This document shows positions 1 to 64,000 of a DNA stretch of 64,000 nucleotides, piece by piece. A program made the position numbers and the translations under genes. Numbering within the stretch: the first letter of the stretch is position 1; each line of letters begins with the position of its first letter. The stretch spans positions 46,402 to 110,401 of the forward strand of contig NIVC01002207.1 of assembly GCA_002269645.1 (NCBI GenBank). The letters run 5' to 3'. The DNA comes from Macrostomum lignano (Eukaryota). The notes under the pieces were generated by a model. It worked only from the letters and a program-made list of their open reading frames with translations. It made no database searches and was not told where the DNA came from.

Positions 1-88
1 CTCTCTTGGTACGTGTCTTAATCCTGTGCTGGATTTAGCAGAGCTGGGCTGTATAGAGTGGGTAAAAGTGGGTAAACTGCTTCTAGTA

Positions 89-495
89 TGGGTAAGCTAC
101 CAGTTCAACCGGGAGTCTATGGGGAAAGCTACCTGTTCAACCGGGAGTCTATGGGGAAAGCTACCTGTTCAACCGGAAGTCTATGGGGTAAGCTACCAGT
201 TCAACCGGAAGTCTATGGGATAAGCTACCTGTTCAACCGGAAGTCTATGGGGTAAGCTACCAGTTCAACCGGAAGTCTATGGGGTAAGCTACCAGTTCAA
301 CCGGAAGTCTATGGGGTAAGCTACCTGTTCAACCGGAAGTCTATGGGGTAAGTTACCTGTTCAACCGGAAGTCTATGGGGTAAACTACCTGTTCAACCGG
401 AAGTCTATGGGGTAAACTACCTGTTCAACCGGAAGTCTATGGGGTAAACTACCTGTTCAACCGGAAGTCTATGGGGTAAACTACCTGTTCAACAA
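89..495. repeat. 32-bp minisatellite (GGGTAAGCTACCTGTTCAACCGGAAGTCTATG), ~12-13 copies, probably intronic in the nAChR gene
   Basis: Period of 32 read directly (AAGTCTATGG at 241 and 273). Confidence 0.95.
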
Positions 496-772
496 AAAGT
501 ACGGTTAAACTGCCTTCTAAAATGAAAGACTTTTGAAATTCGATTGGAGAAGCAGCAGTTTTACCGGAAAAAGCTTCTGTATTTTAGCGGTAACAAATTG
601 GACTAACCAACCGTGTAAATACCACAATAAACAGTTTAGTAAACTAGCAATCGAAATGCTGATTAAACAAGACAGTCTGTAAAAAAGAGGTGAGTTCGCA
701 ATTTCAATGAACCAACCATTCTACTCAAACCGCAATCCCCCGATCATGCTGCGCAATCGAAACTCATCCCAG

Positions 773-859
773 GAGTGACAATTATGCTGTCACTGTCAAT
801 GTTTCAACTGCTAGTGGCTGACGCTATGCCGCAGACGTCAGAGTCTGTGCCGCTAATTG
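773..859 (+). CDS. nAChR (alpha7-like) TM2 exon, variant A: GVTIMLSLSMFQLLVADAMPQTSESVPLIG
   Basis: cccag|GA GTG ... ATT G|gtgag; 87 bp, phase 1/1; matches the M2 helix and M2-M3 loop of Cys-loop cation channels. Confidence 0.9.
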
Positions 860-1386
860 GTGAGGCTTTCGTTGGCAACTCTGAGTGCTTTGCTTGGCGA
901 CAGGAGTTCGGTTTGGTTTGCTGTTTTTTTATTAAAACCGATGATGGGGTGGTGGGCTGTCTCTGATGATTTTACGGCACAACTAACAATTGCCATGATT
1001 TTGTTAATCATGCAAACGCCTTTTCAATATTCCTTTACGCATTTGCTTGATAACAATATTTTTTTACGTTTCTTAGCTTACCATTGGTGTTGCGTGAACT
1101 CAGCAACACCGCTTGCTTGCTCTGTTTCAGTCGCCTTGGATTTGCTGCGCGCATGCTTTTGCCTGCAAATTTATCGACGCATCTTTTGACATTCTTTTTT
1201 TACCTACATTTTCCTGAAAATATTTTCTAACAGCGCGTGATGCCTTGCTCAAGTCGAAATAGGGCCTGGGGAAGGGAGAGGGGGCTGCTCAAACCAAGGC
1301 CACTATGATCATCCATTCTGACGGACAGATCCAACAACAATTGCTAACCCAGCTAACCTGAATGCCCTGCGCCTTGCATTTATCAG

Positions 1387-1473
1387 GGGTCACAATCCTG
1401 CTGTCACTAACAGTGTTTCTTATGATGGTCGCTGAGTCCATGCCGCCAACATCAGACGCTGTGCCGTTGATAG
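1387..1473 (+). CDS. nAChR (alpha7-like) TM2 exon, variant B: [30 protein letters not shown]
   Basis: tatcag|GG GTC ... ATA G|gtgag; 87 bp, phase 1/1; canonical alpha7-type M2 sequence. Not in the ORF track. Confidence 0.92.
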
Positions 1474-1680
1474 GTGAGGTTGCTACGCCGCTGGGCTAAT
1501 CTACTCTACACATACGTTGTAGTTCCCAGTGAATTGGAGAGAAATTAAGCTTTAGAAGTGTCGAAATAATGCGCTTTAGCGGACTGTGAGATATCGGTCG
1601 CTCGAAATGGTGGTAGCTGAAAAAAGTATAGACTAATTCTGAAAATAGCCAAGAAACAGATGTACAGAGAATCGAGCCTT

Positions 1681-2005
1681 GGGAGGAATTTGATAGCACA
1701 GTGTACAGTGAGTGGGGCAGAGAGGAATTTGATAGCACAGTGTACAGTGAGTGGGGCAGAGAGGAATTTGATAGCACAGTGTACAGTGAGTGGGGCAGGG
1801 AGGAATTTGATAGCACAGTGTACAGTGAGTGGGGCAGAGAGGAATTTGATAGCACAGTGTACAGTGAGTGGGGCAGGGAGGAATTTGATAGCACAGTGTA
1901 CAGTGAGTGGGGCAAAGAGGAATTTGATAGCACAGTGTACAGTGAGTGGGGCAGGGAGGAATTTGATAGCACAGTGTACAGTGAGTGTGGCAGGGAGGAA
2001 TTTGA
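1681..2005. repeat. 39-bp minisatellite (GAGGAATTTGATAGCACAGTGTACAGTGAGTGGGGCAGA), ~8 copies, intronic
   Basis: Period 39 seen directly; it explains the 13-aa repeat ORFs on both strands. Confidence 0.95.
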
Positions 2006-2555
2006 CGATAACATTCCTGATACTCAATTTAAGATAATTGAAAGAATTTAACGAAGAACAGAACTCTATACTCCTGTATCACGAATCCATCTGTGTAGAG
2101 CTCTACATGGTAAGATGACTTTGTCTGGTATTTTAATTCAGTGAAGATATTGCCAGATTTACTAAAGTACACATTGAGAAAACATTATAGCTAGGGATAG
2201 CTAGCAAAGTTTTTTTGTAAAATATTACTAGTATGCAAAAAAATTAAACGCACGTCTTATAGATGGACCATCTTTAGCTACATGTATCTTACATGTATAT
2301 CTTCAACAGGTTAGCCTGTACCGAAATTTACCCAACTCTGTTTAGTGGTAAAATTATACTACGCTCGTATTGATTGACTTTGCGAGAGCGAATTTACTAA
2401 TCCTATACTTTGTGGTGAAGGGCGCTGCTTGTTTTTATTAACTATTGCACTACTTTTTAAAAAATAATTAAGTATTGTAATTAAGAATAATTTCCTGTTT
2501 CTATGGGAAAATGACTACGATAAGGAAGTCTTTAAACCCAACCTGCCCACTCTAG

Positions 2556-2665
2556 GCATGTACTTCTCCTGCACCATGGTAATGTGCAGCTTGTCCGTGG
2601 TCTTCACCGTCATTGTGCTCAATTATCATCATAGAGACGCTGAGTCGCATCCTGTGCCCAACTGG
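2556..2665 (+). CDS. nAChR TM3 exon: (G)[36 protein letters not shown]
   Basis: tctag|GC ATG ... AAC TGG|gtgag; phase 1 start fits either TM2 exon; VLNYHHR..MP.W motif of nAChRs. Confidence 0.93.
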
Positions 2666-2811
2666 GTGAGGCTTCTTAATAATTTTTGTTAAACCTCAAG
2701 TTAAACATGGCGTAACTGACCATTTACGTGCACATGTAACTATTAATTCAGCTGAGCATTCTTGTTACACACAACACAGAGATTCCGCCGCCGAATCCTC
2801 CTTATTCTTAG

Positions 2812-3142
2812 GTGAAAAAGTTCATCTGCACCTACCTGGCAAACATCCTGTGCATGAGGAATCATCACAGAGACGAGGAGAAGGAGCCTGTCTACCTGCG
2901 CCGCAGAAAGAACGCCTCCTTCCGGACATCCTCGTATCGCGAAGCCGCCAACGCCAACGTGGAGCTGAAGGAGCGCTCGTCCAAGTCTCTGCTAGCCAAT
3001 GTGCTCGACCTCGAGGACGACATCCGGACAGTGGGCGGCGTGGGCGGTGTCGGGGTCAGCGGCATCGGCGCTAGCGCAGGGGCCTTCTCGCCACCCACCT
3101 ATCAGAACGTGATGGGCAGCAGCATGGACGGCGGAGCGGAGC

Positions 3143-3180
<38 letters not shown>

Positions 3181-3411
3181 CCCTCCTGCGGCTCGAACTG
3201 CAGCACCCGAAACGAGCTGGCCGCCGTTGTCCGTGAGCTCCAGGTCATCACCAAGAAGATCGCCGACGATACGGCCGATGGCGAGATTAGCAGCGAGTGG
3301 AAATTCGCCGCGAGGGTGGTGGACAGACTCTGCTTGATAATCTTCTCCTGCTTCACCGTCATTTCCACCTGCGCCATTCTCTTCTCCGCGCCGGACGTCT
3401 TCAAAGGCTGA
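2812..3411 (+). CDS. nAChR terminal exon: intracellular loop with poly-Gly, MA helix and TM4 ([33 protein letters not shown])
   Basis: ttctta g|GTG AAA, phase 0; the WKFAA.VVDRLCL motif is typical of alpha7-like subunits; stop at 3409-3411. Confidence 0.95.
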
Positions 3412-5502
3412 TGATGGGGCTGCGGAAGCCAACTTAGCTCTGAATGCTCACCAGTCAGCTACTCCGAAATACCTGCCTATTAACCTGCAATTAGGAAGCT
3501 GGCTGATGCATGCACGAACAGGCGTAACGCCTTTTTTCAGCACCCGAATTTTGTTGGAAAGTTGCTTCTCATTCTTGCCTGACCTTGTCGCCACACCGTG
3601 CAATGTCCGCCCCCCCCCACTGGAGACTGCTCCATGCCGGGCTTACAAGTTTGTCCAACCAACTGCTCGCCATCTGATCGCACCTTTCCTGCCTTTCCTG
3701 GAAACAGTCTTGCCTTGCCATCTTGTTGCACAGTCGAGATTAGATCTTAAAGCCGCGCGTTCATTTTCATTTGGTTCCCATCAGGTTTGTCCAGATGGAC
3801 GGTTCGATGCTCGATTTAATCGTGACGGAGTCTGAGTGAAACTTAAAAAACAATTATCCTGATTGGATCTGTAAGGATTCTGGTGGATGATTGGTAAAAA
3901 ATTCTGCAGTTTTGTCCTTTTCCAAACTGTTACAAACTGTTTGGGCTAATACATTGCTTTACACTACATAGACAGAAAACTAAATATGCTCATTTCGAAT
4001 GTAGCACAATTACTTTTGTAGCGTCAATGGGATTAGGGGAAAATTACCAAACGTCAGCTTCTAAAATACTCAGAATGTATATTTGTTGAAAACGATATTG
4101 CGAGTACTATTTTGGAGCAAACTATTTCTGGGAAAATATATTGCGCTTTTTGTCCAAATCAAAGTGTTTAGCCATGTATGGATTATCCTCGAAGTTGAGT
4201 TACTCGATCGTTACCCTTAGTACGTCTATACCCGTATACAGGGACTTATATCCCAGTTTACCGATCGATCGATGGAAATCGTGCTTCTCAAAGTCCAAAT
4301 GGTCAGATACGAGTATTAGGGAGTTTGATGTTAAAAAACTAATGGGGAATCGTGGGAAGAAATGTGCCGTTCGAAGACATTAAAAATGCGGAAGTAAGCT
4401 GTTGCTCCACCGTGATAAGACTCGCAATTGCCATTGTGATCCCCATCTTGCCTAGTATTGCTATTCTAGTTAAACTATTACCTTCGTTAACAAGCGTCTC
4501 TGCTCTCTCCTATAATAGCTGTCCCACGTAAACCTGTAATTTTTAACCTTCTTTGTCACCACTACACCGCCCTACATGCACATATTAGTGTAAACTGCTA
4601 TGGTACAGCCATATTCACACGTCTTTTGTCTCTAATGCGACACAATTGGGTTTTAGGGGGGCTACTATAGCTAACTAATATCGTTAATTTAATACTCAAT
4701 TTTAATAACAACACCCGAGCTCTAAGCCGATGCGACTAAGAAAAAAGAGCGATACGTACTTTAAGTTATTTGATCCATTGTGTTTGCGAATTTTCTGAAC
4801 TTTTAGCGAATTTACTGCTAAATCGATCGCACTGTCTCCTTTGTTATAAAATAACTCGTACAAATAGTACTTTTGCTATGAAAGTGTTAGCATTCATTTG
4901 TTATAATGATGTTTGCCGCCTGTCTGTGCTGTACATGTATCAATCGTACATTAAATACCTGCGCTCGTGTACGGTACAGGCGGTACAGCGTGTGCAACCT
5001 AGTAAATGTGTCGGTATCAAATGCTTAGTGCAAAATGAATTGCAAAAAATGCAAATATATTATAATTATTCATGCAAATCGATAGTTTGCAGACAGTTAC
5101 TTTACCTGTCGAAAAAGATGTTTTCCAAAAAATGTTTATGAGAGGAAAGGAACCTTTTCGTAAATGGAAAACAATAATTCTTGCGTACGTGTCTAATAAA
5201 CAGCGCATTGGTACATGTGTGTCCACACATTTTTTAATGAATGATGAAATTGACGGCTGTAGAATCAAGGGGTATATAATTTGCATAAAATCTCAATTCT
5301 AATACCCACCACTCCGAAGTAGAGAGAAAACGGGTCTCCAAAAGTTGACTGCGGTAACAATTAAGACAGAAGCAGAAATATGTACAGGAAGGACGACTTG
5401 ATTGCAGCAGTGCCCACACGGGTTATGGCCAAATGTGATTCGGGCTGCATGAAACGCACCGTGAAGTTATCTAACGCGCTTGACGACGGGCTGACAACGT
5501 AT

Positions 5503-5519
5503 TTTGCTGTTGTTGCTGT

Positions 5520-5553
<34 letters not shown>

Positions 5554-6506
5554 GTTGTTTGCGGTGAGCATCTCACAGGGGCCGCCAGTCGACGGCTCCC
5601 AGGAGCTGCGCCACCATATCACCACGTGCAAAGTCGCTCAGATTAGTGACGCCGATGTTGCGTCGAATTGCTTCGAGCTTAGGGCAGGTACAGAGGTGGA
5701 ATTGGTCCGTGACATCCAGGCAAAGTCGGCAGGGGCCGCCTTCGGTGATGCCTGTGCGGTTGCGATAGTAGTTGGAGTCAGGGCAGTGGCCTGCTCTGAC
5801 CTGCGCCACGAGGATTTGTTGGCGGCGTGGTCCCTGATGGAAGGAGATCGGTTTACCGTAGACCTCGGCCATGTGCCCTTGAAGGGTCGGGCGGTACTTG
5901 AGATGATGACGGATGCGCTCTTGAGCGGCTGCAAGGGATATTTCGGACTCGTCCTGAGGCAGGGTGGCCGCGAGCTTGGCCTCTGCGTCGACCAGTTTCC
6001 GGGCACTCCCGAATGTCCCGGAACTCATTGCAGGGTAATCTTCGTGTGCATGGCTGCGGTAGCGAGGAGATCTTTAACTTGCTCAAGCCGCAGGTTGAGG
6101 GTTGGACGGTCAGCTTTGATGGCGGCGATGGCGCTCTGGCTGTCGGTTAGAATGACAGCTTGGCGCGGCTCGGAGCTGATAATGTCTTCCAGGACGAGCT
6201 TGATGGCCATTAATTCAGCTTCATAGGAGTTGCACCAGCGACCCGCTGCTGCGTGCCCGCAGCGACGGATGGTGCTTTTTTGGTCGAGGAGGGTCCATGC
6301 GGCTCCGCCGTTTTCGACCCCTCCGGTTCGAGCCATCCGTGTAGTAGTTGCAGGAACCTGGGCAGCGTTGCTCAATGGCTGCAAAAATTTGTTCGGTCGG
6401 AGTGGCTCCCAGGTCTGGCAGGTTGGTGAAACAGTTGGTCGACAAGAGAGGCCCAGGGTGGCCGTCGGGTAAGGTGGAAGGGTGTTGTTGTTGTTGTTGT
6501 TGTTGT
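5503..6506 (-). mobile_element. 5'-truncated, degenerate non-LTR retrotransposon 3' end (RNase H + C-terminal Cys/His knuckle) with (CAA)n at both ends
   Basis: Motifs YTDGS (~6330-6345), SYEAEL.AI, ILTDSQSAI, Q*VPGHSGVPGN (Trp TGG->TGA at 6025-6027), then ELVDAEAK and CRLC..H..C after frameshifts; (AAC)n tail 5503-5560; second (AAC)n at 6482-6506. Confidence 0.88.
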
Positions 6507-7164
6507 GGCGAATGTCGGCCTGGTGGTCGACATTGCATGGGGCTGAATTTTTTGCCGAGACTCTGACGAACAGGTAACGCGGAGTTTCCGTGATATTATC
6601 AGTTTTTCTGCCTCTGCTGTCTAGTTCTGTCCGCAAGGATCTGCATGTTTGGGCTGCTTTCGTTAGCTGTACAACGTCTAAGACTTGGATACTGACAGAC
6701 TCGCTTGAATAGTTAGTATACGTAGGATCGGCACATGCAGGCTGCATGGTCGTCTGTTGTGCAGCAGGCCGTCGTCGAGATCAGCGACGAGCGAGTTACC
6801 ATGCATGGAATGCGGCACTTTATTCGATTATTCTTTGTCCAACAAGTCACCCTTGGTCCGTCCCCAAGCAACCCGAGACGCTCTGTAAGGTGAATTCCAG
6901 CGGGCATGCGTGTACCACAGTAACGTTGTGATATGAATAAATGTACATGTAAGAACAGGTTTTCTCTTCCATGCAAAGAAACCTAGAAAATCAGGGACAG
7001 AATAGCGCAGTGATAAACGCATCCGACTATCGCTCCACATTATTCACGGCCATTTCGTGTCATTTCCATTTAAATCCCCAGGCTGAGGTGCCTGAAGATT
7101 GGATTCTGTATACAGTACATGTATACATAGGTACACCCTATAATTTGTGATTCAGTATGTGTTA

Positions 7165-7427
7165 CTTTCTTCTTCTTCTTCTTCGGGCGCGCTCGGCCCA
7201 GGGTCCATGGCACCGGGCGTCAGACGGCGCCCGCCTTCCCGAGGAAGTTTAACACCGCGACGCAGTTCTCGAAAACTGCCGCGGGCTCCGGGCTTGGCCC
7301 CCCAGAGGCGGCAGCGGTGTGGAGTCAGGGCGGGGCAGGAGATCAGCAGATGGGCCGCGCCGTCTCCTCTCCATCGCAACACAAGCGGCAGTTGGGGGCC
7401 ACGTCAACGCCGATGGCGGCCTGGAAG
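7165..7427 (-). mobile_element. 263-bp 5'-truncated LINE 3' remnant with (GAA)n tail and 10-bp TSD
   Basis: GTATGTGTTA direct repeats at 7155-7164 and 7428-7437; minus strand reads CRLCCDGEETA/HLLISCPALTPHRCRLWG (CCHC knuckle, one frameshift); (CTT)n at 7165-7184. Confidence 0.88.
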
Positions 7428-7836
7428 GTATGTGTTATATCGCGGTCCACCGAGTGTTTTTATTATCTTTCTTGTAATCCCACTTAAAGAAAAATAGTTG
7501 TGCGTTAATACGCGGTATAACAACAAAATATATAAATTAATTGAAGAAATTTACGGCAAAATGGATTTACCTTGTTTGTGTATTTTTTTCTATCGTTCTT
7601 AACTTTCAGTATCCAAATGTACGAATAATAAATGTTAGAGTTGCTTGTTTAAATCTTGCTATCTCCGAATTTCGCAATTTAGTAAGTAATTGTGAGAAGT
7701 GAGTGTAACCGCGCGGTACCCTCCAATTACCGTGTGCGTTTCGATTATTAATATCTGATATTAGAGAATCGCGTGTTAACTTGCATTTTACTTTGTGTAC
7801 TTTACTAAATTAAGCTCTCACTTGGATTTCGTGGCA

Positions 7837-7840
7837 ATGG
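7837..7840 (+). CDS. POLR2B: Probable first coding exon of RPB2 (ATG G)
   Basis: gcaATGG|gtaagt is a perfect donor; phase 1 joins the exon at 18689 (G|AC = Asp) to give [15 protein letters not shown]. No other candidate was seen in the intervening repeat DNA. Confidence 0.7.
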
Positions 7841-7900
7841 GTAAGTGTAGAAATTCTTAGTTGTATTAAAGTTGCATAAAGGCTATGTATGCCTATACAA

Positions 7901-9037
7901 TAGGCTGTCCAGTGAGATTTTAAAAGTTATTTATTTTGATACTATCATCATTGCCAAAATTGATAGAGGTCATCAACAGTATTCCAAATTGGCCTCATTA
8001 AAATTGATTGAATAGTGAAAAAGTTATAAGAATTTTAGTGACAAGTTTTGTATAAATTTCAATGGAAAAAATACATAGTACTTAGTAGGGGGCCTAACTA
8101 AAGCAGAACTTTTTTGCAAAAATTAAAATTTTGTGTTCAAATGCATATAACTAAATGATTTTTATTACAAATGTATTGGTTTTGGTGTTATTTAGAAGAT
8201 AATTTTTGTTATTTATGTAATGAAATTAGTAGAGCTGTCAAAATTAGAGATTTTATTCGAGACGAGATTTGAGATGAGAAAGGCTTTTAAGTCAAGAATT
8301 TTGAGACGAGACAAGACAAAGTAAATCTAAAAAATATATTTTAGAATTGCATCTTGTCTTGCTCTTATCTTGCCTTATCTTGTCTTAAATTTCTTGATAA
8401 GATACAATTCTAAAATATATTTTTTAGATTTTCTAGAATACTTTCTTAATTCTAGTTTAAATTCTTTGCTATTTATTCATAAGAATTTATGCTTGTAGCA
8501 TATAGGCCCTTGGCCCTACTATGTCTATTACTAATTCGTCAAAAGACCTGTGTAGATTGTCTTCAAGTTTGCTATGATACACCTTGCTACAGAACTGAAA
8601 TGATAACTAAAAAAGCGCATATGCAATGCAAATTTGTATATAACGACATTCGTTAAATAACTGCTCGACATTGGCTAGATTTTACCATTTGAAAATTGCC
8701 CTATCAAGCGTGTTACAACAAACAGTTGTATTTATATGAAAATTTGTTCCCCTTTTATATCATATCACTTCATAGCTTTTGAAAAAAGGTATAAAAAAAT
8801 TTCTTGAATCTCGTCTCGAATTTCTTGACAAAATTCGAGATTTCTCGAGACGAGAAAAAATGTCAAGATCTTGTATTAAATCTTGTCTCATCGAGATCTC
8901 GTGACAGCTCTAGAAATTAGACTCAATCTAATATTAGGCCTAGCAAGTTTTATTAAGTTTTGCTAATGTATGTATAGCATAAAAAGATTGAAAAAATATT
9001 TTTTGCCTAATTTTTCTAAAGCTTACTAGACAGCCTA
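7901..9037. mobile_element. Degenerate non-autonomous DNA transposon (Tc1/mariner-like MITE) in RPB2 intron 1
   Basis: Imperfect TIRs TAGGCTGTCCAGTGAG (7901-7916) and CTTACTAGACAGCCTA (9022-9037). Confidence 0.55.
8230..8912. mobile_element. hAT-type MITE nested in the previous element
   Basis: TIR TAGAGCTGTCA / TGACAGCTCTA; 8-bp TSD GAAATTAG at 8222-8229 and 8913-8920; subterminal GAGACGAGA repeats. Confidence 0.88.
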
Positions 9038-9135
9038 TACTATAAAAATGGCTAAGAAAGATTAGTTAGATAAATATAAAATCCATCATTGATATCAATG
9101 ATGTTATATTATATAATAATGATATTATATAAAAA

Positions 9136-10194
9136 GGTATAATCTTAGTTTCCCTGCATTAAATTATTTTTAGTTAAAAAATCAACTCAATAAGTTAAAA
9201 CAGGTTAGTCCATAATAGTCAATAGTCCACTGAGCTCACTAACCCAGAATAAGAAGTTGCTAAAGGACTTCTCTAGGTAAAGGTGGCGGCTTCCAGATAG
9301 TCCAGCGACAAGACAATCTGGCAACAGTCAATCCAGTGACAAACGATCTGGTGACAGATATTAAATCAACATATATCATGATATATATAGATTAGTTAAG
9401 CTATTATTTGTAGCTTTTTATTATTTTTTATTAATACTATTATTATTATACTATTATTATATATACTACTATTATCCATGCATTATTTGTTACATTAAAT
9501 GTAGGTTACGTGTACATTTTAAAAATAATACGTACAAGTTGCTGTGCGAATAGCAATTTTTTGGTTCTTTGACTCTCAAATATTGTCACAAATACAATAT
9601 ATACAACAATATTGATTATAGTCATAGAAACTTGCTTTCCAAGCAGATTAAATTGATTGATTGTCTTTGAAAAGAACATATTGAAAATCAACAGCTACAT
9701 ATAGTTGTAAAAATATAACTGCAATAATTATAGTTTATGTAATTGTTATTTAATTATTTAAGTATTAATAGGTAATAATAAAGAGCTAAAAATAATAGCT
9801 CAACTAATCCATATATATGCTGTTATACGTTGATTTAATATCTGTTGCTGGATCGTCTATTGCTGGATTGACTGTCGCTAGATTGTCTGTCACCGGATCA
9901 TCTTGTTGCTGGATTGACTGGATACCAAGGTGGCGCTAGAGATACTCATTTAGGTGCAAATCAAATAGGCCATAGTTGGTGCCATACATGTTATGGAACT
10001 TTGCCTTGACATGCGCCCAAGTCTTTTTTAATGGTATTCATATGGAAAGTTCCTAGTTTCCAACTAGTTCTGCATTTTGGGTTGCTCATTATTATGCTAT
10101 CTAGTAGGCTCAGCAGACTATTGATTGCTATGGACTAACTATGGATTATTTTTTTAACTCAAAATAATTTAATGCAGGAAGCTAGGATTATGCC
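9136..10194. mobile_element. Foldback-type MITE with long imperfect TIRs
   Basis: GGTATAATCTTAGTTTCCCTGCATTAAATTATTTT at 9136 is inverted against AAAATAATTTAATGCAGGAAGCTAGGATTATGCC ending at 10194; flanked by ATAAAAA on both sides (weak TSD). Confidence 0.7.
9289..9926. mobile_element. Mutator-like MITE nested in the foldback element
   Basis: 9-bp TSD AAGGTGGCG at 9280-9288 and 9927-9935; ~150-bp imperfect TIRs with CC(G/A)G(C/T)(G/A)ACAG subrepeats. Confidence 0.85.
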
Positions 10195-12667
10195 ATAAAA
10201 AGTATATTAAAAACAAAAATGCAATATTTTATATCATATTTTTTTTGCAGCAACAAATTATTCATAAAACAAAGTTATTAAATAAAGTTACTAAACTTTA
10301 AAACCTTTAAGACATTGAACCTAAAGTTGCAAAACATTTTGGCAATCATTGTTTAAGTGTAATCATTAGTTGGTTTTTTCAAAATGCAAATGCATAGACT
10401 TACAGACTATGGTTGTTTTCGAGAACATGAATATAATGTTAGTTAGTATTAGTGATTAGAATTAGGCCTAGTTAGATTAGTTGTATAGGAATTATATTTA
10501 ATTCAAATTTATTTACTTCTACTAAGTTTTAGTTCTTGCAATCTCACTTGAATTTTACTTAAAGAATAGATTAGTTGCTTATTTAGATCATTAATTAGAT
10601 GCTGAGGTATTTTTGTTATAGTTAAAAGTATTATAGTTACTCCTGCTGTTTACCTTTCACTTTTTGCTTGCATTTGGAAACATTCAGATATTCAGATTTA
10701 ATCCGTTTTTTTGTATATTTGGATTTGGTTTTGGAAGCTTGCAAAAATCTAAATTTGGTCCATTACTAGTTTTACTAGTCTAGAAAATAAAAGTAGTTTG
10801 AATCAAAAGGATAACTTGATACTTGTCTTAAACAATTTTAAATAAAGGTAGAAATTCAAACTAACACTTGATTGCTTTTTGTAAGATTACATTTCAATCT
10901 ATCTACTACTGAAAGTACCATTGAACTTTTTAACATTGATAAAAGTAAGAATTTGCTAGCCTTTTATGGTATTATATTAGGTATAATTTTTTGGTTTTGA
11001 ATCTATGATGCAAATTATAATAAGTATCTTTGTTATATTTTTCCTTTCTAATAATATTTATTTTTTAAATTTATATCTATGGCTATAGAAATCTACAGAA
11101 TATGACTGCAATTACCATATTTCCATAGTTGTAGCTGTAAGAGCAGCTATCTACTATTTCTTTCAACAGCATGAACTCCTTTTTGGACCTTCCTATGCAA
11201 CATTGCCTGTAGCAATAGCTACCTGTTGCAGGTCACCAGAGTTTAGTGGAATGAATAGCAATGCTTCCATTGTATCTGGACAAAGCCCCTTGAAACTACA
11301 AGTAAGTTTAAGTACATATAAGTCAAGGCTATAAGTCATACATTGTAAATATACCTCCAAGACTAGCATACACACAAAAATGGTTATAATTTTCCCATTA
11401 AAATAGAAATCTGGTTTCATAAAAATGATGGGTTTTGGCCTTTTTAGCATGAAAGCTTCAGGACTTTAGGCCTTAGAAATGAATCATTTAGTCCTAGCCT
11501 CCCATTCCTACCAGATAGTCAGCCCCATTGCCCAAGCTATGTAGCTTGATCAATAGGCAAGTAGTCTAGGTCCTATATCTATAAGAGAAGGATAGCAAAC
11601 AATAAGCATGGTATTTTAAATAGACAAAGATTAGCTACTCCAAGGATTCACTACATGTATAACCTGCATTATTACAAACCTGTGCAAACTGGTTCATCAA
11701 ATCAGATCTCTCAAAATTGGGCTTTCAACTAAATAAGGCACTTTGGATCTGACTAAACTATCTGGGGTCTTTTAGTTGTCAATCTTGGTCATAGCCAATA
11801 TGGGACACCACAGGGACAAGATCAAAGGGCTTAGGCATATATAGAGAGGATTTATGTCAAGGATTCTTGCTAGGCAAAACTATGCAAATTAGATAAAAGT
11901 TCTATAAGACAAAGTTTTGCACTTTGCTGAAGACTTTCTTGGCTAATATATCATCTTCAAATTTGTTTGCAGAAAGAAGTATGTCATTATCAACCAAAGG
12001 TCTTTGCACTTCTTGTGCTTCTTTGCTTTTTTGCCAACATTGCATCTTTAAATTCATTTGCATAAGTGTCACTATCAAACAAAGACTTGTCTCTGCACTT
12101 CTTGTGCTTCTTTGCTTTTGTTTTCAAATTCATTTAGAAAAGTATCACTATTAGATATGTCTTGGCACTTCTGCCTTTTTTATTATATTGCCACTACACA
12201 TATTGCTAGGGGACTCCACATGCTCCAAGCCTTTCAAAGGTTGTTTCTTCATTATAAGCCTAGTTTAGAATCATTAAAAGATATACAATTAATTCTTTAA
12301 TAGTATGTAGCAATATTTAGTCTAATGATATTACTTTAAACATGTTGGTTCTTAGACTAAGTTTATGTAACCTTAAAAAGTTTGATTATAAAAGTAGGAA
12401 TACCTGTTAAAGCATTAACAATATGACAAAATTGTCAGTCTTGTAAATGTTGTATATTAAGTAGCTACAAAGAAAAGCCACTGAATCTTGTTTTTACTTA
12501 ATACTATTATTATTGCATGCATATATGCATATTTTTTATTTGGAACTAATATCTATCATCTAGATAAATAAAGTCAGCAATATAAATTAGAAGTTACAAA
12601 GAATAAATTATAAGCATCTCATTTATCAATAAGATTCAATTGTTACTATGCCTTAAAGAAAGTAATT

Positions 12668-15600
12668 GATCATACAAGGGGTATCCCAAAAGTTCCCAGA
12701 ATGTCTAACATAGCTCTTTAGCAGAGCCATAAAATTTCATGCCCATGGTGTCAAATGAAAGGAAATTTTGTCACAAAGAAAACAAAGTTAAAATTATGTT
12801 GATATCTTTTTTTATTCAGGAGCTGCAGCAAAAAACATGTGCTAAGGTCAGGAGTAGTGTTACACAATCTCAAAAAGCTTTGGCAATGATTTTAAACAAT
12901 AAAACACAGAACAGTTCATTAGTCTGCATAGACTATGCTTTAAAACACTTTAAGAGCTTCTCATTCTTTGCCTAAAGTTTAAAGCACATGAAAAGAGCAT
13001 ATCTACAAGTCAATATCTAGAAATTAAAAATGGGCATTTTAGCATTTGTTACTTTGTACATTGCAGTAACTACTAGAATCTTAGGAAATGATGCATATAT
13101 TTTGCATTAGTTTGTCTTAGGTACAGTGGTCCAAGAACTTTAGATCTTCCAAAGCCTTCAATGGTTATCACTTAAAAAGCATTTGGACCAGCACATTGAA
13201 AAGCATTAATAATGTCAATGTTTATAGCCTTGATGGCTATTGCAAGATTGTAATTAGCTTTCTTTCTTGTGGATTTGAGAAAATGGCCTTATAATAGCTT
13301 TTTTTGCCCTAATCTAAAGAAATGTTCTCACTTTTTATTGCTCCTCTAGTGTCAAATGTTGAAAATAGGGCAGAAGTTTGAATGTGGCCTAAAATAATAT
13401 TCTAAAAATTGTTATTAACATTGTGTATTAAATGAATAGTCAACTGACAAAAACTATCTACTAGCAAGGTAGTCAGCAATAAAAAACAGCTGTTGTTAGG
13501 TTAAATTGAAGACTTGCACAATTGACTGACATGCCATACCAGGTTTGCTCTGCTTTGATCATCTTTTTGGCAGCTAAAGAGGATACCAACTGTCCTAGTG
13601 AGCTTCTTCTTGACACCAACATCTCTATTGTTGGCTTGCAAAATAATTAGTGTGTACAGTTGGTGTTGTTTAAAATCAATAGACCTTTGGGAGATACTAG
13701 AAATAATAATCATCTTTCTTGTTAGCGTTATAGGCCTTGATCACTAGTCATGCTTCTTGCTCAATGATAGGCATAATAATTAATGGCTAATACAGCTCAA
13801 TATCATCTGCACTAGGTTTTGACAGCGAGTAATTTGCAACAAAAGTATTTCATATGCATTTGAGCATGGAAATTCCAGGCTGCGCTAACAAATATTTATA
13901 TATAATAGCAGTCAAGCTGTCTCATCATGCTTCTTGGGGGATCTTTTTACAGTTGACAAATTGAAACTATAACTTTTTTTGCTAGGTTTACAACTGACCC
14001 ACAATCATTGTTTGTCATCATTTTTTGCCATTGTTGTTTATACTTAGGATTCAGATTTTTTATCATAGTTTTTAGAGTCGCCATTGATGTCAGTGGCTGC
14101 TAAAGAATTAAAGAATTCTCTTCCTTCCTTTCATTAAAAACAGCATAAGACACAAAAATAATTCTAAGCTATGCATATACTCGTAGCTAGCTTAGTCAAC
14201 TCAGGAGTTAAGAAGAAAGGAGAGGTGTCTGTCACCTAGTGAGCTAGCTCTCAATATATTTTCTGATTGATAGATGCATATCAGTGCATAATACACAATA
14301 ACATTGAAAATCTTTATAAAATGAACAATGCAAAGACACTCACCAAAAAGTCAATAAAATTGTCCAAAAGTCATAAAATGAAAACATGAAACTAATAGAA
14401 TGATGTTTTTATACTATCATATAATATTGCAGCAAAGGTCTTAGGAAATCACTGGAGGAAGGAACAACTTAACTAATTCTATTAACTTTAACTATTTTTG
14501 TCTGGATTATGACTTCTTATAAATTATATTGCTCATAAATATGCATTAAATTTGAAGCAGCATTTTGATTACTGCCATTAAATTCCCTGAAAAAAGCAAG
14601 TGTCATTTTATAAGAAGCAGTTATGAGTCAGCCACCCATCGAGTGTAGCTATACCTATATAGCTATAGATCATACGAGGGGTGTCCCAAAAGTTCCCAGA
14701 ATGTCTAACATAGCTCTTCAGCAGAGCCATAAAATTTCATGCCCATGGTGTCAAATGAAAGGAAATTTTGTCACAAAGAAAACAAAGTTAAAATTATGTT
14801 GATATCTTTTTTTTATTCAGGAGCTGCAACAAAAAACATGTGCTAAGGTCAGGAGTAGTGTTACACAATCTCAAAAAGCTATGGCAATGATTTTAAACAA
14901 TAAAACACAGAACAGTTCATTAGTCTGCATAGACTATGCTTTAAAACACTTTAAGAGCTTCTCATTCTTTGCCTAAAGTTTAAAGCACATGAAAAGAGCA
15001 TATCTACAAGTCAATATCTAGAAATTAAAAATGGGCATTTTAGCATTTGTTACTTTGTACATTGCAGTAACTACTAGGATCTTAGGAAATGATGCATATA
15101 TTTTGCATTAGTTTGTCTTAGGTACAGTGGTCCAAAAACTTTAGATCTTCCAAAGCCTTCAATGGTTATCACTTAAAAAGCATTTGGACCAGCACATTGA
15201 AAAGCATTAATAATGTCAATGTTTATAGCCTTGATGGCTATTGCAAGATTGTAATTAGCTTTCTTTCTTGTGGATTTGAGAAAATGGCCTTATAATAGCT
15301 TTTTTTGCCCTAATCTAAAGAAATGTTCTCACTTTTTATTGCTCCTCTAGTGTCAAATGTTGAAAATAGGGCAGAAGTTTGAATGTGGCCTAAAATAATA
15401 TTCTAAAAATTGTTATTAACATTGTGTATTAAATGAATAGTCAACTGACAAAAACTATCTACTAGCAAGGTAGTCAGCAATAAAAAACAGCTGTTGTTAG
15501 GTTAAATTGAAGACTTGCACAATTGACTGACATGCCATACCAGGTTTGCTCTGCTTTGATCATCTTTTTGGCAGCTAAAGAGGATACCAACTGCCCTAGT

Positions 15601-18600
15601 GAGCTTCTTCTTGACACCAACATCTCTATTGTTGGCTTGCAAAATAATTAGTGTGTACAGTTGGTGTTGTTTAAAATCAATAGACCTTTGGGAGATACTA
15701 GAAATAATAATCATCTTTCTTGTTAGCGTTATAGGCCTTGATCACTAGTCATGCTTCTTGCTCAATGATAGGCATAAGAATTAATGGCTAATACAGCTCA
15801 ATATCATCTGCACTAGGTTTTGACAGCGAGTAATTTGCAACAAAAGTATTTCATATGCATTTGAGCATGGAAATTCCAGGCTGCGCTAACAAATATTTAT
15901 ATATAATAGCAGTCCAGCTGTCTCATCATCTTCTTGGGGGGTGTTTTTACAGTTGACAAATTAAAATTATAACTTTTTTTGCTAGGTTTACAACTGACCC
16001 ACAATCATTGTTTGTCATCATTTTTTGCCATTGTTGTTTATACTTAGGATTCAGATTTTTTATCATAGTTTTTAGAGTCGCCATTGATGTCAGTGGCTGC
16101 TAAAGAATTAAAGAATTCTCTTCCTTCCTTTCATTAAAAACAGCATAAGACACAAAAATAATTCTAAGCTATGCATATACTCGTAGCTAGCTTAGTCAAC
16201 TCAGGAGTTAAGAAGAAAGGAGAGGTGTCTGTCACCTAGTGAGCTAGCTCTCAATATATTTTCTGATTGATAGATGCATATCAGTGCATAATACACAATA
16301 ACATTGAAAATCTTTATAAAATGAACAATGCAAAGACACTCACCAAAAAGTCAATAAAATTGTCCAAAAGTCATAAAATGAAAACATGAAACTAATAGAA
16401 TGATGTTTTTATACTATCATATAATATTGCAGCAAAGGTCTTAGGAAATCACTGGAGGAAGGAACAACTTAACTAATTCTATTAACTTTAACTATTTTTG
16501 TCTGGATTATGACTTCTTATAAATTATATTGCTCATAAATATGCATTAAATTTGAAGCAGCATTTTGATTACTGCCATTAAATTCCCTGAAAAAAGCAAG
16601 TGTCATTTATAAGAAGCAGTTATGAGTCAGCCACCCATCGAGTGTAGCTATACCTATATAGCTATAGATCATACGAGGGGTGTCCCAAAAGTTCCCAGAA
16701 TGTCTAACATAGCTCTTCAGCAGAGCCATAAAATTTCATGCCCATGGTGTCAAATGAAAGGAAATTTTGTCACAAAGAAAACAAAGTTAAAATTATGTTG
16801 ATATCTTTTTTTTATTCAGGAGCTGCAACAAAAAACATGTGCTAAGGTCAGGAGTAGTGTTACACAATCTCAAAAAGCTATGGCAATGATTTTAAACAAT
16901 AAAACACAGAACAGTTCATTAGTCTGCATAGACTATGCTTTAAAACACTTTAAGAGCTTCTCATTCTTTGCCTAAAGTTTAAAGCACATGAAAAGAGCAT
17001 ATCTACAAGTCAATATCTAGAAATTAAAAATGGGCATTTTAGCATTTGTTACTTTGTACATTGCAGTAACTACTAGGATCTTAGGAAATGATGCATATAT
17101 TTTGCATTAGTTTGTCTTAGGTACAGTGGTCCAAAAACTTTAGATCTTCCAAAGCCTTCAATGGTTATCACTTAAAAAGCATTTGGACCAGCACATTGAA
17201 AAGCATTAATAATGTCAATGTTTATAGCCTTGATGGCTATTGCAAGATTGTAATTAGCTTTCTTTCTTGTGGATTTGAGAAAATGGCCTTATAATAGCTT
17301 TTTTTGCCCTAATCTAAAGAAATGTTCTCACTTTTTATTGCTCCTCTAGTGTCAAATGTTGAAAATAGGGCAGAAGTTTGAATGTGGCCTAAAATAATAT
17401 TCTAAAAATTGTTATTAACATTGTGTATTAAATGAATAGTCAACTGACAAAAACTATCTACTAGCAAGGTAGTCAGCAATAAAAAACAGCTGTTGTTAGG
17501 TTAAATTGAAGACTTGCACAATTGACTGACATGCCATACCAGGTTTGCTCTGCTTTGATCATCTTTTTGGCAGCTAAAGAGGATACCAACTGCCCTAGTG
17601 AGCTTCTTCTTGACACCAACATCTCTATTGTTGGCTTGCAAAATAATTAGTGTGTACAGTTGGTGTTGTTTAAAATCAATAGACCTTTGGGAGATACTAG
17701 AAATAATAATCATCTTTCTTGTTAGCGTTATAGGCCTTGATCACTAGTCATGCTTCTTGCTCAATGATAGGCATAAGAATTAATGGCTAATACAGCTCAA
17801 TATCATCTGCACTAGGTTTTGACAGCGAGTAATTTGCAACAAAAGTATTTCATATGCATTTGAGCATGGAAATTCCAGGCTGCGCTAACAAATATTTATA
17901 TATAATAGCAGTCCAGCTGTCTCATCATCTTCTTGGGGGGTGTTTTTACAGTTGACAAATTAAAATTATAACTTTTTTTGCTAGGTTTACAACTGACCCA
18001 CAATCATTGTTTGTCATCATTTTTTGCCATTGTTGTTTATACTTAGGATTCAGATTTTTTATCATAGTTTTTAGAGTCGCCATTGATGTCAGTGGCTGCT
18101 AAAGAATTAAAGAATTCTCTTCCTTCCTTTCATTAAAAACAGCATAAGACACAAAAATAATTCTAAGCTATGCATATACTCGTAGCTAGCTTAGTCAACT
18201 CAGGAGTTAAGAAGAAAGGAGAGGTGTCTGTCACCTAGTGAGCTAGCTCTCAATATATTTTCTGATTGATAGATGCATATCAGTGCATAATACACAATAA
18301 CATTGAAAATCTTTATAAAATGAACAATGCAAAGACACTCACCAAAAAGTCAATAAAATTGTCCAAAAGTCATAAAATGAAAACATGAAACTAATAGAAT
18401 GATGTTTTTATACTATCATATAATATTGCAGCAAAGGTCTTAGGAAATCACTGGAGGAAGGAACAACTTAACTAATTCTATTAACTTTAACTATTTTTGT
18501 CTGGATTATGACTTCTTATAAATTATATTGCTCATAAATATGCATTAAATTTGAAGCAGCATTTTGATTACTGCCATTAAATTCCCTGAGAAAAGCAAGT

Positions 18601-18653
18601 GTCATTTATAAGAAGCAGTTATGAGTCAGCCACCCATCGAGTGTAGCTATACC
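12668..18653. repeat. ~2.0-kb unit in three head-to-tail copies (starts at 12668, 14668, 16667), each opening with a mariner-like TIR
   Basis: An identical 70-aa ORF recurs at 13501/15502/17501; each unit starts TAC(G/A)AGGGGT(G/A)TCCCAAAAGTTCCCAG; copies 2 and 3 are nearly identical. Confidence 0.95.
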
Positions 18654-18688
18654 CCGCGCCGCCTTGCCCCGCCTTCACCCTCTCGCAG

Positions 18689-21600
18689 ACACGGATCCCT
18701 ACGCCGAATATGACTACGACGACGAGATCACGCATGATTTTTGGCAAGAAGCATGCTGGATCGTCATCTCCTCCTATTTTGATGAGAAGGGCCTTGTCCG
18801 ACAGCAATTGGACTCGTTTGACGAGTTCATACAGATGTCGGTCCAGAGGATTGTTGAAGACACACCGGTCATTGAGCTGCAGGCTGAGGCCACTCACGCT
18901 ATGGGCATTCGCGAGACGCCCGATAAGTATCAGGTTTGTTTTGGCCCTCTGTTGCTTAGAGTAATAGGCAGGAGTGGCTAGAGCACCAGGCCACAGGTGC
19001 CTGTGTCTTAATTGGGTAATTAGCTTGACTGATTTGATCCAGTCGCAGTTCGTCCTGCCGTGATAGGGTAGCAGCTTTGAGTCGCGGTAGGAATACAGTG
19101 GGTAGAAATTATAACCCCAACCCATCTCCACAGTGCCTGCATAACAATGCGCTTTCATATCTCCAACAGGCTTAACCCTAATCCTATCGGAGATATGAAT
19201 GTGTCAGATGTGAAGTGTCGGAACTATTAGGTGTCGTAGAAAAAAGTGGGGGAGACAGGAAGTGTCGGAGATATGATGTGTCGGAGATATGATGTGTCGG
19301 AGATATGATGTGTCGGAGATTTGGTGTGTCGGAGATATGATGTGTCGGAGATATGATGTGTCGGAGATATGATGTGTCGGAGATATGATGTGTCGGAGAT
19401 ATGATGTGTCGGAGATTTGGTGTGTCGGAGATATGATGTGTCGGAGATATGATGTGTCGGAGATATGATGTGTCGGTGATACGATTTGTCGGAGATATGA
19501 TGTGTCGGTGATACGATTTGTCGGAGATATGATGTGTCGGAGATATGATGTGTCGGAGATATGATGTGTCGGAGATATGATGTGTCGGAGATATGATGTG
19601 TCGGAGATATGAAGTGAGGAGATATGAAACGATCCCCCGTGTTAAGCGGCTTATTCCTACTGTTACAACAAACCGTTGCCAGGTAAAATTCGAGCAAATC
19701 TACCTGACCAAGCCGGCCCACTGGGAGAAGGACGGATCCAGCGCACCGCTGATGCCAAACTATGCCAGACTGCGCAACCTGACCTACTGCGCCCCGCTAT
19801 ACGTGGACATCAATAAGAAGACAATCCACTCTGATGAGGAGCCGCTAGAACAAAAGCACAGCAAGATATTCATTGGCAAGATGCCAATTATGCTTAGATC
19901 TACTTACTGTTTGTTAAGCGGCATGAGCGATATCGATTTGGCCCAGCTGAACGAGTGCCCGCTCGACCCCGGCGGCTACTTCATCATCAACGGCTCCGAG
20001 AAGGTGCTCATCGCCCAAGAGAAAATGGCCACTAACACTGTTTACGTTTTCCAACAGAAGGATTCGAAATATTCGTTCAAGACTGAGATTCGCTCCTACT
20101 TGGAGCACTCGTCTAGGCCTACGTCTACTCTGTGGGTGAACATGGTTGCTAAGGGCGGCGGCACGGCCGGCAAGAAGACAAGCGTCGGGTCCAAGATTGT
20201 CGGCATATTGCCCTACATCAAACAGGAGATACCAATTATTATTGTGTTCAGAGCCTTGGGCTTCGTGTCTGACAGAGACATACTCGAGCACATCATCTAC
20301 GAGTTCGATGATCCCGAGATGATGGAGATGGTTAAGCCGTCTCTAGACGACGCCTTCGTCATTCAGGAGCAGAATGTGGCGCTGAACTTCATCGGCTCCC
20401 GCGGCGCCAGGCCCGGCGTGACCAAGGAGAAACGAATCGCCTACGCTAAGGACATCCTGCAGAAGGAGATGCTGCCGCATGTTGGCATCAGCGACTATTG
20501 CGAGACTCGGAAGGCCTACTTCTTGGGGTGAGGAGTAGCGCGGATTCTTGCACGGTTGTTTTATTATGCTCTCCGAGTCAGCGGCCCCTGCGTCAGGAAT
20601 ATTAATGGGTCAGCATCCCCTATAACTGAAGAATCTTACTGGGTCAGCATCCCCTATGACTGAAGAATCTTACTGGGTCAGCATCCCCCTATGAGTCAAG
20701 AATCTTACTGGGTCAGCATCCCCCTATGAGTCAGTCAGATATTTTACTAGGTCAGCATCTCCTATGAGTCAGTCAAGAATCTTACTGGGTCAGCATCCCC
20801 TATAACTGAAGAATCTTACTGGGTCAGCATCCCCTATGACTGAAGAATCTTACTGGGTCAGCATCCCCCTATGAGTCAAGAATCTTACTGGGTCAGCATC
20901 TCCTATGAGTCAGTCAGATATTTTACTAGGTCAGCATCTCCTATGAGTCAGTCAAGAATCTTACTGGGTCAGCATCCCCTATGACTCAAGAATCTTACTG
21001 GGTCAGCATCCCCCTATGAGTCAAGAATATTACTGGCTCAGCATCCCTTATGACTCAGGAATCTTACTGGGTCAGCATCCCCTATGAGTCAAGAATATTA
21101 CTGGGTCAGCATCCCCTAGAGTCAAGAATATTACTGGCTCAGCATCCCTTATGACTCAGGAATCATACTGGGTCAGCATCCCCTATGAGTCAGTCAGGAA
21201 TCTTACTGGGTCAGCATCTCCTATGAGTCAGTCAGGAATCTTACTGGGTCAGCATCCCCTAGAGTCAAGAATATTACTGGCTCAGCATCCCTTATGACTC
21301 AGGAATCTTACTAGGTCAGCATCCGCTATGACACAAGAATCTTACTGGATCAGTCCCCTATGAGTCAGTCAGGAATCTTACTGGGTTAGAATCCGCTATG
21401 ACTCAAGAATCTTACTGGGTCAGCATCTCCTATGACTCAAGAATCTTACTGGGTCAGCATCTCCTATGAGTCAGTCAGGAATCTTACTGGGTCAGCATCT
21501 CCTATGAGTCAGTCAGGAATCTTACTGGGTCAGCATCCCCTAGAGTCAAGAATATTACTGGCTCAGCATCCCTTATGACTCAGGAATCTTACTAGGTCAG

Positions 21601-24600
21601 CATCCGCTATGACACAAGAATCTTACTGGATCAGTCCCCTATGAGTCAGTCAGGAATCTTACTGGGTTAGAATCCGCTATGACTCAAGAATCTTACTGGG
21701 TCAGCATCTCCTATGACTCAAGAATCTTACTGGGTCAGCATCTCCTATGAGTCAGTCAGGAATCTTACTGGGTCAGCATCTCCTATGAGTCAAGAATCTT
21801 ACTGGGTCAGCATCTCCTATGCGTCAGTCAGGAATCTTACTGGGTCAGCATCCCCTATGACTCAAGAATCCTACTGGGTCAGCATCTCCTATGAGTCAGT
21901 CAGGAATCTTACTGGGTCAGCATCCCCTATGACTCAAGAATCTTACTGGGTCAGCATCCCCTATGACTCAAGAATCTTACTGGGTCAGCATCCCCTATGA
22001 CTCAAGAATCTTACTGGGTCAGCATCCCCTATGACTCAAGAATCTTACTGGGTCAGCATCCCCTATGACTCAAGAATCTTACTGGGTCAGCATCCCCTAT
22101 GACTCAAGAATCTTACTGGGTCAGCATCTCCTATGAGTCAGTCAGGAATCTTACTGGGTCAAATCTCTAAAGCTGAGTCCATACTCTAATTAGATCTCAC
22201 TAATGTGATGCTCCGAATCCCCCCTCAGCTACATGACCCACCGCCTCCTGCTGGCCGCCCTTGGCCGTCGGGAAGTAGACGATCGCGATCACTATGGCAA
22301 CAAGCGCCTGGACCTAGCCGGCCCGCTGTTAGCCTTCCTATTCCGCGGCCTATTCCGCAATCTGGCCAAAGAGTTCCGGCTGTACGCGCAGAGACAAATC
22401 GACCGGCAGAAGAATGGAGATTTCGGCGTTGAGGCGGCCGTTATCAACACCATCATCACTGACGGGCTGCGCTACTCTCTGGCTACTGGCAATTGGGGCG
22501 ATCAGAAGAAGGCCCATCAGGCTCGGGCCGGCGTGTCGCAGGTGTTAAACCGGCTGACCTTCACCAGTACGCTGAGTCATCTGCGCCGATTGAACTCGCC
22601 AATCGGGCGCGACGGCAAGCTGGCTAGGCCGCGTCAGCTGCACAACACGCACTGGGGCATGATCTGCCCGGCCGAGACGCCTGAAGGTCAAGCTGTTGGC
22701 CTAGTGAAAAATCTGGCGCTAATGGCTTATATTAGCGTTGGCTCGCAGCCCAGCCCTATTCACGAGTTTCTGGAGGAGTGGAGCATGGAGAATTTGGAGG
22801 AGATCGCCCCGTCTTCGATTGCCGAGTGAGTAGGGCAGACCTTGAAGAATCGAGGCGGGGCGACTAAAGGAGCGCAACGCAGCTAGAGTAGCGGGACTCT
22901 GGAGTAGCGGGACTCTGGGGTAGCGGGACTAGCTGGAGTAGAGGGACTCGCGAGAGTAGCGGGACTCTAAAGTAGTGGGACTCTAGAGTAGCGGGACTCC
23001 TGAGAGTAGCGGGACTCGTGAGAGAAGCGGGACTCCTAAGAGCAGCGGGACTCGTGAGAGAAGCGGGACTCGTGAGAGAAGCGGGACTCCTGAGAGCAGC
23101 GGGACTCGTGAGAGTAGCGGGACTCTTGGAGATTAGCGCGACTCCTGAGAGTAGCGGGACTTGTGAGAGTAACGGGACTCCTGAGAGTAACGGGACTCCT
23201 GAGAGTAGCGGGACTTGTGAGAGTAGCGGGACTCGACAAAAAGAATCGAGACTCAAGTGAGATCGGCGGAACGCAAGATGTAGAGCAGCGGGACTCTGAA
23301 CAGATGCAGTCAGTGTTAATAAAATGCAGCCATATTCTTCCCTTAGCGCCACGAAGATCTTTGTCAACGGCTGCTGGGTGGGCATCCACCGCAATCCGGA
23401 CCAGCTGATGACTACGCTGAAGCGACTCCGCCGAGAGATGGACATAATCGTATCCGAGGTCACAATAGTGCGCGACTTTCGCGAGAAAGAGATTCGCATT
23501 TTCACAGACGCCGGCAGAATCTGCCGACCCCTGCTAATCGTTGAGAATCAGAAGCTGCTATTGAAGAAGCGGCATATTGACGAATTGCGCGAAGCCGAAG
23601 GCGGCGACGGTACCAGACGGTACGGCTGGCAGGATCTGGTCACTAGCGGAGTCGTTGAATACATCGACACGCTGGAAGAGGAGACTGTCATGATCGCGAT
23701 GACTCCGAACGATATTTCCGATTCCGGAGTGTACTGTTCAACTTACACTCACTGCGAAATTCATCCCAGCATGATTCTCGGCGTCTGTGCCTCCATTATA
23801 CCGTTCCCCGATCACAACCAGAGTCCCAGGAACACTTACCAGTCCGCTATGGGCAAGCAGGCCATGGGTGTCTACATATCCAACTATCATATGCGGATGG
23901 ACACCCTGGCTAATGTGCTGTACTATCCGCAGAAGCCGTTAGTAACTACTCGCGCTATGGAGTATCTGCGATTCAGAGAGCTGCCAGCTGGTATTAACAG
24001 TATAGTAGCTATCGCTTCTTACACTGGTTATAATCAGGAGGACTCCGTTGTGCTCAACGAGTCCGCTATTCATCGCGGCTTCTTTAGGTGCGTTTGTGTG
24101 TTTTTGAGATAAAAAATCACCCGAGAATCCCCGTAAATCAATCACAGCTTCAGATGTCCCCTAACTCAACATCCCAACGCCTCGAGAATCGCCCCCCCAA
24201 ACCACTAAGAATCGCCACCCCCCCCCCCTAAACCACCCCAAGAATCGCCCCCCAAAACTATCTCAAGAATTGCCCCCAAACCAACTCAACAATCTTCCCC
24301 AAATCACCTCAAATATCATGCCCAAATCACCTAAAAAATCGCCCCCAAATCGCCTAAAAAATCGCCCCCAAATCACCTAAAAAATCGCCCCCAAATCACC
24401 TAAAATCGCCCCCAAATCACCTAAAAAATCGCCCCCAAATCACCTAAGAAATCGCCCCCAAATCACCTAAAAAATCGCCCCAAATCACCTAAACAATCGC
24501 CCCCAAATCACCTAAAAAATCGCCCCCAAATCACCTAGAGAAATCGCCCCCAAATCACCTAAAAAATCACCCCAAATCACCTAAAAAATCGCCCCCAAAT

Positions 24601-27475
24601 CACCTAAAAAATCGCCCCCAAATCACCTAGAGAAATTGCCCCCAGATCACCTAAGAAATCGCCCTCAGATCACCTAAAAAATCGCCCCCAAATCACCTAA
24701 AAAATCGCCCCCAAATCACCTAAAAAATCGCCCCCCAAGCCAACCCATCGGTCGCCCTTAAACTACCCTCAAAATCTAGCATCGTAAAACTGCCAGCTTC
24801 CATAAGGAGATAAATCGGCTCAATTGCTTTATCCCCACCACTCCCGAATCTGCAGATCGGAGTTTTACCGAACCTACCGCGATCAAGAGTCCAAGCGCGG
24901 CCTCGACCAGGAAGAGATCATCGAGAAGCCGCAGCGCACCGAGGTGCAGGGCATGCGCCAGGCCATCTACGACAAGCTGGACGATGACGGTCTCATTGCG
25001 CCGGGAGTTCGCGTCTCCGGTGATGACGTGCTCATTGGGAAGACAATCACTCTGCCTGAGAATGAGGACGAGGTGAGCGGACCTCTTGATGACCTGGGCA
25101 GTGGGCAATGGGATGGGAAAAAAGTCCAAGGGTGAGATGGGGAAGAGGCTGAGAATGGATGGAAAAGAGTCTGAGAGTGAGCTGGGGAATAGATGGGGAA
25201 GAGTCTGAGAGAGATGGGGAAGAGTCTGAGACTGAGATGGGTAAGAGTCTGAGAGTGAGATGGGGAAGAGTCTGAGAGTGAGATAGGGAAGAGTCTGAGA
25301 GTGAGATGGGGAAGAGTCTGAGACTGAGATAGGGAAGAGTCTGAGAGAGATGGGGAAGAGTCTGAGACTGAGATGGGGAAGAGTCTGAAAGTGAGATGGG
25401 GAAGAGTCTGGGAGTGAGATGGGGAAGAGTCTGAGAGTGAGATGGGGAAGAATCTGAGAGTGAAATTGGAAAGAGTCTGAGAGTGAAATTGGAAAGTCTG
25501 AGAGTGAGCTGGGGAATAGGTGGGGAAAGGTCGAAGAGTGAGATGGGGAAAGTCTGAGAGTGAGCTGAGGAATAGGTGGGGAAGAGTCGAAGAGTGAGAT
25601 GGGGAAGAGTCTGAGAGTGAGCTAGGGAATAGGTGGGGAAGAGTCGAAGAGTGAGATGGGGAAGAGTCGAAGAGTGAGATGGGGAAGAGTCTGAGAGTGA
25701 GCTGAGGAATAGGTGGGGAAGAGTCGAAGAGTGAGATGAGGAAGAGTCTGAGAGTGAGCTGAGGAATAGGTGGGGAAGAGTCGAAGAGTGAGATGGGGTC
25801 AGGAAGTCTGTGAGCTGAGACAATCCCAGCCAACCCGGTGAATCCCGCAGCTCGAGGGCACGCAGAGCCGCTACACGAAGCGAGACGCCTCGGTGTTCAT
25901 GCGCCGCTCCGAGTACGGCATCGTTGACCAGGTGATGCTGACGGTTAACAACGAGGGCTACAAATTCTGCAAGGTGCGAATTCGCACTACAAAGATACCG
26001 CAGATTGGCGACAAATTCGCTAGCCGTCACGGCCAGAAAGGCACCTGCGGCATTCGACTGCAGCAGCAGGACATGCCGTTCACCTGCGAAGGCATCACCC
26101 CGGATATAATCATTAATCCGCACGCTATCCCGTCGCGTATGACAGTCGGCCATCTGATCGAGTGCCTGCAGGGCAAGGTGTCCGCTAATAAAGGCGAAAT
26201 TGGTGACGCTACGCCGTTCAATGACACGGTGAACGTGCGCCGCATCTCCAAGATGCTGAAAGAGTACGGCTACCAGCAGACTGGCAATGAGATTCTGTAT
26301 AACGGCTTCACCGGTCGGAAGCTCAACGCACAGGTTTTTATCGGGCCAACCTATTATCAGCGATTGAAGCACATGGTTGACGACAAGATTCACTCCCGGG
26401 CTAGAGGCCCCGTGCAGATTCTTAATAGGCAGCCTATGGAGGGCCGGTCCAGGTGAGTTACTCAACTCTGTTGTCAGCTTAAAAATTATCTGACAATACA
26501 CTTGTAGCTTTAAGCCACACTTTGGTCGCTTTGAGTACAAAATGCTTATCACCTGCCCAAAATCACCATTACACCCAAGAATTACCCCATAAGCCCCAAA
26601 TCATCACAAGAATTCAAAACAACATCAAAATCGCCCTTCAAAACAACAAAAAGAATCACCTAAGCCACCCCAAGAATCGCACCGAAAACAGCCCCAAAAT
26701 CGCCCCAAACTAACCAAAGAATCGCCCCAAAAAATCGCACTTAAACTAACCAAAGAATCGCCCCTAAACTAACTAAGAATCGCCCCCAAACTAACCAAAG
26801 AATCGCCCCCAAACTAACCAAAAAATCGCCCCCAAACTAACCAAAGAATCGCCCCCAAACTAACCAAAAAATCGCCCCCAAACTAACCAAAAAATCGCCC
26901 CCAAACTAACCAAAGAATCGCCCCCAAACTAACCAAAGAATCGCCCCCAAACTAACCAAAAAATCGCCCCCAAACTAACCAAAGAATCGCCCCCAAACTA
27001 ACCAAAAAATCGCCCCCCCTAACCACCCCAAAAATCACCCTTCAAAACAACAACAAGAATCGCCCCCAAACCAACTCACGAATTGCATTAAAAGATCGCG
27101 CAGTTTCCGTATGTTTTCTTTTTAGTCCAGCTCCCACTGAGAGCATGGGCAGCATTCAGCAAGTAAATTCCCCCTCCTTCGCGCAGAGACGGCGGCCTCC
27201 GTTTCGGCGAGATGGAGCGCGACTGCCAAATTGCGCACGGTGCGGCGCAGTTCCTGCGCGAGCGCCTGTTCCAGGTGTCCGACCCCTACCGGGTGCACGT
27301 GTGCAACCTGTGCGGCCTAATCTGCATAGCCAATTTGCGCAATAAAACCTACGAATGCCGCGGCTGTCACAACAAGACGCAAATTAGCCAGGTGACAATT
27401 CCGTACGCCTGCAAGCTGCTGTTCCAGGAGCTCATGAGTATGAGCATCGCGCCAAGGCTTATGACCACAACCTGA
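18689..27475 (+). CDS. POLR2B: DNA-directed RNA polymerase II second-largest subunit RPB2. Exons 18689-18933, 19683-20527, 22229-22825, 23347-24087, 24856-25072, 25851-26452, 27187-27475 (plus 7837-7840); 1179 aa
   Basis: Hallmark motifs [59 protein letters not shown] and a C-terminal zinc ribbon; all GT-AG junction phases are consistent; total 3540 nt. Confidence 0.99.
19262..19612. repeat. 16-bp minisatellite (GTGTCGGAGATATGAT), RPB2 intron 2
   Basis: Period 16, ~22 copies. Confidence 0.95.
20605..22160. repeat. 34-38-bp minisatellite (GAATCTTACTGGGTCAGCATCCCCTATGACTCAA), RPB2 intron 3
   Basis: About 40 copies, with higher-order blocks of variant units. Confidence 0.95.
22884..23235. repeat. 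18-bp minisatellite (GAGAGTAGCGGGACTCCT), RPB2 intron 4
   Basis: Period 18, ~19 copies. Confidence 0.95.
24180..24740. repeat. 23-bp minisatellite (AAATCACCTAAAAAATCGCCCCC), RPB2 intron 5
   Basis: ~18 regular copies plus a degenerate 5' flank. Confidence 0.93.
25130..25800. repeat. Purine-rich 23-bp minisatellite (GAGATGGGGAAGAGTCTGAGAGT) with longer variants, RPB2 intron 6
   Basis: Direct reading. Confidence 0.93.
26700..27080. repeat. 23-bp minisatellite (AAACTAACCAAAGAATCGCCCCC), RPB2 intron 7
   Basis: ~14 copies; shares its core with the intron 5 array. Confidence 0.93.
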
Positions 27476-28879
27476 CCTGCTCGTGCTTGCTTGCGACCAA
27501 CTTGACTCACTGATCTTGTTGAGACTGTTTTTTCGATTTTTTGTTCGCCATTGTGGGAACATTTGTTTCGTGGGTATACAAAGGTTTTTACACCCGATTA
27601 GTTTCACTAATTAGCTGACGATCCATTGGCCTACTAAAAAGCAGTCATATTTACTCCTGCTGTTTACCTGAATATAGGAGTAACACCAGGGGAACAATTG
27701 AATTGAAGGTTAGAAAAGAAATCTATTAGACGTTGCTAAACACTCCTGCATCGAAATACCGTCTCCCATATACCGTTAAACTGTCATGTGAAAAATCTTT
27801 AATAAAAAATACTGCATTTTGCGTCTCATACGATTAATTAATTCTGTTCGGTGTGTTCTACTTTGCAAATTATTACAATTTTGCTAATTAAAACTCTTGT
27901 CTCTCCGGCTGAGTTGCTCTATGATCCTGTTTAATAAATGTGCTCATTATTACACTACTTACTAAACTACTGGCAAGTAGTATCGTATGAAGTAGTAAAT
28001 AAAACTACACAGTCCTCGTTTTACTTAACAGTTTTTTGTTGATATTTTGCGGGCCAGTTCGAGCTGCCACTTTTTAATTCAAATTTGGGCTTCGCGAAAT
28101 TTTACAGCTTGTGAGTCAAAAGCTTGAAAAAGTACGTTTACGACTGTACGTACATGCACTATTTCAGCGATTAAAGCACGAGTCACTGCCAGCCAATCAG
28201 ATTGATAGCTACAAGCTATAGGGGTATAAAAGGCGCGGCCTGCTGCTGCTATTTTAAGATTTATTATTTTTTTGAATTAAAAGTATAAAAAAATTCTTAG
28301 AAACGAATTAAATAAAACTACTGACAAAAATGTTTGGAGAGCCAATGCGAAATGGAAAGCGTCAGATTGAAGCCTTGTACATTTTATGTACTTTGTTATT
28401 AAAGTGCAGTGGAATATTTAAACGAGAGCTAAGATATTAAGTATAAGTCTAATGAAATAAATCATAACAAGGCAGTATTGACACCAGGTGCGGTAAATAG
28501 ATAAGGTTGTTTACAACACCGAGTTTTGTACAAACAAAAAATTCCGATTATTTACCCAATTATGAGCAGTCCGACGGTGTCATAATAAAGGGCTTGATGA
28601 GATCATTCGGTGATTAAGACAACTTCTACAGGGAAGAACAGTAAATTAGTTATAACGACACAAAGATCTTTAGTAAGATGTTCAATTAAAAGTATTCAAT
28701 ATTCCTTTTTTTATATAAAGACAGGCCACGAGTATAAGCTCGTAGTGTACATGCATGTACTGTATGTATAGACATGCGGTTTCGTTTGGGTTATCATAAC
28801 GCCTAAGTTGTATCACAGAATGGGTTTCTTAAGCTAGAACTCCTTAGAACGCCGGCACTTTAGATGGGAATCGGGCGTA

Positions 28880-29110
28880 CAAATTTCATCAGCTGGTAGG
28901 TTGCTATTTTTAGAAGCCATTTTTCCGATCCATTCAACCCCCCGAGACTGGCGAGCCAATAAATTTCATTGGCTGACGGTACGACTGGTTGCTATTTTTA
29001 GAAACGCTATTTCTCAGCTCCATTCTACCCCGAGACTGGCGAGCCAATAAATTTCATTGGCTGACGGTATGACTGGTTGCTATTTTTAGAAACCAGTTCT
29101 TATTTCCATT
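28880..29110. repeat. ~88-bp tandem duplication (~2.5 copies) with an internal AGCCAAT...ATTGGCT palindrome
   Basis: GAGACTGGCGAGCCAATAAATTTCATTGGCTGACGGT at ~28944 and ~29032. Confidence 0.8.
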
Positions 29111-29226
29111 CACCCCAGTAGGGACTAATCTTGGCTAATAAAACCGGTTAGGCTTAAATCTCTACGACTTTTCGAGGGCAACGCGTCCTTGTAGTCCTTG
29201 GTATATGCTCATAACAATTCCTTTCA

Positions 29227-32076
29227 TCACTTGGTGGCATTCATCAGCAGTGCGGCCGGTTGGCCCACGATGCTGTCCCAGAAGCCCGGCTCGAACATGG
29301 CCTGGCCGGCTGGCGACACTTCCGGTTTCTCCAGCCGCAGTTTCGAGGCCTCAAAGCCCGCATCCAGCAGCGCAGTCCGATAGGTTTCCCTGTGGTACCA
29401 GCGTAGCGGAATCCGCGTCTCCGTCGGGCTGGTGAACAGCACCAGGTTTATCTCGCTGCCGTCCACCGGATTGGCTGGCACCTCGTAGATTCCATTTACC
29501 TGCGATTTTTGCAGAGTGCGAAATTTTGCTTGTAAACATCGCGTCTGCCTTCTTTCAGCTTTACTCTCCCCCATCCTCGCCTTCCCTCATCATCGCCCTC
29601 CCTCATCCTCGCCTTCCCTCATCCTCGCCCTCCCTCATCCTCGCCCTCCCTCATCATCGCACTGCCCCTCACCTGGCGGCCAACCATCTCGCGGCTGAAA
29701 TCAACGCCCTGAAAGCAGTTTGGCAGGAAGCCGACAAGCCGGCCACCCGGCCTGAGCGCAGCGTAGATGTTGGCGCAGGTGCGGCGCAGCAGATCGACGT
29801 TGGCGTTGAATGGCAGCAGGAAGTTGGCCACGATCAGGTCGAATCTGTTCCTGCGGATTTGGTGGAAACGGTTTAGAACTGAAAACCAGACTGCCAGCTG
29901 TCATCAGTGAGAAAATCAAAATACTGAACCCTACCCTTTGCACTGCTGCCCCCTCATCCACAGAAGTTGCAGAAGTCTGCAGACTCCATCTTTACAGACT
30001 ACTCAAATTTGACAATCAATAGAAATCTTGAAATCCCAAGAGTCCCAATAATTATAAAATTATTGATACTTGAATTGAGATAAAGATAACAGACAAATGC
30101 GGAACTTAACTTGAAGGGCGTTCAGCTTGGGAAAAACAGGGTGCCAAATGGGCATCCGGGTTCCAAATTCAGGATGCAAAAAATTAAGTTGATGTGCCAT
30201 GACGCACGCTGTGACAAAAACCCAAGCTGGAAATCTGCAGGGATCTAGTTTTAATTTGATTTCAATTGGGTTGAAAATTCACCCTTACACGTATTAGCTA
30301 CTCCATTAGCCATCTTAGCTACTCCATTAGCCATCTTAGCTACTCCATTAGCCATCTTAGCTACCCCATTAGCCACCTTAGCTACTCCATTAGCCATCTT
30401 AGCTACCCCATTAGCCACCTTAGCTACCCTATTAGCCATCTTAGCTACCCCATTAGCCATCTTAGCCACTAGCTATCTTAGCTACCCAAGAAGCCATCTT
30501 AGCCATTAGCCATCTTAGCTACCCCATTAGCCACCTTAGCTACCCTATTAGCCATCTTAGCTACCCCATTAGCCATCTTAGCCACTAGCTATCTTAGCTA
30601 CCCAAGAAGCCATCTTAGCCATTAGCCATCTTAGCTACCCCATTAGCCACCTTAGCTACCCCATTAGCCACCTTAGCTACCCCATTAGCCACCTTAGCTA
30701 CCCCATTAGCCACCTTAGCTACCCCATTAGCCACCTTAGCTACCCCATTAGCCATCTTAGCTACCCCATTAGCCACCCTAGCTACCCAATTAGCCATCTT
30801 AGCTACCCCATTAGCCATCTTAGTTAATGACGGAATGTACGGCCATAAAATAAATTCCAGCATACAAACTAAATGAGAAAATTTTCACAACTGCAAATTA
30901 TGCTACTAACAGTAACGCAGCCGGAGCCCCGATCATATTTCTATGCAAGCAGTGTTGAGCATTGAGGGACCCACTAGCTATTCAGGAATTATTAACGAAT
31001 AAAACGCACACAGTATGTGAGTACTTAACCTGCATTAGCCACTCTTTCTCATTAAAAGTACTCAGTTGCCTGGCCAGCTTCTCTGTCTAACCGCCTAATA
31101 AATTACAGATAAATAAGGGGTGCAATAGAGGCGAAATTTAGAGTTCACCGCAGGCCACAATAGCCAGCAGGCAGTCACATGCTCAGGTGTGTTTATGTTG
31201 ACAGAAAACCTGCATTCATAGTTTTTTTCCGGCTTTGTTTGTACGCAAGCGTTTTTTCCGCGAAACCATTGAGTCGCCTTACTGTTTTTGCTTGGTCTCG
31301 AAAACAAATGCGTCGAAATCCGATATTTTATTGATATGACTGAATGAACCATTTCTCAAGGGAAGCTCACACCCGGCATGACAGACAGAATCTAGAATAT
31401 CCCATATCAGAATCTAGAATATCCCCATATCAGAATCTAGAATATCCCCATGTCAGAATCTAGAATATCCCCATGTCAGAATCTAGAATATCCCCATGTC
31501 AGAATCTAGAATATCCCCATGTCAGAATCTAGAATTTCCCATATCAGAATCTAGAATATTCCCATGTCAGAATCTAGAATATCCCATGTCAGAATCTAGA
31601 ATATCCCCATTTCAGAATCTAGAATATCCCATATCAGAATCTAGAATATCCCCATGTCAGAATCTAGAATATCCAATGTCAGAATCTAGAAAATCTCTGT
31701 CAGAGGAGACTCGTCTTTCAACACTGTCCCAGCACAATGGCACTGCAAGGATGCCTCACCTGTCGGGCAGTTCAGCGCAGTCCTCCACCCTGTACTCCAC
31801 CAGGCTGCTACCATTGTTGTAGACCTTGGCCAGGCTGATGGCATCGCCGGAGGCGTCGGTGGCTACGATGGCCGCCGGCGCCAGCTCGGCCAGCTTGCGC
31901 GTGTAGCAGCCCCAGCCGCAGCCGAGGTCCAGCACCTGGCAGCCAGCTAGGGAGTTGCCGATACTTTTCAACAGGCTGTACTCCTCGCAGTGGATGGCGA
32001 ACGGCGACGAGCGCTTGAAGGCCTGGTAGCGCTCGATGGCGAGCTGGGCAAAGTCTAACGGCGAGTTGTCGGTCAT
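29227..32076 (-). CDS. Class I SAM-dependent methyltransferase, ToxA (toxoflavin N-methyltransferase)-like. Exons 32076-31760, 29850-29673, 29499-29227; 255 aa
   Basis: Motif I VLDLGCGWG, post-I VATDAS, EYRVEDC, FDLIVANFLL, LRPGGRLVG; junctions AG|gtgag..cag|G (phase 2) and CAG|gtgag..cag|GTA (phase 0); 768 nt, open throughout. Confidence 0.92.
29570..29660. repeat. Short CATCCTCGCCCTCCCT tandem repeat in methyltransferase intron 2
   Basis: Direct reading, ~5-6 copies. Confidence 0.85.
30295..30822. repeat. 21-bp minisatellite (AGCTACCCCATTAGCCATCTT), methyltransferase intron 1
   Basis: ~25 copies; gives the spurious (KMANGVA)n ORFs. Confidence 0.95.
31387..31690. repeat. 23-bp minisatellite (CAGAATCTAGAATATCCCCATGT), methyltransferase intron 1
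   Basis: ~13 copies. Confidence 0.95.
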
Positions 32077-32287
32077 CTGGCACCGAGCTAGCAGCAGCTT
32101 TAGAACTGGAGCGACTGGTTCGCGCAACAGGCGACTACCGGAGCGACTTAGGCAGTGCATGAGCACCCAACCCTGGCCTGGCCCGTGGGATACTTATAAG
32201 CTAGGGGTTGCGGGTGGGGGGGGCGGGCGGGTCGGGGGGGGGGAGGATTCCTCAGGCTGTTTACCTATTTGATCGCAGCTCTAGAGA

Positions 32288-32341
32288 TCACGTGACCTTT
32301 GGTCTTTTGAACAAAAAACATTGAGTTGGGGCCTCACGTGA
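32288..32341. promoter_or_regulatory. Pair of extended E-boxes (TCACGTGA) upstream of the methyltransferase
   Basis: TCACGTGA at 32288-32295 and 32334-32341, 210-265 bp upstream of the ATG; function is inferred only. Confidence 0.35.
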
Positions 32342-33215
32342 CTGGCTGATATCGAATCCGGAGGGCGGGACGCGTTTCTGCTTGCTTCAAAATCAAAGAT
32401 GCCGCGATAGCGAGAGAGAGAGGGGGGAAGGAGGGGGTGGGTGGCCATTTATGCAGCGTCCAACCAGCGCGGGCCACAGTATTTTGCTTTGGTTTCATTT
32501 TTCCATTTTCATGAAAAAAGTTTGTTAAAACCGGTCGCAAAATTTGACTAATTGGTAATATTAAATAATATCATTTGAGACGGGGCGCTTGTGTTAAGGT
32601 TGCCGATAAATCCGTTTGCACCGAGTTAACTTTGGAGTTGGGGGTCAGGCGGTAGCGGCGGTGATGAGCCGGCCTAGGTTCAATTACCTCGTAATTCAGC
32701 CCTAATTATTTGTGGGGGGGGGTTGAGGCGGCTGGGTCGCAGGGTGCAGGCACTTTTGGTTGGACGCACACCCACCCTCTTTCAAGCTGCGCGGCTGGAA
32801 TTGCACTTGAATTGTCGCGTTTTATCATTAACAACAATTAACTGTGGCTGGCGATTATGTATGCTCGCATGTATACACATCTATAATATACTGAATTATT
32901 GTGTAGCATATAACATGAACATTTAGTTACTGTGGTCCGTCCGTAGTCTAAGCGAATGTCAGCGGAAGAATCTTTCTTAGAAAATCTCGGCGAAACACGA
33001 AAGCGTATTTCAATAATCGGAAAAATCACTTCAAAATTGCTTGATTTCCTTTCTCTAAAGAAGAATGGTAAACTAATGATGTACTTCAGTAGCATATAAC
33101 TTTAGTTTATATAAACTCGATTCCCACAATGATGCTCTGCATCATTCCACAAACATCGGTGTACTACATGTGCATGTATAACACCCTTAAAATATATGTC
33201 CCGAAGATGTTGTCC

Positions 33216-33290
33216 CGCACATCTATCTGATGTCTATCTATCTATCTATCTATCTGATGTCTATCTATCTATCGATCTATCGATCTATCG

Positions 33291-33330
<40 letters not shown>

Positions 33331-33455
33331 GATGTCTATCTATCTATCGATCTATCGATCTATCGATCTATCTATCTATCTATCTATCTGATGTCTATCT
33401 ATCTATCGATCTATCGATCTATCGATCTATCTATCTATCTACCTATCTATCTGTG

Positions 33456-33499
<44 letters not shown>

Positions 33500-33519
33500 G
33501 ATCTATCTATCTGTCTATC

Positions 33520-33584
<65 letters not shown>

Positions 33585-33650
33585 GATGTCTATCTATCTA
33601 TCGATCTATCGATCTATCGATCTATCTATCTATCTACCTATCTATCTGTG

Positions 33651-33698
<48 letters not shown>

Positions 33699-33728
33699 GA
33701 TCTATCTATCTGTCTATCTATCTGTCTG

Positions 33729-33766
<38 letters not shown>

Positions 33767-33803
33767 CATCTATCTGTCTATCTATCTATCTATCTATCTG
33801 ATG

Positions 33804-33885
<82 letters not shown>

Positions 33886-33907
33886 CATCTATCGATCTAT
33901 ATATCTA

Positions 33908-33990
<83 letters not shown>

Positions 33991-33993
33991 GTG

Positions 33994-34030
<37 letters not shown>

Positions 34031-34080
34031 GGTTATCTATCTGTCATCTGTCTATCTATCATCTATCCATCTACATCTAC
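33216..34080. repeat. (TATC)n microsatellite, ~860 bp
   Basis: Direct reading; source of the LSIY ORFs. Confidence 0.98.
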
Positions 34081-34644
34081 ATGGCTCAATCACAGAAAAT
34101 GTCGGTGGCTATTGACTAGATTAAAAAGTTCTGTGCGCTACTAAAAGCCAATGTGTAAATGTCTCAGCTTCTTGAGAAGTGCTTCAAATGCGCAAACTAA
34201 TACAGATTCTACAGAATAGTTTGAAAGCTTTTTTCCGCTTTTTTCTCTCGTTCTCAAACTCTATTGAGCAGTCAATTGTTCTGCTATTCTCCTCTACTCA
34301 CTGGCGCTGCTCTAACTGGCCTGGGACGGCTTAAAGCAGAGATGCATGCGTCATCACGCAGTCTAATTTAGCAGATGCATGGCGACAGCAGGAGTGAAGT
34401 TCACAGAGGCAGAGGTAAAATAGAGATAGGGCTAATCTAGGTTGGTTGGTAACTTAAATGCATTTATAGGTGACTTGCTGTGTCAATGGAGCAAAGTACA
34501 TGTAAGTATAAAATGCAAAGATGCAACCCATGCAAAATGTCGGCAGCCCACTGAGTAATGTACGAGTATGTGCGAACATATTCACAATATTTACAAATGA
34601 AGTTCCTTAATAACTACGGAATCAATGGTTGAAGGCGTAATAAT

Positions 34645-35145
34645 ATCTACACAAGTATCAAATGTCTATAGATGAAGGTGGCTAATATCTACAGAAGGAT
34701 CAAATGTGTATAGATGAAGGTGCCTCAAATCTACAGAAGGATCAAATGTCTATAGATGAAGGTGGCTAATATCTACAGAAGGATCAAATGTCTATAGATG
34801 AAGGTGGCTAATATCTACAGAAGGATCAAATGTCTATAGATGAAGGTGGCTAATATCTACAGAAGGATCAAATGTGTATAGATGAAGGTGCCTCAAATCT
34901 ACAGAAGGATCAAATGTCTATAGATGAAGGTGGCTAATATCTACAGAAGGATCAAATGTCTATAGATGAAGGTGGCTAATATCTACAGAAGGATCAAATG
35001 TCTATAGATGAAGGTGGCTAATATCTACAGAAGGATCAAATGTCTATAGATGAAGATGCCTCATATCTACAGAAGGAGCGAATGTCTATAGATAAAATTG
35101 GCTCATATCTACTGAAGGACCGAATGCCCCTAGATGAAGGTCCAT
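34645..35145. repeat. 42-bp minisatellite (ATCTACAGAAGGATCAAATGTCTATAGATGAAGGTGGCTAAT), ~12 copies
   Basis: Period 42 (34687, 34729). Confidence 0.95.
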
Positions 35146-37169
35146 AATAACTACGGAATTACACAGAAAAACAGAATCAAATTACAGTAAAATTTGGCAA
35201 AATAAAGAGCAGGCTAACACAACCTTGCATAGCCTCGGTTCGGCTTGCATCACGTGCTTTTAGTTCACAATGACGCGCGCACAACTAAATTAAAAAGGTT
35301 AAATTTTCATGGGGTCGCACTGTGGCCAGCACTGAGCAAACTTACTTTTGCTCTGGATAATTACTCGCTACTAAAGACATATTCTGACGATTATTCGATA
35401 AGAATGGGGAAGGGGTGGGGGTGTGTGCGGCATAAAGTGCCAGGGCCAGAAGCCAGTTTTCCAGACCCCCCCACGCCTCCCCCGCCAGAGCAGCCACCCC
35501 ACTGCACTTCAACTATCCGCTGCGAGCACAGCGAAAGATAAGAAGCGAATTTAAAGAACATGCCTGTACTTGCTAAAAAAACTTGTTAAAAAAGTGCAGA
35601 TCAGAACTCTAAATTCTGGCACAAAAAACTCGTGACTAAATCGATATCAGGCCATAAAGATATGAAGGGAGCGGCGTTGCAGACAGAGATAGAGAGATGT
35701 TTATAAGTGCATGACCGAATAAAAGTTCAAATTGACACAAAACAATAAGTATTGTTCTTTATTGATTAAACAGTAAATTTATAAGCATAAAATGCTTGAT
35801 TGAGGTGTAGCAATCTATAAATATATTTATTTAGCTACCCAAAGAAGCTGTTAACAAAATAAAAACTATGAAGGCAATATTAACCTAAGTAAGTTTTGTT
35901 ATTCGTTAGAAACTAAATGTAAACATCCGACAAGGAAAGCAGATGATCGGAATATACATAGACGAGAGACGTCTATAAAGATATGAGTTTTATATCGTAA
36001 TGGCTATCAAATTTATTGCTAAACAAAAAACATTAAAACATGGCATCAGCATTCAGAGCCGAAAATAAGATCCATTTTAGGCTTGTTTAACTACCTGAGA
36101 ACGCACAGGTGATTTGGCTCAGTAGTCAAGTAAAGGCATTGTAGTCTATGGAGATTGTTCACGAGCAAGACGAATGGCATAGCCAATTGAGGAGACTGCA
36201 AGTTGTACCATAGACAGGAGCATCATTGAATGCTGACTGTTTTGGCCCTTAGCCTCTCACGAACCCTAGCTCTCTCTCTCTCTTTTGTTGTCTATGGCCA
36301 GTTCCTCTCCTACCACTTTTCTCATGCGCAGGCCCTCGTTGCTTCACTGGTCTGACTAGCGAAATAAATCGATAAGCTTATTACCGCTTTATCGATAAAG
36401 ACAATTATCGATAATCGATAATTTTCAAACGTCAAGCTATATTATGAGCATCAATGATCCAAACCGTAGAAGAGCTCTTCAACCTGATTCCACTGCTGGT
36501 AGACGTTAAATCTGCAGAGTCTATAGCGGAGTTGCAACCTCATTATTGGATACTAGTTGGTGCCTTAGTGGATTATCCTACTTAAACAGAGCATTTTCTA
36601 AGCTAAATTCGATCCTAGAAGCAATTTAATCCTTCGTGAGAATCCAAAAAGGGGTCTGTAGAGCAACCAATTTGACAAGTTGCTATAGTTTAAACGCAAT
36701 TCCCTTCCTATCCCAACTGCTAACATTTTCCACAGCCCGAACTACTAACAGTAGCGTAAAAGCATTTCTGCTTTAACAACCTAATTAAACAACAAACAAA
36801 AGACAATGTGGTATTATTGCAGGCTTATTGATTGCAGTCAATGCTAAAGACGTCATTAACTTCACTCAATTTTGGCTATACCATTTGGCACTGGGCCTAA
36901 TTTGGGACACAAGGTTCGAGGCTCTTTACCATTAGACTACCTGTAAAATTAGTCAAAGATAAAAGCAATCGTAGGTTATAAAAATATGAGTACAAAACGA
37001 GACTGCCACCCGTTTTCTCTCATAAAGACGTTTTACACGATCAAACTGAACCCGGTGCAGAAGCTAATAAACGCAAACATTAACAAAAACGAAATGCAAT
37101 CAAATAAATGTACGAAGTCGATTCAGTCTCCTAGTGAGAGTGGACTAGCAATCCATTCCCCTATATCTC

Positions 37170-38210
37170 AAGAGTCGTTCTCCCTCATATTCCAATCTCC
37201 CATACCTTATATCTCATTTTCCTATATCTCACATCTCACATATCATTCTCCTATATCTCATATCTCACTCTCCTATATCTCATATCTCACTCTCGTAGAT
37301 CTCATATCCCACTCTCCTGTATCTCACATCTCACTCTCCTATATCTCACATCTCACTCTCTTATGTCTCACTCTCACTCTCCTATATCTCATTTCATTCT
37401 CTTATATCTCATATCTCACTCTCCTATATCTCATCTCTCACTCTCGTAGATCTCATATCCCACTCTCCTGTATCTCACATCTCACTCTCCTATATCTCAC
37501 ATCTCACGCTCCTATATCTCACATCTCACACTCCTATATCTCACATCTCACGCTCCTATATCTCACATCTCACACTCCTATATCTCATATCGCATATCTC
37601 AATCTCCTATATCTCGCATCTCAGTCCTATATCTCACATCTCACTCTCCTATATCTTACATCTCACTCTCCTATATCTCACATCTCACTCTCTTATGTCT
37701 CACACCCACTCTCCTATATCTCACTCACCTATATCTCATTTCATTCTCCTATATCTCATATCTCACGCTCCTATATCTCATATCTCACGCTCCTATATCT
37801 CATATCTCACGCTCCTATATCTCATATCTCACGCTCCTATATCTCATATCGCATATCTCACTCTCCTTTATCTCACATTTCACATCTCACTCTCATATAT
37901 CACATCTCAATCTCTTATATCTCACATCTCACTCTCCTATTTCTCATCTCGCTCTCCTACATCCCATTACTCTCCTATATCTCATATCGCACATCTCGCT
38001 CTCATATAACTCATCTCACTCTCCTACATATCAGATCTCACTCACGTATATCTTATATCTCAACCTCCTATATCTTATATTTGCTGTATCTCATCTCACT
38101 CTTCTATGCCTCATATCTCATATTTCATATTTCATATCCCATGTCTAATTTCTTACACTTCTATATTTCGCATTCATATCTCTCAAAAACTCATATTCCA
38201 TACCTCATTT
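37170..38210. repeat. Degenerate ~22-bp CT/AT-rich minisatellite (TCTCACATCTCACTCTCCTATA)
   Basis: Direct reading; explains the SHIS/LLYL ORFs. Confidence 0.9.
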
Positions 38211-38306
38211 TCTAGTCTCCCACATCAGAGAGAGAATTTCGCGCACTACTCTTAACAAAGCAACACCAACGCCCAATTTTTGACGCAATCGGAGACAGTT
38301 GCCGCC

Positions 38307-41300
38307 TCAGCGATTGGCCGCCGTCGTGGTCGCCGTCTTCGACACCGTTGACGATGTAGAGGAGGTCGCATTCTGCCTCGGCGATCGGCGAAGGCCTTTG
38401 CCGCCGGGCCGGTAGCTACTGGACTGCGAGTCCCCAGTTGATGGGGTCAGCCGCTCCAGCTGAAACAGACCGCCACTGCCGCCGCCGCCGCCGCCGCTCT
38501 CAAAGCCGTCCAGGGTCTTACGCAGCAGCTGCGCATGCTCCAAACGCATTCTGGGTCCGTCGGGCGAATTGGCCACCAACTCGGCGGTGGTCATTCTGGC
38601 CAACTGCTCGGTCCGGTTGATGCCAATGCGGGCAAACCTGTTGGCGTACTGGTTGAGGCCGATAAAGTGCAGCAAGTCGCTGGCATTGGTCGGATACAGC
38701 GACAGCTGCTGAGACTGCTGCTGCTTCTGGGGGGCATCGACACCCACTGCCTCCGTGGCCAGAGTGACCAGGCGGGGCTTGGCAGCTGAAGGCTGATGCG
38801 GCAGGCTGGCTGAGGCATCCGGCGCTGCGGAGACTTCGGTGGGCTGCAATGGTTCGGAGCGAATGACAGCGACATCAGTACCAATGGGAATGGGTGGGGT
38901 AGATGGTAGGGTGGATAGGGGTAGATGGTGGGGAGGATAGGGGTAGATGGTAGGGTGGATAGGGGTAGATGGTAGGGTGGATAGGGGTAGATGGTGGGGA
39001 GGATAGGGGTAGATGGTGGGAAGGATAAGGGGTAGATGGTAGGGAGGATAGGGGTAGATGTTGGGGAGGATAGGGGTAGATGGTGGGGAGGATAGGGGTA
39101 GATGGTGGGGAGGATAGGGGTAGATGGTGGGGAGGATAGGGGTAGATGGTGGGGAGGATAGGAGTAGATGTTGGGGAGGATAGGGGTAGATGGTGGGGAG
39201 GATAGGGGTAGATGGTGGGGAGGATAGGGGTAGATGGTGGGGAGGATAGGGGTAGATGGTGGGGAGGATAGGGGTAGATGGTGGGGAGGATAGGAGTAGA
39301 TGGTGGGGAGGATAGGGGTAGATGGTGGGGAGGATAGGGGTAGATGGTGGGGAGGATAGGGGTAGATGGTGGGGAGGATAGGGGTAGATGGTGGGGAGGA
39401 TAGGGGTAGATAGTAGGGTGGATAGGGGTAGATGGTAGGGTGGATAGGGGTAGATGGTGGGGAGGATAGGGGTAGATGGTAGGGCGGATAGGGGTAGATG
39501 GTAGGGAGGATAGGGGTAGATGGTAGGGCGGATAGGGGTAGATGGTAGGGCGGATAGGGGTAGATGGTAGGGCGGATAGGGGTAGATTCCGATGAAAACG
39601 GTGCCTAGGTCAAGATACATTCCACGCAGAGTCACTTGCGTCGCCCCAGAGTCATTTCAGAGTCGTTGCAGGCAACACAGGTAAAATACGAAAGGCGTCC
39701 GGAAAGTAGTGTTACTATATGATTTTTCGTTTGATTTCATAAAATTGTCATTTGATTTCGTCCATAGAAGTTGGCAGCGCGGCCATAGAGTCTATGGCAA
39801 TAAAGTGCGCTGTTTTCCAATTGAATTCATAACTTTGCCACTTCATTTCGACATACCCAGTAGAAAGGCAACAGAAAAGTCGGTGCGCTTGTCCAGTACA
39901 GAAAGAACTGTTAAAAACAGAAAGCTGTGTATTTAAGTCACATGAGGAAGTAGGCAGTTGCAACAGTGAAATCAGTTATGTCCGCCAAAGTTAATGCTCG
40001 TTCGCTGCAACAAGCTACAAATTTCACATTATCTGCTGCTCATTGATGCACAGGGGCAGAAACCGCATCACATGTCGTTCCCAGGCAAGGCAATTCGCGG
40101 CGGAAATTTCCTCTAGTGCAACGTAGCCGCAGCGGAAAAGCACCATGAGTCTCCACTGCGTTAGGTTGATGCCATCAGGCGGATTGCCAAGTTCCTGTTG
40201 AAGCTCAGGTGTTGCTAGCTGGCGTTTAAGCGAAGCCTTGAGACAACTGTGTGCCTGCTCCGCGGCGTTAAGAAATGGAGAATACGGTGGCAGAGTTCGC
40301 AGTTGAATACGATTGGCCGCGTTTATACGTTTCCAATGGACGCGTATGCAGCCATTTTTAGGCACACAAGGAAGGTGACTGTTGCCCAAGAAGAGGACAC
40401 GTTCATATAGGCTTTTCATTTCTATGAGAGGTTTGGCCATAGATATTCACCCACTGATATCCCAGCCCCCTCTGGCAGTGTTTGAGTCACTCCGCGCGTC
40501 AAGTCGAAATGAAGTGGCAAAGTTATGAATTCAATCGGAAAACAGCGCAGACTCTATGGCCGCGCTGCCAACTTCTATGGACGAAATTAAATGACAATTT
40601 TATCAAACGAAAAATCCTATATTACTTGGTGTGGACGTATGGAAAGTTGCACTTGCATGAGTTTGGTGTCATTTGAAAGCGGCAAGTCTCTTCTTTAAAA
40701 TGACGATTTTTCTCGCATGCATAAACTGTCTATGGCCAAATTCGATGCAGTAAATGAGAGGGGGCTGCCTCAGAAAACTAAGACTGCAGTTGCTGTGCTG
40801 AGTCAATAACAGTCTCGATCAATTGGAGAGCGAGGTTAGGAGGGTCCTGCTGAACCAGATTCCGAGAACTCTATACGCAGACGCCATCGACAAGATGCGA
40901 GACCGATGGGAGAAGTGCGTCATGTCTGGTGGTGACTACGTTTAGAAGACAACTCTGCCAACCGATGAGTGATTTTAACGTTGTTCGCTTGTATAACAAT
41001 TTTACTTGTTATCACCTGTTTCTTACTGTGCTTTTGTTGTGTTGTTTTGATTTTCTTGGAGTGATTAATAAAAGTTTTCTGCAGACACAGCTTGTGTAAG
41101 TCTATGACCGACCTTTCTCAACTTAATTATTCATATCTATTGAAGCACATATTCAAATCTCTTGCAATTGGTGTCATTTTAAAGAAGAGACTTGCCGCTT
41201 TCAAATGACACCAAACTCATGCAAGTGCAACTTCCCATACGTCCACACCGAGTAATAGTAACACTACCTTCCGGACGCTCCTCGTACAAAAGCAGTGACT

Positions 41301-44300
41301 CTAAACCGCTCTAAAATGACGAGATGTCGCGGTACAAGTCGCCAAGAAGTCGTCAAAGAGTCGCCTAAGGGTCAATTTTAAGGTTTTTATGTGTCTGCGA
41401 CTCAGGGGCCGTAGGGTCGTATCTGGGACGTGTCAGAGTCGCTGTAGAGTCACTGCGTTGCATTTAAAGTGCATCTGCGTCAATTAAATGAATGAGAATT
41501 GTACTTCCCATTTATATAACAACTCTATTAAGTTCACTTGAGTCAGTAGGAAGTTAAGCGCTAACATAACCATTTTCGGACAACTTTTTCGTAACTCTTT
41601 TACGATTCTGCCACTCACGCGATGCGCTTGTGATTCAACAGTCGCCCCTCGGTCGCATTTTAAGTCGAAAGAGTCGTTAAAAAAGTCACAAGAGTCGCCC
41701 CAGAGTCGCAGGTGGGTTCTTTGCAATGACCCTTCAGCGATTCTTGTCCCGTTTTCAACGTTTTCAACGGGGATGGTAGAACGGATAGAGGTAGATAGAG
41801 AGGGAATAGAAATAATTAGGCCAATTACAGGATTATAGCTCAAATAAGCTGTTTACAAAAAACAGCAATAAAATCTGCCTCGCACTGCATCGAGCAAAAG
41901 TACAATGAATTAGAGAACGCAGGGCTGTAAAAAATGAAACGAAGTCTGAGTATGTTTACAGCTGCTGTTAGTTCAAAGAACCCTTCCCTCAGCATAGAAA
42001 TTTAAATGTCCTAGCGTACTCAAAAACGTAGCACGTTTCACACTGCAAAATAACAAAATCCACCCCCGCTCCTAGACAGTCTACTATGAGTAGAAATGCA
42101 GGCTCAGCTCACCTCGTGTCTCACTATAATGGTTGGCTGGCTGGACAAAAGCGGAGGCGTGGGATGGGCAGCGGAACTGGCAGCCACAGCCGGCGCCGGC
42201 GCAGCCTGATGCTCTGGCTGCTGCTGCTGGAGGGACTGGCTAAGATTAAAACTCCAGCTGTTATTGGCTGTCCCAGTGCTGGGATTGGTAGAATTTGACA
42301 GCAGTCGCAGGAGCATGCCAAGCGTGTCAGTTCGATTAAGCGACTGCTGCTGCTGCTGCTGCTGCGACTGTTGCGACTGCTGCGACTGCTGCTGCTGTGA
42401 AGAAGTCGCTAACGGTACCGAAAGCATGGGATTGCCCAGCATGGGATTGCCGCTGCTGTCCGAGGACGAGCCCTGGCTGCTGCCAACAGGCGGGGTGGTC
42501 AGCCCCGAGGCGCCGAATAGCAGCTGCTGAGCCTGCCGATGGCCCTCTAGCAAACCTTGAAGCAGCAGGGCCCCGTACTTGGCGTGGAAGGCTGATTGGA
42601 AGTGAAGGCCGATAAAATTCGAATTCTCTTCGTAGGAGAGAATGACTGTCTCGCAGCCAAAGAGCAGCTGCTGCTGCTGTGGAGGAGGCGGTGGAGGCGG
42701 CGCTGGCTGCGGCGCTGGCTGCGGCGGCGGAGTCGGGGGCACCGAGTCGTCCTCAGGCGGCAGGGGGCGCTTCGTTCCTGCCAGCTTGCTGCTCTGATGC
42801 TGCGTTTTCTTCATGTGCGAACAGCCGGCTGGGCAGCCGATCTGCTCTTGGCTGAGCAGCTCGCACACCTCGGCAATGAGATCGCGGTACGGCGAGGCCA
42901 CGGCGCGGACGCGGAAGGCGAATCGGCCGGCGAATTGCCAGTCGCCTCGGCCAGCCGGAGCGGCCTCCAGGCAGACGGTGACGCAGATGCCCTTCTTGCT
43001 GCCGCGGTCGACGTGCGAGCTGGGGCAGGTGATGGTCATCGGCACAGACACGTCAGCCTGGCTGCTGTCGGGGTGCACCGGCGGGCTGACGGTCAGCAGG
43101 CCCAGCACGCTGCTGTCTCCCAGGCAGACGTACTGGGCCGCTGATGTCAACAGCAGAAGAGCGGAATTGTAGTGCGCGGACAGCGACTCGGGGCCGCGCT
43201 GTGCGTACACGGACCCGATTTTAGTCGGCAGCCGCCGGTTGCCGCTCTTCGAATTGGTGCCGTCATAGATGCCGCGCGCGTGGGCCTCGGCGCACTGGGC
43301 GCACTCGCGCAGGCTGGCCGACTTGTCGAAGATGAACACATTGAACACCATCCGGTATTGAAAGCGCCGATCGTAGCGGAAACTGCGGAATGAACATTGC
43401 TGCTCACACTGTCACCTCACTCCCTGTACCCCTGCTCTCACTGCCACCTCACTCCCTGTACCCCTGCTCTCACTGTCACCTCACTCCCTGTACCCCTGCT
43501 CTCACTGTCACCTCACTTCCTGTACCCCTGCTCACACTGTCACCTCACTTCCTGTACCCCTGCTCTCACTGTCACCTCACTCCCTGTACCCCTGCTCACA
43601 CTGTCACCTCACTTCCTGTACCCCTGCTCACACTGTCACCTCACTCCCTGTATCCCTGCTCACACTGTCACCTCACTCCCTGTATCCCTGCTCACACTGC
43701 CACCTCACTCCCTGTATCCCTGCTCACACTGCCACCTCACTCCCTGTATCCCTGCTCACACTGCCACCTCACTCCCTGTACCCCTGCTCACACTGCCACC
43801 TCACTCCCTGTACCCCTGCTCACACTGCCACCTCACTCCCTGTATCCCTGCTCTCACTGTTACCTCACTCCCTGTATCCCTGCTCACACTTTCACCTCAC
43901 TCCCTGTATCCCTGCTCACACTGCCACCTCACTCCCTGTATCCCTGCTCTCACTGTCACCTCACTCCCTGTATCCCTGCTCACACTTTCACCTCACTCCC
44001 TGTATCCCTGCTCACATTGCCACCTCACTCCCTGTATCCCTGCTCACACTGCCACCTCACTCCCTGTATCCCTGCTCACACTGCCACCTCACTTCCTGTA
44101 CCCCTGCTCACACTGCCACCTCACTCCCTGTATCCCTGCTCACACTGCCACCTCACTCCCTGTATCCCTGCTCACACTGCCACCTCACTCCCTGTATCCC
44201 TGCTCTCACTGTTACCTCACTCCCTGTATCCCTGCTCACACTTTCACCTCACTCCCTGTACCCCTGCTCACACTGCCACCTCACTCCCTGTATCCCTGCT

Positions 44301-45394
44301 CACACTTTCACCTCACTCCCTGTATCCCTGCTCTCACTGTCACCTCACTCCCTGTATCCCTGCTCACACTTTCACCTCACTCCCTGTACCCCTGCTCACA
44401 TTGCCACCTCACTCCCTGTATCCCTGCTCACACTGCCACCTCACTCCCTGTATCCCTGCTCACACTGCCACCTCACTTCCTGTACCCCTGCTCACACTGC
44501 CACCTCACTCCCTGTATCCCTGCTCACACTGCCACCTCACTCCCTGTATCCCTGCTCACACTGCCACCTCACTCCCTGTATCCCTGCTCACACTTTCACC
44601 TCACTCCCTGTATCCCTGCTCACACTTTCACCTCACTCTCTGTACCCCTGCTCACACTGCCACCTCACTCCCTGTATCCCTGCTCACACTTTCACCTCAC
44701 TCCCTGTATCCCTGCTCACACTGCCACCTCACTCCCTGTATCCCTGCTCTCACTGTTACCTCACTCCCTGTATCCCTGCTCACACTTTCACCTCACTCCC
44801 TGTACCCCTGCTCACACTGCCACCTCACTCCCTGTATCCCTGCTCACACTTTCACCTCACTCCCTGTATCCCTGCTCACACTTTCACCTCACTCCCTGTA
44901 CCCCTGCTCACACTGCCACCTCACTCCCTGTATCCCTGCTCACACTTTCACCTCACTCCCTGTATCCCTGCTCACACTGCCACCTCACTCCCTGTATCCC
45001 TGCTTACACTGCCACCTCACTCCCTGTATCCCTGCTCACACTGCCACCTCACTCCCTGTATCCAAGCTCAAAGGGTTACAAAAACTCTTTATATACAAGA
45101 ATACCTGGCCACCAGAGACACCTCGTCCATTGGTTTTAGCCAAAGTGTGGGTATCACATCCGGGTGCTTGAGTATCTGGCAGTGAGCGGAGGCCGTGGCG
45201 CTGACAAGAGCCTCCTGGATCAGGGCCTGGTCCTGCGCTGACCAGCCCACAAAACAGTGCGGCACGCTGCTGCTCTTATTAAACCGATCGTGCAGCGTGG
45301 CACCCAGACTGGCCCGATTCTTAATGTCCACCCGGAACTCGTAGCTGCCGGGGTCGTCCGCTGTTTTGAAATATTCCTCACAGTTGGCATGCAT
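38307..45394 (-). CDS. Divergent p53/p63/p73-family transcription factor with C-terminal SAM domain. Exons 45394(acceptor 45417)-45105, 43382-42113, 38843-38307; ~698 aa; 5' end uncertain
   Basis: Colinear matches to the p53 DBD: PGSYEFRVDI (QGSYGFRLGF), LRECAQC (VRRCPHH), ITCPSSHVDRGSKKGICVTVCLE ([22 protein letters not shown]), GRFAFRVRAVASPYRD (GRNSFEVRVCACPGRD), AGTKRPLP (GSTKRALP NLS); SAM-like LLHFIGLNQYANRFARIGINRTEQL. Splice phases are consistent (2, then 0). Confidence 0.85.
38895..39587. repeat. G-rich 22-bp minisatellite (GGGGAGGATAGGGGTAGATGGT), ~31 copies, in the last intron of the p53-like gene
   Basis: Direct reading; the degenerate unit resumes after 41772. Confidence 0.95.
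39687..41286 (+). mobile_element. Internally deleted mariner element with ~115-bp TIRs, nested in the CACTA-like element
   Basis: TACGA..GCGTCCGGAA.GTAGTGTTACTAT ends with TA; transposase C-terminal remnant LYADAIDKMRDRWEKCVMSGGDYV at ~40880-40945. Confidence 0.88.
39718..40619 (-). mobile_element. IS630/Tc1-family element (~135-bp TIRs, TA TSD) inserted in the left TIR of the mariner; DDE transposase C-terminal fragment at 40024-40440
   Basis: LPPYSPFLNAAEQAHSCLK motif; TIRs TA(T/G)GATTTTTCGTTTGAT...; TA duplication at 39716-17 and 40620-21. Confidence 0.9.
43400..45060. repeat. 32-bp minisatellite (CCTCACTCCCTGTATCCCTGCTCACACTGCCA), ~52 copies, filling an intron of the p53-like gene
   Basis: Direct reading; source of the 580-593-aa spurious ORFs. 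Confidence 0.97.
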
Positions 45395-45544
45395 GCTGAC
45401 GTGCTCTCTTTGCCCTTCTAGTTAATAGCAAGACAGAGATTAGGCTGGACAGAGATTAGGCTGTTTTGAAGGTCATTAAGAAAGCCAAAATTTGCTCTAC
45501 ACGATGCTCTACGCGATGAACGCGTTAATAAATACGGTATTATG

Positions 45545-45830
45545 GCTGTTGCTATGCGAACATTTGATGTTGCTAGGCTAAAATGGCTGTTTCTATGCGA
45601 ACATTTGATGTTGCTAGGCTCAAACGGCTATTGCTATGCGAAAATTTGATGTTGCTAGGCTCAAACGGCTATTGCTATGCGAACATTTGATGTTGCTAGG
45701 CTCAAACGGCTATTGCTATGCGAACATTTGATGTTGCTAGGCTCAAACGGCTATTGCTATGCGAACATTTGATGTTGCTAGGCTAAAACGGCTGTTGCTA
45801 TGCGAACATTGATGTTGCTAAGCTAATATT
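45545..45830. repeat. 41-bp minisatellite, ~7 copies
   Basis: GCTATGCGAACATTTGATGTTGCTAGGCTCAAACGGCTATT, period 41. Confidence 0.93.
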
Positions 45831-46314
45831 GATGTTGCTATGCTAGTTATCATATTTGCATGCAATGAATTTCAATAAAAAATAATTACACGTTAATTAC
45901 TAACAACTTCTAGCTCCTGTATAAGAAATAAGGAACATCTAATTAGATTACTCTAAATAGTCAGAAAGAGTAACTCAAATTCAGTAAAAATTTATTTTTA
46001 AAAAGCTATGCAAATTTCTATGAAATTTTTATTTCATTAAAATATAGCTCGAATATAATTGAATCAATGTATCAAAGTTGCCAGCAAAGACCAGCATGAC
46101 CGTTGATAAAATACTTTGCTTTATTGGCATTGCACGCAGATAAGTTAGTTATTTTTCTGAAATGAAAATCAGAATACAGTGATTATCATAAAATCATTCT
46201 AATCATAATTTAATCAAAGAATGAGTGACAAATTGAGAAATGTTGAAAATGGCAACACACGAAATCTGTTAAATCGTATGCAACAACATAGCAATATGCA
46301 ACTCCAGCAGCCTT

Positions 46315-46557
46315 GTTGCTAAGCTACCATCCCAGTTGCTAAGCTACCAACCCAGCTGCTAAGCTACCAACCCTGTTGCTAAGCTACCAACCCAGTTGCT
46401 AACCCGCCAACGCAGTTGCTAAGCTACCATCCCAGTTGCTAAGCTACCATCCCAGTTGCTAAGCTACCATCCCAGTTGCTAAGCTACCAACACAGTTGCT
46501 AAGCTACCAACACAGTTGCTAACCCGCCAACGCAGTTGCTAAGCTACCATCCCAGTT
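46315..46557. repeat. 20-bp minisatellite (GTTGCTAAGCTACCATCCCA), ~12 copies
   Basis: Direct reading. Confidence 0.93.
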
Positions 46558-46647
46558 TCTTAAGTTAAAAATTCCGTTGCTACATGAAATCTAAAATGTA
46601 TGTTTCTATGGTAAATTGGCTTGACCACTCGCGTCAATAAACAATGC

Positions 46648-48099
46648 CTATAGCTCAAACAGGGCAGCCTGTGGCACTTGTCCGCGCAAAGCGTCGCGAA
46701 TCTGGTCCAAGCAGAGCCGCTGCATACTCAGCCGAGTCTGGCTCGTATGCGTGCCAAAGTGCGGCGTCACCCAGACGTTCAACCGGCTGTCGGACAGCAG
46801 CGGATGCTCGGCCGGCAGCGGCTCCGGCTCGGTGACGTCCAGCCCGGCAGCGGCGATGACGCCGGAGCGTAGGGCAGTCAGCAGAGCCTCCGTGTCGACG
46901 AGGCCGCCGCGGGCCACATTGATGAGGGTCGCAGTCGACCGCATCAGCCGCAGAGTGTCGGCATTGATCATGTGCCGCGTGTCCGGGCCGAGCGGACAGG
47001 CCAGCACTACGAAATCGCAGCGTGGCAGCAGGTCGGCCAGGCTGGCGCAGTACTGCAGCTGGCCGCCGAGCTCCAACTCGAGCTGCGGCTCGGCCCGGCG
47101 GCGCTGATAATAGTACAATCGGCAGCCGAAGCCCAGGCCGCAGCGGCGTGCTACGCAGCGGCCGATAGCGCCGAGGCCGACGATGCCGACGGTGGCGCCG
47201 GCGAGGTCGTTGCCAAGCGGCACAGCGGAACCGCCCCAGCTGGGCTGCTGGCCGGCCGGGGTGCGAATGTGTTCGAATACCTGGCGCTGACTGCGGGCCG
47301 TGTTCAGAATGTGCAGCAGGGCGGCGTCGGCGGTGGACTCGGCTATAACGCCGGGCGTGTGCGTTACTAGGATACGGCGAGATCTGCAAATAAAAATGCA
47401 GATAAGAGTTTTCTTGAGAATTTATCTAATTCTTACAAACGATGGAAACACAACTGGCAGTGCCGTAGCAGCAGGACTATCAAGGAGAGAATCAGTAGCA
47501 GGCTAGTAGAATTCACGGATGCAGGGATAGACCTAGACGGGAAACTTGATTTCTAAGAAAATCTTTTTTGAAGGCTGACATTTCGCGGAAATGCACTACC
47601 GAGAGATGCTCATTTCAAATGCAGAGGCATGAAAGGCACCAAAACAGGTATTAGGGCACCAAAACAGGCATTAGGGCACCAAAACAGGCATTAGGGCACC
47701 AAAACAGGCATTAGGGCACCAAAACAGGTACTAGGGCACCAAAACAAGCATAGAGGTATTTAAATCAGGCATTAGAGGAGCGAAAATATCCATAAATTGA
47801 TTTATAAACAGATTGAGGTGTATTTCTCACCTAAACATCTCCTGATTGATGTGCTCAACTCCAACGCCGTGATTGGCTGCAATTTTCAAATTCGGCAGCC
47901 GATCCAGCACTTCGGGGCAATCAATATAATTGGCCACCACGCAGATGACAGCGGCCGAGATTTCCGGCCACTGCCGCTGCGGCTCTGACTCAAATTCGTC
48001 AGTTGTCACTAAGCGAAAATGGCGCCCAGCTTCGGCTAGGAATTCGGGCAACAATAAGCCGCTCCGCTTGGGGATGAGCAGGCCGGGCAGCTCAGCCAT
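46648..48099 (-). CDS. D-2-hydroxyacid dehydrogenase, glyoxylate/hydroxypyruvate reductase (GRHPR)-like. Exons 48099-47831 and 47383-46648; 334 aa
   Basis: Motifs NHGVGVEHI, VTHTPGVIAESTAD, GIVGLGAIG (Rossmann fold), LINVARGGLVD, AGLDVTEPEPL, TPHFGT; junction AG|gtgag..cag|A (phase 2). Confidence 0.95.
47635..47748. repeat. 20-bp repeat (GGCACCAAAACAGGCATTAG) in the dehydrogenase intron
   Basis: ~5-6 copies. Confidence 0.9.
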
Positions 48100-48374
48100 C
48101 TGCGGACATGCACCGACAAACAAGTTGTTGTGGCGTGACAAATTTTAAATAACATTTATTTTATATATATTATATTACTCTCAGGCATTTTCTAGTGTTT
48201 CTACTACAAGTAGGGTAGCTAAAAACGTCAATTATAATAATATCGGGCGGCCAAACCCAATTACTCCAAAACTAAGCTGACATCCCATCTGAGTTCCACT
48301 TATTGTTAAAATTAATTGCCAATTTTTGGCATATAAGATTGGCTAGGATAAAAATATTTCTACAACATCATCCA

Positions 48375-49045
48375 TGGGATGGCCAATATTTGCCATAGAC
48401 ATTGACAGCTCTCACTTACCCAATGGGATAGCAAATATTTGCCATAAAGATTGACAACTCTCATTTTACCCAACGGGATGGCCAATTTTGCCATAGACAT
48501 TGACAGCTCTCATTTACCCAATGGGATAGCCAATATTTGCCATAAAGATTGACAACTCTCATTTTACCCAACGGGATGGCCAATTTTGCCATAGACATTG
48601 ACAGATCTCATTTACCCAATGGGATAGCCAAGATTTGCCATAGACATTGACAGCTCTCATTTACCCAATGGGATAGCCAATAATTGCCATAAAGATTGGA
48701 CAACTCTCATTTACCCAATGGGATAGCCAACATTTGCCATAGACATTGACAGCTCTCATTTATCCCCATGGGATGGCCAATATTTGCCATAGACATTGAC
48801 AGCTCTCATTTACCCAATGGGATAGCCAATATTTGCCATTGACATTGACAGCTCTCAGTTACCCTATGGGATGGCCAATATTTGCCATAGACATTGACAG
48901 CTCTCAGTTATCCAATGGGATGGCCGAGATTTGCTATAGACATTGACAGCTCTCATTTACCCAAATGAATGGCCAAGATTTGCCATAGACATGGACAGCT
49001 TTCATTTATCCCCATGGGATGGCCAAGATTTGCCATAGACATTTA
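48375..49045. repeat. ~49-bp minisatellite (ATTTGCCATAGACATTGACAGCTCTCATTTACCCAATGGGATAGCCAAT), ~13 copies
   Basis: Direct reading. Confidence 0.94.
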
Positions 49046-49924
49046 TTTACTTCCATGGGAACTATACATACTCATACACAGCTTTTAACACTACAAATTA
49101 AAAGAATGGAAGTCAGCAGTTAATGCTAGGTTTGAAAATGTCAGACATTTCTTCTTGTACAAAGCGCGCCTGACACTTGCATTTTATTGACTGAAAAAAT
49201 CTAACAACACGGCGAGTTAAATAAAACGAACGCTGTCACAAGAACACAAATAGGTGAAAAGAAACAATTTCTGTAAAAATGGGAAAAAAGAAACAAGCAT
49301 AAACAATAAGAAATGAGCATTTTCATAAGCACAGTAGGACTATTAATACCAAAAACTCCGTTCGCATGCTATGAAACATGGAATTTCTAATGAAATAAAC
49401 GGAGAGCTATAAGTAGTATATGACGATTACAAAATAGCCAACTAAACTCTATCGAGAGATTGTTTAAACATAATAACTACATTATTTAGATAATCTACCA
49501 GGTGAAAAAGATGATAAAATAAAAATGCTTCAACGCAGCGCTTTAAAACATAAATTATGTGCGATACGTGTTTTGTTCAGCAATCTTTTTTTATTATTAC
49601 AAAGTACGGCAAGACATCAATCGGCAACGACACTTGCGAATGCGCAAATAATATTGACAATGCAAAATGCAAAATCTGTGTTTTGGCTCAAGCAGCTGAC
49701 GAGTGAAATTAGCACCTTTTCAAGACTAATATTGCTTGCAGTCTTGTAAAAAGTCATAAAATATTTAATGATATGAAATGACATCACATATTTAATAATT
49801 AATAAAGGAGCAAAGGCAGAGTTTCCCAGCACTTTTTTACAGTGGTGAGCATTCTTGTAGGGCTTGGGAAGTAAATTGGATTGAAACGTAAGTAAAAAAG
49901 TAAAAGCAATTAAGGGGCTGTCAG

Positions 49925-50222
49925 GGGGTGTGTACATTGAAGTGGTGGGCTGCCAAGGGCGTGTGTACATTGGGGTGGTGGGCTGCCAAGGGCGTGTGTA
50001 CATTGGGGTGGTGGGCTGCCAAGGGCGTGTGTACATTGGGGTGGTGGGCTGCCATGGGTGTGTACATTGGAGTTGTGGGCTGCCAAGGGTGTGTACATTG
50101 GGGTGGTGGGCTGCCAAGGGTGTGTACATTGGGGTGGTGGGTTGCCAAGGGCGTGTACATTGGGGTGGTGGGCTGCCAAGGGTGTGTGTACATTGGGGTG
50201 GTGGGCTGTCAAGGGCATGTGT
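49925..50222. repeat. 31-33-bp G-rich minisatellite (GTGTACATTGGGGTGGTGGGCTGCCAAGGGC), ~9 copies
   Basis: Direct reading. Confidence 0.94.
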
Positions 50223-51693
50223 ACTTCGATCGGGAAAAGGAATGACTAGTTGGGAACTTACCTAGAAATTATAATAGAGATAGGGGTCGGCTTTAATTGT
50301 ACAGGGATACAAGATACAAGAATCGCCGATATAAAAAACTAATGAAAATTTAACATTCCTTTTATAGAGCTCGTAATACAATGGAAAATATTAACAGCGA
50401 TAATAGACCCTGAAAACCGTAGTGAAGTTGAAAGTAACACGGTAAAGATATGATAAATTACAAACAGTTATAAAGAACAGCAAGCTAAAAAATCATAATA
50501 AATGCTATTTTTGATCATCTTGAATAACAACGATGCATTCAGCCAAATGGGAACATGAAAATAATATTTAAAGTACAAACATTCGGTAAGAATTTTTTCC
50601 GACTTTTTGCTATTTGCTTTCTTAAACAAAACAATTCAAATATATGAACAGCAAACATCACCTGGAAAATAGAACTTCGAACGTGCCAAAAGAATAGAGA
50701 AAATATTTGCTTTACGCTACTTAGAGTGAGCGTCTGGTTTATGGAAAACGGCATAGCAAAGTCAAGCACACAAATACTTGAGCGCAGTGCCAAAAGACCA
50801 AATCTGTAGCTAAGACACGTGGCACAGAACAGCAGACTCAGATGGGAATCAGACTGGGGAACAAGGCGGAGTGACGGGGAATCAGACTGGGGGAGCAGGG
50901 CGGAGTTTTGAGCAAAAACAGAACAGCAAAGTGAAGCGAATGAACAGATCTGAGCCAGATTGACAAAACAAGCAAAACAGTAACACAAAAACAAGGCAAA
51001 AAATCACGGGGCTGACGGGGTAACAGTTGAAGTGCACATCGGTTAATTAGCGCAATAACGAATAGAGAAAGTCAACTAGAAAAAAAACCTTTTTAAAATA
51101 AAAATCTAAACTATAGCTTAGATGATAGGGACAGAGCGGCACAACCGAGGAAACCAGAAAAAATTACCTAACGAGAGACCTTAGCTAGTATCTAAAGTCC
51201 AGCAAAAATGCCCGCCAATCACGACTCACGCCAATTCTCAAAATATGCAAAAACAGTGTAAACTAAATATAAGAGGCTCTATAGTCAGACTGTTTTAAAC
51301 AAACAGTGAATAGCTTTAGGATTAGCTGGGCCAACACAAACATATTGTGCTCAGGTTCACGCAGACGGAACAGTTGGCACAAGGACCTGCCTGACATTGG
51401 GAGGAGAAAAATGAGAAAATTTACAATAAATCAACACACCTAAGTCATGTTAAAGTACCAACCTTAGTACCAATATTAATATTATTAGGATCTATTGGAA
51501 AACACAGCGCTACAAGCAGCTGATTGCTGCTCTACTAATATTAACCATTAACTGTAGCGACAGTAACAAGGATTTCTACTAACGAGCATAAACTCAAACG
51601 ACTCGTTAATAGATTATTAGATTATTAGATTATTAGAAATTGGCTTGGCCAGGCTGACTTTGAGAATGAATTAAAAAAATTGTCTGACTTAAA

Positions 51694-51864
51694 CAGACAG
51701 ACAGACACTAAGACACACAGAGAATGACAGACAGACAGACACTAAGACACACAGAATGACAGACACTAAGACACTAAGACACTAAGACACACAGAGAGTG
51801 ACAGACACTAAGACACTAAGACAGACAGACACACAGAGAATGACAGACAGACAGACACAAAGAC

Positions 51865-51915
<51 letters not shown>

Positions 51916-52030
51916 CAAAGACAGACAGACACTAAGACACACAGAGAATGATAGACAGACAGACACTAAGACAGACAGACACACAGAGAATGACAGACAG
52001 ACAGACAGGCAGACAGACAGACAAACACAA

Positions 52031-52115
<85 letters not shown>

Positions 52116-52135
52116 CTAAGACAGACAGACACAAA
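51694..52135. repeat. (GACA)n microsatellite with CTAAGACA interruptions
   Basis: Direct reading. Confidence 0.97.
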
Positions 52136-52310
52136 CGTTAACATGGGCTGTCAGTCTTGAATATGATTTTTACCCCCTCTGTATTCGGATACAAAAAGCA
52201 AGTGCTAGAAAAGTACAAATAAAAAAGCTACGGTGGGCATTCAATTTTATCGCAATTTTCTCCCCAATATTTGGGCCATGAACCAACCGTGGCAGACACT
52301 GGAAGCGAAA

Positions 52311-55300
52311 TCAGTGCGACCGGAGGCGGCCGCTGACAGTCGAGACGAAGGCTGCCGACATTGGAGAGCCGCCGCTGGCGCCAACGCTGACACTGAGGTT
52401 GCGACTGGCGCCGTCGCCGCGCCGAGTCACGGAGACGCGCAGCGCCCTACGACTGGCTGCTGGCTGCTGCCGAAGTTGCTGCTGCTGCTGTTTCAATTGC
52501 TTGAGATTCTGCTTCCGCTGTTGCTGGTGCCTGGTCAGTTGAGGAACACTAGCCCTGCTGGGAACCATGGCAACGGCTGAGGAGTCGCCGCGACAATTAT
52601 CAAACAGTTGCAGCGGCGGTGGCGGCGGCGGCGACGAGGAAGAAGACGACGACGGCGCGTGCGGCTGGTGCAGCGGCGGCGGGGATGAGGAGGAGTCCAG
52701 CGGGCCGAGCAGCGAGGCGATGTCAGCCAGGTCGGCAGCGCAGTCAACACTGTCGGAAGCCGGGGGCAGCTGGAACAGGTCGGCTGGCAGCAGCGACATG
52801 AGGTCGGAGGAGAGCTCACCGGACAGCTGGTCGGCGCCATCGACGGTTAGCTGGCTAAGCGACGATTCTGTAGCTGCTGGGGGCGTCGGCGTCGGCGGCG
52901 GCGGCAGGGACGCCGATTCGCTAACTGGCGGCGTCGGGGCTGTATTGAATGGAAAATCAAATATCAGATAGTTTAATCATAACACAGATCGCCTACTGAA
53001 AAGTAGCGAGAAAAGAATTTTAAGCAACTGTTTTATAGTCTGTACAAAAAGTATATCTACATCATTGGCCGCGACTGTGCAAACAAAATTAGAACAAACC
53101 CGGGGAGCTTGTCCGGCATTTCCAAGAGCCTCTGCTGGTTAGTAGTCAGATTGAAAATGACCAGCTATTTTTAAGTTACGAAATCATTTTTTCTACTTTT
53201 AGGTTTCACAGTCCACAGACCGAAATTTCGCAAACGCCTAAAAAGACGTCCCGGTGTTTTCGTGATGTACCACTAGTAAGTGAAATTCAACAGATGCTCA
53301 GCTCTTAAACGGCTCATATTTGTCTTACTAAACATACGTATGTAAAAACGCAGGTAGGTAAGATTCGTGAGAACTTCATATTATACAATTGTCTACTGAT
53401 GTCTCTATCGGTCATGTTGGGCCTACGGCAATTGACTGCTACAGATTGAACTGCCACCCTAACCCTAAACTAACCTAAAGCTCCTGGTCAAGTTTGTGTG
53501 GCACTTTGGTGTAGGCATTAAATAACATGAAATAAAACATGATTAATAGTTTCCATAGCAGCGATACAAATGAAGGCGAAACCAGTAAGCACGAGGGAGT
53601 AAAAATTATATTTTATAAAATGACTAAAACTAAGTTACTAGGAATTCTGGGTACAGTGGGGACAATATTCAGACAATGGATCAAATTTAAAGGCTTACAT
53701 GTAGATCATTAGTATGCTTATAGTGCAAAGATTGCATCACAACCTGTGCATCTACCTGCGGCGCCTTAGACATGACATTAAACAATCAATAACTGCATGC
53801 ACACTTGAAATATCATTAAAACACTCGTTCCATTTTCGCACCTGTATAATAATTTAAGCAGAATCAAACTAGGAAAATTAAGCTACAATAAATAAAACAA
53901 AGTAAATAAATGGAGAGCTGCGAACTTGGAATATACCAAAAGAAAATAAAAATTTCCCTCTATACAATACAAATATCTTAGGATCGGCGACCAAATAGTA
54001 GAAATTGTCTCAGTCTTTTCTAGGCAGATTTTTGAGTCTATATAATATGGCCTGTATAGGATAACCACTGTCTCTTATTATGGAATATATATTGCTACTA
54101 AAAATGACTGTGATAAATACAATAATAGCATGATTTTGCTCAGCCGGCATCGCAGTCGGCAATCAGGCCAGCCAAATAGCTCGAGTCCGGCTGGAACTGA
54201 GAACAGGCAGCCACCGACAGATAATTGGCGCTGCGATACTTTTGGTACACGAATCGGTGCTGATGATGATCCTGATGGGGATGCTGGTGCGCGACTCGCG
54301 CCACCAGCCGCGGCTCTGAGCACGGCGCGAGCCAGGCTGGCGCAGACTGAGCGCAGTGACTCAGCTGAGTAGCCAGAGTAGAAAGCCAGCTGTTTGGACC
54401 AATCTCGCAATTCTGAGCCAAGCGAAACTCTTAGAGCGCCGGCGGCCAGCCGACTGGCCGGCAGGCAGGACAGCTCGGTGCTGAGCGTGGCCAGCTCCAG
54501 CAGGTATTTGGCAATAAAGTGCAGCCGATTATCGACGCCGGCTACTTTGGACAGTCGGCGCAGAAAGGTAATTGGCAGCGGAGGAAGCAGGTGAAAATCA
54601 AGCGCGCCAACCAGGCGAGTCTCAATAGTCAGCAGATCGCGCCGGCCACAGGCGCCGGCGCAGACGTGCAGGAGGTCGCCAAGGCTGATGCAGTAGACCT
54701 CTTCGAGCTTGGAGGCCAGCCAGAGCGCAGCAGCGCCCAGCGACTGCAACTGGTGCTTGGCTAAACACGAATCAACAGCCAGGTAGTGGTCTAGCAGGCG
54801 TACGGACAGGTGGAAAGTGTCCGATTGAAGCTCAAATCTGCCGCTCAATTGAAGCAGCCAATCGACTAGACAGCGCGAGATCGTTCAGTAATCTCGGCGT
54901 GTCCAGACAGTAGATTATTCGGCAAGGTGTAAGCTAATTCCCGTTCAGCCAGGTACACAAAGATGTCCTTAGCGTAGGCAGTTACCATGGTGCAGTGGCC
55001 TCGTTGATCAGCGTCTGGCACGTCAGCTGGCAGAGTCGCTGATCGATCCAAGCAGGGCAGCCTGCTTGGCTCAGCTGGTGCAACCTCCACCGTAGATGTG
55101 GAGTCGGCCTCAGCGACTTTAACATCGGACTTGCATGTATTGTCATTCTTATTACCTGTAGCTTTCTGACAAACAGAGCGGCGCAGCGACTGTTGCTGGC
55201 TATTGTTGGAGCACTGCCTTAGCGGCTCTCTAACAGGCTGCTGTCGACGTTTCCCGTTGATTTGCTGCTGAGAATCTTTTTGATTGACCGGCTGACTAAT

Positions 55301-57182
55301 GCGACGTTGCTGGCGGAAATTCTGATAGCTTTTATCAGCAAAGCTGCGAGTGTTCGACGCGACGAAGTCGTCCGGTTGTTGCTGCTGTTCTTGTTGTTCG
55401 CGTTGCTGCTTCCTTCGATTGCGCATGGTTTCAGCTAACAGACGCTGCGCCTTGTACATTGACATGCTTTTGAGATGTTGAATAAATAAGGACAGAAAAA
55501 CAACTACCAAATCACTGATTGCAACGGGCCGCAATTTGGTTAGTAAAAATCGATCGCAAGGCGTGGCTAAATATAATTATTTCAAAAATAAATTTACGTA
55601 CACCCTAGATAATAACAAGGCTTAGATTAGAAGAGCCTGGATTTATTGTATGCATTCCGTCCCCCCACCCACTATAACCATTCTAGTTGATATTTTTAAT
55701 TAGTTCTTATCTATGGCCGATCACTCCCCATGACTGCGATTGGACGAAATTGGGGCGGGTTGGAGAGCGAGAAGCGCCCCACCCCACCCCTCTAGGCACA
55801 CAATTTCTAACAGTGTACACTGAAGAGCTGAAGTGTGTGCTTGTATTTTTCTGTTCAAATAAGTCTGATTTGTAACCTGTGTACATTTACGAGTAATTGG
55901 CCTTTAAATGGGGAGCCGTAGCCTGGTGTATGTGCTCAATTGCAGTCGCATGAATTTCGGGCTACATTGGAATCTCGGCTTGGCTCTGCTCGTGTAATTA
56001 ACGCCCTTGAGGCCAAACCCACAAAGCACAGTAAATGCGCGCCTTAGCCTAAAAAAGATGAATAGATAAAGTTTTTAGGACCGCTAAACACTCCTAGCTG
56101 TGTGAGTGTCATACATGCCCAACACCTGGCCGATTCGACCGGGTGGTGAGGTCTGGCCAAGGTAAGTCGCAAAAACGCCAACAAAAAAATTCGGACGTAA
56201 TACTAATTAGATGATGAGGAATTAACCTGAATAATAGTTAGTTACTCCTGCTGTTTACCCAAATTTACGTTAATTTTAGCTTTAGGGTTGATAGGTAAGT
56301 CGCATTTTTGGTCAAAAAGTGAGTCGCACGGCCGGATGAAATTTCGAAGTTGGGCATGTATGGTGAGTGTGTGCCTGCGCGTAAGATTGTTGTATGCATC
56401 CGCGCGCCGCGCTTATGTCTCTGCTCAGAGGAGTCGGCGGAATGAGCTGTAATGCCTCTCGCCGGTTGTGTGACAATGTCACTTAAAGTGTGCCAGGGCG
56501 TGGGGTTAGGGGACATCACAAACCCGAAAAATCACAACTCTGAAAAGCGCTTTTCATGATCCTACAATCATAACTCCGAAAGTCGTAGCCTAGCAACGCC
56601 CAACGCTAATATGGGTTTTAGGAGTTGTGATTTTTCGGGTTTGTGATGGTGACCCCAGTGCGCCCCCAGGCCTTTAAATGACTAACAAGTTGTACTGGAA
56701 AATGGGTTTAAGCACCACCGCACTCTTCCAGCTTTTACAGCTATTTAAAGATATAAACACATTTTAAGCTCAAAAGACTCACCGGCAGTAACTACACGCG
56801 GCATCGCTCTGTTGTAGGGCATCATTTTAATAACAAACGGACCGGTAGATTGCCGTTGGCACTGCTGCATCTGCGAATTTACAGATGCTGGCCGCAACGG
56901 CTCAGCTCGATGATGATGATGATGAAGCCCAAACTGATGCTGCACCGAGCTGGAGGCAGTGCACGCAGTCGGCACGGGCAATAGTTCAAAGTCAATAGCC
57001 AGACGGCTGCTTCTCCTAGCTGTCACCTGGTATCCGGGCCGACAGTCCGCGTCCGGCGAGTCGGGACTGTCCGGGTCGGAGGAATCGCATGTACTTTTAA
57101 GCACGCTACCGATAGGCAGTGCCACCAAGGCGCTCAGTGTGGATAATTCCAGAGTGAATCGGACTGGCAAAGGTGACGTCAT
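52311..57182 (-). CDS. Unidentified two-exon gene (exons 57182-56783 and 52939-52311); protein has a Ser/Pro/Gln-rich C-terminus
   Basis: GC-rich coding-like codon usage; donor GCC G|gtgagt (phase 1) matches acceptor atacag|CC CCG (phase 1); frame is open across the join. No family recognised. Confidence 0.6.
54140..55465 (-). pseudogene. Intronless divergent B-type cyclin with two frameshifts (pseudogene or assembly indels)
   Basis: D-box REPLRQCSN; YAKDIFVYL; cyclin box ..RAV/LVDWLLQ split by a 1-nt gap at ~54868 (TAG); ASKLEE, FLRRLSK, AKYLLEL; C-terminal VYQKYRSANYLSVA lies in a third frame after ~54290. Confidence 0.85.
56515..56648. mobile_element. Small MITE-like inverted repeat
   Basis: CATCACAAACCCGAAAAATCACAACTC is inverted against GAGTTGTGATTTTTCGGGTTTGTGATG; no clear TSD. 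Confidence 0.6.
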
Positions 57183-58323
57183 TGTTCTTCTTTGATGCAA
57201 CAATGAGAAGCAAATTTAGTTTGCTGTCCGAACTGCTTTGGCATAAAACTCTCGATTGGGATATTATGTCTTTTTTTCCTCGATGAAAGCTCGCGAATTG
57301 AATCAATTATTTTTTTGGTATAAGGAAGCAGCAATGATCAAGCTTCATTTGTTATAGAAAATAAAACTATTTCTATATATATCTATAATATCACAGCTCA
57401 GATCTTACTCTCAGCAGGGCGAGTTTTGTACTAACCGCGGCCACTTCTGCTTAACTTGCAGCGCTGGTGGTGAATGAGCTAACCTACTAGGCTAGTGATA
57501 CTCATTAGTTACAGCTGAACTACTAATTTGAATAGGAAGCTCCATATGAAATAAATAAGAAAGCCATACGAGCGTGAATAAAGTGACTGAAATTTATGCA
57601 ACTAGCAAGGCAGTACAAAAACGTTTATATATATACACCCGATGTGCAATTTTTCACACAATGTGCAGAGGGCATCCGGTACACGATGAATATGCACTAG
57701 CATTATTCATGGATGTCAAGGCTCATAAAGGGAGTTTCTGAGATCGAGATGTCAAGGCTCATAAAGGGAGTTTCTGAGATGTCAAGACTCATGGGGAGAG
57801 TAGCTTGAAATGCTGTGGCTTATGGGGCTTGCTAAGATGCAAAGGATCAATTGAGAGTGGTTGGTAGGCCAGACATCAAAGGGATAGTAAGAGTTAGGGT
57901 TTAGCCATGGCTTAAGTCGAGGCTCTGATGCTTTTTTGTTTTAAACATCGATTTCTACAAGAAAACTGGCAATAGTGGCAGTACAAGGTCAATAGCTATG
58001 CACATGTAGTTTATTCAGAACTTTTTATTCCTTTTTCTGTAGCCTCCCCAACGTGGAGTGAAGATTGCTAGTCTATTCTAGCTCGTACACCTAATCATAG
58101 CTTGGCATTTTGACGGGAAATGTTTTTGAGTCGAATTTGTGCTAATGAACACTCGAAAATATTCGAGTTGACAAATGGACCAAATTATTTGAACATAGCA
58201 CATTTGATTTTTTTTAGACGATATAACCCTGATTTCTACGGCTTGATAGGACCAGCAAATGTAAATTGAGAAATGCACGCGAGCAATTTAAGTTTGTCTC
58301 TGTTGGACTTAAACTGCTTGCAC

Positions 58324-61300
58324 TCAGGCATTGGACAGTGGAGTCAGGGCGGCCAGGACATGGTCCAGTTTCTCCAAAGCATTAGCGCCAGCCAGCCGGT
58401 CCAATTGAACCCGGCGCCACTTGTCGCCGTTGCCGCCTCGATTAACTGAGACAGCAAATTTCCTATTAGAATCCAGCTGCACTAGCAGAGAGCACTGGCC
58501 GTCAGGGGAGCGGAGCAGGCTAGCGGCCGGATCGGAGCTGTTCGCCAGCAGGTGCCAGCCGAGACTGGTGGAGGCGGAGTGCACGCACAGCAGGAGGTGC
58601 CGATCGGCCTCGCGCAGCAGGCAGGGCTGCAGGAGCCGTTTAACGTCGCCTAAGCGGGCAGCGACTCGCTGACCGCAGGTGGTGAGCAGAACAGCCTGCG
58701 GCGAGGAGGGGGGTGTCCAGCCTGATTTTGTATAGCCATTTTGAACCATCGTTAATTCCTGACCTCATAACTAAGGTAGCCAGTTGTCCAATTGCTAGTC
58801 GGACAAGCTAGTCGGACAAATAATGAAGACAGAACTGTCACTTAGCAGAAGCTAAATTTAGCAACAGACGGACAGTGACGTTTACGCTCGTAAAAAGTCG
58901 GAAGATGGTTGACGGGGGCGAGAGTCAGGCTATAATTAGGAGACGCGCAAGGAGAGGCCTAAAATTATCGATCGTGCAACTATTTGCACAGTTCTGAATA
59001 CACGCACATGCACAAAGATAAAACGGCCCAATTGGGGGCTACTAAATCTGGGATTTTGGAGATGCGAAACTTAGGGATTGTGAGGCCGGGTGTAATTGTG
59101 GGTTGTGAAATTTAATTGGAAATGTGAATTTGACAATTGCCAACAAGCCCTACTCGCTACTTTCAGTAGTAAGCTGCGAATAGGCAATGAATTAACCAAT
59201 AACGCAGACAAACCTTCCTATCGCCGATGCTAATAAGCGCCCGGCTGCGCAACAGATCGTAGCTTCGACGAACAAATTCTACAGCTACGTGGGCGGATGT
59301 TGACGACCCGGTCTGCCAGTGCCAGACTAGGCGAGGCTCCGCCAACGGCCAGGCCTCCAGCAGGTTGGCAACTTCGCGATAGAGCGCCGAGTGCCGGCAG
59401 ATGGCGGCCAGCCGGTCAAGCAGGCCGGTCTCCGGCTCCGGCACCGGCCGGGAGAACGGGCCGGCCTCGCAGCGCCGCTCGGACAGTCCGGCCGGAGCGC
59501 AGCTGGGGAACGGGCCGGGCTCCGGACGGGCCTGTTGGTGCCGCTTTAGTAGCAGGCATTCGAGCACGTTGCTTAGATAGTTTGGCCGGGGCAAGCGTTG
59601 TGCTTGCTGCTGCTGCTGCTGCTGCTGGGATAAAGGCTTCGAGCTCTGATCGGTGAGTAGAACAAGCAACAGCTATGAATACACAGTGAGTACGATTGAG
59701 ATAGTTGGTGGGTGACCTAATCTGTAGATTTGGAAAGAGAAAGATCGCTGCCCAAAATCAAAGGATCTGGGAAGGCAGTCCAGATAAAAGATCTGGGAAA
59801 GCGGATATACAGCCTAAGGATCTGAGAAAAGAAAGCGGATGCACAGCCTGGGATCTGGGAAAGCGGATGCACAGCCTGGATCTGGGAAAGCGGATGCACA
59901 GCCTGGGGATCTGGGAAAGCGGATGCACAGCCAAGGATCTGGGAAAGCGGATGCACAGCCTGGGGATCTGGGAAAGCGGATGCACAGCCTGGGGATCTGG
60001 GAAAGCGGATGCACAGCCTGGGGATCTGGGAAAGCGGATGCACAGCCTGGGGATCTGGGAAAGCGGATGCACAGCCTGGGGATCTGGGAAAGCGGATGCA
60101 CAGCCTGGGGATCTGGAAAGCGGATGCACAGCCTGGGGATCTGGAAAGCGGATGCACAGCCTGGGGATCTGGGAAAGCGGATGCACAGCCTGAGGAAGGT
60201 CTTATAGACGCAGCAATCTTACCATCCCGGCGGACTGCTCCTGCTGCTGCTGCTGTATCTCGGGTCCAACAACTTTGTACAGACTGACATTGGCGCACAG
60301 TCCAGGCGCCAACGGCAGCTCCACAGCGTCTGGTCCGGCGCGAATACCAGCCTGGACGCACTCGCAGCAGATGGTGTTGTACAGCTCTTGGGCTAGCAAG
60401 AGGCGCTGACTATTGCACAGGCTGACTCGCGGCAGCTCGGTTGCAGCCGGCTGCGGAAATAGCGACTCGCCAGACGACGTTCGCAGTGTCACCTGCGGGT
60501 GCAGATAATTGGATTGCATAGATTTCCTGGCGCCTTGGTGGGCAACCATAGTCTAGCACACACTACTGGGCGATCGGAGTGTACAGTAGGACCATGTCCT
60601 TCCATTATTCAATAAATGAGTCGCGATGAGCTAGAAGAGGATTATCTATGACCTTCGCAGGCAGGTACAAAGCAAAATCTCACCTGCACACAAGCCTGAC
60701 CATACAGGTGCCCCGGCAATAGCACTTCGAAGCTGCTATCTTTGGCGGTCCGCAGCTCGAATCCGCCACTGTCCGGATAGCGGCTGCCGGCCGAGCGCAG
60801 CGATAGGTCGCCGCTAATGGTGTTGGCGACGCGGCGCAGCTTCCAGCACTGAGCGATCTGTTGCAACTCGAAGTTGCCAATAACCTCCTGCTGCAGCATT
60901 TGATTGCTGCCCCGGCCTTTTTCTAGCACCTCGGCGGCCGCTTGTACGCACTTTTTCTTGCCTTGAACAACTAGCTGGATTCGTTGTTCGTACTTCTCAA
61001 CGTCGCGCTGCATCGGCTCTAAGGTAAGCGCCTGCGGCCGTTGACGCAGCGCAATCAACAGGTCCATCAGCGCAGTGGTCTCGTCAAGAGCCGCCGCTAT
61101 CGACAAGCGAATCTGGAGGTGGAATTTGGAATTTTTTGTAAGCCTCATAAATCTGATCTAAGCTAATTGTGTGACGAACTATTTAGTTTCTGGGCTAATA
61201 GCAAAGCGGAACCAAATCTCATATCTAGAGGCTACTAGCGGAATCAAATCTTATATCTAGAGGCTACTAGCGGAACCAAATCTGATATAGAGGCTACTAG

Positions 61301-62330
61301 CGGAACCAAATCTTATATCTAGAGGCTACTAGCGGAATCAAATCTCATCTAGAGCTTACTAGCGGAACCAAATCTTATATCTAGAGCTACTAGCGGAATC
61401 AAATCTCATCTAGATTTTACTAGCGGAACCAAATCTAGAGCTACTAGCGAATCAAATCTCATCTAGAGCTTACTAGCGAACCAAATCTCATATCTAGAGC
61501 TTAATAGCGAAACCAAATCTAGAGCTTACTAGCTGAACCAAATCTCATATCTAGAGCTTACTAGCTGAACCAAATCTCATATCTAGAGCTTAATAGCGGA
61601 ACCAAATCTAGAGCTTACTAGCGAACCAAATCTCATATCTAGAGCTTACTAGCGGAACCAAATCTCATATCTAGAGCTTACTAGCGGAACCAAATCTAGA
61701 GCTTACTAGCTGAACCAAATCTCATATCTAGAGCTTAATAGCGGAACCAAATCTAGAGCTTACTAGCGAACCAAATCTCATATCTAGAGCTTACTAGCGG
61801 AACCAAATCTCATATCTAGAGCTACTAGCGAACCAAATCTCATATCTAGAGCTACTAGCGAACCAAATCTCTTACTACTGGACTCAAAGCTCTATTAGCT
61901 ACAGCCAGGACCAAATCTCATTCTGGTAAGCTTGCGGAACCAAATCTCATATCTAGAGACTACTAGCCGAACCAAATCCTCTGCAACACTCGGACTCAAA
62001 GCTCTAATTAGTAAATCTTACATTCTGCCAGTAGGACGCAGACTCTGCATTAGCTGGTCCCAAGCTTGCAGCCTGCTGCTGCCCTCCCCCAGTCGATAAA
62101 TTTGAGTCATCGAGCTGCTCATCGGCTGAGCCAATAGTCGGCTCCACTTCGCTAACAAACTCTTCAAGATCCTCGTCCCATTGTTGGAACTTGATCTTGC
62201 TAACCAGCTGGCAGAACGCCTCGGAAGCGGTTGGCGGCTTCTCGTGCACCTCGGAGCCGTCAGGATTGATTCGTTCAACGGTGTACTCTGGCAGGCATTC
62301 CGCAGAGATTTGAACGCCAGCTGGGTTCAT
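58324..62330 (-). CDS. MED17: Mediator complex subunit 17. Exons 62330-62022, 61112-60684, 60492-60223, 59645-59214, 58695-58324; 603 aa
   Basis: N-terminus VQISAECLPEYTVERINPDGSE..PPTASE..CQLVSKIKF resembles MED17 ([37 protein letters not shown]); also W..IR.SIAAALDE and QRLLLAQELY; all junctions are phase 0 GT-AG. Confidence 0.88.
59775..60192. repeat. 29-bp minisatellite (CTGGGGATCTGGGAAAGCGGATGCACAGC), MED17 intron 3
   Basis: Period 29, ~14 copies. Confidence 0.95.
61205..61975. repeat. 25-32-bp minisatellite (ACTAGCGGAACCAAATCTCATATCTAGAGCTT), MED17 intron 1
   Basis: Direct reading. Confidence 0.94.
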
Positions 62331-62952
62331 GGCTGGTTAAAGCATGCACGCAATCAACAGTTGGCTATAGTTGCACTTTAGTATGCAAATTTAATATCAA
62401 ATCAACACCTAGATTTTAAATGGCAATAACTGCTGTATGGCCAATTTATTGCAGTTTGTGTAGACACCGATAACCAAATGTCACTCGCAATTAAAGTTGG
62501 GAATAGTAGAGCGTCGGGCCTTTTTTCAGTAGTCTGTCTGAGCATTGTCACTTAAATTTAAAGCGGCAGCTAAAATTTTATATATTTTTAATCAGGATTT
62601 GCGGCCTCAGCAGCATATGGGGTTAAGAGTATACATGTATATATCAATAGATAATTTTCTTACACAACAAATTGGCTATTTTAATGTTGAAATTTTGAAA
62701 AACTGTTTGTTAAAAAAGCAGAAAACAACTTCTTATTTGGCTACTTTTTCTGCTCTAAACTAAAAATTTGTATCAACTTTGAGTGATTGCAATGCAACTT
62801 TTTTTTATCTTCTTGGCAGTGCATGTCTTTCTAGTGGAAGGGTGGTAGCATGTTTTGAAAAGGGGTAGAGGAGATTAGTAGGCCCAGAACAATAATAGGG
62901 GCCTAGGCCTAGCCTAGTCAATATAATAGGCAATCCTTCAGTTTCTTGCTTT

Positions 62953-63110
62953 CAGTGTTGGGCTCGATACTCAAAAAAGTATTGGTGAAAACCAATACTC
63001 TGAAACCCTTTCTGAAAAAAGTATCACCGATACCTGAAAGTCCGATATCCAAATTTGAGTATCGGCGATACCCTAATTCCAATACTCTATTCCAATATCC
63101 AGTTTTTGCA
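62953..63110. mobile_element. One end of a probable hAT-type MITE
   Basis: CAGTGTTGGG terminus followed by repeated CGATAC/GTATCG subterminal motifs; the partner end was not found. Confidence 0.4.
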
Positions 63111-64000
63111 AAAAGAATGCTTAACAAATATAGATGCATATAATTAAAGCCTCTCAGACCTTCTCCTAGATTTTTAAGGCCAAATAAAAACAAGCTTAGC
63201 ATTGTTTTAAATCATGAAGCCTTCAATAAAACTTATAAAATTAAAGTAACAAATGAAAACCAACAGTTGCCACTGTAGTCGATAATTAACTATTTACTAG
63301 CCTCTATAGTATTCTTCTTTACACCTATTAGCACTGTCATTGTTTTAGTATAGTGTGGCAGCCTGTTAGTCTGCGATTGGTACACCTGTAGCTTAACCTC
63401 AGCCTTGTTTTTAGGGTTGAGCGCACTTACATGTACACATGTACTCAGCCAGCCAGACCAAATGTTTTAAGCTGAGGTAGAGACTTAAAGCCTTACCTCA
63501 GATTGGGCAACACATCACCTCTCCACTCTCTATACATGTAATCCTAAGTAAATCGCGTACTTCTCTACCCTTTACTCAACTTGGCCTCACAATATATGTT
63601 TCCAAAATAGTGGATTTATTTATTTATTGCTATATGCATGTACATGTATGCATGCACATATGTTTGTATATGCATGTACACATTGTTCACTAAATTGCTT
63701 GTGTTACTAGTAGTGTAGCACTAATGTATTTGCTAATGTAGAAATTTTATATTAATTGGCAATCAGTGACTGACAGTGTTGCAGAACTTGCAACATGATA
63801 ATTGACTAAATAATATCATTTTAATGATAATTACTAATTATTATATTAGCTTTTTGTGTTCTAGTTTGACTGTGGGCTTTTAATTTGGTCACAGAGTTGA
63901 GCAAAGCCCAGAGAATGCTGACTAGTCTATGGCACAAACCAGAAGCAACTGATGGGCTTTTAAATTCGATAATGGACACAAATTTGGACACAGAAGACAA

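What the first reader, a model, noticed from the sequence alone, without database searches (positions are those of the whole stretch)
38307..45394. Hidden, highly divergent p53/p63-family gene with a SAM domain
It is not evident from the ORF track because three exons are split by a 1.7-kb minisatellite and a transposon nest. The stitched protein shows, in order, the p53 DBD strands, an NLS (AGTKRPLP), a possible oligomerisation segment (NFIGLHFQSAFHAKYGALLLQGL), a Q/S-rich linker and a SAM-like domain, which is p63/p73 architecture. DNA-contact equivalents R273, R280 and D281 are kept; R248/R249 are K/K, C277 is S and R175 is E. It is divergent enough to be missed by routine annotation and may be a lineage-specific paralog with altered DNA specificity.
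Basis: partly seen in the sequence, partly recalled or inferred. Interest (0 to 1): 0.85.

Follow-up and report, generated by a model that had tools for sequence, protein, structure and literature searches.

The report
Divergent flatworm p53-like gene with SAM
This is a real, transcribed three-exon gene of the flatworm Macrostomum lignano. It most likely encodes a very divergent member of the p53/p63 transcription-factor family with a SAM-like tail. Public databases hold the gene model only as a 'hypothetical' or 'SAM domain-containing' protein.

Summary
Three minus-strand exons (45394-45105, 43382-42113, 38843-38307) join through GT-AG sites in matching phases into a 698-aa ORF. Intron 1 is almost entirely a 1.7-kb minisatellite. 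Intron 2 holds nested transposon remnants and a second minisatellite.

The gene is not hidden. The stitched protein is identical to GenBank PAA59970.1 / UniProt A0A267EEJ4 of Macrostomum lignano, from a transcriptome-derived annotation. It carries no p53 label.

p53 homology is supported only below annotation thresholds:
- Pfam P53 and PDB sequence searches find nothing for this protein.
- BLASTP against human p53 gives E 0.002 in the correct register.
- hhalign against p53/p63 profiles gives E 1.6e-4 for the C-terminal half (above all 250 column shuffles) and E 0.008 for the N-terminal motif, collinear.
- Its only relative among 1.84 billion representatives, an M. lignano paralog (E 7e-10), hits Pfam P53 as its sole family (E 3.6e-4, 20.9 bits, cutoff 27).
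- R273, R280, D281 and C238 equivalents are kept. R248/R249 are K/K, C242 is H and C277 is S.

The SAM domain is likely but below threshold. The oligomerisation domain is unsupported. There is no N-terminal transactivation domain.

Verdict: a probable new, highly divergent p53-family member (confidence about 0.8), of moderate interest.

The parts
45105..45394 (-). Exon 1: ATG at 45394, residues 1-96 plus 2 nt of codon 97. It carries the start-of-DBD motif TADDPGSYEFRVDI (45364-45323) and HCQILK, which aligns with p63 YCQIAK.
   Evidence: The donor is GCCAG|GTATTC. hhalign of the N-terminal half against the p53 N-half gives E 0.0076, above all 80 shuffles. MAFFT alignment.
43383..45104 (-). Intron 1 (1722 nt), almost wholly a 32-bp minisatellite (43400-45070, 52 copies, 94% matches).
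42113..43382 (-). Exon 2: residues 97-520. It holds the rest of the DBD-like region, a basic GTKRP motif, a Pro-rich tract, the proposed (unsupported) oligomerisation segment and a Q/S-rich linker.
   Evidence: Acceptor TTCCGCAG|T, donor CACGAG|GTGAGC.
42848..43144 (-). C-terminal half of the p53-like DBD (residues 177-275). L3-like TCPSSHVDRGSKKG spans 43033-42989. The S10/H2-like FRVRAVASPYRDLIAEV spans 42916-42866.
   Evidence: BLASTP against human p53 gives E 0.002. hhalign gives E 3.3e-4 and 1.6e-4. Column-shuffle control: 38.5 against a maximum of 30.4 in 250 shuffles. Residue map.
43271..43309 (-). L2-like segment RECAQCAEAHARG (residues 122-134), with candidate zinc ligands C124, C127 and H131.
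   Evidence: The register relative to human C176/H179 is ambiguous.
42812..42844 (-). Lineage-specific motif QIGCPAGCSHM (GCxxGCxH) just after the H2-like helix. It is conserved in the paralog P0002 as QMGCRMGCGHL.
42758..42781 (-). Basic motif AGTKRPLP (residues 298-305). It sits at the same position after the DBD as p63 GDGTKRPF and p53 GSTKRALP (the nuclear-localisation region).
42551..42667 (-). Proposed oligomerisation segment LLFGCETVILSYEENSNFIGLHFQSAFHAKYGALLLQGL (residues 336-374). It is not supported by any test.
   Evidence: No Pfam P53_tetramer hit. hhalign against a p53/p63 alignment that includes the OD finds nothing.
38844..42112 (-). Intron 2 (3269 nt). It holds nested inverted-repeat transposon remnants (39687-41286), a DDE_3 transposase fragment (40024-40440) and a 22-bp x 31 minisatellite (38896-39587).
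38307..38843 (-). Exon 3: residues 521-698 plus the stop codon (38309-38307).
   Evidence: Acceptor CCATTGCAG|CCC, phase 0, matching the phase 0 donor of exon 2.
38484..38696 (-). SAM-like domain (residues about 570-640; the Pfam-matched core is 575-609, at 38681-38577).
   Evidence: Pfam SAM_2 gives E 0.0095 and 16.5 bits (cutoff 20.5); SAM_EPH and SAM_1 hit the same stretch. The best PDB sequence hit is the SHIP2/EphA2 SAM at E 0.087. UniRef names the protein 'SAM domain-containing protein'.

Best explanation
The locus is an intact, transcribed three-exon gene of Macrostomum lignano. It encodes a 698-aa, highly divergent member of the p53/p63/p73 transcription-factor family.

Shown:
- The gene structure and its identity to a public transcript-based model.
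- Weak but reproducible, collinear similarity to the p53 DNA-binding domain in two separate parts.
- A divergent paralog in the same species that matches Pfam P53.

Inferred domain layout:
- The protein starts almost directly with the DBD, so it is DeltaN-like with no N-terminal transactivation domain.
- The DBD folds as a p53-type beta-sandwich.
- A zinc site would be built from C216 and H220 (the C238 and C242 equivalents) plus Cys/His of the L2-like loop (C124 or C127, and H131).

Inferred mechanism:
- DNA contact would run through the kept R256/R263-D264 set (R273, R280, D281) in the S10/H2 region.
- A lysine (K226) would replace the minor-groove arginine R248.
- A GTKRP basic motif would direct nuclear import.
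- Pro- and Gln-rich tracts could supply activation function.
- The C-terminal SAM-like domain would mediate protein-protein interaction, as in p63alpha and p73alpha.

By analogy with planarian Smed-p53 and schistosome p53-1, the likeliest role is control of stem-cell progeny or epidermal-lineage differentiation. A genotoxic-stress role is the alternative. This functional step is pure inference.
For: Gene model:
- GT-AG junctions with matching phases give a 2097-nt CDS.
- The product is identical to PAA59970.1 / A0A267EEJ4.
- The GenBank annotation of Mlig_3_7 was built from genome-guided RNA-seq transcripts (PMC5730564).

Homology:
- BLASTP against human p53 gives E 0.002, with residues 184-304 aligned to 206-323 in the correct register.
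- hhalign of this protein plus its paralog against human p53/p63/p73 gives E 3.3e-4.
- hhalign against 23 vertebrate p53/p63 gives E 1.6e-4 and probability 50%. The score is 38.5, against a column-shuffled mean of 15.7, SD 3.0 and maximum 30.4 in 250 shuffles. The reversed control scores 12.2.
- The N-terminal half taken alone gives E 0.0076 on TADDPGSYEFRVDI against human residues 99-115, above all 80 shuffles.
- An HMM built here from vertebrate p53/p63 scores the DBD at 9.6 bits, above all 1000 shuffles (maximum 4.9).
- Paralog P0002 matches at phmmer E 7e-10 in 1.84 billion representatives and BLASTP 1e-16. It hits Pfam P53 as its only family at E 0.0053, or E 3.6e-4 and 20.9 bits for the domain alone.
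- MAFFT gives a full collinear alignment that keeps Y107, F109, C135, Y205, C238, L257, E258, G266, R267, F270, R273, A276, P278, R280, D281 and E285.
- The MSA-guided AF2 model finds only p53, p63 and p73 DBDs among the top 50 PDB hits. This is partly circular.

SAM: three SAM Pfam models hit the same stretch below cutoff. PDB SAM domains are the best sequence hits. UniRef uses the name 'SAM domain-containing protein'.
Against: - Pfam P53 gives no hit at E<=10 for this protein, whole or in parts.
- PDB phmmer and a two-sequence profile find no p53 chain.
- phmmer over 1.84 billion representatives finds no recognised p53 of any animal.
- hhalign probabilities are only 38-50%.
- The paralog's Pfam score is below the gathering cutoff (20.9 against 27).
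- Single-sequence AF2 was uninformative: pLDDT 33.7, with meaningless Foldseek hits.
- The MSA-guided model has pLDDT 51.9, and its p53 fold is expected from the p53-containing alignment.
- No tetramerisation domain was detected.
- The SAM region shows no BLASTP similarity to the p63 SAM.
- The L2 zinc ligands cannot be placed unambiguously.
- The L1 lysine (K120), R282 and R283 are not kept.
Confidence: 0.8

Rival explanations
1. This is a lineage-specific protein unrelated to p53. It would be a novel beta-rich domain joined to low-complexity linkers and a SAM-like domain, and its p53-like motifs would be chance or convergence.
For: No standard profile or sequence search links this protein itself to p53. 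All positive statistics are weak, with E values from 1e-4 to 1e-2 in single comparisons chosen after the hypothesis was formed. The structure evidence is uninformative or circular.
Against: Two separate segments match the p53 profile in the correct order, and each beats all shuffles. The paralog independently picks Pfam P53 as its only hit out of 24,736 families. The kept residues are the structurally and functionally critical ones. A GTKRP motif and a C-terminal SAM sit where p63 has them.
Confidence: 0.1
2. This is a p53-derived gene that has lost canonical function: a decaying or neofunctionalised duplicate that no longer binds p53 response elements. It could act as a SAM-mediated scaffold or a dominant-negative partner.
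For: Divergence is extreme even from its own paralog, at 27% identity. K120, R282, R283, C275 and C277 are lost, and there are long insertions in the L1/L2 regions. No TAD or detectable OD is present. M. lignano carries extensive recent genome duplication (PMC5730564).
Against: The 698-codon ORF is intact across three exons with canonical splice sites, and it is represented in a transcript-based annotation. The residues most critical for base contact and the fold (R273, R280, D281, C238, G266/R267) are kept in both paralogs, which argues for purifying selection on DNA binding.
Confidence: 0.1

Closest known systems
Vertebrate p63/p73 alpha isoforms, especially DeltaNp63alpha (Pfam P53 PF00870 + P53_tetramer PF07710 + SAM_2 PF07647)
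   Same: The order of features matches: DBD, a basic GTKRP-type motif, a long linker and a C-terminal SAM-like domain. The DBD starts with a D-x-PG-x-x-x-F-x-V motif. MCNSSC and ACPGRD are recognisable as TCPSSH and ASPYRD. R273, R280, D281 and C238 are kept. There is no N-terminal TAD, as in the DeltaN isoforms.
   Different: Identity across the DBD is about 23-25%. It falls below Pfam detection. There are large insertions after S1, in L1 and in L2. C242 is H, R248/R249 are K/K, and C275 and C277 are V and S. No tetramerisation domain is detectable. The SAM is not specifically p63-like. An extra GCxxGCxH motif follows H2. The Pro- and Gln-rich tracts are longer.
Flatworm p53 homologs: Smed-p53 (planarian) and Schistosoma mansoni p53-1 / p53-2 (Wendt et al. 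2022, PMC9478680)
   Same: They belong to the same phylum. Flatworm p53 genes are known to be divergent and to have duplicated. They are linked to stem-cell progeny, epidermal or tegument differentiation, and (p53-2) genotoxic stress.
   Different: If those proteins are in that library, this gene is far from them. That paper reports p53-2 as absent from the 19 free-living flatworm genomes and transcriptomes it examined. No paper found here mentions this gene.
M. lignano paralog A0A1I8GLG0 (P0002, 486 aa; UniRef name 'START domain-containing protein')
   Same: It shares the DBD-like region (27% identity over 184 aa, E 1e-16). That includes the L3 C-x3-H, the GR..FR.R..SP.RD block and the GCxxGCxH motif.
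   Different: P0002 is closer to canonical p53, with a Pfam P53 score of 20.9 bits. It carries an FDYYVQLYG stretch that, compared with my recalled p73 sequence TYYLQVRG, resembles the oligomerisation strand. Its model lacks the segment equivalent to residues 98-124 and has no SAM. It may be an incomplete prediction, and no encoding contig was on record.

Membership tests
p53/p63/p73 family (Pfam P53, PF00870) | The DNA-binding domain matches the curated family profile at or above the gathering score (27 bits). | tested here: not met
   No hit at E<=10 for the whole protein, the 309-aa DBD region or its halves. The paralog P0002 reaches 17.1-20.9 bits, E 0.005 to 3.6e-4, which is still below the cutoff.
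p53/p63/p73 family | Remote homology to the DBD by profile-profile comparison, collinear over the domain and better than controls. | tested here: met
   hhalign gives E 3.3e-4 and 1.6e-4 (probability 38-50%) for residues 177-275. The score beats 250 of 250 column shuffles with z about 7.5. The N-terminal motif gives E 0.0076 and beats 80 of 80 shuffles. BLASTP against human p53 gives E 0.002. The support is weak in absolute terms.
p53/p63/p73 family | Zinc ligands equivalent to C176, H179, C238 and C242. | tested here: inconclusive
   C238 maps to C216 and C242 to H220, with C-x3-H in both paralogs. The L2-like loop has C124, C127 and H131, but their register is ambiguous: MAFFT instead aligns RRLPTK with RRCPHH. 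Metal binding was not tested.
p53/p63/p73 family | DNA-contact residues K120, S241, R248, R273, A276, C277, R280 and R283. | tested here: inconclusive
   Kept: S241 (S219), R273 (R256), A276 (A259) and R280 (R263), together with D281 (D264). Changed: K120->P, R248->K, C277->S, R283->I. The core major-groove Arg is kept and the peripheral contacts are not.
p53/p63/p73 family | The p53-type immunoglobulin-like beta-sandwich fold. | tested here: inconclusive
   Single-sequence AF2 gave pLDDT 33.7 and no meaningful Foldseek hits. AF2 with an alignment containing p53/p63 sequences gave pLDDT 51.9 and pTM 0.53. Its top 50 PDB hits are all p53, p63 or p73 DBDs, with target-normalised TM 0.40-0.55. 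That result is partly circular.
p53/p63/p73 family | A tetramerisation domain (PF07710) after the DBD. | tested here: not met
   No Pfam hit for residues 336-390. hhalign against a p53/p63 alignment that includes the OD gives nothing.
p63/p73 alpha-type architecture | A C-terminal SAM domain. | tested here: inconclusive
   SAM_2 scores 16.5 bits against a cutoff of 20.5 (E 0.0095), and SAM_EPH and SAM_1 hit the same stretch. SAM domains are the top PDB sequence hits at E 0.087 to 1. UniRef names the protein 'SAM domain-containing'. There is no BLASTP similarity to the p63 SAM.
p53/p63/p73 family | An N-terminal transactivation domain (TA isoforms). | tested here: not met
   Only about 10 residues precede the DBD-start motif. 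The upstream same-strand gene (2-Hacid_dh) ends 1.25 kb away at 46648, which leaves little room for further 5' exons. The gene is DeltaN-like.
p53/p63/p73 family | Sequence-specific binding to RRRCWWGYYY-type half-sites and transcriptional regulation. | not testable with these tools
   This needs EMSA, SELEX, PBM or ChIP. One preprint reports a p53-type motif as a marker of epidermal-lineage chromatin shared across species in a study of three flatworms that included M. lignano (PMC11398382). The factor responsible is not identified.

The most novel reading that the evidence does not exclude
M. lignano, an early-branching rhabditophoran flatworm, retains the ancestral p63-like layout (DBD plus C-terminal SAM) in a gene family that has diverged beyond the reach of profile annotation. 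The family has duplicated into at least two 27%-identical paralogs. It has gained a conserved GCxxGCxH motif after helix H2, possibly a second metal site, together with a Cys-to-His swap in the L3 zinc ligand. If these are the only p53-type genes of the species, they would be the factors behind the p53-type motif seen in flatworm epidermal-lineage chromatin. They would then show how far a functional p53 DBD can drift while keeping the R273/R280/D281 core.
Probability: 0.25. Interest if true: 0.6.

Novelty: new member of a known kind. Interest (0 to 1): 0.45.

Why it matters
p53-family genes in flatworms are studied for their roles in stem-cell differentiation, regeneration and genotoxic stress. 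Which function is ancestral is still debated (PMC9478680). M. lignano is the transgenic flatworm model, yet no p53-type gene of this species was found in the literature searched here.

Recognising this locus and its paralog as p53-like gives two concrete candidates for RNAi or transgenic tests. It suggests that a SAM-bearing, p63-like form persisted in basal flatworms. It also marks a family that automated pipelines label only as 'hypothetical' or 'SAM domain-containing'.

The gain is incremental. It is a missing functional label on an already known gene model, not a new kind of system.

Tried and rejected
1. Pfam scans of each exon ORF, of the stitched protein and of sub-domains found no P53 or P53_tetramer hit.
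2. PDB phmmer and profile searches with the DBD, with the two-paralog profile and with P0002 found no p53. The only hits were chance ones (ribosomal L19, HPPD).
3. The search for homologous proteins with residues 1-397 found nothing, not even the protein itself. The candidate list was probably swamped by Pro/Gln low-complexity words. The two-paralog profile returned only P0002.
4. The last homolog search, with human p53/p63/p73, listed only vertebrate proteins. No flatworm or other invertebrate p53 could be retrieved. A phylogeny, and a check for a canonical p53 in M. lignano, were therefore impossible.
5. Single-sequence AF2 and Foldseek were uninformative.
6. The encoding contig of P0002 was not on record.
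7. Rfam and tRNA scans of the window found nothing.
8. The vertebrate-only HMM built here scores P0002 poorly (-1.3 bits), although Pfam's broader model scores it at 17-21 bits. This shows how strongly the result depends on the profile used.
9. A global hhalign of the N-terminal half did not beat the shuffles. Only the local motif did.
10. The supplement of Wendt et al., which lists the p53-1 orthologs, is not held.


Full report
**What is there**

The window is eukaryotic. The target region holds three long minus-strand open segments separated by repeats. Reading the junctions gives these sites:
- Exon 1 ends at a GCCAG|GTATTC donor, at 45105.
- Exon 2 starts after a TTCCGCAG| acceptor, at 43382.
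- Exon 2 ends at a CACGAG|GTGAGC donor, at 42113.
- Exon 3 starts after a CCATTGCAG| acceptor, at 38843.

The phases match: two bases plus one at the first junction, and phase 0 at the second. The joined CDS is 2097 nt, or 698 codons, with no internal stop.

Intron 1 (1722 nt) is almost entirely a 32-bp x 52 minisatellite.

Intron 2 (3269 nt) holds:
- nested inverted-repeat elements at 39687-41286;
- a DDE_3 transposase remnant;
- a 22-bp x 31 minisatellite that ends about 50 bp before exon 3.

**Identity of the locus**

A full HMMER scan of 1.84 billion representative proteins returned a 698-aa protein that is 100% identical over the 309 residues searched. Its sequence equals my stitched model residue for residue.

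It is GenBank PAA59970.1 (BOX15_Mlig030740g1, 'hypothetical protein') and UniRef100_A0A267EEJ4 ('SAM domain-containing protein') of Macrostomum lignano.

The GenBank annotation of that assembly was derived from genome-guided RNA-seq transcripts, not from ab initio prediction (PMC5730564). The link between the SAM exon and the DBD exons therefore has transcript-level support.

The gene is not hidden or missed. What is missing is any p53 label. No paper in the searchable library mentions it.

An older UniRef entry, A0A1I8HBP9 (945 aa), fuses it to the upstream same-strand 2-hydroxyacid dehydrogenase gene.

**Is it a p53-family protein?**

Standard tests fail:
- Pfam P53 gives no hit at E<=10 for the whole protein or its parts.
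- phmmer and a two-sequence profile find no p53 chain in the PDB.
- The all-database phmmer finds no annotated p53.

More sensitive and controlled tests point the other way.

1. BLASTP against human p53 aligns residues 184-304 with 206-323 at E 0.002. The register pairs C238, RR/KK, FEVRVCACPGRD/FRVRAVASPYRD and the STKR/GTKR motif. The p63 sequence was verified against PDB 2rmn.

2. hhalign of this protein plus its paralog gives E 3.3e-4 against human p53/p63/p73. It gives E 1.6e-4 (probability 50%) against 23 vertebrate p53/p63 sequences. The score of 38.5 exceeds all 250 column-shuffled controls (mean 15.7, SD 3.0, maximum 30.4) and the reversed control at 12.2.

3. The N-terminal half alone matches the start of the DBD: TADDPGSYEFRVDI against human residues 99-115. 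E is 0.0076, above all 80 shuffles. This is a second, collinear and independent signal.

4. An HMM I built from vertebrate p53/p63 scores the DBD at 9.6 bits, against a maximum of 4.9 in 1000 shuffles.

5. The only relative found anywhere is an M. lignano paralog, A0A1I8GLG0 (P0002). It matches at E 7e-10 database-wide and 27% identity over 184 aa. P0002 hits Pfam P53 as its sole family: E 0.0053 for the whole protein, and E 3.6e-4 with 20.9 bits for the domain alone, covering profile positions 92-189 of 193. That is still below the 27-bit cutoff.

6. MAFFT with p53/p63 gives a collinear alignment over the whole domain.

Residue mapping:

| Status | Human residue -> residue here |
|---|---|
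| Kept | Y107, F109, C135, Y205, C238, S240, S241, L257, E258, G266, R267, F270, R273, A276, P278, R280, D281, E285 |
| Changed | C242->H, R248/R249->K/K, C275->V, C277->S, R282->L, R283->I, K120->P |

The L2 register is ambiguous. C124, C127 and H131 are candidate zinc ligands, but MAFFT prefers a different placement. 'R175 = E' therefore cannot be confirmed.

**Structure**

- Single-sequence AF2 was useless (pLDDT 33.7), and its Foldseek hits were generic beta-sandwiches.
- With an alignment that includes p53/p63 sequences, the model reaches only pLDDT 51.9 and pTM 0.53.
- All top 50 PDB matches to that model are p53, p63 or p73 DBDs, with target-normalised TM 0.40-0.55.
- Because the alignment contained p53 sequences, this shows compatibility with the fold and is not independent proof.

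**Other domains**

- SAM region. It hits SAM_2, SAM_EPH and SAM_1 at one place, all below cutoff; the best is 16.5 bits against 20.5. SAM domains are the top PDB sequence hits at E 0.087 to 1. UniRef calls the protein SAM domain-containing. There is no specific similarity to the p63 SAM. I judge the SAM likely.
- Proposed oligomerisation segment. It has no support.
- N-terminal transactivation domain. There is none. The DBD motif starts at residue 11, and the upstream gene ends 1.25 kb away.

**Interpretation**

The most likely reading (about 0.8) is a genuine but extremely divergent p53-family gene with a DeltaN-p63alpha-like layout.

Inferred mechanism:
- a zinc-stabilised beta-sandwich;
- major-groove contact through the R263/D264/R256 set;
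- a lysine in place of the minor-groove arginine;
- nuclear import through GTKRP;
- protein-protein interaction through the SAM.

By analogy with Smed-p53 and schistosome p53-1 (PMC9478680), a role in stem-cell progeny or epidermal differentiation is the best guess. One preprint reports a p53-type motif as a marker of epidermal-lineage chromatin shared across species, in a study of three flatworms that included M. lignano (PMC11398382). It does not name the factor.

Rivals, each at about 0.1:
- chance resemblance in an unrelated lineage-specific protein;
- a p53-derived gene that has lost canonical DNA binding.

**Limits**

- I could not retrieve any flatworm or invertebrate p53 sequence. The last homolog search listed only vertebrates.
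- As a result, orthology, the existence of a canonical p53 in M. lignano and the 'lineage-specific paralog' claim are all untested.

**Verdict**

- Observation: confirmed.
- Interpretation: partly supported.
- Novelty: a new, unlabelled member of a known family.
- Interest: moderate.

Noticed in passing
window 42812-42844 (-); P0002 residues about 366-378: A GCxxGCxH motif (QIGCPAGCSHM in this protein, QMGCRMGCGHL in the paralog) lies directly after the H2-like helix and is invariant between the two 27%-identical paralogs. It has no counterpart in the vertebrate p53/p63 sequences aligned here. It may be an extra metal-binding site.
   Followed up: partly
window 45376-45394 and 46648-46680 (-): UniRef A0A1I8HBP9 (945 aa) is a fusion model. 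It splices the last exon of the upstream 2-hydroxyacid dehydrogenase (donor CAA|GTGCCA near 46678) to an AG acceptor just before GAATAT, giving ...RGQ|EYFK... and skipping the MHANCE start. [quoted passage not shown] This AG may be a trans-splice acceptor, so the true N-terminus is uncertain.
   Followed up: partly
P0002 (A0A1I8GLG0) residues about 397-405: The paralog carries FDYYVQLYG shortly after its DBD. Compared with my recalled p73 and p53 sequences (TYYLQVRG and EYFTLQIRG), it resembles the oligomerisation beta-strand. After that point the model looks like read-through, and it also lacks the segment equivalent to residues 98-124 of the window protein. It is probably an incomplete prediction.
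   Followed up: no
window 46648-47223 (-) and upstream: The same-strand neighbour encodes a D-isomer-specific 2-hydroxyacid dehydrogenase of the glyoxylate/hydroxypyruvate reductase type (Pfam 2-Hacid_dh_C, E 1e-51). It corresponds to PAA59971.1.
   Followed up: yes
window 19593-26456 (+): Exons of an RNA polymerase Rpb2-type second-largest subunit (Pfam RNA_pol_Rpb2 domains 1, 2, 4, 5 and 6) are interrupted by repeat-rich introns.
   Followed up: partly
window 54078-55534 (-), 31756-32166 (-), 2812-3411 (+), 5573-6747 (-): Other genes or fragments in the window: a cyclin (Cyclin_N plus Cyclin_C), a class I methyltransferase exon, the last transmembrane region of a Cys-loop neurotransmitter-gated channel, and an RNase H-like (RVT_3) retroelement fragment.
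   Followed up: partly
window-wide, e.g. 1496-2027, 19227-19721, 24967-25833, 33196-34115, 37233-38075, 38896-39587, 43400-45070, 45544-45824, 46315-46557, 49617-50129, 59705-60361: Minisatellite arrays with 20-41-bp units (those measured) are very frequent in introns and intergenic DNA. They create long spurious ORFs with periodic peptides on both strands. They are a general hazard for ORF-based reading of this genome.
   Followed up: partly
window 39687-41286: Intron 2 holds nested terminal inverted repeats: 39687-39718 with 41255-41286, 39730-39852 with 40503-40612, and 40620-40704 with 41173-41257. They surround a DDE_3 (Tc1/mariner-type) transposase remnant. A short ORF ending ...RWEKCVMSGGDYV looks, from my memory of mariner transposases, like a mariner transposase C-terminus. 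This points to several DNA transposons inserted into one another.
   Followed up: partly

What the first reader, a model, noticed from the sequence alone, without database searches (positions are those of the whole stretch)
43013..43303. Reciprocal swap of the zinc ligands in the p53-like DBD (CxxH/CxxxC becomes CxxC/CxxxH)
Canonical p53 binds Zn through C176, H179, C238 and C242. By my alignment this protein has C-A-Q-C (43303-43292) and C-P-S-S-H (43027-43013), so His and Cys have exchanged between loops L2 and L3 while keeping a Cys3His site. A double compensatory change argues for selection on a functional fold. I do not know of this arrangement being described.
Basis: partly seen in the sequence, partly recalled or inferred. 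Interest (0 to 1): 0.7.

Follow-up and report, generated by a model that had tools for sequence, protein, structure and literature searches.

The report
Flatworm p53-like domain, altered zinc site
The gene is a very divergent p53-family transcription factor of the flatworm Macrostomum lignano in which one of the four classical zinc-binding residues (Cys242) is replaced by histidine, but the proposed "reciprocal swap" with the other loop is not supported, because the classical histidine is still in its usual place.

Summary
The window is Macrostomum lignano DNA. The two motifs are real and in frame, in exon 2 of an annotated three-exon gene on the minus strand (PAA59970.1, 698 aa): CAQC is aa 124-127 and CPSSH is aa 216-220.

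The protein is too divergent for Pfam's P53 model. A vertebrate p53/p63 profile still finds it (11.7 bits; 0 of 3000 shuffles reach that), hhalign gives E 3.5e-4, and 14 hallmark p53 residues are kept. These include R273, R280, D281, E258 and C238.

In loop L3 the alignment is firm: C216 = C238 and H220 = C242. The only detectable relative, a 26%-identical paralog, also has Cys-x3-His there. So the Cys242-to-His change is real and conserved.

MAFFT, global hhalign and an offset scan (shuffle p about 0.01) all place H131, the His of AEAH, on H179. C127 lies one residue before the C176 column.

The most likely site is therefore Cys127/His131/Cys216/His220, with one ligand changed and no compensatory swap. 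No usable structure model could be made, so ligand identity remains an inference.

Verdict: a new variant of a known kind, of moderate interest.

The parts
45105..45394 (-). Coding exon 1 (aa 1-96 plus two bases of codon 97). ATG at 45394, donor GCCAG|GTATTC after 45105. Carries the N-terminal part of the DBD: GSYEFRV = p53 strand S1, and CQILK...LW = S2'/S3 with K76 = K139.
   Evidence: alignment
43383..45104 (-). Intron 1, phase 2. Almost entirely a 32-bp tandem repeat array (43400-45070, 52 copies, 94% matches).
42113..43382 (-). Coding exon 2 (aa 97-520). Holds the rest of the DBD (to about aa 272), the conserved Cys/His cluster, a Pro/Gln-rich linker and a possible oligomerisation stretch. 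Donor GAG|GTGAGC after 42113.
43292..43303 (-). C124-A-Q-C127. C127 is invariant in the paralog and lies one residue before the C176 column. C124 is four residues before it, and its equivalent in the paralog cannot be judged.
43280..43282 (-). H131 (the His of AEAH). Aligned to p53 H179 by MAFFT, global hhalign and the offset scan. Followed by R133 = R181.
43013..43027 (-). C216-P-S-S-H220 on the p53 L3 signature C238-N-S-S-C242. This is the Cys242-to-His substitution. The paralog has C-M-T-T-H.
42884..42997 (-). DNA-contact equivalents: K226 (= R248, 42997-42995), R256 (= R273, 42907-42905), R263-D264 (= R280-D281, 42886-42881), within FRVRAVASPYRD = FEVRVCACPGRD.
42815..42838 (-). G-C280-P-A-G-C284-S-H286, directly after helix H2. 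C280, C284 and H286 are invariant in the paralog (GCRMGCGH) and absent from vertebrate p53/p63. Candidate extra metal-binding element.
38307..38852 (-). Coding exon 3 (aa 521-698, stop included) with a weak SAM-domain match at aa 575-611 (about 38690-38580).

Best explanation
The gene encodes a highly divergent p53/p63-type transcription factor of Macrostomum lignano. It has a DNA-binding domain, a low-complexity linker and a C-terminal SAM-like domain.

The DBD keeps the p53 core and the main DNA contacts: R256 = R273, R263 = R280 and K226 = R248. The L2/L3 zinc site is retained but re-made. C238 is kept (C216). H179 is kept (H131). C242 is replaced by His (H220). The L2 cysteine sits one residue earlier than C176 (C127, giving Cys-x3-His instead of Cys-x2-His). 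The predicted site is therefore Cys2His2 (C127, H131, C216, H220), with C124 as a spare or alternative thiol.

Shown: gene structure, motif positions, the L3 alignment, and conservation of C127/C216/H220 in a 26%-identical paralog.

Inferred: the L2 register (moderate statistical support), that the site binds zinc, and that the protein binds p53-type response elements.
For: Family:
- A vertebrate p53/p63 HMM scores P0001 at 11.7 bits, E 7.6e-6 for the single comparison. None of 3000 shuffles reaches that; their maximum is 9.7.
- hhalign local gives E 3.5e-4 over aa 177-272.
- The paralog P0002 hits Pfam P53 at E 0.0016-0.005.
- A 30-sequence MAFFT alignment shows invariant K139, H193, Y205, C238, S240, L257, E258, G266, R267, F270, R273, P278, R280 and D281 equivalents.
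- There is a weak SAM match at the C-terminus.

L3:
- C216 = C238 and H220 = C242 in BLASTP, hhalign, hmmsearch (posterior >=0.95) and MAFFT.
- The offset control gives p about 0.001.
- The paralog has CMTTH.

L2:
- Offset +48 (H131 = H179, also V157, I162, S166, E171, R181) scores +11.0. Shuffle p is about 0.006-0.01 for segments that include the strand.
- MAFFT and global hhalign agree.
- C127 is invariant between the paralogs.
Against: - Pfam P53 does not detect the window protein at all. The paralog stays below the gathering score, at 17-19 bits against 27.
- No PDB sequence hit to p53.
- hhalign probability is only 37%.
- L2 alone gives no local HMM match. The offset signal disappears for the shortest segment, aa 120-136.
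- In the paralog the L2 His is one residue later (Cys-x4-His), so the register is not rigid.
- The paralog's gene model lacks the 27 residues before its Cys, so it cannot say whether a Cys equivalent to C124 is conserved.
- AF2 without p53 sequences in the alignment failed (pLDDT 30). The second model (pLDDT 48) was driven by vertebrate p53 rows, and no coordinates were available to inspect the site.
- No orthologs from other species could be retrieved.
Confidence: 0.55

Rival explanations
1. One reading: a reciprocal ligand swap. C124 and C127 (CxxC knuckle) replace C176/H179 and C216/H220 replace C238/C242. The site stays Cys3His, and H131 is a bystander.
For: - CxxC is a classical zinc knuckle (general knowledge).
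- Both cysteines lie within a few residues of the C176 column.
- C127 is conserved in the paralog.
- The L2 region cannot be aligned by local similarity alone, so a four-residue register change cannot be excluded.
- The low-confidence AF2 model places C124, C127 and H131 in one helix (121-132), where by helix geometry (my inference) they would share a face, so any two could reach a metal.
Against: - Offset +52 scores -17.2, indistinguishable from shuffles, while +48 scores +11.
- MAFFT and hhalign place H131, not C127, on H179.
- As modelled, the paralog has Gly at the position of C124 and a His near H131.
Confidence: 0.2
2. The canonical L2/L3 zinc site is lost or moved. The conserved C280-x3-C284-x-H286 cluster after helix H2, perhaps with H35 or an L2/L3 residue, holds the structural metal. 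C216/H220 are relics.
For: - C280, C284, H286 and H35 are invariant between paralogs that share only 26% identity.
- They have no counterpart in vertebrate p53/p63.
- The C176 column itself is Ala.
Against: - C216 and H220 are also invariant between the paralogs.
- C216, S218, E236 and the flanking L3/S9 residues follow the p53 pattern closely, which suggests L3 is still held as in p53.
- There is no structural evidence for the second site.
Confidence: 0.12
3. The resemblance to p53 is spurious or the gene is decaying, so the Cys/His pattern has no functional meaning.
For: - No Pfam or PDB sequence hit for the window protein.
- Only one detectable relative among 1.8 billion representatives.
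Against: - Shuffle tests reject chance for the L3-S10-H2 block.
- 14 hallmark residues are invariant.
- The reading frame is intact over three exons. A second contig (NIVC01002708.1) carries a copy whose DBD-coding sequence (exon 1 and exon 2 up to base 937, in the poly-Gln linker) is identical.
- The two paralogs retain the DBD core at 26% identity.
Confidence: 0.08

Closest known systems
Vertebrate p53/p63/p73 DNA-binding domain (Pfam PF00870; e.g. PDB 1TSR/2OCJ)
   Same: - Collinear S1, S2'-S3, S4-L2, L3, S9, S10 and H2 blocks.
- Equivalents of K139, H179, H193, Y205, C238, S240, E258, R267, R273, P278, R280 and D281 are kept.
- A C-terminal SAM-like domain, as in p63/p73.
   Different: - C242 is His and the C176 column is Ala, with Cys one residue earlier.
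- R248/R249 are Lys-Lys. C275/C277 are Val/Ser.
- There are insertions of about 13 aa before and about 22 aa after the L2 His.
- An extra conserved CxxxCxH cluster follows H2.
- No recognisable transactivation or tetramerisation domain.
- Below Pfam's threshold.
Flatworm p53 homologs Smed-p53 and Schistosoma mansoni p53-1/p53-2 (PMC9478680)
   Same: Same phylum and a divergent p53 family. A role in the stem-cell/epidermal lineage would be the default functional expectation. A p53 motif marks the epidermal lineage in flatworm chromatin data (PMC11398382).
   Different: Those proteins are reported to carry a Pfam-detectable PF00870 domain and no SAM domain (PMC9478680).
C. elegans CEP-1 and Drosophila p53 (own knowledge, not tested here)
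   Same: Precedents for p53 DBDs that are nearly undetectable by sequence yet keep the fold. CEP-1 also carries a C-terminal SAM domain.
   Different: From memory, both keep the canonical Cys-His-Cys-Cys ligands. The Alvinella study calls the zinc-binding residues strictly conserved in its sample (PMC8901663).

Membership tests
p53 family DNA-binding domain (PF00870) | Match to the curated Pfam P53 model at or above its gathering score (27 bits) | tested here: not met
   No hit for the window protein. The paralog P0002 scores 17.1-18.8 bits, E 0.0016-0.005.
p53 family DNA-binding domain (PF00870) | Significant profile similarity over the L3-S9-S10-H2 block, including the MCNSSC and R-x-C-A-C-P-G-R-D signatures | tested here: met
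   hmmsearch with a vertebrate p53/p63 HMM gives 11.7 bits, E 7.6e-6 (Z=1), and 0/3000 shuffles reach it. hhalign gives E 3.5e-4, prob 37%. Offset controls give p 0.001 and 0.0002.
p53 family DNA-binding domain (PF00870) | Four zinc ligands C176, H179, C238, C242 | tested here: inconclusive
   C238 is kept (C216). H179 is kept by the best alignment (H131, p about 0.01). C242 is His (H220). The C176 column is Ala with Cys at -1 and -4. A four-ligand Cys/His set is still available, but its composition differs.
p53 family DNA-binding domain (PF00870) | DNA-contact residues R248, R273, R280 (and K120) | tested here: met
   K226 (conservative), R256 and R263. The L1/K120 equivalent could not be aligned.
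p53 family DNA-binding domain (PF00870) | Immunoglobulin-like beta-sandwich fold with a loop-sheet-helix motif | tested here: inconclusive
   AF2 with only the two flatworm sequences gave pLDDT 30. With vertebrate p53 rows added it gave pLDDT 48, and Foldseek top hits were p53/p63/p73 with TM 0.4-0.5. That result is circular.
p63/p73-type architecture | Tetramerisation domain and C-terminal SAM domain | tested here: inconclusive
   SAM_2 E 0.014, below threshold. SHIP2/EphA2 SAM E 0.056. UniRef names the protein 'SAM domain-containing'. No P53_tetramer hit.
Zinc-binding p53 domain (functional) | One structural Zn per domain, required for DNA binding | not testable with these tools
   Needs metal analysis of recombinant protein.

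The most novel reading that the evidence does not exclude
Macrostomid flatworms carry a p53-family DNA-binding domain whose structural metal chemistry has been rebuilt. It has a Cys2His2 (rather than Cys3His) L2/L3 site, plus a second lineage-specific Cys-x3-Cys-x-His site that clamps the end of helix H2. That would make it a two-metal, less thiol-dependent p53 domain.
Probability: 0.12. Interest if true: 0.6.

Novelty: new variant of a known kind. Interest (0 to 1): 0.35.

Why it matters
The Cys3His zinc site is treated as a strictly conserved feature of the p53 family (PMC8901663). From general knowledge, it is also central to p53 instability, redox sensitivity and zinc-metallochaperone therapy ideas.

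A natural family member that has kept the site but exchanged Cys242 for His would be a ready-made test. It would show how much of p53's folding and DNA binding depends on the exact ligand set.

The result also identifies a p53-type gene, and a paralog, in a regeneration model organism where the databases call it only 'SAM domain-containing protein'.

The specific claim of a compensatory double swap, which made the finding look remarkable, does not hold up.

Tried and rejected
- I first took the window for insect DNA (poly-Q, GC pattern). Exact look-up showed Macrostomum lignano instead.
- Pfam and PDB sequence searches with the exon, the spliced DBD, the two-sequence profile and the paralog gave no p53 hit, except the weak Pfam hit of the paralog.
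- The word-indexed homolog search with the DBD found nothing. With the two-sequence profile it found only the paralog.
- The exhaustive representative search found only the gene's own protein and one paralog.
- A metagenome scan found nothing.
- The third homolog search, with human p53 + p63, listed only vertebrates, so no flatworm or other invertebrate bridge sequences were obtained.
- The paralog's DNA is not on record.
- The second genomic copy, L002, has an identical exon 1 and its only exon-2 difference lies in the poly-Gln linker downstream of the DBD, so it gives no information on divergence.
- hmmalign and sub-HMMs of L2 gave no alignment of L2.
- AF2 on two sequences was useless.
- My first hand alignment of S2-S3 (PHCFVGW as S3) was replaced by the profile alignment, CQILK...TLWL = CQLAK...QLWV.
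- The supplementary ortholog tables of PMC9478680 are not held.

Full report
**What is at the coordinates**

The minus strand of 43303..43292 encodes C-A-Q-C and 43027..43013 encodes C-P-S-S-H. A-E-A-H follows CAQC directly, at 43291..43280. All three lie in one long open frame entered through a splice acceptor at 43384-43383. An upstream exon (45394..45105, donor GCCAG|GTATTC) joins it in phase.

The spliced product is 100% identical over 304 residues to a database protein, P0001. P0001 is PAA59970.1 / UniRef A0A267EEJ4, 'hypothetical protein BOX15_Mlig030740g1 / SAM domain-containing protein' of the flatworm Macrostomum lignano, 698 aa. A third exon lies at 38852..38307. The window is therefore flatworm nuclear DNA, not insect as I first guessed.

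Neighbouring genes are:
- a 2-hydroxyacid dehydrogenase just upstream;
- an Rpb2-type RNA polymerase subunit;
- a cyclin;
- a Cys-loop receptor exon.

A second contig of the same assembly carries another copy of the gene. Its exon 1 is identical, and its only exon-2 difference lies in the poly-Gln linker downstream of the DBD.

**Is it a p53-like DNA-binding domain?**

Standard detection fails:
- Pfam P53 does not report the window protein.
- PDB sequence searches find no p53.
- BLASTP against the human core domain is not significant, although its weak pieces are collinear.
- Among 1.84 billion representative proteins, only the gene's own protein and one other M. lignano protein match. The other is P0002 = A0A1I8GLG0, 26% identical, E 7.5e-10.

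Targeted tests are positive:
- P0002 hits Pfam P53 weakly, E 0.0016-0.005 and 17-19 bits against a gathering score of 27.
- An HMM built from 20 vertebrate p53/p63 DBDs (retrieved, aligned) scores the window protein at 11.7 bits, E 7.6e-6 for that single comparison. None of 3000 shuffles of the sequence reaches this; their maximum is 9.7.
- hhalign of the two-flatworm profile against the vertebrate profile gives E 3.5e-4 and probability 37% over aa 177-272.
- In a 30-sequence MAFFT alignment, the columns identical in all sequences are the equivalents of K139, H193, Y205, C238, S240, L257, E258, G266, R267, F270, R273, P278, R280 and D281.
- The C-terminus has a weak SAM match.

I conclude with fairly high confidence that this is a real but extremely divergent p53/p63-type protein. 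It formally fails the Pfam threshold.

The fold could not be confirmed independently. AF2 on the two flatworm sequences gave pLDDT 30. AF2 with vertebrate p53 rows added gave pLDDT 48, and Foldseek hits to p53/p63/p73 had TM 0.4-0.5. That second result is circular.

**Loop L3**

Every method gives the same alignment: TITC-PSS-H-VDRGSKKGICVTVCLE on [23 protein letters not shown]. This holds for BLASTP, hhalign, hmmsearch with posterior >=0.95 and MAFFT. An ungapped offset scan of aa 209-236 picks offset +22 with shuffle p about 0.001.

So C216 = C238 and H220 = C242. The paralog has C-M-T-T-H at the same place. The Cys242-to-His replacement is real and is shared by two genes that have otherwise diverged to 26% identity.

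**Loop L2**

Three analyses disagree:
- MAFFT with 28 vertebrate sequences puts H131 in the H179 column, A128 in the C176 column and R133 on R181.
- Global hhalign puts C127 on C176, with a one-residue gap, and H131 on H179.
- An ungapped scan of aa 108-136 against a p53/p63 position matrix gives +11.0 at offset +48. Identities there are V157, I162, S166, E171, H179 and R181. The null mean is -27 with sd 9.6. The best-offset score is reached by about 1% of shuffles.

Offset +48 stays the best offset for six different segment boundaries. The p-value ranges from 0.006 to 0.1 for segments that include the strand, and there is no significance for the shortest segment, aa 120-136.

L2 has no stand-alone local similarity, so this support is moderate, not conclusive.

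The paralog reads A-L-C-S-D-Q-K-H-R-G. Its Cys aligns with C127, and it has a His five residues later, next to the conserved R-G. Its model lacks exactly the 27 residues that follow the exon 1/2 junction of the window gene. This looks like a mis-called acceptor, so it cannot tell whether a C124 equivalent exists. Its DNA is not on record.

**Most likely mechanism**

The domain keeps a four-ligand Cys/His site bridging L2 and L3, but its composition is probably Cys2His2: C127, H131, C216 and H220. One ligand is substituted (C242H), and the L2 cysteine is displaced by one residue, giving Cys-x3-His instead of Cys-x2-His. C124 is a spare or alternative thiol.

The low-confidence AF2 model puts C124, C127 and H131 in one helix (121-132), so they could share one face.

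DNA contacts R273 and R280 are kept, and R248 is Lys, so binding to p53-type half-sites is expected. This is an inference. A p53 motif is reported as an epidermal-lineage marker in flatworm chromatin data that include this species (PMC11398382). Flatworm p53-1/Smed-p53 act in stem-cell and epidermal differentiation (PMC9478680).

**Comparison with what is known**

The zinc ligands are described as strictly conserved in the sampled p53 family (PMC8901663). I found no paper describing a His at position 242 or any p53 analysis of M. lignano. The library is limited to open-access text, and the flatworm ortholog tables of PMC9478680 were not available.

The protein is best described as a new variant of a known kind. 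Its interest rests on the C242H change and on an additional conserved C-x3-C-x-H cluster after helix H2, not on a compensatory swap.

**Limits**

- There are only two family members and no orthologs from other species.
- There is no usable structure and no coordinates.
- The L2 register rests on p of about 0.01.
- Zinc binding itself is untested.

Noticed in passing
window 42815-42838 (-), aa 279-286: G-C-P-A-G-C-S-H directly after helix H2 of the DBD. C280, C284 and H286 are invariant in the 26%-identical paralog (GCRMGCGH) and absent from vertebrate p53/p63. H35 (45292-45290) is also invariant. This is a possible second metal site.
   Followed up: partly
window 43400-45070: Intron 1 of the p53-like gene is almost wholly a 32-bp minisatellite (52 copies, 94% matches). 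It creates long spurious ORFs on the + strand (593 and 580 aa).
   Followed up: partly
window 45544-45824 and 46315-46557: Two further tandem arrays (41 bp x 6.9 copies, 20 bp x 12.1 copies) lie in the 1.25-kb spacer between the p53-like gene and the upstream 2-hydroxyacid dehydrogenase gene. UniRef A0A1I8HBP9 (945 aa) is a read-through fusion model of the two genes.
   Followed up: partly
window 40027-40440 (-), inside intron 2 (38853-42112): ORF with a weak DDE_3 transposase match (E 3e-4, below threshold). It is probably a transposon remnant in the intron.
   Followed up: no
P0002 (A0A1I8GLG0), aa ~208-216: The paralog's gene model lacks exactly the 27 residues that follow the exon 1/2 junction of the window gene (an in-frame skip), which is probably a mis-called splice acceptor. 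UniRef also names it 'START domain-containing', which nothing here supports.
   Followed up: partly
window 19593-26456 (+): Exons of an Rpb2-type RNA polymerase second-largest subunit (Pfam RNA_pol_Rpb2_1, 2, 4, 5, 6), interrupted by repeat-rich introns.
   Followed up: partly
window 54081-54848 (-), 2812-3408 (+), 6028-6747 (-): A cyclin (Cyclin_N + Cyclin_C), a Cys-loop receptor transmembrane exon, and an RVT_3/RNase H-like retroelement fragment.
   Followed up: no
window 1496-2027, 19227-19721, 24967-25833, 33196-34115, 36986-39635, 49617-50129, 59705-60361: Many long ORFs are artefacts of short tandem repeats, with periodic peptide patterns on both strands. Composition swings between 29% and 61% GC across the window.
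   Followed up: no
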